Below are positions 1 through 53,124 of a stretch of DNA of 53,124 nucleotides, one piece after another. A model generated the notes under the pieces. It had not been told where the DNA came from. It saw only the letters and a list, made by a program, of their open reading frames with translations, and did no database searches. Made by a program: the position numbers and the translations under genes. Position 1 is the first letter of the stretch. Each line of letters begins with the position of its first letter. Source of the stretch: Thelocarpon superellum (lineage: Eukaryota). The DNA lies in NCBI GenBank assembly GCA_026025795.1, contig JAPEUG010000082.1, forward strand, positions 1 to 53,124, given 5' to 3'.

Positions 1-216
1 CGAGCCTGGGGATATGGCGGCCGTGGTAGACCTGTCGCTCTGGTTTGCGTTGGGATGGATGCACTTGTCGCCCCTGTAGAGTGCTGAGTGAGACCTTGCG
101 GCTGTAGATCGGACGAGGAGAGGTGACATACCTACGAGCAGGTCGAGAGCGGCGGCATTGAGATCCTCCAAAGAATTATCAACTTTCAACGGTGCTCGAC
201 ACCTCTGACAGTGCAT
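1..216 (-). CDS. ATG6: Beclin-1/Atg6/Vps30, 5' part only (runs off the window)
   Basis: Manual translation from ATG at 216: MHCQRCRAPLKVDNSLEDLNAAALDLLV, matching the fungal Atg6 N-terminus. GTATGT..TACAG intron at 131-74. Confidence 0.8.
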   Translation of the reverse strand, partial: MHCQRCRAPLKVDNSLEDLNAAALDLLVGMSPLLVRSTAARSHSALYRGDKCIHPNANQSDRSTTAAISPGS

Positions 217-595
217 GACTACCGCCGTCGTCTCGTACCACTCATGGCTCTATCAAGGAGCGGTGAAGTCTACCACTTTGCTGGAGCAAGAGGGTTCATG
301 ACTCGATCGGTTGAGCTCTTGTCACCTGCACCACGCTCGCCAGCTTACCTATCCTCGTACGAGATGTATGTGTGATAACTGATTATGTAAGCAGATGTGC
401 CGGTCGATCTCGCAATGTTATGTCCGGAGCGATAATGTCATCAGAAGGTCGAACGCGATCCTAGAGAACTTTCGTCGGTGATGTGGAGACATGTATGCTC
501 ATCTGTGCAACTTAGCCCTGATGCTCACCCCGTCCTTACATAGCTGGTCTTGTTCCAGCGTCGATGATTTCAGGGACAGCGTCTATGGGAGACTT

Positions 596-2099
596 CTACG
601 GTACTGCGTCCAACACATCGTCGAGATTTGAGTGACCATCGCCACCGACGTTGCCCACCTTGGCCCAGAATTTCGAGAGATGTCTGGTCCCTGAGTCACA
701 TAGGATCGTCACGACGGTGTGACCGGGCCCAAGGGCTCTTGCAGTCTTGACTGCTGCGACGCCTGCCAGGTCCGGTCAGCCATGTGTTGATGTTGATGGC
801 AGAGAGGGGGACTTACAGTTGACACAGCTACTGCTCCCGACGAAGATGCCATCCTTTTCGACCAGCCACCGGGCCATGGACAGAGCCTGTTGATCGTTGA
901 CTCGGACTGCATCGTCGATCAGCTCTCGACCCGCTTCCAAGTTCGCCGTCACCCGGTTGATGCCGATGCCTTCGACAATGCTGTCCACCTGATGCCGCCG
1001 CCTGGTGCCCTCTTTCTCAGTCGGATCAAACATGACCCCATACTTGATGCGGTTATAGAGTCCGCTCCCAGGGGGATCGGCGAGAACCACTCGCAAATGG
1101 GGTAAACGTGGCTTCAGGTATCGTGCTACCCCAGCGATGGTTCCACCGGTGCCGGCGCCGGCGACAAAGGCATCCACGTGGCCTGCGGTTTGGCGCCAGA
1201 TCTCTGGTCCAGTCCCGTCGAAATGAGCACGCCAATTGGCTTCGTTCTCGAATTGATCGGCGAAGAAGCCGCGACCGCTGCGCGAAGGATCCTCCGTCTG
1301 CTCGGCGGCGCGGGACCGAGCCTTGTTGACAAATTGATTTTGGTCGATTATCGGGGCCGGACGGACGCGCTCGACCTCAGCCCCAAGCTTCAGCAGGAGA
1401 TTGGATTTCTCCGTGGCTTGGTCGTCTGGCATGCAGCTGTATCCGATGAGTCTCCCGTCACGCGTGATGTGGCCAATGATCTCGACGATTCGAGACGTAC
1501 ATATGCGCCAGATAGCCCCTGGCTCTACACAACGTGGCCAATGAGATGCCCGTAGAGCCAACGGTGCCTTCATAGATCATGTCGCCGGAATGAGGAGTCA
1601 AGAAACCATCTCGCTCCGCCTGTGGACAAGTCAGGCTCCACGGCACCTCGATGTCAAGGAGACACAGTACCAGGTCAATGATGCTCAGAGCCACTCGGTC
1701 TTTCGGACTACCACCCGCTCCATTCATGAACTATGCACATTTTAGAGCGTCCCGTGACGGCAATGTGACACCATCTACCTCCGCTTTGGCCAAGATATTA
1801 CACCCAGTGGCGTCCGACAACGATCTGATCCTGATGAGGGGCGTATTGCCGATGCATCCTTCAATCCCCTCGACAATCTCTGGGATTGCCGTAGCTGGTG
1901 GAATGGGAATCGTATCGTCTACCAGCGAGACATTGGGGGCATTTACGGCAGGTGCTCCTGACGATGCAGTGTTTCGTGAAACGGGTCTCGCTCGGCGAAA
2001 ACGACGCTCGAGGTCTGGATACAGGTCTTTGAGCCCAAGGGTCAAGAGGACGCCGGCCACGAACGCCGCAGTAATCAAGAGCCCTTGCCGCTGTTCCAT
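596..2099 (-). CDS. Cysteine synthase-like PLP enzyme with N-terminal membrane anchor (multi-exon)
   Basis: Motifs [70 protein letters not shown] across ORFs 1731-2264, 1458-1727 and 776-1573. Stop TAG at 596-598. Confidence 0.9.
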
Positions 2100-2292
2100 G
2101 GACGGTGCAGGGTCGCGAAGGGTGCGGCTTGTGTGAGAGCTGGGCTGACTGATGCTTGGATGAAGCGACGATGTCTGACCTCGGTGCCGCAACCAGCCCA
2201 AGCGAGGAGCAACGCCGTTCCATGGTAATTGCGTCTGCTCCATCACACGTCTCCAGGAACACACACCTCACTCACCCTCAGCTGTCTGGCCG

Positions 2293-3918
2293 ATGGACTC
2301 ACCACTGGCCACCCGTATTTTCCGGCGTCTGTTTCGCCATCAGTATTGTCAAGCAGCCAAAGCTTCGTGCCGTCCGTCCATCCTGTCCCCATCCTCGTCT
2401 CGGACCCATCGACGCAGCATCTCCAATGGCAGCCATCAGAGCCATGCCGACCCGGCCGGGCGGGAAAGCCACTGGCAGCAACGGACCGACATCCTCCCCG
2501 AAGACAAGTCCGAGGAGTACCGGCGGTATCCCATGGTCACAGCCGACCAATTGCGCAGTCGTCGCGAGCGGCCCAAGCGGGTGAAGATGCTCGTACGAGA
2601 CTTCATCGACGGTTGGACGCCTGCCGCTCGCGGGAAAGCGACAAGCTGACAGGAGGTGTTGCAGACAGTCTCTATAATCCGTCGTACGGGTATTTCAGCA
2701 AACAAGCCGTCATCTTTACCCCGGGCGCCCCCTTTGCGTTCAACGAGATGAGGGACGAGCCGGCATTCCACGCCGAGCTCTCCTCCCGGTACACGGCGTT
2801 TGAAGATGCACTGGATGCAAAGACACCAAGTGACACGCGGCAGCTGTGGCACACGCCGACGGAGCTCTTCCGTCCACATTACGGGGAAGCCATCGCACGG
2901 TATCTGGTGTCGAACTATAAGCTCTCATTGTACCCCTACCACGATCTCATCATCTACGAGCTCGGCGCAGGCAACGGCACGCTGATGCTCAACATTCTGG
3001 ATTACATCCGTGACACCGACCCATCCGTATATGCGCGTACGCAATTCCGCATTATCGAGATCTCGCATGCCCTGGCTTCGATCCAGTCCTCGACGCTCAC
3101 GACCAACGCTCGGTCGCGGGGCCATCTCGACAAAGTCCAGATCATCAACCGATCTATCTTCGACTGGGACACATACGTGCCGTCGCCGTGTTTCTTTCTG
3201 GCGCTTGAGGTATTTGACAACTTTGCGCACGACAGCATTCGCTATGATCCGACCACGGGCCAGCCGCTGCAAGGCAGCGTTTTGATCGACTCGGCCGGGG
3301 ACTTTTACGAATTCTACTCGGCCACGCTCGATCCCCTTGCGGCGCACTATCTCCGGGCGCGAGCCACGGCGGTCACGATGCCGTATCCGCATCCAGTGTA
3401 CAGCACGCCTGCCATCTTCCGCTTCCTGCGCTCCTGTCTCCCGTTCACGCCCAATCTGAGCACCCCCGAATTCATCCCCACCCGCCTGCTGCAATTCTTC
3501 GAGATCCTCGCCGCCTACTTCCCGGCCCACCGTCTCGTGTCCAGTGACTTTCACTCACTTCCTGACGCCATCGCCGGGATCAACGCTCCCGTGGTCCAGA
3601 CCCGATACCAACGCCGTACCGTGCCAGTCAGCACACCGTTTGTGCGTTTCGCCTTCTCTCTCCCAGCTCCTCTGTGCGCACAGATGAACAGACTGACGCG
3701 TGAAACAGGTAGAACAAGGCTACTTTGACATCCTCTTCCCGACACCATTCACGCAGATCGAGCCCCTCTATCGCGCAGTGACGGGGAAACTAACGCGAGT
3801 GCTCTCGCAAGAGGACTTTCTGCGTCGTTGGGCCCTTGTCCATGATACGGAGACGCGTAGTGGTGAGAATCCTATGTTGTCATGGTATCGCAATGCTAGT
3901 GTTTTGACTACATTGTGA
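2293..3918 (+). CDS. Mitochondrial SAM-dependent methyltransferase, MidA/NDUFAF7 family
   Basis: KMLVRDFID/DSLYNPSYGYFSK, TPTELFRPHYGEAIA, IYELGAGNGT, ALEVFDNF, QGYFDILFPT. Introns near 2611-2663 and 3642-3708. Confidence 0.85.
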
Positions 3919-4556
3919 GCATGAGTTTGTTCAGTCGAGTCGGGGCTGTAGGTGGATAGTGAATGGAGATGACGAGGAGGGGGGAGGGAGGAGGAAGGTG
4001 GATGGTAGATGGGCAGCAGTCGGTTAGAGAGTCAACTAATTATGCCCTTTCTATCCCCTCATTTACCAGTCACTGTTCAACTATTCACCGAGTCGCATGT
4101 ATGCCTGCTGAAGGCGCACTGGACGCGCATCTTCCGGAGGCACATGCGCACGGCCAGGGGAAATGGAGGTGAAGGGATGGAAAGGAAAGGGAAGAGAAGG
4201 GGAAGCAAGGGCTCGCCTCTTGGTCTCCCTATGCTCATCCTCGTGGGCCCACGTCCTCGCTTCCGGATGCGTGTCCCGTATGCCGTAGTCATCCCGTATC
4301 TCGATGTTTCCGCATTCGCATCTTGTTCTTTTTGATGGACAAGTACGCCCTTACGCCCCATTCGTGGCAAAAATCTTGTAGTCGTCATGGAGAGAGTGAG
4401 AGGGAGGAGGATGAGGAGGATGGAAAAGTACAGGAGGTTGAGCACAAGGCGCATGTGATGTGGGCCATGTGGGCCAGGAGGGCCAGGGACATGCTGCGGT
4501 CATGATGGGTCATGATTTGGGTCGGGCGAGACGAGGGTCGGCTCATCGCTTCGTAA

Positions 4557-5623
4557 TCAGGAGAACTGCATGGAGCTTGATCAGATGTTGCGGTCTGCAG
4601 AGGAGCCATTCCAACTCACCTTCCACCGGTTCCCACAGATTTGACACTCGCAAAATGTCGTCATGGGCTCGTCGGCGCTACGTGTCTGTGCCTGGCTGTA
4701 GCTGACTTTCTTCTGGCCGCACTTGCCGCACACAAAGGCGGTGGAGATGCTGCGCTCGGCCTTGGGCACCATGGCGTCCTTCATGTTGGCCTCCTGGAGA
4801 CGCTGGTCTTCCGCCCGCCGCTCCGCCGACTTGAGCTCGTCGTGCGTCATCACCACCAGGCGCTCGGCGGAGATCTCGCCCGAGATCACCCGCTCTCGTA
4901 GCTCCGAGTTGGATTTGTTCTTGAGATTCTGAAAGAGCGCGCGCATCTTGTTCTTGTACGCGCTTTCTGTCTCCGGCCCGTACTCCGTCATCGCCGCCCG
5001 TTCGATGTCGATGGCCCGCTTGAGCACGACGGTGGGCGCTGTCAGGAGCGCGTTAGATCCAACAATACCGGACCAGGGCAGCTTCGATACGTACTGGCCA
5101 CAGTGCAGTATGCGATGCCGTCATACAGCAAGCCCAGACAGTTGTCCCTGGTGGTATTGCTCGTTCGTTTGACGTCGACCTTGTCCTTCTTCCAGTTGCG
5201 CTGGTCCGGAGGCACGGTGGACTTGCCCTCCGAGGCCGCAGTAGAGGTCCCATTTGCTGCCGCCGCGTCCCCGTTGGACGACTTGGGGGGCGTCGTTGCC
5301 GCCTTCTTCATCCCGGCCTTGGGCTTGTTCACGTCATCCCGCCATTTCGACACGATCTCGCTGGCCAGGCGCGCAACCTCTTTGTCGGCGTGCTGCTTTT
5401 GTCGGTTGACGGCCACTCCAACCTTGGTCGACTGGGACGCTGCTATTAGCCGGGAAGTGGGCGAAGGGGTGGGGTCGTTGGAGCTCACGCGCAGGAGATC
5501 TTCCGTAGGTTGTACGCCCTTTTTGAGCGACTGTAGGATGGTGAGGATATTGGAGGCGGGTTCACCGCCAGCAGCAGCTTTGTTGAGCGATCGCACACTA
5601 GCAGCAATTTCTTTGGCGTCCAT
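4557..5623 (-). CDS. DST1: Transcription elongation factor TFIIS
   Basis: C-terminal zinc ribbon CGKCGQKKVSYSQAQTRSADEPMTTFCECQICGNRWK followed by a short FS* exon. N-terminal TFIIS domain from MDAKEI. Confidence 0.95.
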
Positions 5624-6226
5624 GTTGAGGAAATCAGACTGGTGGTGGAGCCAGAAAGAGAAGAGGGACAAAGGTCTGTGGTCGCTGGGTGGTGAGCGAG
5701 GAAGGATCAGCGAATGACCGAGCGAAGTCACCCGCTCGACGTGGCAGGGTCAACGTAAGTCCTCACGAGCCAACGAAGCCAAGTCGGACATGGGTGGGAC
5801 TACGGACAATCCAGCTGAAGGGATCAGTGAATCGCTCTTCATCGGGTGACGAAAGGGACGCTGGCGTCTGCCGCTGCCGCCACCGCCGCCGCCAGCGACA
5901 CCAGCTGGCGCGCCTCGGTTGCCACCGGCCGTTGTTTCCTTGATGAGCGCGCACCAGCACCAGCACATGTACGTATCGATGTGTCCCACCGCATCCCGTG
6001 GCACCCCTGTCACCTGTACTGGGGTGATTCAAACGTTGCCGTCGCTAGGTTTGTCACCGCGCTTGCTGATACGTGGTCTTTGCTGGTAGACAATCGCCTG
6101 AGTGTTTACATTCAATCCAAGCTGCCGTTTCTGTATGCTAAACTCATCCAACGCTCCGCTAAGTATGCGAAAGAACCCAGCCGCTGGTCAAGGACGCACC
6201 ACGCACCGCAGGGGTCATGACAGCAC

Positions 6227-7359
6227 TTATGATGGAGCATCATGCTGACCCTCCCTGCGAAGGCCTTCTTCCTCCCCATGAGTGCCCTCTTCCACCCCAC
6301 GCTGTCCCTTGGCCGCGTCCGCGTGCTTGGCGGGATCGAAGACGTAGATGGGGAATTCGAGGAAGATGGTCCGCTTGAGAATGGTGGGTAGCGGAGCGTA
6401 CAGCGGCGGAGGGAAGGGGATCAGGATGCTGGTGCGTTGGAGGTATCGCGAGTACGCCTCCCATCCGTTCCCGCTCTCGTATCGCTTCTTCGCACCCGGC
6501 CGTTCCGAGAGGGGAAGGCCCGACACAAACATGAGCAGCACGGTGAGGAAGATGGGCCCGACGATGGTGGCATACAGCGCTCGGAAGGCCTGTCCGCCCA
6601 CGTATCCGTCCGCGGCGGGGGAGACGGCAATCATGAAGATCGCTGGGGCAGGACAGTCAGCCGACGAGTCCACAAGAGGATCAGAATACCCTACCGAACT
6701 GGATGATGATCTCTCCAAAGTAGTTGGGGTGTCGGCTCCACGCGAAAAAACCAACGTCACACACGACGCCCTTCTTGGAGGGGTCGCTGCGGAAACGGTA
6801 CTTCTGCACGTCCGAAACACTCTCCATCACCAGACCGATGGCGTACAGGATGACGCCGGCGATGTCTCGCCCCGTGCCAAACGCCGGCTGGGGGTACTGC
6901 GTCACATTGGGCGAATTGAGCACCGTCACTGGCAACGAGACGACCCATACCCACACCATCTGGAAAACCCAGAAGCCCAGGAATTTGAAGAAGTCGTTCC
7001 GCTTGTCGTCGAAGCGATCATCCTTGCCCGTCTTGAGGATGCGAAAGAGCAGGAAGCCAGAGAGACGCGCGCCCCAGACCATGATGAAGAGCGACGCCAC
7101 GATTTGGCGCGCATGGTGATGGCCGCTGAACGCGAGGGTGATGACTGCGAGCACGATGAAATTCGTTCCGCCCGCAAAGTCTGCGTGCGCCCACGAGCAT
7201 TAGCATCGTGGACTTGAGGGGCGATCCCAATCATCGCCTACCCGTGAGCTTATCAAACTTGAAGGAGAAGGCGATGGAGAAGAAGAAAAGTTGATAGGCG
7301 ACGGTGATCAACAATGTGATGGCCAGGTAGTAACGGTCGAGCACGTACACTTCCGCCAT
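6227..7359 (-). CDS. DUF1295 / steroid 5-alpha-reductase-like membrane protein
   Basis: MAEVYVLDRYYLAITLL start, FKFDKLT, FRILKTGKDDRFD, WSRHPNYFGE, FVSGLPLSE, YLQRTSILIP. Confidence 0.85.
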
Positions 7360-8916
7360 CATGGGCGTAGGTGTGGATGCAATCCTGGGCCAAAGTGAAG
7401 CGGTGTTGATGTTGGCGCTCGCAAAGCGTTCGGTAGAGAGTACATTATGCTTGTGATGACGCGGGCGCCGCTTACTCGGAGGGCCGCCCGCTCCGTCGCT
7501 CCGTCGCTCCGTCGTCCGCTTGTTGCCGCTTGATTTGGCGAGGCGATCGGAGCTCCGGCGATCCTCCGCCGTCGATGACGCAGTCGACAGAGCATGACCC
7601 GGACCGGGGTGCTGAGTCAGCTAGACGTTGCGCCAATCTGTCTTTACCTCCGAGCCGCGATGAGCCTTCAACAATGCATGTGGCGATCCGTCGCAAGGGA
7701 AGGGTGGATCCCTTCGTTAATCGCCCTTCTGGACACCGGTTCGATCTTAGAGTCCCTGCACCTTCTCAGAATCTTCACGTGAGCGATGTATTGGGGAGGC
7801 AACAGAGCTCCACTACCACCACGATCGCGACGGACCAATTTGGTGTGGTAAGCGCAAGGGGGTGCGCACAAAGGTAGCATGCACCCGTAGTAATGACAAC
7901 GACGCCCAGGGATAACCGCCCTAACAAATGGTCTCATTCGATTTTCTACAATCCGTGCGAAGCAATATGCCTTCCCATCAAACGAACATTCGGTGGGAAG
8001 GGGGAATGGCTGCATCTACCTCCACCAGCCGTGCACCCACGGCTGGTCATCTCCGTCCGAACCTTGGGCAGGGGGCAGGTGGCGCGGTCGTGGGCACCAA
8101 ACCATCAATCATGCTGATTCCACGGTCTCGGCCAAATGAAGTCCACAATCGCCATCACTCCTCAATCAAATGATGCCGTGATGACCTCCCTCCGCAAAGG
8201 GAGCACCGAGCCCAGACCGCTGGCCGCTCATTCGTTGTGGGGGCAGGTGAAACTGGAGTCGCTTAGCGACGACGCTGGTGATACGTGGGCCGGACTTTGG
8301 GCCCGGCCATTGGCTCCCTCGCTCGATCTGCCGGGGCGTGGACCCCCGGCCACATTCAACGGTAGAGGACATCAGACCGACCTGAGACCCTTGGCTACCC
8401 GTATTCTGTCACTTGGATCGTCGCACGGTCCGCGCCTAGTGAGCGACCCCAGTGGCAAGCAACGTCCAGATACACCCACCCGGCGCATCGTCAGTGCTCT
8501 GCGGGCCCAGTGCCACGCTCCTGCAATGCATCTGCGACCCCCCGCCTGAACCCTGACCTCGTTGGCCCTTTCATCAGCCTTCCCAGCGACGCCGAGATGG
8601 CGGCGATCGACGCATCTGCGGCAAGGCTTTATCTGGCCGCCCCGCCGCCGACCTGCTCCCCGACCGGAGGACTGGAACGTGGAAGCATCCCTTGGGCGAT
8701 CTGTCACTCTTTTCCTGCAGTCCATGCACCGTGCACCACTGTCGCTATTTCCGGTCCCATCGTCTTTTCTCCACCACGTCTGAGTGGAGCTGGTCTTCTC
8801 GTCCTTCTTCCTCTTCCATCACCCGTCGCTCGTTGTTTCCTTCACCGTTGGCAAAGAGCACCTCTTTGCTCTCCCCCCTCCGCCAGTCCTGGCCGTTCCC
8901 TTTCTTCCTCGCCGTC

Positions 8917-10792
8917 ATGAGGGCCGTGACGACGCTCCTGCTACGGCTACTCCTCTTGCTCGCGGCGTCATCCTTGCCGAGCCTGGTCGAGGTAGGTCGC
9001 CCATCTCGAGACCACGTCCGCGTTGCTTGCTCCCACTTACATTCACATGGGCTCAGGCTCAGGCTCAAGCCCAGGCTCAGGCTGCTGCCGGGGCTGCCGC
9101 CATGCCGGCTACGGGCCCGGACGTCGACCAAAATGCTGGGAACATGGCTGCGGCCGCTCCGAGCATGGCTGCAGCCGCGGCGAACATGCCCGCGGCTCCC
9201 GCCCAAGCAATGCCCGCAAACCCGGGCCCGGCCATGGGTCAGAACATGCCGGCAGGAGAAGAAAACTGCACCAGTATGAGCGGCATGACCGGTCCCATGG
9301 CTGCCGCGGCTCCTACCTCGCCGCCGGCGGCAGCGCAGCCGCAGCCGCAACCGCAGCCGGCCGCCATGTCTGGATACTACGCGAAGCCACAGCCACAGCC
9401 ACAGCCACAACAGCAGCCGGCGCAACCGCAGCCAGCGCAACCACAAAACTACATGACGACCATGACGATGTACCAGTATGTACTCCAACGGGCGAGTCCA
9501 CCGTTTTCCTCTAATCCGTGTTAGGATATCGACGGAGTACATGACCCAGATGCAATATCAGCAAATCACCATGCATGACACATATACACAGACCCAGACC
9601 GTCACCACTACCGTCAGCTCGGTGTGCCCTGTTCAATCCGTAAGTTTCGTCCGTCCGTCCGTCCGCCACGACGGAACACGCTGATTCTGACTCCTACCAG
9701 CCCTCCCTGCCCAGCCCAGCACCCGCCGACCCGTCGCCCTCACCAGCTTCGGCACAACCCACCTGCCCGACGAGCGGGTGCGCGCAGCCAGCGCCGTCAC
9801 CATCGCCGACCTGTACCACAAATTGTCCGTCGGAGATACAAACGACGTCATGTTCACAAAACTGCTCCCAGCCTGAACCGACGCCGGAGCCGGATCCGTC
9901 ACCGTCCCCCGCACCGTCCCCACCATGCACGACGAACTGTCCGTCCCCAGCGCCGGCCTCTTCGCCACCTTGCACAACAAACTGTCCGTCCCCAGCGCCG
10001 GCCTCTTCGCCACCTTGCACAACAAACTGTCCGTCGCCTTCACCCTCTCCGGCTTGTACGTCGAATTGCCCGGCGCCATCATCGTCCGCCGCATGCACGT
10101 CAAACTGCGACACGTCGGCCGAGCCGTCGCCGACCTCTTCTCCGCAGCCAGAAGCGTCGTCGTGCAATTGTCAGTGCAACTGCCCGATGAACCCGTGGGC
10201 CAATATGCCGCCGCCGCCCAGCAGCCCGCAGTGCGGCGCCATGCCGCAGAATCCTATGATGCCGTATAACATGGGCGGCATGAACTCGAGCAACTACAAT
10301 CCCCCGTACGCCAGCGGTGCCGGAGCAGGCCAAGGCGGATCGGCCTCTACTGGACCTCCGTATGCACCTCCGCCGAGCTCGCCAACGGGAGGTTCGCAAT
10401 ACGGCGGCGGCACTGGGGATCCCAACAACCCGGACAACGCGGCCGCAGCGGGCGCGGCTGGCAACTCAGTCAAGCCAAGTCCGGACAATGGAGCGAATGA
10501 CGGACTAGCGGCAGCGCTCTCGCACTTCCAGAACGCAGCGACGACGACCATGACCAACACTACCGTCACGGCCAATCCGTCGGGCGGATCCGATGGCAAG
10601 CCGCCCGGGGCCGTCAACGCCGTGGCACCTACACCCACCACGACGTCCACATCGAGCTCATCATCTACGACGTCCACGAGCTCGAGCTCGAGCTCGACCA
10701 CATCGTCACCGTCATCGATCAGCTCCGGCAGCTACGTGAGCTCCTTGACGTTGAAGCTCGGCGCGCGAGCCGCCTTGCCGACCTCTCCGTGA
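8917..10792 (+). CDS. Secreted/cell-surface low-complexity protein (~566 aa) with C-x3-C (CTTNC) repeats
   Basis: Signal peptide MRAVTTLLLRLLLLLAASSLPSLVEA. Three GT-AG introns (8992-9056, 9476-9524, 9640-9700) join into one frame. Ala/Pro/Gln/Met-, Ser/Pro/Cys- and Ser/Thr-rich segments. Confidence 0.7.
9936..10035 (+). repeat. 45-bp coding tandem repeat (about 2.2 copies; CPSPAPASSPPCTTN)
   Basis: ACTGTCCGTC restarts at 9936, 9981 and 10026. Confidence 0.9.
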
Positions 10793-10831
10793 TGCGAGAC
10801 GCGGGACGCGGGACGCGGGACGCGGGACGCG
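10793..10831. repeat. 7-bp minisatellite (GGGACGC)n
   Basis: Directly visible just after the stop codon. Confidence 0.8.
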
Positions 10832-11443
10832 CAGTAATGCCATTTTTGCATATATTGGGTATTCTGGTTCCTTCCGAGACATCTGCATGGGACATTGGCG
10901 TTGGGTGGGCCGGGGGAAGGTAACAACGTCACGGCGGCTGGCCCCTGCCCCTCCGGCTAGATTTGGAAATTGGGCGGCGGTTCCATTGGGGGTTTCTTCA
11001 CACACACCAAACACCAAACATACCCTCACTCTCGCGCTCGTCACTACCACCACCACCACCACCGCATACCCACATGCTTGTATACGGTTTACTAATTGGG
11101 CAATCTCTGGCCCCAATCAACTCTACAGCAGGACTGTCGCTTCAGGTGTAGACCACCCATTACCAAAAAATCTATCTTCGTTTAATCTCGTCACTGGCCC
11201 CGTCACTGGCCCCGTCAGTGTCTCCCCACATGCCGTACTACGTATTTCCGCGTGCCAGTCGTAGTCCATCGGCTTGCGCGACTGGGGTGCCCAACGTCAT
11301 GCTGGGGGACAATGCATCCTGGACGTTGAGCGCTTGACGTTGACGTGTGCTGCCTTTTACGAGTAGGTCTTTGGAAGAGAGGAGAGGGGCGGGGAGGGGG
11401 ATTGATCACTCTTCCTCTGCCTCCGCGCTGGGTGGCCCCGGCC

Positions 11444-12481
11444 CTAGCTCTTGTTGGATTTCGCGCTCGCCACACGCGCCTTCTTGGCTTGTCGTTTCGA
11501 CTGCTGGACTGGCTTTGGTCCGGGTCCCGGTCCCGTGGTTCCTGGGGTCTTGCTCTCCGCGCTCGCGCCGGCCTCGTCGTCCTTCTGGCTCTGGGCGTCG
11601 TCCAGCTTCCGCTTGGCTGCAGGCCGGGCGGAGGGGGAGGGCAGGGGCGGCAGATCGCCGCCGTCTACAACGTCCACGACGCCCCGCCAGCTCGTGCGCC
11701 GCATGTCGGCCAGCACGACCGTGGCGCGGGCCTCCGTCTCGATTGCTTGGCGCGCCCGGTCCGTGCTCAGGCCCCAGACCGTCGCGAGATTGATCACGTC
11801 AATGGGCGCGCGTAGCCCGACGGCCGTGGGCGCCTCGGAGCTGAGCACGATGCCGCGGCCGCGGGTGGCGCGGATCAGCTGCGTAGCGTTGCTGATCAGG
11901 TTCCGCCGGGCCGCCGTGTCCGTGGCCAGGATGCTCGGGGCGTAGCAGATCTCGAAGCGGATCCCGCGGGCCGTGGCGGCGCGGCACAGCGAGTGTTTGA
12001 AGTGGTATGGGTGTCGCACGGTCATATCCAGCGAGATGAGCCCCACTGGGTCCAGATGCTGGCAGGCCTGCTGGAGGGCGGCGGCCGTAGTGGGTCGTAC
12101 GGCCAGCAGGTCATAGTGCGAGGACAGTGTGGATAGTCGGTGATTCTGCGAGGGGTCGGAGAGGGTGAAGGTGCAGCGTCGGATGAGACGGAGCGACGCC
12201 GGCGCCGGTGGACTGAGTATCTTGGGGATCGGGCATGCCTGGCTCACATCAGCCCGGACACGGCCATGAAGATTTGGTCCACCTGGACAATTACCACGTC
12301 GGCCGGCAGCTTGCCCGCCAGCGTATGGTTCAAGCCCACGACCTGGTATCCTACTGTCGATCGTCAACGGTCACGGCTTCCATGCCTGCAGGTGGCCCGT
12401 CTCACATTCCGCCGCGAACGCGAGGGTCCTCGGTAAGGTGACGTCGTTCGGCGCCCAGGGCAGGTTAAGGTCATAAAACAT
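11444..12481 (-). CDS. RPP1: RNase P/MRP subunit p30
   Basis: MFYDLNLPW start, LIRRCTFTL, YDLLAVRPTT, GIRFEICY, RRNLISNATQLIRATRGRGIVLSSEA, LRAPIDVINLATVWGL. Confidence 0.92.
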
Positions 12482-12803
12482 GGGGGCGCATACTACCAAC
12501 GTAGTAAGGTAGAAAGCATGCAACAGAGTGAAAGTCCACTCGAGGCTCTGATCTGAGTCTGGCAATGTCCTGGGAAGCGTGGGAGGGGGTCGTAGTCAGC
12601 CAGATTTGGACTCGCGTACGCTCCATAGTGTGGAGGCTCCATACGGGAGCTCGAGGCTTTTGACTAAGCTGCCTCACGTGACCCACCCTAGCTGCATATT
12701 AGAACGACGGATAGCTTTCGTAGAATAGACCACCCATCTCCAGTCGATTGTTGGGGTGCGTCAGTACCAAACACGAATGAAAGGGACTTTGTGAAATACC
12801 GGC

Positions 12804-13060
12804 TGTGATGACGAAGGCCTACAGCTAGGCGGAAACAGTAGATGTAGTCAATGGAGTTGACCCTGTGGCTCCTAGGGCTCATAGACCTATGACTAGCCTC
12901 CTTGTGTTACTTGAGTTGAACACTGGGGCTCTGCTAGCTCACAGCAGGACTTGGTTTATATACAGTGTGCCAGGTCACATGCTGTATCATGTGACCATCA
13001 CATAGCCATCACATGATCACTCCTATCCTTGTGGCAAGGTGTGGAGCTCCTGGCCTCACA
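12804..13060 (-). repeat. 3' LTR (257 bp)
   Basis: Aligns without gaps to 19567-19823 with 11 differences by manual count, all transitions. Confidence 0.95.
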
Positions 13061-13063
13061 ATT

Positions 13064-13076
13064 ACCCCCTTCCTTA
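13064..13076 (-). other. Polypurine tract
   Basis: Minus strand reads AAGGAAGGGGGT a few nt upstream of the 3' LTR TG. Confidence 0.8.
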
Positions 13077-13395
13077 GCACTCTGTTCTAGGAGCGCACAC
13101 AGCTATTCACCTACTGCTATTGAACTGGTTGGCCCTGTGGGGTGGTTGTCAATAGCGCTGTAGGGCTAGGGCAATGTGTTGTTGTCATGTTGTGGTGAAT
13201 TGCTGCTAATTCACACATTGTTGATATTTGTTGTGGGTCTGTCAACACTCTGCTTCTTCTGCAGCTTCTTCATCAACTAGGATCTTGATCTGCAATTGTT
13301 GCAGCTTCTTTGTTCAAGGATATCCTGTGTCTGTTCTGCTCCTGTTCTACTCCATTGATCCACTTCCACCTCTCCAGCTTTTGCCAAACCTCACA

Positions 13396-14335
13396 ATGTC
13401 TGCTATGTTGCCTGAGCAGGTGGCCATGCCTGGCCTACCTCCTGTGTTAGATTGGAGCACCTGTCAACACTGCATCAAGTGGATCAGCCACAACCACAGC
13501 CATAGGTGCTATAAGCCTAATCTGTATAGGAAGTGCAATAGGTGCTGAAGCACTAGGCACCCCTGCCTCTTAGTATGTCAATTGCTCTGCTGTGTAGCTG
13601 CACTGATTCATTGTCATTGACTAGATCCCCACAAAGTTTGTAGGACATGTGAACACCATCTTCTGGCTGCAAGAGCAGTACATGAACTTGCTCCATCATC
13701 CTCCTACCAACACCATCACAGTGGAAACACAGCTGGAGACCTATAGGTCTAGCCTGCTGCTCCACATCTCGAAGTTCCATTCTGCTGTTGAATTCAACAA
13801 GCATGGACAGTGTGACAGCAGTGCTCTTCTTGCTGCAACTGAGCACTTGAACTTCCTCCTGATAGAGATCCTGAACCAGCTGCGCTACTTGGTAGGTGTC
13901 TGTGTTGTCTCTGCTGCTTGCTGGGTGTCGCTCACATTGCAGTAGAATCGATTCCCTGCAGTCTGCCCATTTAGTCCTGACAAGGACCCAGACCTTCTGG
14001 ACAAACCACTTGAGGGTAAGGCCACTCCTCAAGTGTGTGGTTTCACAATTGGCAGAGTCAACCCTAGCACAAACCCCAGCTCTCAATCTGCTAGGTGTTG
14101 TGGATGTGGATGTGGATCGACCCAAGACACTCCATTGTCTCCATCGTCTACTACCTCAACCCCAAGCCAAGGTCCTTCAGGGGGGACAACAACCTCAGAA
14201 CCATCCCCAAGCGCCAGCTGCCAGGCCTTGTGGTCTGCAACTCCTCACACCCTGCATAGCCAAACAGTGTCCAGCGCTTCCCACATGGCTCTTGACAGAG
14301 CTGAGGCCTCCTGTCGTCCTCTGGCCAACAACTAG
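13396..14335 (+). pseudogene. Antisense, spliced accessory gene inside the retrotransposon; N-terminal Zn-cluster-like C-x2-C-x11-C-x8-C-x2-C-x6-C motif
   Basis: CACAATG start. Putative introns GTATGT..CTAG 13573-13624 and GTAGGT..CTCAC..TAG 13892-13945 join ORFs 13228-13548, 13649-13945 and 14033-14335 in frame. One TGA (13546-13548) is explicable as CGA>TGA. The 3' end is uncertain. Confidence 0.65.
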
Positions 14336-14499
14336 CTGCTTGTTGGTTACACCTTGCAGGTCCTTTCCTGTTGAGGTGATCTTTGTATCTCTTGCTGTGT
14401 GGTTGGGCCCTGGGCCCCCAGCCACTAGGAGCTAAGCCCACATGCCACTGGCTTCCTAGGTTGCTGCGCCTTCCCTGCAGAGGGACTGAATCCATTCTT

Positions 14500-17400
14500 A
14501 ATCAACTACCTAGCATTGTGCCTGTGATTGTCTTGTAGGAGCTGTAGGACACTCATGTTAACATTGTTTGAACTTGTTGAGTAGGTCTTGTGAGTGTAGC
14601 AGGTCTTCCTCAGGCACCCAGGAGTTGTGAGCCTCTGAGTAGCCTTTCCATTGTATGAGGTAGAGCTGCTTCCTATACTGCTTGCATTCTGCTAGTATAG
14701 ACTCTATTTCCCATTTGTCTTCACCATTGATCTAGATGGGGCCTGGTTGCTCCTCATCGCTGTTGTCTCTCTGCCTGTGGGGTTCCAACAGGGAGATGTG
14801 GAACACAGGGTGTATCTTGCCCAGCTTGCTCCCTAGGTCCAATCAGTAGGCCTGCCTGCCTACTGCTTCCAATATGTGGAATGGGCCATGGTATTTTGTG
14901 TCAAGCTTCTTGCTTAGTCTTGTAGAGTGGATGTTGCATGCTGATAGCCACACCTGCTGTCTGACTGTGTATGTCATTTGCTTTGTCTTGCAATTGTAGT
15001 ATCTGGCCTGTGTTTTCTAGGCTTCCTAGAGCTGCTGCACAAGTTCTCCTTGTAGCTCTTGTAGGTGGCTAACCCTCTGTGTAACATCTGGGACCTTGCA
15101 AGGGGGTGGATCCCTAGTCAGGTCAAGCACAGGGTTGTAGCTGTACATCACATAGAACAGTGATACTCCCAATGAGGTGTGGTGGCTGTTGTTGTAGGAG
15201 AATTCAGCTAGGGGTAGCCATTGGACCCAATTGTCTTAATGCTAGTTGATGTAGCTGTGAAGGTATTGCTTGAGTGTTTGGTTCTGTTGTTCCATCTGTC
15301 CATCTGTTTGTAGATGGAACACAGAGCTCAAGCAGCGCTTGATCCTTGTGTGGTAGCACAGCATAGACTAGAAGCTTGCTGTGAACACTGTGCCTCTGTC
15401 AGAGACTATGGAGCTTGGTAGCCCATATCTGCTAACAACCTGCTTGATGAAGACATCTGCCAGCTTGGGTGTGTCGATTGTCTTGCAAACTGCAATGTAG
15501 TGCACCATTTTGGTGAAGTGGTCCATGACAACTAAGATGGAGTTGTAGGCCTTCCTACTGCTACCACTTAGGGGTAGGTCAGTGACAAAATCCATGGTTA
15601 GGTCCTTCCATGGTTCCAATGGTGGAGGAAGCGATTGTAGCTCTCCATACTGCTTGTGCCTTGCTGGCTTCATTTGTCTGCACATGGTGCAGGTAAGGAC
15701 ATACTCCTCAATGTCCTAGGCCACAGTAGGCCAGCTGTACTTTTGCTGGACCAGCTCTGTAGTCCTGTGTACACCAAAGTGCCCTGCTAAAGGGTTGTTG
15801 TGGTGGGTTTGCATAACCTCCAAGCATCCTGCTCCCTGAGCAGGGACATACAGGCGCCCCTTGTGGAGCACAAGGCTGTCTGTGTCCTTGCTCCACACCA
15901 CTGTAGGGTTGTTGCATCCTTGTGTTGACATATCAGCATTGTCTTGTAGGAAGCCCTTCTGTGTTATATGTATAACATCAGGGTCTGCTTGCTGCAGTTC
16001 TGCGAGGACCTTGCAGAAATCGCTTGTAGCTTTGCTGTAAGCTGTCTCAGCATGTGATGCTGCAATCACTGTTTGTCACAGTGTAATGCACACATGGCTG
16101 CCACTGCTAACCATCAGGGCGAGCGCTGCTGCTCCACCTGGTTCACCTGTTGCATGGGGTTGGTCATGGCCAGCCATGGTATCAACAAACCACATGGGAG
16201 TTTCCTGCTCAGGGGCAGCAGCTTGCTTGTAGTCTGGACATCTCAATGGAGTGTTGGCTGGGTTCAATCTCCCTGGTCGATGTGTGATTCAGAAGTCATA
16301 TTTGGATAGGTCACTATACCACCTCTTGTGGTGTCCACTTAGTGTCTTAGCTGAGGTGAACATGCAGAGATTGTTGTGATCTGTCACCACCTCGATCTGG
16401 TGTGCTGCACCCTGGAGGTAGTGTCTCTACTGTGCAAATGCTGCAACAATTGCTAGCATCTCCAGGTTGCCTGTATTGTAGTTGTACTCAGTGTCTCTGA
16501 GCTTGTGCAAGTAGAACACAATGGGTTGCTATTGGTGGTGTAGCTTCTTGTCTTCCTGGTGCTGCTAGCACAGGATTCCTGAGATGCCTATCTGCAAGGT
16601 GTCTGTCTCAACCCATAGGGGGAGGCAGGGATCAAAGTGGCCTAAGACTAGTGCCTTGGTGAAGGTGTTGTGTAGTTGTTTGAAGGAGTAGTGAGCTTCC
16701 TGTGTCAACACCACAGGTGTGTTCAACTTCTTGCTTAGTGTCTTCACCAGCACATTGAGTGGCTGTGTGAGCTCTACAAAGCCCTTGATGAAGTGCTTGT
16801 AGAAGTTCACAAATCCAATGAATGATTAGATATCCCTTGTAGTCTTAGAAGCTGGCCATTCTACAACAGCTTCCACCTTACTAGGGTCCATATAGATCCC
16901 CTAAGGTGTGATGACATACCCTACAAAGGGGACTCTGTTGACATTGAACTAGCACTTTTCTAGCTTGAGAAATAGGCTAAGGTGTAGGAGGTGTTCAAGC
17001 ACCTTGCACATGTGCTGTGTGTGCTCAGCCTTGACTTTGCTGTATATGACAATGTCATCCAAGTATACTACACAGAAGTTGTCCAGGTATTCTGCTAGTC
17101 CTCTATTGATATAGCTCTGGAATGTAGCAGGGGCGTTGACAAGCCCAAATGGCATCACCCAGTATTCAAAGTGTCCATATCTTGTTTGGAAGGCTGTCTT
17201 CCACTCATCCCTGTCCTTGATGTGGATCAGGTTGTACACAGCATGTATGTCAAGCTTGGTGAACACCTTGCCCCACAAGAGTTGATCTAGCAACTTGCTG
17301 ATCAATGGCAGTAGGTGCTAGTTCTTCTTGGTGATCTTATTGAGACCCCTGTAGTCCACACAGAGTTGCAGTCCCCCACCTAGCTTAGGCACAAAGAGGA

Positions 17401-18190
17401 CAGGGGCTCCTGCTGGTGACTTGGAATGCTGGATGAACCCCTTTTCTAGGTTGGTTTCCACATAGTCCTTGAGGACACTCAGCTCTGTAGCTGATAGGTT
17501 GTAGAGGGGCCCCCATGGTGGCTCTCCCTCTGTGAGGTCAATGGCTATGTCATGTGGCCCATGTTGTGGTAGCTGGTTTGCTAGCTCCTCAGAGAAGACC
17601 TGCTCAAGGTCAGAGTATTCAGGTGGTATAGATTGACTAGTAGACACAGCTACTATAATGTAGTGCTCTTGTTGGTCATTGTCCTCATAGAACATGTAGA
17701 TTGCAAGGACACTGATGTGCTCCTGCTCTACTGCAGTAGCCAGCTCTCAGGCCTTCATGATTGTGACATTGTTGCACTGCTGCAGGATCTCGCCCCTGCA
17801 AGTCCATGTCTTTGTTGTCTAGCAGATGTCTAGGTTGTGCTTGTCAAGCCACAGGTAACCCAGAACCATCTTGTACTAGTTGAACAGTGTAGCCACAAAG
17901 GAGTCCCTTGAGTCTAGGACCTGCCCTTTGCTATCTCTGGCACAGCTAGTCAACTGCTTGACCCCATATGTAGGGATGTGATGTCCCCTGAATGCTATTA
18001 CCTGTGGGGCAGGCTTGTCACAGTCATGTAGCTGCAGCTCCTTAGCTAGCAGATGTGACACAAAGTTTTGTTCTGCTCTAGAATCGATCAGCGCTGTGGC
18101 TGTGACTGTCCTGTTGTCTTGCAGGATCTCAATCAGGACAACCAATTGTCTTGTGTCAGTCTCAGAATGGCGACTCAGTAGCACTGACAT
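14500..18190 (-). pseudogene. pol: pol pseudogene: protease, RT, RNase H, integrase, chromodomain
   Basis: ALIDSRAEQNFVS (protease). [44 protein letters not shown] (RT). LTMDFVTDLP, IVSDRGTVF (integrase). WEIESIL..YLIQWKGYSEAHNSWVPEEDL (chromodomain, ~14590-14720). Many in-frame stops; ends approximate. Confidence 0.93.
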
Positions 18191-18199
18191 GATGTCTAC

Positions 18200-19509
18200 T
18201 AAGCCCCTGCTTTTGGGTTGTGTGCTGGCTTCCCTTGCTTCTTGCCACAGCAGTCTTTCTCCTTATGGCCCTTGTAGCTGCACTAGTTGCATTCACCACT
18301 GAACCCCTTCAACATTGTATAGGTCAAACTGCTGCTATGGTCCTAGGGCTTAGTTGATGTGGATGAGGTGTTCAATGTTGACAGGGCAGACATGTGGTTC
18401 CACATACAGCTCCCTCCTGTCAACTGGTTTGGTAGGGATCAGCCTGACCATGACATCAATTGACTGCTTCTACACAGCTGTAGCACTGATCTGCAGCCCT
18501 GTTTGGGCCCTGAGCCTAGCCCTAGGGCCCTGCTTGCAGCCTGAGGGTTCAGGAGTTGCTAAACCTTAGACACCTCTACTATCAGGCTCTCTCAATCAGT
18601 GGGGTGTTTGTCCTTAGCATCAAGTTCTTGTTGTATCTCTGGTAACAAGCTGGCCTGTAGCACTCTGACACAAGCTGTGTTGTTGATAGGGTCCATGAGG
18701 TCCTCCAGTGATTCCAGGTAGGATACAAAGTGGAATAGGTCCTGTCCTGGCTTCTGCTTTGCTCCATAGTATGACTGTGCTGCACTGTCAGCTTGGGTGT
18801 TGCCAGGGTTGATCAAAAGTCAGAAAAAGTCTTTGACTTCCTTCTAGGTTGTTAGTGGTGTGGCCCCTACTTGCTTGTGTACAAACTGGTTGACCATGCC
18901 AGGCCCTAGCCAGTTGCTTGCAAGGGTAAGCTGGTCCTCATCTGTCTTATAGGTGTACAGCTTGGTTTGTAGAAGGTGTTTGACACAGTAGACCTAGTAT
19001 TGCCACTTGTTGTAGGTGCAACCATTGTAGTAGGGTGGATTACCCACATCCCTGTCCTTCTCCTCTCTGTGTCACTTCCATGTGGTGCCTGAGGATGCAG
19101 ATGAGTCAGGTGAATAGGGTTGTTGTTGGGGAGTGTTCCCAGCTGTCTGCTTAGGTGTGGTGTCAAGCTGTGTTTCTCTGGAGGTCTCATTAGCAGTTTC
19201 TCCAGGCATGGTGTCTGTCACACAGCTCTGCCACCTAGCAATCTCTTGCTCAAGTTTTCGAATATCAGCTTCCTCCTTGAGGACACACAGCTGTTCTTCA
19301 AGGGTCTGCTTGTGTTGTAGGTAGGATATTGTGGCTGTAGGTGGTGTAGGGGCTTCTGTGCTTGTTGAGGCCTGCTGGATCTTATAGTCTTGTTGGCTGT
19401 CTGCTAAGATCTTGGTGTTGGTGTTGATGTTGTCAATCCTGGTCTCAGTGTTAGGTCTGCTTGACCCCTGTGTGGCTCCTAGGTGGGATGTTGCTTGAGT
19501 CTCCACCAT
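18200..19509 (-). pseudogene. gag: gag pseudogene with CCHC zinc knuckle
   Basis: ATG at 19509. CN*CSYKGHKEKDC knuckle at ~18250-18291 (TAG probably from TGG). AKQKPGQDL..FVSYLESLE gag-like segment. Confidence 0.8.
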
Positions 19510-19554
19510 GGTGCCTGTCTGACTGGTTCTGGCTAGCACCCTGCTGGGTATCTG

Positions 19555-19563
19555 AGTGTTCAA
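19555..19563 (-). other. Putative self-priming primer-binding site
   Basis: Lies 3 nt inside the 5' LTR and is a perfect 9-nt complement of LTR 19679-19687. Confidence 0.6.
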
Positions 19564-19566
19564 AAC

Positions 19567-19823
19567 TGTGATGACAAAGGCCTACAGCTAGGCAGAAACA
19601 GTAGATGTAGTCAATGGAGTTGACCCTGTGGCTCCTAGGGCTCATAGACCTATAACTAGCCTCCTTGTGTTACTTGAGTTGAACACTGGGGCTCTGCTAG
19701 CTCACAGCAGGACTCGGTTTATATACAGCATGCCAGGTCACATGCTGTATCATGTGACCATCACATGGCCATCACATGATCACTCCTATCCTCGTGGCGA
19801 GGCGTGGAGCTCCCGGCCTCACA
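19567..19823 (-). repeat. 5' LTR (257 bp), minus-strand TATATAAA at ~19718-19725
   Basis: Direct repeat of 12804-13060. Confidence 0.95.
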
Positions 19824-20106
19824 CCGGCTGGGGTCGAGTATTCACGTAACCGCCGTCATGTGGAGCAACTGCACTAGTGGAACCACTAATTTTTCGACTT
19901 TACAACAATTTCAAGAATTATGAGTCTGCAAACGCCACAAGTCTCTAGTCTCTACAGGCAATACAGAGTTCGCAAATTGCCAGGACCGTTCCAGAGATCG
20001 AGAAGTCAGGTGTATGGGGGGGACACTCCGCTTCGGTGCCGGTTGAGATGCTGGAAGCCTCTTGGCTGGGGAGGATGTTACTCCACAGGAGCGAGTATTA
20101 CCGGGG

Positions 20107-20197
20107 TGTGGGAATCAGAGCTGAATTGCTCATCTACACATAGTCTGGGATAGTGATAGGCGTGGGCACGTGACCAGATCACGTGCGCGCTCCTACA
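20107..20197. mobile_element. 91-bp TG..CA repeat (mini solo-LTR/MITE-like) with double E-box hairpin
   Basis: TGTGGGA..TCCTACA termini with GGGG on both flanks. Inverted homolog at 52712-52810. Confidence 0.6.
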
Positions 20198-20297
20198 GGG
20201 GTATGCTTGTGTACTGTTCTCATGACTTCAGGGGTTTCTTTGAAAGCGTGTATGGTTGGCTCGCTCAGGGAGAGTGGAATATTCGAAAACTGTCTGG

Positions 20298-21181
20298 CTA
20301 ACGTGCTCGGGCTGGCACACACTGTGTTAACATTATATGACTTGCAGCCGGCCTGTCCTCCATCTCGACGAGCAGCTGCTCCTGTGGAGGTGAGAGATTG
20401 GGGAAGCGTTTTGCGAGGATGACGCGGTTCCAATACTCTCCCACCAGTCTCGTGAGGCAAGCCTCTTTTTCCTGTTCGGTGTGCGGGGTTGGAAACTCGC
20501 CCTGCAGCTCCTTGTTGGGGATATCCGTGATTTCCGTCATTGATCTCCCTGCGCACGCCACTGATTCAAACCGGCTGAAAGTCATCCAGACCTGGACGCA
20601 AAGGGATCCGAACATTTCTTCCGCCCGGTTTTAATCTTCAATTGAGACCGGCAGCGACTTGCAGTTCTGAGGCCGTAACAAACGCCAGTGGCCGTGTCCT
20701 CCTTCCATTCGAAGCGTCGGCGCAGCTCCATCTGCGTTTGCCATCTTCCTCTCCTCTTCGAGCTCGTCCTCGAGCTGCTCTACCTCCTTGTCTCTTTCCC
20801 TATCTTGCTTTATTCTCACGTCGACGTAGTCGTAACCTGGCGTGGCGGCCAGCCAGGCGATCGCCTTCAATTCTGCAATCTCCTACGACTGATTAGCGTG
20901 CACGAAGCCGACCGGGGTGATGGTAACGATACCTCGTCCTTCTTCTCCATTTCCTTTCGAAAGTCCTCATAAAATTGGCTGGTCTAGGCTGGTGACTCGT
21001 CAGCGAGCGCCGGATCCAACATGGCCCTGTTCGAAGAGAAGGAGGAGAGCACCTTCCACCGCCGCTGGTTGTCCCTTCTCAACATGTGCGTCTGGAACCA
21101 TCGGAAGATGCCAGGCAACGACATCCTCGTCGACTCATGTCTTCCATCCGGGATGCCGCCATCTGAGCCACACCGATCCAC
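20298..21181 (-). CDS. Hypothetical protein, possibly degenerate; exon structure uncertain
   Basis: Protein-like charged segments in ORFs 20298-20615, 20631-20870 and 20984-21181. A GTATCG..GCTAAT..TAG intron is visible at ~20932-20883. Confidence 0.35.
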
Positions 21182-22309
21182 GCTGCTACTTGGCTAGAAG
21201 ATGACGTGCTCCATATGGGTTGTGATGGACGATGCGTTGCAGAGACGGCACGATGGCAGCCTCTGTAGTCTTCTGGCGGTGAAGTGCAGTGGGAAAAGGC
21301 ATCTTATTGCAGCGAAGACCAACAGATAAACGTGGGGTGGTGGAGCCGCACCCTGAAGACTTCTGAAACACGCCATATAGCTGAACCGACGACCTGGCAT
21401 CACGACCGTCATGAGGTGCGTTGCTCTGGAGCTCCGTTTCCCTGCTGGCTCGATCTTCTGCCCTTCCCACCTTCGCAGGGGAGCTCTTTCCGGCCACCTG
21501 AGAGGAAGTCGGAGAAAGACGTAGCCGAAGACGCAAGCCCACTTTGGTGTCGGCGTGTATCGCGACCGCGGATGGCAGCGCCCGTTCGCCGCGTGCACAG
21601 CCTCGCCATGCCCTGATGCAGTGGACTGATTCATCAAAAAGGCACCGAAGTTCAAGCGTCCGCAAGATGGGAGCATGTACTGATGTGAGCCAGGACACTC
21701 CCATCTACGAAGGGGCATTCTTTCCGTGGCCGCACGTGCGGCACATCTCGGGCGAGGACGAGCCAGGTCCTCCTGGTGATCGTCATCTTTGGATGCGCTG
21801 CGCAAGTGCCCACGCAGAGCGTCGATTCCAGGGAGTGAATTCGCCCCCGCTTGTCGACATGCTTTCATCGGGGCAGCATTTCAATCTTTTGAGCTCTGCC
21901 TGCTGCAGCCCGATTTGAGCACGATGCTCACTCCTAACTTGTTGCCCGCCATGACCGATTGAAAGGAGACACGGTCTATTCTTTCCACTTCCGAGTCGAG
22001 GTGAGGCTCACATGGAGAGGTGTCATGTTCGACCTGGACCATTACGAGGAAAAGACACGGAAGCACTGTGGAAGTTCGGGATTGATCGAGCGCGTGATGC
22101 GAGCATAGACGGAGATAGATGTGCTGAGCTTTTGTCAATCGGATTTGCTGCTAGTCCCAATCAAACGCTGCCAACCCGCCTTCCAATAGATGCTGGCTGA
22201 TGTCGCAAGCGCGCAGATCGCCGACATCCATCCCGCTCAAACCGTGGGCGGTCAAACCTGACGCGGGCCTCTGTCCGCCCGAGCCGGACGCGAGGCCCCG
22301 AGTCCCCGC

Positions 22310-22534
22310 TCACGCGCGCGACGAACTCACGCCGATTCGCTCGTCCCGTGTCCGCACCACCCGGGCCTTCTCCCCGGGCAAGGGCTTCAGTTCGTCGTTA
22401 GGGTCGATCACCGTGGCCTGCTTCTCCTTGTGCGCCATTGCCTCAGGATCGGCCGAGGCGCGAGCCCGGCTGTCTTCAAAGGCCGCCACGTCTTCCGACG
22501 TCAGCGTGATGGCCGTCGGTTTTCGTCGGAGCAT
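22310..22534 (-). CDS. CDC26: Anaphase-promoting complex subunit Cdc26
   Basis: N-terminal MLRRKPTAITLTSEDVAAFED, C-terminal RTRDERIG. A terminal intron may move the stop to ~22254. Confidence 0.85.
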   Translation of the reverse strand: MLRRKPTAITLTSEDVAAFEDSRARASADPEAMAHKEKQATVIDPNDELKPLPGEKARVVRTRDERIGVSSSRA

Positions 22535-22881
22535 CTCGCGGGTCGGATGATCTGGTGGGGTGATGGCCACCGTTGGAGCTTCACGGAATCGACGGCCGGA
22601 CTGGAGAGGGGCGATCGCTGGTATGAAATCGGCACGGCGAGTCTTCTGAACGACGTGGTATGGTTGACGCCGGGAGTGGTACCACAACACGGGGTCCGTC
22701 TTCGGTCTGACTGGCACATCTAAGTGGCCAAACTCACCTGAATTTGTTCAGGTCTAGGTCATATAGCAATTACGTAAGCAAGTTTTTGTACGGGCCATGT
22801 CAAGATGATCAGCATATTCTGGAACAAGTAGCTCCAGTTGTGCCCTGGTTAGCTACATCAACAAATTCACGCCAATGCACT

Positions 22882-24175
22882 ATGTACAAATGGCATGCTC
22901 CCTCGACCATCGGGCGAGATCGGACAGCGGCTGCAAGCCTGGGACTGGTGGCGGATGGCATTGCCGCCTCCTTGAGGCAGTTTCGTCTCTCCCACAGCCA
23001 GACCGCTGGCACGGAAGGTGAGCCGGGCCGGCGTGTGCTCAAGCCCACGCCGATTCTTGACTGACAATGTCACTTCAGTACTTTCAGGTCGCCTTTGCTT
23101 CAATGGCAGACAGCTACGGTCGGTGACTTCGCCATGCTTGTGTCAATGCCTTCACACCTCATCCCGGGCCATGGCCGAGCCTCCCGTCTTTCGCTCCATC
23201 GACCTATCCCCGGGCGCTAGTTCCATGCCCCCACGCCCCCCCCAGACTCAAGGTTCTCATTCAAACGTCGTCCATCCAAGACCACGCCACCTAACCCCCG
23301 CCCTCGGAGCACGCGGCCTGCCCTTCCGTGGACGGGGCCTGCCATTGCCGTTCCGCGGCCGAGGCGGCGCCGGCCTGCAGAGTGCGGGGCGCTCACGCGG
23401 TGTGGGACGGGGGCGTGGGGGACGGCGCGGAGGAGCCTCTCGCGGACGAGACGGGAGAAAGCGGTCGGGACGGAGTGTTGAATTGCAAGAGTCTGAGCTC
23501 GAACCGGCCTACAGTCCCGCGGTGCAAGCGTACCTAGACCAGCGCGCGGCCGAGAGTCGACCCAAGCCTGTCCCATTCACGCCCGCGATCATCAACGTCG
23601 AAACCATGTCCGAGCTTCGACCAGCCCTTGCGAGTGGCGCGCCGGGACTCTGCAAGGATGTCGAGGCGCGCGTAACACAGCTCAGTGGCGACCGTACCGG
23701 GGAGCGGAAGCAGGCCGAGGACCTCGCGACGAGACTACTCGCTGGTGAACCCGTCACCTTCAGGGACGAGTCCGAGCAGGAGCACGTTCTCCGGGTGGCC
23801 CAGGAAATGGCCGTGCCACCACCCTCCGGCCAGGAAGTCGTAGCTGGCGCCGACCAGGCGTCAACGAAATACGAGGGCGAGACTGTGGGGTTTCAGCCGG
23901 TCGGCCTCGACGGCCGCACGGCATTGCTGGAGATGTGCGTGCGAGGAACGTACGAGGGACCGGAGGGAAGTCAAACCAAGATGGGAGGCAGCAGCGGCAA
24001 GCGCGGCAAGGGTAGCAAGGACGGTATGGATGGCGACGGTGTCCTGCAGGCCATCCACCGCGTCACTCGGCTCAACTCCACCTACCGGCCGCGAGAAGAG
24101 CAAGAAGTCATGGACCGCGTTCGCAACTTCCTCCCCAAGCCCAAACCTGCCGCCACAGCGCGTGCTCGTCGGTAG
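22882..24175 (+). CDS. Hypothetical Arg/Gly-rich protein, possibly mitochondrial RNA-associated
   Basis: Long ORF 23018-24175 with RGRGG repeats. GTGAGC..CTGAC..CAG intron (23018-23087) links an upstream ATG in frame. Start and function uncertain. Confidence 0.6.
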
Positions 24176-24353
24176 CGTGGTGCATGATGTGGCCTGTCAC
24201 GATGTCTCTCTTCTGCCAGTCTTACATCCACCTCTCCCCCTCTTCTCCTGTACATAGCTATAAGAGGGATATCTCAGACCAGTGTCTGCATCTATACCTG
24301 CAACGAACCCCCGCCAACACGCGCACCAACACCCTATACCCAGTTCTTTCCAT

Positions 24354-25376
24354 CTAAGACCCCGCCCCGCTCAAAGCACGCTTAACAGCATCGACGACCC
24401 GTCGCAGCTCCGCCGTCCCACCCTCCACGAGCTTCTCCATATCCTTACCCGCCCTTCTCAAATCATCCGGGCGCACCTTCCGCTCGAGCTCCAGCCGCCG
24501 CAGCCGCTTCTGCTGCGTCTGCCGCGCGTTGCGCACCGCCGTCTGCGCTGCATCACCCGCCCTGCTAACCTGCGCTAGAGCCGCCTGGCGTGATTCTTGC
24601 GACGGCGCTGCCACCGGCAAGAGCAGGTGCAGGCCGTTTTGCGGGTCGGGTTGCGGCGTCAATGAGAGCGTGGAGCCTTGAATGCTGCTTTGGATTGCTT
24701 TGAGGTGCTAGAATATGCAACTATTAGCGTGCGTGTCGATGGTACACTAGAGGGAGGGGAGAGGGAGGAGGTGGAAAAGGGTGGATGGTACAAACAAAAG
24801 GAAGATTGCATGAAACGGAATTGAAGCGGAAGGGTCTGGCGAACTAACCTCTTTCTCTGCCACCATCACCACCATCGTTCTCCCGCCCCTCGGTACAACT
24901 TGCGCCACATCTCCCAACTTGACTACGCTCTCCTTCACTCCCTTCTGGAGCTGTACCTTGAGGTTGGCAAGGGTTTCGGAACTCAACCGGCCCCCAGCAG
25001 CCCGGACGCGCGCGAGGTCATCCGCAAGACGCTGAATCGTGCCGTTGATGGAGGCATTGAGAGCGGCAAAGTCAAAGGGATCGTCTCCCTCGGACGTGGC
25101 GTCCGTCGTGCTTCTTGTCGTGGAGGTAATGGGCCCACGCTCGTCCCTTTTTGACTTTGATCCCTTCTTACATAGGACGGAAGTGCTGCTGAATGCTCCA
25201 CATGGTATGGGTCTTGTTGGAGGGACACGGAGGAATCGGTCGGACGGACGACTGCTCAGCAGTGAGAGAGTCAGGACATGGGACCGCGTCACGGAGCTGG
25301 GGCTCTTGAACCCAGCGACAAAGCCCCCAAGGCTGCGGGATGCGGCGTGGGGAGTTCGCAGGCAGGGTTGCATCAT
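24354..25376 (-). CDS. RRF1: Mitochondrial ribosome recycling factor
   Basis: Presequence, then LARVRAAGGR, VKLGDVAQVVPRGGR, one intron, LTPQPDPQN, VRNARQ, RPDDLRRA. Confidence 0.85.
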
Positions 25377-26805
25377 TCCGTTTGTAGCTTTTTCTTGCGA
25401 AGAGGTGCTTCTTGCATTGTGCCACGCAGGTCTTAGTCCGGTTGTAGAGACGCGGATCTCTACCTTGCTGTCTAACGATGGTGCTTCGGCTCACACAGTT
25501 GCCTTGGTCGAGCTCTGTCGTGGGTTCCCCGGATCGGCCGCACGAATTTCCGTTGCTTTGGGTGCTACTACGGTACACATTGTTGGCCGCGCCACTGTTG
25601 CAACGCTCGCGGTCGGGTAGGGAGGCCAGTAGCGATAGGACTGTTAATTGACTAACATATGCTATCTCAGTCCCTGGGGCCTAAGCTGCTCCACTACTAC
25701 GCTAGGTCACGCGGCGTGGCCGCGCAGCTAATCTTATGTTACTCCTGACAGCCACTATGTCTTCCTCGTCCACTGTAGCTTAGATATGGCTTTTGCGGCT
25801 CACCACTCTCGAACGCTCTTCTCCTCTTCTCTCATCTCAAGAGATGCGGACCAAGAGTCTGTGCTGACGAGAGCTACCGACGCTTAATCAGGGCAGGTCT
25901 ATGCACTTTGTCAACACGCATGGGCCAAGCCACGGAGCTGAGGTCCGTGGTGGTATTGCCGATGGCCTTTGGCACGATGGGCCTTGGGTAAGCCTGGCTC
26001 CGGGTAAGCCTGACTACTAGAATCGCCAAAGTCAAACTTCGTCTTCCTCCTCGAACGTCCAGATCCGAACCTGTCACGGGCATAGCACCGTACCAGACCT
26101 GATCTAGCACGACTCATCAAGCCATATCCTAGACTGTGCAATGGCAGGTCGCATGGACATTGCCAGCTACAGAGACACCGTCATGTGATGGACTTTGTAG
26201 ACTACTGGACAAGTCGTTTTTAGAGGGGGGCATAATTCACGCTCGGTACCGACCAAGCCTTGCACCCAGCGTTTCTCAAAGCCCTGCGATTCTACCATTC
26301 AAGGATCCGTCGATTTGGAAGATGAAACGAAACGGTACGCATGCGGCTACTAATAATACTCGGCATGTGCCGGCAGACCACGTTGATTTCGTCCGTGACT
26401 CCTGTCGAAGCGATGCGTCGATGTCAATGCTGCGTGAGAGCCAACGATGAAGTTACACGGTGTCACTCGGCGGATTTAGCTTTCCAAGGCATAAATCTCT
26501 CGCGTCGGCACGATCGCCTGCCTGAATCGTTCAAAGCGCTTCCTGCCATGCGTTTCTCGGCCGTGCCGGCTGGTACCATAGATCGATGGCGCCATGCAGA
26601 CAATCTGCTATCGAGAGGAGCGTGGGCCACTGCCTCGTGGCCGCGAAGCACTTGATAAAGCGCTCGTCCCCATAGCACTCGAGTCGGACCATCTCTCTAC
26701 CTGCGCGCTGCTTGGCCCTGCCGCTTCCGTTGACAGGTTGACAGATTGACAGGTTGACACGCGCTCTCGCCAGGCAATCCGCCACGACGGTCGGTCAATG
26801 TCAAC

Positions 26806-27508
26806 ATGGTTCAGATCCTCGCGCATCTGATCCGGATCATCGCGGCCAGCGCCGTGCTCACGCACGTCGCCGCCCAGCAGCAGAGCAGTGCCCTGGGCGC
26901 TGACCGGGGGCATTGCCACATCCCGTCGGTGAAGTCCGGCCAATGTAATCATGACGACTGCCTCGAAGCCTCCCAGCGTCTACTGGATCGCCTGTGGGAC
27001 GGCTGGGAACGGATCGAAGATAGCGCGCGCAAGGGTGTCAGCCACAATTACACCCGCTTATTCGAAGGCGGAGATGCGAAGAAGTATATGGGCTACCCTT
27101 CCCCGATCAATGCCTACCCTACCCCAACCGTTGCCTACCTGGCCGGGAGACAGGAGGCAAGGATCCAGTGGAAGTGTTGCACGGCCATCTTTCAACTGGC
27201 CCGCCAACCGGATCCGGTCGAGGGCACCAATTGGCCTCCGGTCGACTTGACGCCGAACCAGGTGTCGGATCCGTGAGTGTCTCGCCCGTCCTGCCGGCCT
27301 CGGGCGCGGAATTGCTGACATGCGGATTAGCTTCAACGACATCATCGTGAAAAATAACAACAGTTGCGGCTACGAAATCCGTAACGGCGCCATTTTTCTT
27401 CTCACGGCACAAAGCGACTACTTTGACCACTACCCCAACCTCGGCTACGCCTTTCCCGACCAGGACTTGAACGTACTCGGAGAGAAAAAGAACGACTTGG
27501 GAGATTAA
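26806..27508 (+). CDS. Small secreted cysteine-containing protein (~214 aa), effector candidate
   Basis: Signal peptide MVQILAHLIRIIAASAVLTHVAA. GTGAGT..CTGAC..TAG intron 27273-27330 joins ORFs in frame. Six Cys. Confidence 0.7.
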
Positions 27509-27681
27509 AGCATGACGGAATGGTGGCACTGGGATAAGATTTCAGGCCATGTTTGGGGGTCCACATCGTCCTTGCTTGAAAGAACATATCTTTCACCGTA
27601 CATACTCCGTCTCCGTACATAAGGTGCCTTTCACCGTGAGAAAAAGCAAATCATCGAGCATGAGTTCCAATTACCCATCTA

Positions 27682-29448
27682 TCAAACATTAGACCCACGA
27701 TCGACGAACGAGCCAAGACCAGAAGCCGGCTTCGACAAGGGCCCCTCGTCCTCGACGGCATCGGAGGGACTATATCTGCTGCGGGCGCGAAGTTTGGGGC
27801 CCCAGCGGAACAACAGCCAGGGAAGGGGAATCAAGGCCGCTGAGATGAAGCCGAAGAGACTGTACGCCCAGGCTCCGGTCAAGCCCATGATCACTGCACG
27901 TGTCAGTATGGAAAGCACAGTAGCCTTGCTCGAGAATATCTCACTCTGGACGATGCAGAGCGGAATGGCTGCTGCGAGGAGCAGACGGAACGAAGCCACG
28001 GCCGTGAGGGCCGACAGTGTGCCTCGCGGCGGATAGGCGTCGAAAAGATAGGAGATGCCGGAGATCTAAAACGACCGGCATTTGGTTCAGCTGTGAACGG
28101 AGAACGCCAAGACGCAACGAGGCTCACCAGCACGGACATATTGCCCCAGACGTAGAGCAGCGTGCCGAGGATAGGGCTGGGCGAAGGGATCTTCGGATCT
28201 GCGGTCCAAGCGATCCAAAAGAGCGACGCCGTGATGAGGAAGCCCCCGACCATGGCAGGGTAGAGGCGGTATTCGATAGGGACTTTTCCGTTGTGGTTGC
28301 GGATCATGAGATGTGGATGGGTGAGGCGATCCATGGTGATGGACATGCCAGCCGCCAGCAGCGCGCCGACAGTGGCGGCGATGAAGGCGAGCCCGACATG
28401 TTGCAGGGTGAAGCCGTAGGTGGCGGTCAGCACCACCGGGATAGAGATGAAGGAGAAGATGACGGCGAAGTTGAAGCCGAGGTACAGCGCCGTGCCGATG
28501 ACGATCGGCTCGGTCACGATCATGCGCAGCGGCGTGAGGAGCGTGGTGTGTAGCATCTGCCCGAGCGTCACGCCGCTCTGGGCCGGCGCGAGGCGGGCCT
28601 GTTGTCCGTGGCGGCGGGCTCGTCGCGCGAGTATTTGTCGTCCGTACGTCTCCGATTGTCCGATCCCGAGCAGGTACGCCGCCACGCTGATCATGAGCGT
28701 CACCCATTGCGTCCAGCGCCAGCTGGTGGCGGGCACGACGAAACCGCCGATGAGCGGTCCTGTGGTGGATGAGCGATGGTGTGGTCTGAGAGGACCGGAG
28801 GAACATACCGCATGCCGCTCCTACGTAGGACGCAAGGGACAGCACGGAGTAGTAGGTCACGGTGGCGTCGGCAGACCAGATATCGGCAAAGGTGCCCTCG
28901 ATCAGCGCAAGGCATGGGCCGCCGAAGAATCCGGCAAAGAAGCGGCAGACGGCGAGCGAGGTAAAGGTCGAGGAGAGACCGGCGCCGAGGACGAAGAGAC
29001 TGAAGATCGGCAGGCTGATCAGGTACACCGTCGCGCGGCCGAATAGCTCGCTGAGATGCGGCGTGGTGATGGGGGCAAAGGCGATGCCGAAGAGGTAGAG
29101 GGAGAGTCCCAACACGGCGCGGGTCATGGATACATCGAAGTCCTGAATCACGCCCTGAATGCAGGCCGTGTACGCCGTCGCGCCGAACCCCCTACTTCTC
29201 GTCAGGCCAGCCACGGAGGGTGCTCGTCCGCAGCGTACGACTTACACGGCAAACGTAAACGCAAACGCACACGCGGTTGTGTATAGTCGTCGGTGCAAGG
29301 ACCAGTTCATGGGGTTGTCGGGGTCGTCCCTGGGCATCTGGTGGCCGATAAGGGGAAACTGGTCTTCCTTTCCGCCATCCTTCATCATCGTGGGGCTCAT
29401 GTCCCTGGAGGGTGCCGTCATGGTGGGCATGTTCGATGAGTCCGACAT
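27682..29448 (-). CDS. MFS transporter, DHA1 (drug/polyamine:H+ antiporter) family
   Basis: DDPDNPMNWS, LSELFGR, CRFFAGFFG, WRWTQW, ETY, PLRMIVTEPI, PIEYRLYPAM, WGPKLRARS. Confidence 0.92.
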
Positions 29449-30800
29449 GGCGTATCAGTGCCAAGGCAGGATTACCAGAATCTGCCCTGGGTCAATGGAT
29501 TAAATAGCTGGAGAGGTCTTAATTGAACTGTAATTGACATTGGAAACCCAGATCGACGAGGAGAGCCTCGTCGCCGCATGTGTAGGCGCGCAATGTCGCG
29601 GCGAGAAGACCGGATACGACTCCATCGTGTCAGAATCAGGCGCAATGTGGAGGATCACTCGGTCAATAGAATCTGACACGAAGAGGATAATTCCAATTCC
29701 CAGTGCAGTAGCGGCGGCGGGTGCGGGCACTTCTTGATCTAGTGGGAAGCGGAGCGGAGCACAGGTGCTTCCCTACGCTCAAACAGCCCTTCCCGAGCCC
29801 AAGACGGCTGAGGCGTCCGATGCCCTTGTGAAGTTCGCCACGACAGATTGTCCACAAGCGAGGGGATACGAGGCGGACGACGCATATCATGACCGGGAAG
29901 TATTTGTAATAATCGAGATCGACGTCGGAGACGCCAAACTGCATGCGGGACACGCAGCTGCAACCGGGGTCAGTGGCGGCCGGAACTTGCCCTCGATGCA
30001 GGTGGCATGATTTTCGACGTGGTAGTAAGTCGAACAGCAATTTAGGGAGAAACGCCGTAGTTGACAAATGAACGACTCCATCTCCAGCATCGACCCGTCT
30101 TCTTTCCGTTTGACAGGTGTCATGGCGGTCCCTGAGGGCCGGCCCGGTCTTTGGTAGCCTGTTGGTCGGCCACCAGAACCACCTAATGTGCGATAGGCGG
30201 AGCCAGAAACAATGCCACAGTACTATGCTGGAGTAGTGCTCCATCCTCCGTCTCCGTAGCAGAAGTAGACATTGCTTCGCACGAGCGCCGCCCCGCGCCT
30301 GCGCACACGCGCGCCCAGCAGCTCACACTTGCCTGAGACAGAGGCGGTTCGAGCGCGGTATAAGACTGCCATTAATTGTCATCACTTACGAACGCATGGT
30401 CGGGTTGCACAATGGCCCGGATACACCCCTATATCGCCCGCTGATCATGCAAACACCACGGAGTGAATACGACGTTCTATGCGGATCATCAATTTTGTCG
30501 TGTAATACGCACTCCTAGATCAGACGGGATCGTGCGACGGCAGGTCAGAAAAGCACAAGATCCCCCTCTACGGAACGGAGCCAGCTGTCCTATCTAACAT
30601 CACACGTGGGCATTGCATCCGATCGTTGAATTGCGTCATGATGAATCATCGTGATGCATTGCCAGCGAGCGCAGAGAAAGGGGCGGTAAGGATCAAAGTG
30701 ATCGTCATCGCACCAGCGGAAGAAAGATGTCTGACTAGAGTGGTAAGAGGTGGTGCGTGCGGAAACGGATGTTCCGTCGACCCGCTCGGCGGCAGCATCC

Positions 30801-32198
30801 TTAACGGTAAGTCATGGCCTTGGTGACCAGACGTTTTAGCGCAAGCTCCTTTTTCTTCAGGTCGTCCGAGCTCGACTCCTCCACCTCCAGCTGGGCCATG
30901 GCATCGCTCAGCGCCGTTTCGATCTTCTCCTTGGAGCCCCGCTTCAGCTTCAACGACATGGTCGGGTCCGAGACAATCTCCTCGACGCGCGAGATGTAGG
31001 ACTCGAGCTCTTGTCGGGCCTCGAACTTCTTGCTGAAGGCCTCGTCACTGGTCTTGAACTTGGCCGCATCTGCCTTGCATTAGCGCCGATTCGTGACCTC
31101 CGCACATCGCCCGCCCACACATACCTTCAATCATCGTCTCGATCTCTGTGGATGAGAGCTTGCCGACGGAGTTGGAGATGGTGATGTTGGCGCTCCGACC
31201 TGACGTCTTCTCCGTCGCTGTCACCTTGAGGATGCCGTTGACGTCCACCTCAAACACGACCTCCAGCACCGCATCTCCAGCCTTCATCGGCGGGATCGGG
31301 GCCAACGTGAACTCGCCGAGAGAGGTGTTGTCCTCACAGTTGACGCGCTCGCCCTGGAAGACGGGGAACTGCACCGTCTGTTGGTTGTCGGCCACCGTGG
31401 TGAAGGTGCGCTTCTTGATGGTCGGGACCGTCTGGCCGCGGGGCACGACCGGCGCAAAGATGTTGCCCTCCATGGCCACACCGAGCGAGAGCGGGACGAC
31501 ATCGAGGAGTAGGAGATCATTGGTCTCGGCGGAGTTGGCCTTTCCGGACAGGATACCCGCCTGCACCGCGGCACCATAGGCCACGGCCTCGTCAGGGTTG
31601 ATGCTCTAGGAATGATTAGCTGATTTGGGTTTCCACTTTCCATGGCTCGTACCTTCTCCAGCTTCTTGCCATCGAAGAAGTCGCTGAGTAGCTTCTGTAT
31701 CCGCGGAATCCGCGTCGACCCACCCACAAGCACAATCTCGTCCACCTTGCTCTTGTCCAGACCGCTGTCCTTCAACACCTGCTCGACCGGCGCGATGGTG
31801 CTCTTGAACGCAGTGGCATTGATGTCTTCGAACCGCGCCCGCGTGATCTGCGCGTTGAAGTCCTCACCATCGAAGAGCGAATCGATCTCGACCGTCGTCT
31901 GCGCACCGTTGGAGAGCGTTCGCTTGGCCCGCTCACACGCCGTCCGGAGACGACGGAGCGCCCGTGGGTCGCCGGTGAGGTCTTTCTTGGTCTTGCGCTG
32001 AAACTCCTTCTTGAAGTGGTCGAGGAGGTTCGTATCGAAGTCTTGACCGCCCAAATGGGTGTCGCCCGCGGTCGACTTGACTGTGAACACGCCACCCTGG
32101 ATGTGGAGCAGCGACACATCAAAGGTGCCGCCGCCGAGGTCGTAAATCAGGACGTTGCGCTCTTTCTCCGACTTGCCCGACCCGAGCCCGTACGCGAT

Positions 32199-32230
<32 letters not shown>

Positions 32231-32981
32231 GCACGTTCAAGTTGGCAATGGCCCCGGCGTCCTTGGTGGCCTGACGCTGGTTGTCGTTGAAGTACGCGGG
32301 CACGGTGATGACGGCCTTGTTCACTTGCTTGCCCAGCTTGGTCTCCGCGACCTCTTTCATCTTGAGTAGTCGGTCAGCCATCGGTCCCACTCCGTGCCAG
32401 TTCCCCGCCGTGCCCCGCTCACCTTCATCAACACCATCGACGAGATCTCCTGCGGCGAGAAGGTCTTACGCTCGCCCAGGTACTCAACTTCGACCATCGG
32501 GCTCCCGTCTAGATCCACAATCTTAAAGGGCCACGACTCGATGTCCTTCTTAACGGTGGGGTCATCGAAGCGCCGGCCGATCAATCGTCTGCCCTCGTCA
32601 GACCCACGCGGTACCGCTCAGGGGCGCATAGCTCACTTGATGTCAAAGACCGTGTTCATGGGGTTCATGGCCGCTTGATTCTTGGCCGACTCGCCAATCA
32701 GGCGCTCCTGGTCCGTGAAGGACACGAAGGAGGGGGTTGTGAAGCTCCCCTGCTCATTGGCGACTGCAAGTGGGGCTTGCGTTAGCATGCCTGTGTCGTT
32801 GGGGACCGCGGACGGACCAGGATCGACTCACTGATATCGACTCCGGCGCCTTCGTACGTGGCCACGCAAGAGTAGGTCGTGCCTAAAGACCGTCAGGTCC
32901 ACACACCTCATCATGGGGATCCGCTGGCCCAAACCCACCAAGATCAATGCCGACGGCACCATCGTAAACGCCTTCGGCCAT
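30801..32981 (-). CDS. SSB1: Ribosome-associated Hsp70 Ssb
   Basis: [50 protein letters not shown]-terminus [17 protein letters not shown] without EEVD. Confidence 0.95.
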
Positions 32982-33471
32982 GATGACGGCTTGTGCCAAC
33001 AAGGGTCAAGTGGGGTAGAGGGAGGGTAATGGTGCGAGAGCTCGGGAGACCAGGAGGGGTCTGCAGACGTGAAGTTGATGCAAGTCCACAAAGGTCACCT
33101 TGTGCCCATGACCGGACTCTTGGATGTTGGCTCAGACAAACTTCCGAAATTTTTCGTAAAGTCGGCTACGGAGTGTGCGCGACGCTAAGTACGGAACGTC
33201 ACAGGTACGCCCATGGCCGAATAACCCCACATAGCCGGCGTCGGCCTGTCGCAGGGTGATGTAAAGCAGAGAGTGGGACGGTAGTGGGATTGGAATTGGA
33301 ATTGAAATTGAAATTGGCCTTGTCCTCCACGCCTCCCGGTCTAGACGGGAGTTCCCAAAGAGGTCTCCTTGCAATATAACGCCATGGTCTGGGTCCCAAC
33401 ATGGTTACGGATCCATCCAGTGACCCCGCCACGCCAACGCCACGGTCGCGCCGGTTGCCTCGAACGCTCGC

Positions 33472-36342
33472 TTATCCCTTCAGGAGGTTCACAAACACCG
33501 TGATCTTCTCCAGCTCCACATCTGGGCCCGAGCCGACCTTGGGCGTCCCCCGGACCGGACCCGCGACCATCTCCACCTCGATGCGATTGACGCCCGGCAT
33601 CAGCTTTAACTCATACAGCGGCTTTCGGAGGTCCACCTGGTTCGGGGGCTGCGGCATGGGGTTGAGTCGTTGCGCTCCAGCGGTGAAGAAGAGCCTAGTC
33701 TGTCGGGTGGCCATGGCGGGGGCGATGGTGGGGACGAATTGGAGATAGTAATGCGTCGGTGGCAGGTTGATTGTAACCGACTGCTGGCAGGCCGTGGGCG
33801 AGGCAGGAACGTCGAGATGAAATGCGCGGGGGATCTTCAACCCTGGGTGGGTTGAGATGCTGAGATTAGAGATGAGTGCATCCGATGCGTCTGTCGACAT
33901 TAGCACGCAATGCTCCTTTTGCCGGGGACAAACATCACCCCCACCTTTGCCAGGCTGTCGCCACCTCAGATCGACTCCGGTGGTTGGGGGGTGTGGGACA
34001 TTCGGCGGAGCATGGTTGGCCACCGCCGGAGGCGCCGCTGGACCCGCCACGACCGCGGCCGACGTGCTCGATGGGGGGAGCATGGTCGACGCGGCCAGGC
34101 TGGGACTGCGGCTAGCGGGATTGGCCTGCGCAGCATCCGCGCGCGTGGCCCCCAGTGAAGGCGAACGAGCCGGCGTCGCCTCGTTCTTGACCGCAGTGGC
34201 GGACAAGGCGGGCGATGCAATCGACGCACCTTGACTCGAGCTTGGAGCTGGCTGCGTAGGTGCGACCGCGAGGACCGAACCGCTCGCCGACGAGGCGCTT
34301 GACCCTACTCTGCCAGCACCGTTCACCCCCGCCTGTACATGCTGCTGCTGGCGTTGCAGGGCGTCAACATCTACAGCCACCGGAGGCGTCCCGATGGCCG
34401 TCGCCGATGCTGGCGTCTTTTCCGGACTCGCCTGCTTCGCCGCCGCCCCGCCCACCCGCAACATGATCTTCTGTGGCGGCAGATCGGGGGACTTGACCGC
34501 CGACAGTTTCAACTTGAGCCGCTGCTGACCACTGGCGTCGCCGTTCGTCGGCGCCGGGTCAGGCACGAGACGTTTGATCTTGGTCATCCGATCCTTGAAG
34601 AACGCCTACGGGCCACGTGAATACACGATCGACTGAAGGGGATACGCTTGCTTACCTCAAGCTGGTCGGCCAATTTGGAGATGTCGCTACCATCCTCATT
34701 GTACTCTCGTGCATTGCGCCAGATCAGGGACACGTGCTCTTCGAATGCCTTCCAGCTCTTAAAATCCGACGAACCCGTCGCATCGTTGCGACCGTGAACG
34801 CCTCGCACCTTTTTCTCGATGCGCTTCAGCGATTCCGGTGTCTTGATGATGGCGTAGTAGTCGGCCAACTTCCGCGACGGGAGATTTAGGAAGGGTTGGG
34901 AGATTTCTTGGTCACTGCGGGAACATTCAGCCGAGGAAATCATATAGGAGGGATCCGTCACCTACTCCGCGTCTTTCAAATTGATCATGTCGGTAATGAT
35001 CTGTTCCTGCGCGAATTGGAAGCTTTTTCCGCGATAGACCGATTCCACGTCGCTGGCAGTAGGAGTAGCGGTGGCAGTGGTCGCAGCGGGTGTTGCCGCT
35101 TGGCCGTTGGTCTCGTTCGCAGGAGCCGAAGCCTGGGCGGAACTATTGGCGCGCAGGGATCGCCCACGGGACGGGGCCACCTCCTTCTCCACCTTTGGCT
35201 TCGGAGCCTCTTCCACCGTCTTCGTGGCCGGAGGATCCGCCGGAACCGGCGTGCCGGCATTGGTCGCTTCGCCGTCCCCCTCACCCGGTAAAGGGGTGGG
35301 AAAGGCGGTATAGTTGGGGTCTTTGTAGGCCGGATTGTTCTTCGACATGAAATGTGACACCATCTTGCGGATCCGCTCGGCGTCGGCAAAGATCTCTGAG
35401 GACCGTTCGTTGTATGACTTGGCATTAGCGACCATGCGCTTGACGTCGCTCTCGACCGTCGTCAGGGTGGGATACTCTTTTCGGCGAAGCTTGCCCTGTT
35501 CCGCCGATCGCTCGTCAACCGTAATTCTGGCCAGACTGGCCGACATGTTTCTTCGGCCACGACGCTGGGGGACACGCATGTGCCTCGTACCTCAATCGTA
35601 TCGAGCGCCAACGGCATGACGATGGCCTCATAATAGTCAGGGAATTCGGCCTACGCAACGGGTCAGCAAGAGGTGCGACAGTAGACATCATAGCGAAGAG
35701 GCAGCTACCTTGTTGGGGAGGCCGAGGAAGTTGGTTGCAACGAGGCGGCCGCTGTGCAACACCATCAAGGTCAGTATCGTGACGAAACAACGAGACGATG
35801 AGGGCGTATGATCACGGTGGATGTGGGATAGCATCCAAAGCGAACGCGACAAGTCAGAGCGATGAGATGATGGCACCACTGACCGTTTATCTCGAGCTTG
35901 TCGTGCCTGCTCCAAGAATCGGAGGCCGCTTTCGGTCGTCGTGTCGGGGGTCTCGCCATTGGAGGGGCCTTTGTCCTAGACATGGCGAATCGCCGGCGTC
36001 AGTAACGGTGATGCATATCGCTTCCGACGTGGAGGGCGACGTAGTCGTGGCCGATGAGAGGACGGCGGGAGAATGGGAAACTTAAGTGAAGCACGGCATC
36101 GAGCGGTCAACGATTAGAGGCTTGGTCAATCGTAGCGAAAGGCGCGTCGCATCTAGCCCGACAGCTACCTTCTCCAACTCCACCTCTCTCTGTCATTGTT
36201 GACGTGACCACCGCCTCGAATCGTCCATCGTACGCTCACACAACCCCGCAATTGCACTCACCGGTAACTTTCGGCGCTTCATCGCGCGATCTTCAGTCTC
36301 GGGCGACGCTGCCGCATGCGAGGCTTTGCGCTTCGACTCCAT
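33472..36342 (-). CDS. Tandem-bromodomain RSC-type chromatin remodelling subunit (Rsc4/polybromo-like)
   Basis: Two bromodomain segments (DYYEAIVMP..MVANAKSYNERSSEIF and DYYAIIKTP..IWRNAREYNEDGSDI). C-terminal PGVNRIEVEM..EKITVFVNL. Confidence 0.85.
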
Positions 36343-37194
36343 TGCACCGCGCGGTCGAGGTCGCGCGTGACTTTGACGATTTTGACGGCGTGGCGATCGA
36401 CGGCGGCGCGCGCCGATGCCACTGGGCGAAGTGATGGATGCGTGTGCAACGTCCCGCTGGCTGGGTCGACGCGAGATGTTGTGGACCTTGCGACGAGACG
36501 GGATCGCCGAAGCTTTGGCGAGCGGAGGTGTAAAGGCGAAGTCTCTGGTGGTGGTACCGACCACGGAGGTATGGCGGACTCGATGAACGCCGGTCAACAA
36601 GGACGGCAACTTTCACTTGCACTCATGTGATGACCTTCACTTAATCACTGACATCCATATCCTGACCTGGCCTTTCGGGCTGGGCAGTTAATTGCCTGAC
36701 CGAGGCGTGCACAAGGGCCAGACGTCTTTCGCTGTAATCTGCATTGCACACTACGGCCACCACGACCGGGGACAAGCCACAGGGCATCCGCCAAAATGTG
36801 GCTGGCGGGACACGTGACCGGCAGGCGCCAAGTCGGCCGCAGGACATGAGTAAACAATGAACCCCACCAAGGATCATTCGCCGTGTGCTCTCAGGCGAGA
36901 CGACCACAATCGCTTTATTGTGAATACGCGTTATCAGACGAATGTTAAATCCCAAGTGACGATTCACTGTTGTGCTCCAATCCCACGATCGATGCAACAT
37001 CCAGATCGGGGACATCTCTTAACGCGCGTGCCTCCCCACGTGTTGTGTTGCTGCCTTGAACGACCTGCTCTTGCCGCTATCGCTCTGCGAGTTGCTGTGG
37101 TCCTCAAGGCTCCACCCAATTTGCGACCTCGTCCGCTCAAGTCCATCCCTACTGCCTCATCGCATTTGACCGCCTAAGCGACGTAGCCACAAAT

Positions 37195-37716
37195 ATGGCC
37201 GATCCGTCCCGGCGGAACAAGAAGCCTCGATTGCTCACCGAGGCCGAGCGAGATCGCCTCGAGGAGTTTATCGACTCGATTCATTATTCCCCGCGGTGAG
37301 CACTCCTCCCACCCCACACGCGTCTGTTGCCGTCTCGCGTACTGATGCGCTCCGGGTAGATATTCAGACGACGAGTATGAATACCGCCATGTCCAGCTGC
37401 CCAAGAACATGCTCAAGGCTATCCCGAAGGACTACTTTGACTCATCGCGGGGCACGTTGATGCTCCTCTGGGAAGAAGAGTGGCGAGGTTTGGGCATCAC
37501 CCAGGTTGGTGTGCCGACCAGTAGTCACGTCGAGCTTTCGCTGACAACGGGTGGACAGAGTCTTGGTTGGGAGCACTACGAAGTACACGAACCAGAACCG
37601 CACATTCTCCTCTTCAAGTACGTCGAATCCGAGCTCCAGTCGAGAGGTTCCGTTTGACTTTAGGTCTCTCCTATAGGCGCCCGATAAACTACCAACCGCC
37701 GGCCGTCGCTGGTTGA
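37195..37716 (+). CDS. CKS1: Cyclin-dependent kinase regulatory subunit
   Basis: [54 protein letters not shown]; three introns. Confidence 0.96.
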
Positions 37717-37976
37717 TCGCATGACCAATACGTTTCTCCCACGGTCGATGATTACGCCTTGTCACGGTCTGTGGATCTCGAATGCACGTGGGGGCCTGGC
37801 GTGTGGTCATTGGCGCGGAAATCTCTTTGATTTTCTCCTGTACTTCTCCTCTCACTGTGAGGCGCTGTGGCGGGATGTTTGCCGTTTTCTGCATCTAGAA
37901 GATCCAGGCGAGAATCAACCGGGGTATTCAGCATCTATGTCCGATGATCGTTAGTGATGCACCTCTCTGACGAGTA

Positions 37977-39167
37977 TTAGAGACCGAAGAGACTCCGTGG
38001 AGCGTCGAGTCGGCTCCGCAAAGGGATGTTGGTCACGACATTTCCAATCTTGACGTTGATAGATTCAAAGCGCATGTCCACCGTCGTTTCAAGCTGCGTT
38101 AGAATGCTGCAGACCTTGGGATCTCGGGTGGATGCCTTCGAGGATGCCGTAGGCGCCTCGAGACTCCATCCAACGCTCACGTGAAGATGTGCGGGTAAGT
38201 CCGCTGGGGCCTGGTCATTCATGGACGAGTCCGCGGGTGAAATTTCGTCCCATCGCTGCGCCGCATGGTATTTGCTCTTATCTCGAACTCGTGGACGAGA
38301 GGCCAGTTTCGGCGAACTTGATTTCGCGCATAGAGGCGCCTGACCGAAAGCTGTTACAGCGGCATTGCACATATCGAGTACGCGGCTCAGTGCGTCGTCC
38401 CTGGCTGTAGCGAGGCGTAACACCAAGAACCAGCGGCTTTGCTCTTCATTCGATACCCAGTCGAGGGACGTGATGGACGTTTCAAAGCTTGGGTACCGTT
38501 AGCCCGTCCTCAAGTAGGAAGCAGGGGTGGGATAGAGGCACCTACGGATCGACGCCTGCGGACTTGATCGATACCTCGAGGAGTTCCAACAATGGTTGGC
38601 GCTGATCTGTGATCAAAACCAATGGACGGGATAGACTGATGTGAAGTGGTGCGGGTGCGCCCAATTCACTCTCCAGCAGAGTGTGCGTAGCAGCAGCTCC
38701 AGGAGCGGCAGAACCGTCGATTATCGATATCAGTTGAGAAAGCAATTCCCTTTCTATCTCAGAGGGATGCCCTCGTGTACGTGTCAGCGCGTCCGTCCGC
38801 GAGTAAGTCACCAGCCTCTGGCGAGAAGGAACTCACACTCGAGGTAGATATGCGTTGGCCAATGTCCCTCCACGTGCGGTAAGATTCTCTTTCGGCCTCC
38901 ATGCAACGCCGGATCATCACTGGTGCTTTTCCGCGCTCCCGCTACGTACATGTTATGGAACTTGGTGGGTAGAGGAGGCAAGGCAGGAGGAGATAATGTA
39001 GCACGGTCCAAATGAACGGCATGTGCGTCTCCCACTTGGGCCCTTTTACGCTTCTGACCCAAGGTGCTTCCGTCGAATGAAGCGTCTGGCGTCGATGGTA
39101 GCGGTGCCGGTCCACCTTTGAGAGGTTCGCTGTCCGATTCGGAGTCGGAGTAGTCGACCAACGCCAT
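37977..39167 (-). CDS. USB1: U6 snRNA phosphodiesterase Usb1
   Basis: MALVDYSDSES, HGGRKRILPHVEGHWPTHIYLE, 2H motifs LHISLSRP and LHVSVGW, VKIGN. Confidence 0.9.
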
Positions 39168-40200
39168 CCTCGCTCGGACAGAGATAGTTGTCCGACGTGT
39201 ATGATGTGCTTAGACTTCCAAACGTAGGAGTGCCTTGGCGTCTCGAAATTGAGTCTCTCGTGTGGCATGCATACTTATTGCCTGCACCCTTGAGGTGCTC
39301 CCTCTTTGAATTAAGACCATGACTATCTCTTGGCGCGTTACATTCTCTGCAGACTTCCATGCCCAATGGACAATGACCATACTACGGGAGATCTTTCTCA
39401 TCAGCGAACACCTCATCGACGATCGTACTCCGCCGAATGCAGGGAAAATTGCGCCAGGAAGGTGTGCTTCGTCTCCTGCAAGCCCGGAGCCTTTGATCGT
39501 CGCTCGGGTAAGGCGAGTGAGGGCAGGGGCCGCGCTTTGGCGGTATATGGACAGGTCAGCATTCTCGCCAGATCGAGCGACAAAAGGAAGCACTTCTTAA
39601 TATTATATTACAATATATCCGCCGTCGGAGGAGCTGCAAGATGTTTCTTTGGACCAGCACTTATGAATTAGTACCCTTACTCATACTTGAGCGCGTCTGG
39701 AGGAACGACGCGTACGTCTCTCGTACTCGCTGACGCTCATTCTATGCAGGATCGCGTTTACTCGGCCCTTTGGCGAGGGTTTGCGAGGAAGCGAGTCGAG
39801 TCGAGCAATAGCCAAGTTCTACGGTATTGCGCCCTATGACGCAGTGCGGCGGGCAACGGGCGCTAACAGCCAATTGGTTGCAAATCCCATGCAACCTAAT
39901 AATAGCAGGCCATGCCAGAGCCGGGTCAATGGAGGACCAGGAGGCTCGAAGCTCAGTAGCACACGTCAGAGGGGGGTGGGGGGGACATGAGGTAGAAAAT
40001 CGTACACGCACCCACCAGACTAGAGGCACGTCCGCCATAACTGACTGTCGATGCCCGACGGTTCAAATCCAAACCTCTACGAAAGATCTTCTACCTACAC
40101 CGACCTCCCAGCGCTGTCGGTTGTTTCATCATCTCCACGTCCGCATACCGTAGCCGTCTGAAACGTTAGAGCCCTCGGTGAGGTCACGACAACCGCCACC

Positions 40201-41397
40201 ATGTCTGAGGATAAGCAATGGGTAAGCCCCCTTCACCACCTTTCATCTATCGCCCAAGCCATCTTTCGAAACTTTTCATTGACCGGCCGCAGGCATCTAA
40301 ATATCTCCTTGACCCGCTGAACGCGCCGCAGCCTAGCGAAGAGACGGGGCCAGGCTCCAGCTTTATCACCCCGCCTGACCAGAAGGCCCGGCCTTCAAAT
40401 CGGCCGAGCTATCTGCAGCGGTCAAGCTCAGGTCCCCCACGAGGGTTGGGCGTCGACGTGAAGAACAAATATCCCACGCCGCCCACCTCGGCCAGCCCTC
40501 GCATGGAGCAGTTTCCGACAATGTCGGCTCACCACTCGCCGACCGGATCTCGCAGTGGCCAGCTGTCGCCTACCAGCCCAATCGGGGAGTCTTCTGGTCG
40601 TCGTCGGGGCAGCTCCCTGACGGCACGCTTCCCTGGGGATCAATCGCATCGTCCCCTGGACATCCTGAAGCATGATGCCAAGCTGGCGCAGCGCGCTCCA
40701 CACCTCCGGAAGAAACATCTTCCCGGCCCCGACACGATCGATGGCTTGGATACCACCGGGTTCGCCTACCATCACGAAGGACCGTATGACGCCACGTTAC
40801 TAGCCCGCAACACCTCGGGACCCATCAGTCCGGTAGCGGCGGTGAGGGGGACCAATGAAAAGGCCCTCAGAGCTACGCCAAGGGAGAAGATCCAAGACAG
40901 CTTGCAACGACACCGACCGTTGGACGGCGTGGCTGTTGTGCCTCCGGGCATGACAGACTTGTCAGGCCAGCGGATGGACTACGAGGAAGGAGCCGACCTG
41001 ATGATCGAGGCCGGCTACAAGCGCTGGCCCGGTGTGGTAAGTCTCTCTGCGAGAAGATAGTCTTGGGGCCGGGCTCATTATACACCAGACCTATCTTCCC
41101 GAAGACCTCAAGGGCAAGGGCGAGCCTTCCTTTTCCATCGAAAAGGCTTTGAAGGAGCATCAGCCAAACAGCCATCGACGTGTCGTATCGGAGGGAGACG
41201 GCGCGTACGAGATGGCATCTCGGGCGCGACCAGCGAGCGCCGGTGGCCATGGAGCCGAACAACATGGTCCCAAAATGAAGACCTACAATCAGTGGGAAAG
41301 CGACCTCCACCCCAACCAGGGTCACAGCCACAGCCACAGCCTATCAGGAGGGTTGAAGCGTCGCTTCAACAGTCTCCGACACCGGAAGGCCTCCTGA
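40201..41397 (+). CDS. PAL1: Pal1 cell-morphology/endocytosis protein
   Basis: MSEDKQW/ASKYLLDPLNAP, DTIDGLD..YHHEGPYDATLLARN, SPVAAV, GGLKRRFNSLR. Confidence 0.85.
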
Positions 41398-41699
41398 ATA
41401 TCATGAGGCAGGCCCTTGGTACCGAGGCCAGTGTCTCCGCGAAGACTATGTTGCAAACGTTTTATTTACATCCAAGTGGGCGTCGCACTGGCTTGGCTTG
41501 GAAAAGCCTCTCTACACAAGCACGCGAAGCAGGGGAGGCGAACAGGAACGGTTTCATTAGGACATTATTAAAATATTCAGTAGAAAGTATACAAGCGAGG
41601 ATATTTCATAGAGCTCAGTCCTCCGAGAGCACCGTCACCCATCCTACCCCGGGTCAAAGACCTACCATCTGCCTACCCGGGACACACGTCCTTCACCTT

Positions 41700-43490
41700 T
41701 TGCTCTACTTGAACATGACCCCACCGCTGGCCCTACCAAAGTAGAGGAGAATGGTTGCGTAGAGGGAGATTTCTCTCATATCGTCTCGTAAAATGCTGAG
41801 TTTCTTTCCCGCTCTGACCAACGCCCCCTGCCACACATGTAGGTGATGCCGAGGTCGATGCTTACCTGATCTGGGGTATATCGTTTTACATGTACTTGGA
41901 GCAACCGGAGGACATTGTGCCGAGCCAAGAGTGGCCGGGAGATATGACACACATTCCAAGAGCTGGTATGCATCCACAATGTGTAGGTCGAAGACACTCC
42001 CCGCTCACGGGAGATGAAACGTTTCACCGCTCGAGAAGGTGGTGTCGCCGTCCGCCACGACGACGACGACTCCTGCAAGTAATTCGCCTGCTGTATAAAC
42101 TGTACCACTCGTTAGACGCCGACTGAGCGTGACGTGGAAATGGTCTCGATTGAACGCGTACCGGCTCCTGCGCCATTGGCTAGAGGAGGCGTGAATTGAA
42201 AAGGCGACATGAAGGAGGTGACGGCCTCTGCGATACCCCCTGATTTCTGCGTTGTCACGCACAGGTCGATCAAGTCTTGCGCGACGGACTTGATCATGCC
42301 CGTCGTGATGTTCAAGACGTCGGCGGCTTGGAGTCGTGCGGTGATGGTGCATCCGTCTAATCCGATGCTGCTTTAGCTTTCGTCTCCTCCATTGCTCCAT
42401 CTGCGGACGTGGTCAACTTACCGGACTTCTCCAGCATCGTGTTCGTCGGCGTTAGCTGTAGTGGCTGGTCGTCGGGCACTTGGTACAGCAGTGCCTGACA
42501 TGCACCGTCTCGAGGCGTCCCGAATTTGCTCGCGCCGCACCGGTGGTGCAAGAGCGCTTTTTTGGACGAACGATGTGGTCGTTTCCGAGTGCCCCATCTG
42601 CCCTTGGAAAGCCTCTTCAACTGCTCCCATAACAATATCAAACTATTTCCCTCCTGTCTCATTTCATCCGCTTTGCCTAATTCGTCGCCGAGATCTTCCA
42701 GATCCTGGGCCACATCCCGCAGCACTACTGGCTGCTGAAGTCCATAATCATAGCTCTGCTTGTCTGCAGTGGTGACAGATACGCTCAGGAAGGCGCCCCA
42801 TACTTTGACGAGAGTCAGCTATTTCGGGGTGTAGTCGGACGTTCTATGGCAAAGAGGCGGCTCACCGCTAATGGAAATCGGATCCACATCTCGGAGTTGA
42901 TTCTCGATCGAAGCGTTGCGGCCCACTGTTGCGAAGCCCCCCATGTTCCTTGTATCAACACACTGCTGCTTGATCCACCCGACGGCTTCGCGGAGATGCT
43001 CCGGTGCCGCTACGAAGATGTCTCTGGTATCTGTGGCTCGACCCACAGGTCTGACGGTGATGACCACCTTCCCTCCATCTGTGCAGCGGATTGTCAGCCC
43101 CTGCTCGGAACTCACCATGACACGATATCTGAAGACATGGAAAATACCTGATGTGTACGTTAGAGGAAGCCAATGAAATGACTGTCCCTCTCCAAATTGC
43201 TCCCGAACCATCGCCCGTTCGTCCGCGTGAAAGATCAGAGGCATATAAAACGCCTGTTCTCGGCTAGTATCGATCTTGGCCGCGGCGGACTCCACGTCGG
43301 CCGAGGCAATCTCGTAGCCAAAGATGGCGCCACAATAGACCTTCTCACCGGGGGCAACATCGGTCAGAGGTAAGTCGGCTAGCACGCCGGGAAGTAAGAG
43401 TAGAAGCCATGCAGCACATGTGAGGCCGCGCTGGAGCACGTTGACGCCATTGAACGGCTGCGCGCCGCAGTGACGGAAGGAAAGCAGCAT
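41700..43490 (-). CDS. Multi-exon secreted protein with two related Cys-containing modules; 3' end uncertain (~41700-42112)
   Basis: Hydrophobic leader WLLLLLPGVLA. Modules end in REAVGWIKQQCV..GGFA and KSVAQDLIDLCV..GGIA. Several GT-AG introns. Confidence 0.55.
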
Positions 43491-44328
43491 GGCCACCGCG
43501 CAGATGGTGCAGCGGCAAGAAGCTGACGCTGCAAGCCATCCAATGGTGGCGGCTGAGGTAATTTATGTTTCCCATGCCGACGTGGTGTTCTCGTCGACAG
43601 GAACGTGAGAGTTCATCAGGGCGAGCACTAAGATCCTTCTTTGCGTCCCTCGACATGTGGCAATGCCCTGGTAAGTCTCAGTTCCTGGAACCGCCAGCCG
43701 CCGTTTTGGCGGTCATGCTTCATCGTGCTGACGGCCACAATTATTGCGGAACTCGCCAAGCTATTGGCAGGTTGATTTGGAATGACCGTTTCTCATCGAC
43801 TCGATCCTTTCACACCGCCCACTGTGGAGGAGATCCATGCCATAGACGTGCCTGTACAGTAAGATACCTGCCTAAGCGAGCAATGGGACTGCGTGTCCCT
43901 GCGATGGCTTCGTGCGTCGCGAAGGCTTGATCGAATTTCTGCGTCGACCAGTGCCACGTTGCTCACAATGTACAGGTGCGAGCGTCGAGCAGACGACGAC
44001 CCCACCAAAAAACGGACGGCGTGAATCATCCAGGAATAGGTTCTGTCGATCGCCATTCTCGTTGACGTGCTGACTTGTACTGACCATGTCTCCCAAACGA
44101 GTCCCGTCTATTGGGCGTCAACCCTCCCGATCACGTCCTGGTTTACGGTATTTGGCGTACAGTATTCCCAACCCGCATCCTTCGCGCGTCTACACGTCCC
44201 GTCTCACCACCTGATCGAATCATTGATTGATGATACACGCTGAATCACTCTGGCTCAGCACCGTTGCAAACACACAGACCGGCCTTGAGGAATCGACTCG
44301 CGAGAAAAATAGCCGCTATGGGCGTAAC

Positions 44329-45978
44329 TCACGACTTTCCCCCATCGTTGGTCTTACAGCACTGGCTTCCATCAGCGCAGTCGTCACCGCATTGCAACAT
44401 GCACGATGGTTCGCGACCACGCAGACTCCCGGCGGCGCTGGAGGATTGACTGACGTGGCCGTCACAGTCAGGTATCATGGCGGGATCCGGCACGAACTCG
44501 GGTTGAATGGTGGACGAGTGGATGCCGTATTCATGCAGACAGCGCCGGACGCTGCGTACCAAGGCCATGTATCGCGCCGAACCTTCACTCTTAAGATCCG
44601 AGTTCACCTTGATGTGCAAGGAGGCGACGACCTTGGTGTCGCTAAGCTGCCAGACATGGAAGTGATGGGCGTCGATGATGCCCGGAATCTGTCGGATGTC
44701 ATGACTGATATCGAGGATGTCGATGCCAGGGGGAGTCCCTTGCAGTAGGATGCGTGCGGCCGCCTTGCACAAGGGAATGGCCGAGCCGAGGATGAGGATG
44801 GTGATGATCAGGGAGACCAGCGGGTCCGAGTAGTATCGCCACCAGAACGGCGTCAGCCAGATGAATAAGCCCGACGCGATGACGCCCACGTTCCCCAGCG
44901 CATCTCCCATCACGTGGAGGAAGAGGCCCTGCATGTTGAGATCTCCATGGCCATGACTGTGCTTGCTTGACGCCTTGGCAGCGTGCCGATGCCCCGCGTG
45001 AGATCCTCTATGGGTGGCAATGCTCCCATGTGGCGTTTGAGATCCATTGGTATTCTGCTTGTTGAGCAACGGCGAGTCCTCGGACGGCGCCTCCTCCGCA
45101 GTCGATTCCTCTTCTTCCGACTCGGTGACGTCGGCAGACGCAATGTCTTCCAGTCGACTCGCGTCGATGATGCCCCGGCGCAGGCTAGCCGGGTGGATGT
45201 TATCGTCGTTGATGGATAAAAATCGTGATCGAGATCCACTCGAGCGTCGGTTGTGCCGAAGCCGATCGTAACTGTTTCTCCGTGGTGACTCCATCGGATT
45301 GGCTCCCGCGGGCGCGTCGTCTTGGCCGGTCTTGAAGGTGCGAATATTCACTTTCGTCGATGTCTCCACGGCCTCCTCCGCGGCCCGGCTGTCTACGTGG
45401 AGCGCCGGGGGCCCGTCCCGGAGCGAACCCTCTTCCGCTGCAGTGACAGCATCTGGCGCGTGGGAATGAGCATGGCCGTGATCGTGGAAGAGGAACAGGC
45501 CAACGAAGTTCGAGAGGAGACCGCAACCGCCGACGACGATGACCAGGATAGGATCGGAGACCTCCTGTGGTTCGACGAAGCGGTGGATGGCATCGAGGAA
45601 GATGGACAAGCAGAGCGCCACCAGAAAGACGCCGTTGATCAGCCCGCCCAAGGTCTCGGCACGTTGCCACTGTCATCCGTCAGCCACGTAGCATCACAGA
45701 GACAGGAATGTTTACATACGCCGTATGTAAAATTGGGCGAGCATTCTTGCTTAGCCACGTGCACAGCCCATAGGGCGATTGCCAAGGAGATAATGTCGTT
45801 GAGCTGCGACGGGGTCAGTCCGGTGGTGAAACCAAGTCGCCGCGCACCAGTCACTTACCATGTGAAAGCTATCGGCCACGAGCGCGAGTGAGTGCACCGC
45901 ATATCCAACCACAATTTCGACCACGAAGAAGACGATATCAAGGGCAAGGAGCACCTTGATCCGGGTCGACTTCTTCAT
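44329..45978 (-). CDS. ZRC1: Vacuolar zinc/cobalt CDF transporter
   Basis: SLALVADSFHM/LND, TYG/WQRAETLGGLINGVFL, His-rich loop, LNMQGLFLHVMGDALGNVGV, HHFHVWQLS, YGIHSSTIQPEF. Confidence 0.93.
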
Positions 45979-46481
45979 CGTGACGCAGGACAGGAGGTAT
46001 GGTTGATGAGGGTGACTTTGACGTGAGCTTACTTGGAGAGGGAATGGAATAGGTGCAAGGCTTCATGGACCCATCTCATCCACGAGCAAGTCGTGCGGGG
46101 AACGACGCAGACCGGCACGAGGTGTTGTCTGGTTCCGCCTCAAGATGAGTTTGATTTCGACCATACGCCTGCTGAAGGAGTGATGACAGAGGAAGGCGTG
46201 CAAGGACTCCTTGAGCTTTGTAGTCGTTGCGAGGGTTCCCCAGCATTCCGTGCTTGTCGAACAACGTAAGGTATACCACGATTTGCCTCCAAGCGCCGCT
46301 GGGGTCCGGCCGGGGCCGTGGCCGGGGCCGGGCACCGACAATGGATTGCGCGAGATGAGTAAGCGGATGCGTCGCACGCCACAGTCCGCGGTCCCTTACG
46401 TCAAACCGAGCGAACTCTATCGGCCTGCAGTACCGCGATAGTCGCGGGCGCCACAGTCAGGCTGTCACGGCCAGAGTCCCA

Positions 46482-46512
46482 GTGACGGTCACGGTCACGG
46501 TCACGGTCACGG
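46482..46512. repeat. (CACGGT)n hexamer microsatellite in the ZRC1/ATG14 divergent intergenic region
   Basis: About five copies are visible. Confidence 0.8.
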
Positions 46513-46771
46513 GATTGGATGGTTGTCACGTCTCCCGTCTCGACGTGCCTGCCTACCCAGCAAACGTAAGAGACGCCGCGTGCTCTTGCAAGCACCTCTG
46601 GGCCTGAGATTCTCAACGGCAGCTGCAGGGACAGCTTGAGCCGGGAATCAACATGTGGACATCGCTTGACCACGGCAGGTAGCCATGAATGCTTCTTCCC
46701 TGCTGCCTTGAGCTGCCCGGTTCCCCTCATGACTCGCCTCAACGCCCTCTACCATCCTGTACCCGGGCACG

Positions 46772-48468
46772 ATGCAATGTGCCATCTGCTCACGAACCGG
46801 CGGACCCAAACTTCCCTGTCACTGCGTCGCATGTGCCCGACAACTGCTCTATGAGCCACGGGTCGAGTCGGCCACCGTGCTCCTTCAACGAGATGCGCTG
46901 GCCCACGAGCTGAACCGAGCTACAGGTGATGGTGGCGACGATGAAGATGATGGTAACGATGGCGGTGATGCTCCAACCGACGCATCGCCGCACAAGGGTA
47001 CGACTCGACCCGCCAACCAGCATACCTTCGCGCGAGACCGGGCCAACGTCGAGACGTCGGAAGCGCGCACCCGGGAGATCAAGGCCCAGTCGGCGATACT
47101 GCGGCAAGAGATCGAGGCGGGGAAGGCGGAGATGACCCGGCTTCGATCGACCCTCGCTCGGCGTCGTTCCGACCACGCCTCGGCCACGCATGATCTTCCT
47201 GCTCGGCGAGCCACGACGCTCGGCACGGTCGAGCGAAGTATTCAACGAACAAAGGGTCGTGCGGTGCAACAACATCAAAAGATGGCCGAGTCTCGCGTCT
47301 TCCTCTGCCGTGAAGCAGCTTTCTTATATGGGCTCCGGCAGCGCCGGCGGAGGAAGAACGGTGCCATCCGTGAAGATTACTTGATCGGCGGGGTGGCCAT
47401 CGTCGACCTCCGAGATCTGAACAGTACGTGCATAGAACATCGCTGCCGTCCCCCACCGCTGCTGACCGCCCCACAGACGCACCGCCTGCCCAGATCACCA
47501 CGTCACTGACGCATCTCGCCCACCTGCTTGTCCTGACCTCCCACTATCTCTCCCTTCAACTGCCCGCGGAGATCACCCTCCCGCACCGGGACTATCCGCT
47601 CCCCACCATCTTCACCCCGGCATCATCGTACACCTCTCGCCCCGTCCCATTCCCCGGAGCGACACCGTCACATTCTTCCACCCACAGCCCGAGTGCCTCC
47701 CGCACCGGCGACCTTCGTCCATTGCCTCGACCTCGCCCCCTTTATCTGGAGAAAGCACTCCCGGCGCTCGCCAAAGACGATCCTGGCACCTATTCGCTCT
47801 TCGTCGAAGGCGTGACATTGCTCGCCTGGGACATTACCTGGGTCTGCCGCACTCAAGGTCTACACGTCGCCTCGCACTCGTGGGAAGAAGTCTGTCCGCT
47901 CGGTCGTAATCTGTGGCAGCTCCTGGGTGCGTCCGCCCGCCCACGGATCAAAGCCGGCGCCGCTCCTTCGCACGTGGCGCGCCCATCCTCCCCTTCGCCA
48001 TCGCCATCGCCGACCACAGCCACCTCGCCGACAAGATCCAGCCTCCCCCCGGGCCACTCCCTGCTTGGTCATTATTCACACGGCACGGCACACGCGTTCC
48101 TGGGCGCCGCGGAAGGCGTCGAGCACATGCGGGGCTGGAAGCTACGCAGTCCGACCCAGATTGCCGACAAGGTGAAAGCACTGCTGCAAAGTGAGATGGC
48201 TGGGGCCGAGTGGGAGATGTTGGAAGAGCGCGAATGGGATGAGTTCAGACCAGACGGTGCCACTGATGCGGCCGTCATCTCCACCACCAGCGGCCCTTCA
48301 AACGCTCCTCTCCCCCCCGCCGACGACGCCCCCGGAGACGATGAGGGGCGAGGTGGCACATTTAGCGATGGCGGTGGCAGCGGCGGCAACAGTACCCCGA
48401 CCGGTGCCAAGGGTTCGAACACTCGAACCGGCACCAGCGGCTGGACCAAGCTGAGGCCTCGCCAATAG
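46772..48468 (+). CDS. ATG14: Atg14/UVRAG-family PI3K complex subunit
   Basis: N-terminal CxxC..CxxC, coiled coil, RVFLCREAAFLYGL, YLSLQLPAEITLPH, FVEGVTLLAWDITW; one intron ~47424-47475. Confidence 0.85.
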
Positions 48469-49270
48469 CACCCTGCCTCCGAGAGGACGAATGCTGAGTG
48501 GATCCCACGTCGATTTGATTGCCAGCGATTGCGTTTAGTGTACCTTGCACATGCACAGGAGATGGTGAGGGCGAGCAGAGCTTCCGATGCATGCATCTAG
48601 AAGGATATCTCGAGGTTGGCGGGCTTCGCGTCACTTTATCGGCGCATAGATTACTTGGCAGCAATGAGCCGATCGGCGAGGTTGACTTTTCTCACGCTGC
48701 GATTAACAGAAAGCAGAATGGGTCTGAGACTCTGACGTTCCTAATACATTGACTCTGCCTAAGTCGCTCTACTCAGCTAGATGGCCACCCCCCTCCACTC
48801 TTCTTCGGCTCTGATCCGCAGCATTTTCGGATATCGAAGGTATATGCGAGCCGAAGACGTGCCACGGAGAGCTCAGAGGGAAGCCAGATGGCGATCGCAG
48901 CGCTGATCTATGAAAGAGAACCCGCCTCCAAGTCAGCGTCGTCGTCCCTTGCACAAACGGTTGAGAGTGTCAAGTAACGTGGAAGATAGAAGGACCATCA
49001 GAGAGAAGATTGTGTGTTCGTCCTGGCCGCCACATTTGGCTGTGGCGGCTACGACTAAGGATGACGATACTGTTGATTTTCCTCATGCGGACCAGGACCC
49101 GCGGGTAGTGAGAAGAAGATGAGAGTGATTGCTTGCCTGGGTGTATCGCTCAGAGCTTCTGGCTGCCACCATGTCTTCGGTGGATGATGATGTGGATCCG
49201 GCGATGGCCGATGTGACGACGCGGGTATCGAGATGGGACGCGGCGGACGAGACGAGGCGGGGTTGACTTC

Positions 49271-50089
49271 TCAGCCGCCGATCTTCGGCCACTGGAATTC
49301 CCTTGACCGAGTGTAGCGAGGAGTCGGGTATCGGGTGCTCGTGTTCTCAGGCCCCGTATCCACGTCTCCGTAGAAGACTCGTTCCCGTCGTTGTAGGAGT
49401 TCGGGTTGTTGCTCCTTACGTCTCCCGTGCCCGCCGCCGCCGGATTGTCCGTCGTAGTCAAGGTCATCGTGAGGATCTCCCGGAGTACCAGACTGCCGCT
49501 GATTGGCGAGCTCGGTTTTCTCGTGCTGCAAGAAGCGCTCGTATTCCGCATCGTCATCAGCGTCTTCGACGTCGTCGTCCTTGTTGTCTGCCTCGGCTTC
49601 GTCGTCATTCAACATCGCCGACTCTCTCTGTGCGCTGTCACCATCACTCTCCAGCCCTTCAAGGAAACCACCGGCCACAAGACCGGCGCTCTCTTCCCTC
49701 TCGCGTCTCAGCTGTCGCTGACGAAGCAAGGCGTGGATCTCGGAGTGCCGGAACATGGCCACTTGTTCGTCCGTCAGCGTCCGCTTGACGCCGTCCGCAT
49801 AGTATCCCAGGCCGTCATCATCTTCGCCATCAATCTCCGCCCACCCATTCCGCACTTTCGCTTTCCAACTCGTGTCTGCACCTGTACCATCGTGTGGGGT
49901 CACCGGCTGAGCTGGAAGAAAGGCCGCGCCGAATCTGGACGTCGCGTCGCCGGCCAAATGCGTGTTGTAGAATGCGAAAAGGTCTTGCTGGAAGGGAAGT
50001 CAGCGGTGCCTGTCGCCAACGTACATCTGCGCCGTTCTTACCTCGGTCACGGTGGGTAGATTCAACGGTATAGCTGAAGTTTGCGTCAT
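49271..50089 (-). CDS. DUF3807-family protein
   Basis: DDDGLGYYADGVKRTLTDEQVAMFRHSEIHALLR signature. Upstream exon MTQTSAIPLNLPTVTE. Confidence 0.8.
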
Positions 50090-50530
50090 GAGCCAATCGA
50101 TGATCCGGATTGAGGCCCAAGTAGCCGGAGGATTAACTTGGAGTGGACGAAGGAATAAATAATTTAAACTGGCAGCTGTAGAAAATTTGTCTGCCTCTTT
50201 ACTTTTCTCGACTCGGTTACTGATTTGCGTTGAGTATTCCCAAACCTCTCGTTCGTTCATGATAGTGGAAATTTCAGGTTTACTACACAGGTAGACCTGG
50301 CGAACGAAGATTGACGTTCCTCCTACAATAGTGCATGCAGATTGGTTTAGCCCGTGAACGAGAAAGTGAGCAAGACGGTGCTCCACGAAGTGACAATTGA
50401 CATTCTCAATTGCGACCTCTAGGATATAATGAGAGGATCACGACGCAGCAATCCCCACCCCCCCCGGCGCTCGATGTCACTGGACGAAGTAAATGCTCAT
50501 ACACCCGCTCCACGCTATGGATGTCTGACT

Positions 50531-52416
50531 CTAGATCTCGTCATGCTTCGGAAACTGAACCTCCCACGCCCTGGGTGAGATGGGCAGCCCGAGCCAGAAC
50601 TCCCAAACTCTCGATAATTCAAGAATGATGATTTTCATGCTTCGCAGCGAAGTCAGCGCGTTTGTCATCACGGGCTCAGACAACAGGCAATACTCACATC
50701 GTGCCTGGCAGGACGAACCAGCTTCTGATCACGTACCCGAACACCCGCCAAATTCTGTACCACTCTTCCCACATGGCCTCGGACGGGTCAATCGGTTCGT
50801 ACTCCCCAAAGTCCTCGCCCAACTCTTCATCTGCAATGTCATCTCGCTCATCACCATTTCCGATGGCTTCCGAGCTGCTCCCAACAATCGTTTGATCGTG
50901 TTGCTCCGCCAGCACCTCGCGGAGGCGAGAAACCGCCGTGATCGAAGTCGAGATCTTGTCGAGCGTGTTAATCAGTGCCACCAATTCGGTCCGCCTCAGC
51001 GGAAATTCGTCCTGCCGGTCCGCGTCGTCACCGAACTCGAATAGGACCTTGAGCGCAGTGCCGTAGCCGGCGGTTTGCACTTTGCCCCATAGGCGGCACT
51101 TGTCGCACCCCACACAGTCCATCATCCGACTGACGTTCCGGAAGCGGTTTCGGAAATCTTCCTTTAGTCCGACCGTCGACGGGTCTTGGAACATCAAGCT
51201 TTCGTCGAAGATGGCGGGCCCAGCTGCGGCCTTCTCGGTCAGCGCTAGCACCTTTTGCTTCGTAAATCGGTCCTGTTCGACATCGCCCGAGCAGAAAGTG
51301 TAGCCCTTAAGATGGGTTCGAAGTTTCGTGACGGCGCGAAGTACCAGGGCATAGTTGAAATACAGATTCGAGATGCGTTCGGGGTGTTGGTCGAGTCGCT
51401 CCTGATAACATGACAGGTTGGGTCCCCACATGCCAGTCGTCTGATTGAGGTAGTCCCAGCATATGTGAGCACTAATGCTCGCGTGCATGCCCGAAATGAT
51501 GCGATAGAACACACGCTTCTCCAGACACTCGTTGTCGAAGTCGAGTCCATCGTCCACCGTCACGGGTTGGGTGCTGCGGGCGACGGCTTGTGATCGCCCG
51601 TAGTCTTTGATCACGCTCTTGAGCGCGTCAGCCGCTTGCCCCGGGAAGACCGCCGAAGCTCCTTGAGAACCTGATCCTTTGGAAAGCGCCTTCGAGAAGC
51701 AATTCTCTCGATAGATAGAATCCCATACTTGCCGAGCACCTGTACCGGCGTAGCCAGTGAATCGCTCGGGATTGTCGACCAGGCTCACATAGTCACCCTT
51801 GACCGTCGAACTTTCGTCCTCGGGAACACAGTAATCCCTTTCGTCGCACTCGTCGTCCGCTTCTAACACGCAGCTCTCACCGACATCTTCGCCCAGCTGT
51901 CCTTGCAACGGTCGCTCTTGTCGATCGTGCCGCTCTTGCTGCAGCCTACGGCCAGGATGACCAGCTTTGGGGCCCTCAAGCTTGCCCAGCTCTTCCGCTC
52001 GCCAGATCAAGGGTATATCCGACTCGCTGTCGAGGGTATAGACAGCGCACGCGATGTTTCCACACATGCTCTCCGAGTCCGTCCAGAACGGGCATACGCG
52101 GTTGAAGAGATTCAGACGATAGTATGCGAAGAAGTCCGTGGTCTGGGTGATGTCCTTCAATGCCGGAGTCAACTCGCGATTCAGAGAGTCGAGGGTTGAG
52201 TATGATGCACAGGCGTCAGAGACGATCGCCTTCGGTTCGATCTACATGCAGCGGATTAGCGATTTGTCCTCTCACTCCGCCATGAGATTTCTCGCAACTT
52301 ACGGCGCACACTTCCGCCTTGCCCGGAGCCAGTCCATGGTGGCCAGCGGCGGTTGCACGACTCAGCCATGCAAACGCCGCAAGATAGAAGGCCTGGGTCG
52401 CCGAACGTGGCCGCAT
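50531..52416 (-). CDS. ERO1: ER oxidoreductin 1
   Basis: Signal peptide, DFFAYYRLNL, CPFW..CGNIAC, NPERFTGY, ISGMHASIS, RMMDCVGCDKCRLWGK. Last exon ends KHDEI*. Confidence 0.96.
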
Positions 52417-52711
52417 CGTTACCAGACAGATTTCACAACCGGTCGCTGCTCAACATGATTTGTCGCATAGAGAAACTGATGGAGAAAGGACCTCAGTTTT
52501 CGCCAGCCACAGTGGCAAAGTTTTGCGGAGTGTGTGAAGTGGCATGTCTGAAGCATTTGAAAGGTGGCCTTGAAGAGAGCTGATAAGCCTCTTTTAAGCA
52601 GGTGTCTATGCGTTGAATTACAAACCCGGTAAGACGTGTAGCTCGCGAAGCGAGGTAACTAACACCTTTGGTCAGATTGGTGAACGAAGTAAGCAAGTTT
52701 ACCACAATTAT

Positions 52712-52810
52712 TGTAGGAGTGAAGCAGCGCGCACGTGATCTGGTCACGTGCCTACTCCTATCACTATCCCAGACTACGCGTAGATTAGCAATTCAGCTCT
52801 GATTCCTACA
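52712..52810. mobile_element. 99-bp copy of the E-box hairpin repeat, inverted relative to 20107-20197
   Basis: Perfect 7-bp terminal inverted repeat TGTAGGA..TCCTACA and an 8-bp insertion relative to the internal copy. Confidence 0.65.
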
Positions 52811-52826
52811 GGAGTAACTTAACTAT

Positions 52827-52918
52827 TGTGACGACGAGGCCTACAGCTAGGCAGAAACAGTACATCGTCAATAGGAGTTGACTCTGTGGCTCCTAGGGCT
52901 CATAGACCTAGACTAACC
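52827..52918. repeat. Truncated, diverged LTR of the same family as 12804-13060
   Basis: TGTGACGACGAGGCCTACAGCTAGGCAGAAACAGTA...TGTGGCTCCTAGGGCTCATAGACCTA aligns to the first ~95 bp of the LTR. Confidence 0.9.
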
Positions 52919-53015
52919 AACAAGTATCTTGCTTTTGAGTGTAGGGAGAAGGTGGGAGGGGGTGTTGGAGAAGAGGGACATGAGGGAGCGTCATTCGGGT
53001 CGGTAGGGTCTTAGC

Positions 53016-53124
53016 TAGGGTTAGGGTTAGGGTTAGGGTTAGGGTTAGGGTTAGGGTTAGGGTTAGGGTTAGGGTTAGGGTTAGGGTTAGGGTTAGGGTT
53101 AGGGTTAGGGTTAGGGTTAGGGTT
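53016..53124 (+). repeat. Telomere (TTAGGG)n, about 17-18 repeats
   Basis: Perfect TTAGGG array to the end of the sequence, with the G-rich strand pointing outward. Confidence 0.98.

Follow-up and report, generated by a model that had tools for sequence, protein, structure and literature searches.

The CpG-depleted relic and its surroundings

The locus analysed here raises the question of what process emptied a 6.5-kb stretch of a fungal genome of its CpG dinucleotides, by which target rule, and whether this happened before or after the DNA arrived at its present place. The window (the whole stretch of 53,124 nt analysed, from contig JAPEUG010000082.1 of Thelocarpon superellum) is rich in CpG on both sides of the depleted segment (CpG O/E 1.03 on the left and 1.06 on the right), whereas our formal count found 29 CpGs in the 6,506 nt from 13061 to 19566 (O/E 0.07), in agreement with an earlier note on this DNA, which had reported about 30 by manual count. 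When read in 500-nt windows, the depletion is bounded by the retroelement described below. About 95% of the CpGs of its interior are gone, as are at least about 60% of those in its LTRs. The O/E of TG has risen to 1.56 in the interior and that of TpA from 0.60–0.62 in the flanks to 0.76, the TA excess being restricted to CTA/TAG. With the flanks as baseline, the loss of 84.6 CpG per kb is close to the gains of 62.8 TG/CA and 20.7 TA per kb taken together (summed by hand), and the decrease in interior GC, from about 0.58 to 0.49 (left flank 0.60, right flank 0.58), is of the size of the CpG loss. CA also reaches an O/E of 1.56. CpA is not depleted, and its loss does not dominate at a locus where the O/E of CpG is 0.07; the earlier note was right to set this pattern apart from classic CpA-directed RIP.

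The depleted segment is the interior of a Ty3/Gypsy element of 7,021 bp including both LTRs, which lies on the minus strand at 12803–19823. Its two 258-nt LTRs (3' LTR, 12803–13060, CpG O/E 0.12; 5' LTR, 19566–19823, CpG O/E 0.29) are 96% identical, have TG...CA ends and are enclosed by a 5-bp target-site duplication, the same five bases, CCGGC, abutting both LTRs in the printed alignment (12798–12802 and 19824–19828), as expected of an LTR retrotransposon. A polypurine tract (AAGGAAGGGGG, minus strand, 13065–13075) lies upstream of the 3' LTR at a distance of 4 nt; beside the 5' LTR we recognised no primer-binding site. In the internal region (13061–19565), the gag-pol frames are interrupted by point-mutation stops alone, and the pol frame runs from 18100 to 14560 with no frameshift and 21 stops. 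Pfam searches with its read-through translation (P0121) identified, all on the minus strand, a reverse transcriptase (16910–17365; PF00078, E 4.3e-26), an RNase H (16298–16705; PF17917, E 1.1e-22; PF17919, E 2.3e-18), the zinc-binding domain and catalytic core of an integrase (15323–15820; PF17921, E 3.2e-16; PF00665, E 8.2e-07, the latter match scoring 29.7 bits, under the curated cut-off of 32.6), a Tf2-1-like SH3 domain of integrase (14777–14956; PF24626, E 4.9e-16) and, at the C-terminal end of the integrase, a chromodomain (14564–14713; PF00385, E 5.6e-12). This order, from reverse transcriptase through RNase H and integrase to a C-terminal chromodomain, is that of chromoviruses. The remnant of a gag CCHC zinc knuckle (18250–18291, minus strand; C-X2-C-X4-H-X4-C with an internal stop) was read by eye in a frame that differs from that of pol. 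This anatomy, which is observed directly, is that of a real insertion of a Ty3/Gypsy chromovirus, and the element is a single member of a family with many copies. Base by base, the analysis concerns this one assembled copy, which comes from a metagenome-assembled contig and is possibly a mosaic of copies.

The element sits within another repeat, of roughly 0.55–0.75 kb and here called the host repeat. The left piece of the latter (12629–12802), recognised by its high summed depth, by loose ends at 12629 and by an empty-site joint from 12797 to 19823, is not hypermutated (CpG O/E 0.88, n = 10 CpGs), and its CpGs still include some in hot contexts (defined below), for example ACG and CCG. Neither is the right piece (19824–20197; CpG O/E 0.80), beyond which high depth extends to at least 20400; a 91-nt part of it is found again, inverted, at 52720–52810, and a scan of 19700–21200 revealed no Rfam family. 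Overall, the adjoining host-repeat pieces and unique DNA retain a CpG O/E of 0.80–0.94. The unique flank at 12300–12570 is without cover in the moss-metagenome runs X2–X4.

Sequence contexts of surviving and converted CpGs

All 29 interior survivors are preceded by G or T (GCGC 10, TCGA 8, TCGC 4, GCGA 4, TCGT 2, GCGT 1); as previously noticed, there is no ACG, CCG or CGG among them and CGT occurs exactly three times. Of the 4102 flank CpGs, 2107 have a G or T before them and 1117 lie in [G/T]CG[A/C], which gives binomial probabilities of 4e-9 for 29/29 survivors in [G/T]CG and of 3e-12 for 26/29 in [G/T]CG[A/C]. As a control, we counted the survivors of 13 further Gypsy relics, found in metagenomes and likewise CpG-depleted; about 37% of them lie in [G/T]CG[A/C] (64/173, hand sum), a share that differs from that of the present element (Fisher p 8e-8). 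The LTRs, a point overlooked in the earlier note, break the rule: only 1/7 of their survivors lie in [G/T]CG[A/C], versus 26/29 in the interior (Fisher p 3e-4).

From these survivors it had been proposed that the process prefers (A/C)CG and spares TCG and GCG. The sparing did not hold, since TCG and GCG are each present at about 9% of their flank density, about 91% having been lost. Among 50 CpG hits deduced at conserved residues, the mutated cytosine was T[C]G in 19 cases, G[C]G in 15, C[C]G in 8 and A[C]G in 8, and the base 3' of the G was T in 22, A in 12, C in 10 and G in 6. What stands of the (A/C)CG rule is that CpG loss depends on the flanking bases; the C of ACG, in contrast, is seldom the base that changed. 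Measured against the flanks, ACG falls by 19.2 per kb, ATG/CAT gains 0.4 and ACA/TGT gains 22.4; measured against an intact relative, the two gains are 4.7 and 21.9. Where the ancestry of an ACG/CGT site is known, it was the cytosine on the CGT side that had been converted in 9/11 cases (LTRs 4:1; Arg codons 5:1), a strand choice that is not significant alone (p 0.065). The flows are the same under the two independent baselines: ACG to ACA, CCG to CTG and CTA, and CCGG to CTAG. CCG/CGG sites appear from these flows to be converted on both strands, the direct cases being mixed. Ancestral states in these comparisons rest on the composition of the flanks or of distant relatives, on homologues of about 45–50% identity, or on the best 40 of 1,219 variant rows.

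Because TCG and GCG are hit and the C of ACG rarely changes, the 5'-base rule is a property of the two-strand CpG site: such a site persists only if neither strand has a hot context, and the preference is kinetic rather than absolute. The hottest contexts would be [C]GT and the CCG/CGG site, hit on both strands, followed by T[C]G[A/C] as an intermediate and by [A/G][C]G[A/C] as the coldest; one hit on either C of a CpG would abolish the site. [G/T]CG[A/C] sites alone would then be without a hot context on either strand, some 17–22% of them surviving as compared with <1% of all others. The survivor pattern is clean because a few-fold context preference acted at near-saturation, and a pattern of this kind, when seen on one strand, can indicate the wrong base as the target.

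The earlier note had further suggested CCA to CTA as a secondary target, which is supported by Trp codons, by conserved columns and by the excess of CTA/TAG. The TAG stops and CTAG words that had caught the eye are indeed common: TAG accounts for 14 of the 21 pol stops (TGA 4, TAA 3), and the interior contains 52 CTAG where flank frequencies predict about 7. At 15 conserved Trp codons, we found TAG in 4, TGA in none and the original TGG in 11. CTA/TAG gained 11–14 per kb with no rise in other NTA words. Finally, among 460 columns on which at least 11 of the 13 intact homologues agree, this copy is changed at 110, and C>T or G>A alone explains 73 of these 110, 2 by a double and 71 by a single change (CpG 50, C[C]A 14). 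The other changed columns comprise 17 single transversions, 5 other transitions and 15 multiple or other changes, and are expected, since the homologues compared are 45–50% identical. Outside CpG, hits favour the second C of CC. The secondary step turns the second C of CCA into T, yielding CTA, and converts CCGG into CTAG and Trp and Gln codons into TAG.

LTR differences, borders and other copies

The alignment of the two LTRs over 258 positions confirmed the 11 differences reported earlier, all of them transitions and 9 of them at CpG. There are no transversions, no indels and no non-target changes; all 11 differences are at target motifs, the 9 CpG-type ones falling at 8 ancestral CpG sites and the remaining two being TGA/TAA and TGG/TAG. 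Two CpGs are left in the 3' LTR (12812 and 12830), at most 30 nt from its outer edge, and five in the 5' LTR (19715, 19793, 19798, 19803 and 19814), within its outer 110 nt; in 7/7 cases the CpG is kept in the copy nearer the outer end and its inner homologue is mutated (p 0.008). We thus observe an edge effect directly: the LTRs are less heavily hit than the interior, the outermost 30–110 bp are spared, and nothing is changed in the flanks. The differences occur on both strands and are mirrored about the outer ends, which requires that change took place after integration. The O/E of TG+CA is 1.5–1.6 in the LTRs, where most TG/CA states are common to both copies and 8 sites are variable. Since strand choice is non-random, independent hits in the two LTRs become concordant and hence invisible; an estimate of only about 9 CpGs in the LTRs at the time of insertion was dropped because of this non-random choice.

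In run X1, summed contig depth reaches about 4,600–8,000 in the interior versus 150 in the unique flank. The spectrum of differences among copies can be read directly from the variant places, of which 959/997 are transitions (A>G 231, T>C 198, C>T 273, G>A 257). At least 8 adjacent pairs in the best 40 of 1,219 variant rows show CA in this copy and TG elsewhere, or the reverse, at one ancestral CpG; copies of the family were mutated independently of one another. Searches for same-family copies returned, in metagenome contigs, 80 loci, none above 45% amino-acid identity, in viral contigs no match, and in genome contigs 26 pattern matches, none of which was confirmed. The best protein identity to the element is 59% for shorter proteins and about 50–52% for full-length ones. 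As DNA and protein searches recovered no same-family copy, the family-wide spectra depend on the best 40 of 1,219 variant rows, which were picked by support, so that minority outcomes of this copy are over-represented in them.

Origin of the mutations and known fungal systems

We favour, with a probability of roughly 0.6, the reading that a RIP-like genome defence, in the form of a context-dependent C-to-T mutator with CpG preference, inactivated the element after its integration. The process was fast, acted in situ and stayed within the repeat, as seen from LTRs that lack non-target differences, a pol frame free of frameshifts, TG in other copies at places where this one reads CA, and the unmutated outermost 30–110 bp and flanks; this fits such a mutator. 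The enzyme would act on both strands of duplex DNA and would recognise the repeated unit as a whole, with an efficiency that drops in its outermost 30–110 bp and without spread to flanking DNA. By analogy with Neurospora and Ascobolus, it may be a homologue of the RID/Masc1-like or Dim-2/Masc2-like cytosine methyltransferases, and premeiotic timing and homology sensing may carry over from the same two fungi. At this one locus, the multi-copy element is mutated, the unique flanks have a CpG O/E of about 1 and the adjacent host repeat is abundant yet unmutated; for this last reason, the RIP-like reading needs an extra assumption, such as a length threshold. The finding is an inference from the sequence of one element.

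An alternative that we regard as unlikely, although it deserves a hearing, is methylation-driven decay without homology sensing. Heterochromatin methylated at CpG (by an enzyme of the DNMT5, Dim-2 or Masc2 type) would lose its 5mC by deamination, spontaneous or enzyme-aided, and the survivor contexts would be set by the flanking bases that the methyltransferase or T:G mismatch repair favours. The CpG specificity and strand symmetry agree with this, as does the flank preference two bases off the C in mammalian DNMT3: the activity of DNMT3A and DNMT3B reportedly depends on the base after CpG, that is, the enzyme reads the second base 3' of its target C, and the same position matters most here ([C]GT). 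These are, however, mammalian de novo methyltransferases and not mutators, and the likeness is a lead only. In addition, the CpG-signature C-to-T bias of fungal TEs is ascribed to methylation and deamination in the excerpts of PMC4352252 and PMC4165359 considered here, the latter describing MIP-like methylation with 5mC deamination in TEs of Ascobolus and Tuber as largely reversible and as causing modest mutation. MIP-like systems, as depicted there, share CpG preference and repeat restriction with our element, in which, by contrast, about 95% of CpGs are mutated and background divergence is unmeasurable. With at least about 60% of LTR and about 95% of interior CpGs lost, the 258 aligned LTR positions show 9 CpG hits, at 8 sites, and no non-target difference. 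Passive decay of 5mC raises CpG transitions about 10–20-fold, or about an order of magnitude, over other substitutions, and the target to non-target ratio that we deduce is far higher. The non-CpG target C[C]A and the sharp limits of the mutated DNA, which spare the outer 30–110 bp and do not reach the flanks, also speak against decay.

We give little credence to the idea that the pattern predates insertion, either because the family was CpG-poor beforehand or because a mutated master copy was mobilised in trans. Most TG/CA states are common to the two LTRs, 8 sites being variable, and could have been present at insertion; however, the strong strand preference at hot sites makes independent hits concordant anyway, copies show TG versus CA alternatives at the same ancestral CpG, the LTR–LTR differences are of the same type, pol carries 21 stops, and the GC and CpG accounting matches an ancestor of host-like composition. 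It also seems very improbable that assembly produced the pattern, a mosaic of family members making both the survivor rule and the edge effect look cleaner than they are. The element belongs to a highly repeated family, the best-matching run contains 0.67 of the element's sampled words and no contig piece among the matches listed spans the element, but the letter in the window is often a minority among contigs (for example at 13426 and 16847), which is not what a majority consensus would give. Moreover, the copies are 5–10% or more apart and should usually be separable by assemblers, and a mosaic would still carry the mutational preferences of the family. Editing of the cDNA by an APOBEC-like cytidine deaminase during reverse transcription, with the copy arriving mutated, is hardly credible: the mutated DNA ends where the element ends, the LTRs are less affected than the interior, TG excess is 342 on the plus strand versus 67 on the minus strand (flank baseline) and non-CpG hits prefer the second C of CC, but an intact relative is already skewed (sense ACA:TGT 63:15), palindromic contexts are balanced (TTGA 48 versus 46), the derived states of this copy are not those of a one-strand process (A>G 231 versus T>C 198), and the LTRs differ at 11 target sites on both strands, mirrored about the outer ends. 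A mutational strand bias, considered on account of the same TG counts (342 versus 67), was rejected in view of the ancestral composition skew, the balanced palindromes and the balance of A>G and T>C.

A RIP-like mutator has clear parallels. In Neurospora crassa and most Pezizomycotina, RIP is likewise fast, makes C-to-T and G-to-A changes alone on both strands (here, transitions make up 11/11 LTR differences and 959/997 variant places), riddles repeats with stops and hits copies independently. The preferred target of classic RIP is CpA and its relics are AT-rich, whereas the main target here is CpG, CpA stands at an O/E of 1.56 without sign of the Neurospora preference, and GC falls only to 0.49; nor did we see leakage into the flanks around this element. 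A Cladonia lichen fungus, for instance, has a TE GC peak near 16% (excerpt of PMC12542154). The host, an ascomycete with relatives that show classic AT-rich RIP, lends itself to a comparison in which differences in RID, Dim-2 or DNMT5 are related to target preference.

CpG-preferring RIP-like mutation is already published for other fungi, and the rule described here is a variant of a known fungal defence. According to the excerpts of PMC4165359 and PMC4352252, CG dinucleotides are the predicted RIP target in Uncinocarpus reesii, the bias in Aspergillus concerns CpG plus CpA, and Tuber has a CpG signature. TE copies in these ascomycetes are dominated by CpG-to-TpG, as is this element (50/71 single C>T or G>A columns and 9/11 LTR differences are at CpG); a tetranucleotide rule, a sparing of [G/T]CG[A/C] and a secondary C[C]A target are all absent from the same excerpts. 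RIP-like TpCpG hypermutation with a flanking-base-dependent rate is described in Pucciniomycotina (Basidiomycota; Microbotryum, Puccinia, Melampsora and Rhodotorula; excerpt of PMC3318451). Its target is strictly T[C]G, with V[C]G not raised, whereas here T[C]G is one of several contexts hit, and [C]GT and CCG/CGG would be hotter; CCG and ACG sites are all eliminated, and TCGA and TCGC are among the survivors.

What is new in the present rule is the strong effect of the base after CpG, the CCR motif and a near-total CpG loss with GC barely down. Repeats inactivated in this way would be overlooked by RIP detectors that use TpA/ApT or CpA indices. To our knowledge, the chemistry and target choice of RIP enzymes have never been reconstituted, their specificity being known from lineage comparison. 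We tentatively suggest that the Thelocarpon lineage might possess a mutator of RIP type that takes its specificity from duplex bases outside the CpG, the C being a hot target in [C]GT and C[C]R and a cold one in R[C]G[A/C], a possibility that we hold with some doubt. If true, this rule would be distinct from the published CpA, CpT, CpG and TpCpG types, and could be mapped onto sequence changes of RID/Masc1-like enzymes. As a side observation, unrelated metagenome contigs contain repeats with CpC-to-TpC hypermutation, and no title in the literature searched (titles only) names a CpC-type RIP; if both rules are real, the target rules of fungal mutators would be far more varied and evolvable than catalogued.

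Structure and genomic setting of the element

The CpG-poor region is the inside of an LTR retrotransposon whose two direct repeats (12803-13060 and 19566-19823, 258 nt each, 96% identical) start with TG, finish with CA and are adjoined on both outer sides by CCGGC. The minus strand is the coding strand, and 4 nt separate the 3' LTR from a polypurine tract. Translating pol as a read-through for domain matching, with stops written as X, we found in succession RT, RNase H, the zinc and core domains of integrase, an SH3 domain of Tf2 type and a chromodomain; by its predicted domains the element is a Ty3/Gypsy chromovirus. The nearest intact polyproteins are ~50% identical. Its pol occupies a single frame (18100-14560) with 0 frameshifts and 21 stops (TAG 14, TGA 4, TAA 3).

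The flanks hold ordinary fungal genes, among them RSC4, ATG14, Hsp70, RNase P p30 and ERO1 (50694-52241), the last encoding a protein 100% identical to one from a metagenome-assembled genome of Thelocarpon superellum, a lichen-forming ascomycete. The window terminates in (TTAGGG)n telomere repeats (53016-53124), which makes the contig a chromosome end, with the element ~33 kb from these repeats. A 39-45-nt unit is repeated five times in tandem (9895-10107) within a long open frame (9644-10792), for which a Pfam scan returned no match. The element was inserted into another abundant repeat, now in two pieces (12629-12802 and 19824-20197, high depth up to at least 20400), as seen from an empty-site joint 12797-19823 in one contig, loose ends at 12629 and 20197 and high depth. 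No Rfam family matched this host repeat. A 91-nt part of it is present again, inverted, near the telomere (52720-52810, 91% match), and the two copies differ at 8 positions, including two TGG/TAG and two CG/CA.

Context dependence of CpG loss

Between the LTRs (13061-19566), 29 CpGs remain (observed/expected, O/E, 0.07), in agreement with the ~30 counted by an earlier note on this DNA, and TG and CA both stand at O/E 1.56; CpG O/E is 1.03 and 1.06 in the flanks, and the trough is limited to the element. Every survivor is preceded by G or T, as that note had also claimed (29/29, p = 4e-9 against flank frequencies). The surviving tetranucleotides are GCGC (10), TCGA (8), TCGC (4), GCGA (4), TCGT (2) and GCGT (1); 26/29 thus belong to the class [G/T]CG[A/C] (p = 3e-12 against flank frequencies). 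This pattern is not general to CpG-poor Gypsy elements, since in 13 other CpG-depleted Gypsy relics from metagenomes the class accounts for 64 of 173 surviving CpGs (~37% by hand sum; Fisher p = 8e-8). These statistics and the spectra below come from one assembled copy in a metagenome contig, which could be a mosaic of family members, with ancestral states inferred and small direct samples.

Survivors are blind to whether the rule acts 5' of the C or as its mirror image, because [A/C]CG reads CG[G/T] on the opposite strand and loss of either C suffices. Tri- and tetranucleotide spectra, run against the flanks and against L001, an intact relative, showed that CpG loss depends on the flanking bases. 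Against the flanks, ACG fell by 19.2 per kb, with ATG/CAT up by 0.4 and ACA/TGT by 22.4; CCG fell by 23.0, with CTG up by 12.0, CCA by 1.2 and CTA by 14.3; TTG and GTG rose by 13.0 and 6.0. The L001 pol baseline (CpG O/E 1.03) agrees with this (ACA/TGT +21.9, ATG/CAT +4.7, CTA/TAG +11.1 per kb). At LTR ACG/CGT sites the CGT side was converted 4:1. Conserved CGN arginine codons, 23 in all, have become CAN (16), TGN (4) or TAG (1), with 2 intact (tCGA, gCGC), and the six ACG[A/C] cases among arginines favour the CGT side 5:1, giving 9/11 over all sites of known ancestry (p = 0.065). In a census of 460 conserved columns, 110 had changed, 71 of them by a single C>T or G>A; with the converted base in brackets, the contexts were T[C]G 19, G[C]G 15, C[C]G 8, A[C]G 8, C[C]A 14 and other 7, and the base 3' of the G in the 50 CpG changes was T in 22, A in 12, C in 10 and G in 6. 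On these comparisons, the C of ACG is rarely the converted base. The (A/C)-C-G preference put forward earlier holds in that interior ACG and CCG sites were all lost, but not for the C of ACG itself. Nor were TCG and GCG spared as targets, as had been supposed, since each is at ~9% of its flank density and they are the contexts most often converted.

We propose that [C]GT would be hot, that CCG/CGG sites would be hot on both strands, though direct CCG/CGG cases are mixed, that T[C]G[A/C] would be intermediate and that [A/G][C]G[A/C] would be cold; [G/T]CG[A/C] alone would then offer a hot C on neither strand. Taking flank frequencies as the ancestor, our own arithmetic gives ~150 expected sites in the class, of which 26 are left (~17%), and ~430 CpG sites outside it, of which 3 are left (<1%); conserved arginine codons survive in 2/9 in-class cases and 0/14 others. 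For so clean a pattern it is enough that, near saturation, two-strand sites differ several-fold in rate, and the context effect would be a preference in kinetics rather than an exclusion.

C[C]A to CTA, already suspected in the earlier note, is a real secondary target. Among 15 conserved tryptophan codons, 4 are TAG, 0 TGA and 11 unchanged, and 6 conserved proline codons are now CTA. The stops at 16567 and 16828 were cCAG and cCAA before mutation, as shown by the G that other copies retain there, and a TGG to TAG change accounts for one LTR difference, again with G in other copies. CTAG words, whose frequency had been remarked on, number 52 in the interior against ~7 expected, and the TA excess is limited to CTAN/NTAG (CTAG +6.9 per kb; none for ATAT, GTAC or TTAA). 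CCGG would become CTAG through C[C]G conversion on one strand, then C[C]A conversion on the other. By our own arithmetic, CpG is down by 84.6 per kb, about balanced by gains of 62.8 in TG/CA and 20.7 in TA, and this loss matches the drop in GC from ~0.58 to 0.49.

Tempo, borders and alternative processes

Alignment of the LTRs bears out the earlier count of 11 differences, all transitions, 9 at CpG. Each falls on a target motif (8 CpG sites, one TGG/TAG, one TGA/TAA), with 0 non-target positions differing, and they postdate integration, because paired LTRs are identical when an element integrates. About 95% of interior CpGs are lost. Passive 5mC decay is ~10-20x faster than other substitutions, so that background divergence should be visible under it; none is seen at non-target LTR positions. 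The mutation process thus appears, as read from the LTR pair, to be fast and to act in place.

Contigs of four public runs were aligned to the element with a minimum likeness of 80%. They show the family to be highly repeated, with a summed depth of ~4,600-8,000 in the interior vs 150 in unique flank, depth not being equal to copy number. In the first run, 959/997 variant places are transitions. Among the best 40 of 1,219 variant rows, a support-biased sample, at least 8 adjacent pairs have CA here and TG in other copies, or the reverse; one ancestral CpG was therefore mutated on opposite strands in different copies, by independent events per copy. The other three runs, moss metagenomes of a second study, contain pieces of the family, mostly 90-99% alike, and the differences there are again of the transition-only kind; in one of them (X2) they are A>G 168, T>C 140, C>T 153 and G>A 150, with 39 transversion places.

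The seven CpGs of the LTRs (left ACGA, GCGG; right TCGG, TCGT, GCGA, GCGT, CCGG) break the survivor rule, with 1/7 in the class vs 26/29 in the interior (p = 3e-4), because they are located near the outer ends of the element: those on the left only at 12812 and 12830, at most 30 nt from the left end, those on the right only at 19715 and 19793-19814, at most 110 nt from the right end. For 7/7, the homologous site in the opposite LTR, deep inside the element, is mutated (p = 0.008). Mutation ends at the element borders; the adjoining host repeat retains CpG (O/E 0.88 left, 0.80 right), some of it in hot contexts (ACG and CCG, for example), as does the unique DNA beyond it (0.94). The mutator would act on the 7-kb repeat as one unit, its efficiency dropping at the borders, and such a unit-wide process fits the edge pattern. 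Given that the abundant host repeat is unmutated, this explanation needs a length threshold or similar.

We considered APOBEC-like editing of minus-strand cDNA, suggested by plus-strand C-to-T of 342 vs 67 (five times, flank baseline), and rejected it. The intact relative is already skewed (sense ACA:TGT 63:15, CA:TG 210:152), palindromic contexts are balanced between strands (TTGA 48 vs 46), as are the derived states of the element copy (A>G 231, T>C 198), and the strand skew is therefore ancestral composition. Neither editing ahead of integration nor heterochromatin that spreads fits the edge pattern. The derived states of the LTRs are split by strand (left, 5 plus-strand C-to-T and 2 G-to-A; right, 4 G-to-A and 0 C-to-T), which may come from sequence context or from single-strand runs such as are described for Neurospora RIP.

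Relation to other hypermutation in fungi and metagenomes

CpG-type hypermutation is already known in fungi. A CpG-signature C-to-T bias is described in transposable elements of Tuber and Microbotryum, with Aspergillus cited (PMC4352252), RIP at CG dinucleotides is predicted for Uncinocarpus reesii (PMC4165359) and Pucciniomycotina have a strict TpCpG target (PMC3318451), the last being the only fungal paper on trinucleotide CpG/CpC contexts among the matches listed. A Cladonia lichen fungus has classic AT-rich RIP (PMC12542154), and a 2025 kingdom-wide survey, the main text of which does not contain the word CpG, gives CpA preference as common to RIP-like defences (PMC12543289). None of the passages compared in these papers states the flanking-base rule found here, Clutterbuck 2011 being the likeliest source of ascomycete flanking-base data; on the passages compared, we file the element as a variant.

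Two Gypsy pol relics in metagenome contigs (L059, L060) retain 1-2 CpG in ~2.9 kb (O/E 0.01-0.02) with normal CC content, and are a further case of CpG-type hypermutation that is nearly complete, in a metagenome organism unrelated to this one, with survivors too few for a flank rule. A further set of loci (L005-L022, L024, L026, L032, L033, L036, L038-L041) comprises 5-10 kb repeat tracts of GC 0.24-0.35 and CC+GG 0-3 per kb, the flanks of which switch abruptly to CC+GG 100-140 per kb and GC 0.44-0.49. These tracts indicate a hypermutation of [C]C to TC that is limited to repeats and has gone to completion; CpC-type RIP was absent among the literature matches listed, and the source organism may, tentatively, lie within Ascomycota. 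At six of these loci, positions aligned to tryptophan are TGA in 45 cases and TGG in 1, proline is mostly TCN, and glycine is often GAN, with many AAN.

Follow-up and report, generated by a model that had tools for sequence, protein, structure and literature searches.

We have found, in a 53,124 nt contig of Thelocarpon superellum (analysed over its full length and called here the window), a complete but dead Ty3/Gypsy chromovirus that holds a coding-like segment on the strand opposite to gag-pol. As the best explanation we propose, tentatively and at a little below an even chance, that this segment is what remains of a family-specific accessory gene, located in extra DNA of a chromovirus that was killed by RIP-like mutation. 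The evidence is concentrated in the central part: as judged by sequence comparison and structure modelling, exon 2 acts together with the first 29 codons of exon 3 like a single spliced coding unit, predicted to form a three-helix bundle. A first-pass annotation of the same DNA had described a spliced antisense gene for a zinc-cluster-like protein, and it is partly confirmed by our analysis: the statements made at the level of letters all hold, and the interpretation is supported in part.

The element, its family and its decay

The element (12804–19823) is a complete Ty3/Gypsy chromovirus insertion on the minus strand, in DNA of a host of the Pezizomycotina type (Table 1). The two LTRs have TG..CA ends and are flanked by a target-site duplication, and the Pfam matches on the minus strand follow the order RVT_1, RT_RNaseH_2, Integrase_H2C2, rve, SH3_Tf2-1 and Chromo, i.e., RT, RNase H and integrase with a C-terminal chromodomain. 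Of 258 aligned positions in the LTR pair 11 differ, every one of them by a transition. Pol contains no frameshift and 20 premature stops, and the copy in the window, complete as it is, is non-functional.

Table 1. Features of the chromovirus and of the segment antisense to it (positions in the window).
Feature	Position	Strand	Basis
Target-site duplication CCGGC	left 12799–12803, right 19824–19828		flank sequences
3′ LTR, 257 nt, TG..CA ends in minus-strand reading	12804–13060	−	LTR alignment
Polypurine tract abutting the 3′ LTR	13061–13075	−	minus-strand purine run
T-rich stretch 5′ of the antisense ATG, putative promoter or 5′ UTR	13076–13395	+	scores non-coding in every frame
Putative exon 1, 59 codons, CACAATG start, Cys/His-rich, TGA at 13546–13548	13396–13572	+	coding unsupported
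Putative intron 1, 52 nt, GTATGT..CTGAT..TAG	13573–13624	+	P0004 match begins at 13625; three contigs bridge it gap-free
Exon 2, 89 codons, best-supported coding part, predicted three-helix bundle	13625–13891	+	P0004 match, codon score, fold
Putative intron 2, 54 nt, GTAGGT..CTCAC..CAGTAG, in frame	13892–13945	+	exact 18-residue gap in P0004 alignment
Start of exon 3, 29 codons, common to P0004	13946–14032	+	P0004 alignment
Rest of exon 3, Ser/Thr/Pro-rich, C-rich DNA with a second open plus frame	14033–14335	+	coding unsupported
pol, single frame: protease region, RT, RNase H, integrase, SH3_Tf2-1, chromodomain (14561–14731)	14558–18262	−	Pfam and translation
gag region, in a frame other than that of pol, also broken by stops	18595–19581	−	translation
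5′ LTR	19567–19823	−	LTR alignment

Between the chromodomain and the 3′ LTR there is, as had been noticed, a stretch that is neither gag nor pol (13061–14557, 1497 nt). From the start of the integrase-core match to the 3′ LTR the distance is 2655 nt here, against 1451–1516 nt in 15 related metagenome elements. These come from a set of 42 integrase-related metagenome loci, of which 33 were examined, those left aside as short or partial being L001, L006, L011, L036–L038 and L040–L042. An LTR-like pair was present in 22 of the 33, and in 15 of these 22 the LTR started 1451–1516 nt past the start of the integrase match. The pol frame was uninterrupted up to its stop in two loci only (L007 and L012), with the stop 306 and 336 nt before the LTR. 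Next to its distant relatives, the element family is longer by about 1.15 kb in the interval from the integrase to the 3′ LTR. None of the 42 loci contained a relative of the segment: searches by tblastn with proteins P0001–P0004 gave only E values of 0.09–0.85, and blastn with the 1.5-kb region gave nothing.

Other copies of the element were represented by contig pieces from four public DNA runs (X1–X4, from two studies) that matched 12700–15700 with a likeness of at least 80%. There were 2305 pieces in X1, 163 in X2, 163 in X3 and 19 in X4, contig depth not being copy number, and X1, X2 and X3 each covered all 30 bins of the interval. Contigs pass without gaps over the boundary between pol and the accessory region at 14557/14558 (records 15 and 22), over intron 1 (records 11, 12 and 18) and over intron 2 (records 13 and 19). 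All 14 listed pieces lying wholly within 13396–14335 are free of gaps, and all four listed pieces that reach into 13256–13395 have them. Since diverged copies in the four runs span all of the segment, it is part of the retrotransposon family and is not confined to this copy; found in the four runs and bridged to the chromodomain, it appears to belong to all or most of the family copies, with the reservation that contig depth is not copy number. One candidate for a segment-free copy, with 13059 joined to 14736 (skipping 1676 nt), was seen in one contig each of X2 and X3 (depth 2.9, side 28) and was discarded as too weak.

The CpG observed/expected ratio is 0.03–0.11 within the element, the antisense segment included, and about 1 outside, the CpG loss of the element being ca. 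90–97%. This had been put down to CG>TG decay. The CpG depletion and the TGA at 13546 are indeed there, but the decay goes further, with changes at CpA as well and with TAG or TAA in 17 of the 21 stops of the pol frame (14 TAG, 3 TAA and 4 TGA). Among the variable places between copies that are listed (40 of 467), about 21 are in CpG, 15 in CpA and 4 in another context, and in run X1 the variable places comprise 352 transitions and 7 transversions. The changes are almost only C-to-T and G-to-A at CpA and CpG, they are confined to the repeat, and they have created TAG and TAA stops. What killed the element was hypermutation of a RIP-like kind, from C to T at CpG and CpA, where "RIP-like" names the spectrum only.

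Coding signal and probable splicing on the plus strand

The segment lies between the end of pol (14558–14560) and the start of the 3′ LTR (13060), on the strand opposite to gag-pol. On re-reading, it begins with the ATG at 13396 within CACAATG, continues on the plus strand with the peptide ..TCQHCIKWISHNHSHRCYKPNLYRKCNRC*STRHPCLL, in which the cysteine spacing is x2, x11, x8, x2 and x6, and ends with a stop codon at 14333–14335; the two introns (GTATGT..CTAG and GTAGGT..CTCAC..TAG) have the letters and the lengths that were annotated. The spliced model has 277 codons and a single internal stop, the TGA in putative exon 1. Both splices were also said to keep one frame. The spliced model is in fact open all the way through except for that TGA, but exons 2 and 3 already share a frame in the genomic sequence. 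Intron 2 consists of 18 in-frame codons, of which only the final TAG is a stop, so that its splicing removes a stop and restores no frame. An intron inferred in the host DNA of the window (6643–6694) is likewise 52 nt long, with a GTAGGG donor.

Coding potential was scored with a codon model trained on gag-pol, which picked the correct frame in 11 of 11 leave-one-out trials. Exon 2 scored +9.1 nats (0.10 per codon, compared with 0.04–0.18 for gag-pol segments), 16.2 nats above the codon-aligned reading of the minus strand, and its GC at the three codon positions was 0.51, 0.30 and 0.65 (0.54, 0.37 and 0.56 in gag-pol). Exon 1 scored −6.4 nats, despite a GC3 of 0.66, and the whole of exon 3 −11.2 nats; in intron 2, which scores as non-coding, the coding model was 10.9 nats below the best one. 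Coding is not supported for exon 1 and for most of exon 3.

It might be argued that there is no gene at all, that the 3′ internal region does not code for protein (being a long 3′ UTR or a spacer), that the ORFs come from its stop-poor, C- and TG-rich composition, and that P0004, the one related protein model, is a gene-finder artefact. We consider this unlikely. It is true that several overlapping frames are open on both strands, among them a plus frame at 13896–14435 (179 aa) and a codon-aligned minus frame at 13553–14155 (200 aa), that exons 1 and 3 score as non-coding and that no Pfam family matches. Besides, with loose GT..AG rules the best spliced ORF, of 310 codons, falls only between the 95th (296) and the 99th (320) percentile of shuffled sequences, and the minus strand attains 323 codons. 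However, exon 2 scores like gag-pol and does so in one frame only, it shows GC periodicity by codon position, and it folds with a pLDDT of 75 on two sequences. With strict splice rules, moreover, the best plus-strand spliced ORF reaches 305 codons, using the same ATG, the TGA as read-through, intron 1 and the donor of intron 2, and this is longer than in any of 100 block-wise dinucleotide shuffles (mean 133, maximum 292) or of eight natural control windows on the antisense strand of pol (86–134).

For exon 2, AlphaFold2 predicts three helices with a pLDDT of 75.4 from an input of two sequences. The minus-strand translation of the same DNA gave 54.2 in the best model and 34–41 in the other four, a contrast that is somewhat flattering given that this control lacked the second alignment row. 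Foldseek with the exon 2 fold found nothing in the PDB at E ≤ 0.001, the best match being syntaxin 6 (E 0.09) in a set of generic three-helix bundles. For P0004 (residues 128–246), the neighbours in the ESM Atlas were likewise generic helical proteins (TM 0.45–0.59), and neither search points to a function.

A third ORF past pol on the sense strand is hardly credible. It would run along the minus strand in the chromodomain frame for 292 codons (14431–13556), with three TGA codons, and would include the 200-aa ORF mentioned above. The length of this frame, in which all three stops are TGA, and the 323 codons of the loose-rule minus-strand model would speak for it. But the codon score is negative throughout (−7.1 nats for exon 2, −15.1 nats for 13625–14155), the predicted structures are those of the low-scoring control, and the frame is a codon-aligned mirror of the plus frame, its openness being a by-product. 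Furthermore, most copies have a TAG at 13733–13735: the A at 13735, which makes this stop in the minus frame and a silent CTG-to-CTA change on the plus strand, accounts for 9967 of the 10205 of depth in X1 and for all of the depth in X2. Two Pfam matches to the minus-strand ORF, RsmF-B_ferredox and UL148, were rejected as sub-threshold noise (E 0.04).

A single match to exon 2 was found among 1.84 billion representative proteins, the Thelocarpon superellum protein model P0004 (78% identity, E 6.5e-36). The match begins exactly at the acceptor of intron 1, leaves out exactly the 54 nt of intron 2, and then follows exon 3 for 29 codons, P0004 itself ending one residue past 14032. P0004 thus appears to use the acceptor of intron 1 and to skip precisely intron 2, which argues for the annotated splicing, and on this comparison the antisense coding segment is probably spliced. 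As far as exon 2 is concerned, codon score, GC periodicity, fold and P0004 all agree on the plus strand, in keeping with the antisense coding segment that had been proposed. Exon 1 had no candidate relative among proteins of 105–2000 aa or of 32–104 aa, and pattern searches with exon 2 gave 273 matches in metagenome contigs and 71 in viral contigs, none of which was confirmed.

The evidence from other copies is indirect, and none of those seen was intact. Codon 29 of exon 3 is TGA in many of them (14030/14031), which reflects decay only, yet it also shows that none of these copies depends on the ORF. Nearly all differences between copies are transitions that look neutral, so that purifying selection is not evident. 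Among RNA runs, none was listed as containing 13061–14560, a result without bearing on expression. The stop at 13546, the cysteine codons and the splice sites are outside the 40 variable places listed of the 467.

Cysteines in a decayed repeat

The product had been annotated as a Zn(II)2Cys6-like DNA-binding protein, that is, a spliced regulator whose six cysteines would bind zinc. This now seems very improbable. As in the Zn(II)2Cys6 domain (PF00172), there are six cysteines near the N-terminus with two C-x2-C pairs, and the pattern resembles the motif in everything but one spacer. An intron right after the cysteine block is common in fungal zinc-cluster genes, and a relaxed six-cysteine pattern appeared in only 7 of 1000 shuffles when these were restricted to the accessory region. 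However, the spacer between the second and third cysteines has 11 residues and not 6, there is a stop inside the motif, and the canonical C-x2-C-x6-C-x5-12-C-x2-C-x6-8-C was found 0 times in all six frames of the element; once its ranges are widened to fit, the pattern was found in 88 of 1000 shuffles of the plus strand of the element. Neither exon 1 nor the 107-aa open frame matched Zn_clus or any other Pfam family at E ≤ 1, and a PDB search (E ≤ 10) returned two non-significant C2H2 proteins (E 0.44 and 7.5) and no Zn2Cys6 chain. Given also the negative score of exon 1 and its lack of a homologue in the searches above, the zinc-cluster claim is not supported.

All six cysteine codons are TGY, one CpG transition away from the CGY of arginine, in an element that has lost nearly all of its CpG. 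Elsewhere in the gene, both of the cysteines that can be aligned are Arg in P0004, and Trp20 reads CGG or CAG in other copies (13453/13454). The share of Cys in plus-strand translations is 6.6–8.2% here, compared with about 3% in host DNA. From these comparisons the exon 1 cysteines are probably mutated arginines, and the 5′ exon, if real, is likelier to have been basic and rich in Arg than rich in Cys. In repeats that have decayed at CpG or been mutated by RIP, the codons for Cys, His, Trp and Gln are largely former Arg codons, and for this reason Cys-rich "zinc-finger-like" motifs found in them are unreliable.

Accessory gene or captured host fragment

There is another possible, though somewhat unlikely, explanation for the segment. 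A master copy of the family could have captured the inverted 3′ part of a host gene with an Amidoligase_2 domain and a helical C-terminal extension, represented by P0004, and the fragment would be a functionless passenger. Its pieces would then be part of an intron, the last exon but one, an intron of 54 nt and the last exon, with "exon 1" and the GTATGT donor arising by chance. In P0004 the end of an Amidoligase_2 domain (residues 11–75, E 1.3e-4) is indeed found upstream of the homologous part (residues 128–245), and the protein ends soon past the common part. It is also unmutated, keeping Arg where the window shows His, Cys, Trp or Gln, as would be the case for a single-copy host gene in a RIP-like genome, and neither exon 1 nor the tail of exon 3 looks like coding sequence. 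Several of these facts also count against an accessory gene: P0004 joins the exon 2 part to the tail of a host-type Amidoligase_2 gene and not to exon 1, it stops 30 codons into exon 3, it is unmutated like a single-copy host gene, and exon 1 and most of exon 3 score as non-coding, exon 1 having no relative either.

Gene transduction by LTR elements is documented, which counts for a capture, and the situation would resemble that of maize Bs1, with foreign intron-bearing DNA inside an LTR element and P0004 as the possible host relative (PMC7264820). However, according to the same source, transduced ORFs are usually present in one or a few copies, unlike the segment, which is found in many. Residues 1–127 of P0004 have no similarity anywhere in the window (tblastn, E ≤ 10). 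A capture would also make it a coincidence that a GTATGT donor stands exactly 52 nt 5′ of the common acceptor, in phase with an ORF that has a well-placed ATG. The helical part has no other homologue in the 1.84 billion representatives, which is unusual for a host domain, and P0004 may be a chimeric gene prediction.

The fact that exon 2 is an orphan but for this one match fits a gene owned by the element. In the accessory-gene explanation that we prefer, the extra stretch that separates the integrase from the 3′ LTR would hold the remnant of a gene of the type described as antisense aORF in the interval from pol to the 3′ LTR. The two short introns would persist through retrotransposition because they are antisense to the genomic RNA and hence would not be spliced out of it. 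Transcription might start from an own promoter in 13061–13395 or from the 3′ LTR, and the protein of active copies could, as a nuclear or regulatory factor, influence the cycle of the element itself, by analogy with other antisense accessory proteins. We have also considered a more specific version, in which active copies would make a spliced antisense protein with a strongly basic, Arg-rich N-terminal exon, which after CpG decay now reads as Cys, His, Trp and Gln, joined to a three-helix bundle. It would be expressed from an internal or 3′ LTR antisense promoter and would have the RNA or chromatin of the element as its nuclear target in a Rev-, Tat- or HBZ-like manner, the introns being kept as antisense in each cycle of retrotransposition. 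Taken as a whole, this version is quite improbable.

Genes that lie antisense in the interval from pol to the 3′ LTR are already a known kind, of which, by analogy, the segment seems to be an instance. Such accessory genes of LTR retrotransposons are recurrently found and their function is unexplained, and one fungal case was met in the literature, brtn of Boty. This gene was reportedly described by Zhao et al. in 2011 (Virology 417:248).

Antisense aORFs in this position are carried by Grande, RIRE2, Retand and the fungal chromovirus Boty (PMC7264820, PMC11963269, PMC8365987, PMC4227169), brtn being an antisense additional gene of Boty-like Ty3/Gypsy chromoviruses in Botrytis and Sclerotinia (PMC8365987, PMC7264820, PMC4227169). 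Compared by description only, the segment is like brtn in being an additional gene that lies opposite to the coding strand of a fungal Gypsy element with a chromodomain; unlike brtn, the gene here is known only as a mutated remnant. With maize Grande gene23, rice RIRE2 and the TRP28 (PF04195) of Retand the segment shares position and orientation, presence in most family copies and an orphan or poorly understood protein, but those are plant elements of non-chromovirus lineages with POL-3′LTR regions of 2.9–6.6 kb (PMC7264820, PMC11963269). A nuclear or regulatory role has been proposed for the plant antisense aORF proteins, and Grande gene23 has its own promoter (PMC7264820, PMC11963269). The segment has two proposed introns, whereas the word "intron" is absent from the main text of PMC7264820 and PMC11963269. 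As to homology with a named aORF, no exon matches any Pfam family, TRP28 (PF04195) included.

The antisense gene HBZ of HTLV-1 has a spliced form. Like the segment, it lies antisense and close to the 3′ LTR in a reverse-transcribing element (PMC10186651), and its introns cannot be removed from the sense genomic RNA. Unlike the segment, HBZ belongs to a vertebrate retrovirus, has documented transcripts and encodes a bZIP product.

A search of the openly accessible literature found no intron-containing antisense ORF in fungal LTR elements. If the more specific version above is true, no antisense accessory gene with introns would, to judge by the literature consulted, have been described before in a fungal LTR element. 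Independent origins of such genes would follow from a second fungal example that is unrelated and has introns, and it would also offer a small helical protein with which to test roles in retrotransposition or in the escape from genome defence.

The only listed indels inside the element fall in the T-rich stretch upstream of the antisense ATG (at 13308, 13350 and 13374). They sit in T-rich runs and may be due to slippage instead of relaxed constraint.

The retrotransposon and its decay

Most of the window consists of GC-rich host DNA, in which the CpG observed/expected ratio is ~1; at 12.8-19.9 kb the ratio drops to 0.03-0.11 and TpG+CpA climbs to ~1.5-1.7. A complete Ty3/Gypsy chromovirus insertion lies here (12804-19823, minus strand), with a 5-bp duplication (CCGGC) on both sides of the LTR-bounded element, a purine run adjoining the 3' LTR and the Pfam order RVT_1, RT_RNaseH_2, Integrase_H2C2, rve, SH3_Tf2-1, Chromo on the minus strand. 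The element is dead and the window's copy non-functional: the pol frame has no frameshifts, but 20 premature stops besides the terminal TAA (14 TAG, 4 TGA and 3 TAA in all). The LTR pair differs at 11 aligned positions, every one a transition; one ancestral CpG has decayed in opposite ways, to TG in one LTR and CA in the other. The context of the 40 polymorphic places listed is CpG in ~21 and CpA in ~15. The first-pass annotation had described an element-wide CG>TG decay, and the CpG depletion agrees with it, but not as the sole process: the excess of TAG and TAA among the stops, like the CpA-context sites, points to a RIP-like C-to-T process acting at both CpA and CpG.

Coordinates and codon scores of the element and of the antisense model
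Feature	Position	Strand	Remarks
3' LTR	12804-13060	minus	257 nt, TG..CA ends
5' LTR	19567-19823	minus	257 nt, TG..CA ends
gag-pol region	14558-19581	minus	pol a single 1235-codon frame; gag also broken
gag-pol segments			reference for codon score, +0.04 to +0.18 nats per codon
Start ATG (in CACAATG)	13396	plus	sequence reading
Exon 1	13396-13572	plus	not coding-like, -6.4 nats
Internal stop TGA	13546	plus	sequence reading
Intron 1	13573-13624	plus	52 nt
Exon 2	13625-13891	plus	coding-like, +9.1 nats (0.10 per codon); 16.2 nats above minus-strand reading
Intron 2	13892-13945	plus	54 nt; not coding-like, coding model 10.9 nats under best frame model
Exon 3	13946-14335	plus	not coding-like, -11.2 nats
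Final stop	14333-14335	plus	model of 277 codons in all

The antisense frame across copies and families

The 1497 nt that separate the LTR from the pol stop (14558-14560) have no gag or pol match, as had been noticed for the stretch between chromodomain and PPT, and the plus-strand model matches the earlier reading of the start, the TGA and both GT..AG gaps to the letter. The two splices were also said to keep one frame, but exons 2 and 3 already share a genomic frame, intron 2 being 18 in-frame codons whose sole stop is the last triplet, TAG. Could such frames arise by chance? Several are open in the accessory region (13061-14557), namely plus 13896-14435 and a codon-aligned minus frame at 13553-14155, and under loose splice rules the longest spliced plus-strand ORF ranks above the 95th percentile of the shuffles but below the 99th. 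Under strict rules, however, the longest (305 codons, sharing the model's start, intron 1 and intron 2 donor) is longer than anything in 100 block-wise dinucleotide shuffles (at most 292) or in the eight control windows antisense to pol (86-134 codons). With exon 2 coding-like as well, we regard chance, which could account for everything save exon 2, as quite unlikely.

Contigs from four public DNA runs of two studies (X1, probably the sample from which the window comes, and the moss metagenomes X2, X3 and X4) match 12700-15700 at a likeness of at least 80%, in 2305, 163, 163 and 19 pieces, respectively. Their coverage of the accessory region is much like that of pol, and gap-free pieces span each intron as well as the junction of pol with the accessory region. 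The indels listed within the element are found solely upstream of the ATG: among the pieces listed, all 14 wholly inside 13396-14335 are gap-free and all four reaching into 13256-13395 have gaps. The segment thus belongs to the family, with conserved length, and is not private to the window's copy, as the earlier claim required. The copies differ almost solely by transitions (352 against 7 transversions at X1 variable places), a neutral-looking hypermutation that is not evidence of selection, and many carry a TGA at exon 3 codon 29. One contig each in X2 and X3 joins 13059 to 14736, skipping 1676 nt and linking the inner LTR edge to sequence immediately preceding the chromodomain, with a side of only 28 nt; the joint could reflect an alignment artefact or a variant of the family that lacks both chromodomain and accessory segment.

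The segment is absent from the distant chromoviruses of metagenome contigs (integrase 36-53% identical to the window's), where the 3' LTR begins 1451-1516 nt past the integrase-core match, vs. 2655 nt here. A compact chromovirus family, also without it, is found repeatedly on long eukaryotic contigs from a small number of metagenomes (Ga0307512-Ga0307515; loci L005, L007, L012 and about 12 others), with ~6.1 kb from LTR to LTR, LTRs of ~185 nt and an integrase 39-46% identical to the window's. In the literature, ORFs that lie antisense in the interval from pol to the 3' LTR are established for the plant elements Grande, RIRE2 and Retand and, as brtn, for the fungal chromovirus Boty (PMC7264820, PMC11963269, PMC8365987, PMC4227169). 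The window ORF fits this class by its position and orientation and by being present in many copies. It has no detectable sequence in common with a named member, the comparison covering the Pfam families, TRP28 of Retand (PF04195) among them, and its putative introns are a feature on which these papers are silent.

Coding signal, the relative P0004 and the cysteines

The codon model, trained on 1139 gag-pol codons of the same element and scored against a frame mixture, recovered the correct frame in all 11 leave-one-out segments. GC at the three codon positions is 0.51, 0.30 and 0.65 in exon 2 vs. 0.54, 0.37 and 0.56 in the element's genes. AlphaFold2 predicted three helices for exon 2 from a two-row alignment (pLDDT 75.4; 54.2 when the same DNA is translated from the minus strand), a generic three-helix bundle for which a structure search returned no significant neighbour. 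Place 13735 is A in almost all X1 and all X2 copies, a change that leaves the plus-strand codon synonymous but puts a TAG into the minus frame; we therefore read the minus-strand ORF as a mirror effect.

Across two protein collections exon 1 had no relative and exon 2 only one, P0004, a partial 246-aa hypothetical protein from a Thelocarpon superellum MAG (78% identity, E 6.5e-36 among 1.84 billion representatives). Its tblastn match opens at the acceptor proposed for intron 1 (13625), has an 18-residue gap coinciding exactly with intron 2, and covers the first 29 codons of exon 3, P0004 ending one residue on; a different program, working on a different copy, thus arrived at both acceptors as well. 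Where the window reads His, Cys, Trp or Gln, P0004 has Arg and therefore represents the unmutated state. What precedes the match in P0004 is the end of an Amidoligase_2 domain and not exon 1, as would be expected if the segment had been captured from the 3' part of a host amidoligase-like gene. This, the main rival, is the less likely reading. By tblastn the upstream part of P0004 has no trace anywhere in the window. Tentatively, the best reading is that a family-owned antisense accessory gene with two short introns survives here as a mutated remnant. Both would have been kept through their antisense orientation to the genomic RNA, and they resemble one inferred host intron (52 nt, 6643-6694). 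Of the spliced, family-encoded DNA-binding protein initially proposed, the coding-like, probably spliced exon 2 remains; exons 1 and 3 lack that coding signal, and the zinc-cluster part fails.

With exon 1, Pfam gave nothing at E<=1 and a PDB search only non-significant C2H2 matches, and the C2-C3 spacer is 11 residues vs. 6 in Zn2Cys6. Plus-strand translations of the element contain 6.6-8.2% Cys because TG is enriched, and when the element strand was shuffled 1000 times, a relaxed six-Cys pattern appeared in 88 of the shuffles. Each of the six Cys codons is TGY and lies a single CpG transition from CGY (16 of the 59 exon 1 codons are one such step from Arg), both Cys comparable with P0004 are Arg there, and other copies have CGG or CAG for Trp20. 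We therefore reject the Zn2Cys6 reading; exon 1, if real, was more likely Arg-rich. The 9-nt word ATAGGTGCT occurs twice in exon 1 (13499-13543), 36 nt apart, yielding both "RC" pairs of the Cys pattern; the four remaining Arg codons are all AGG.

Host surroundings

Left of the 3' LTR, 12700-12803 is highly repeated in X1 (summed depth ~9400) with many contigs ending loosely at 12767 and 12815, and another repeat may enclose or adjoin the element. The left host neighbour is RNase P subunit p30 (11447-12370, minus strand; PF01876, E 6e-51), its open frame ~430 nt from the retrotransposon. Further out, a Ser/Thr/Pro-rich 382-aa open frame (9644-10792, plus strand) matches no Pfam family, in a stretch of 64% GC with several overlapping frames open. 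The host intron at 6643-6694 (GTAGGG..CTGAC..CAG), placed by Pfam profile continuity and reading frames, splits a minus-strand DUF1295/steroid-reductase-like gene and is of the size class of the element's putative introns.
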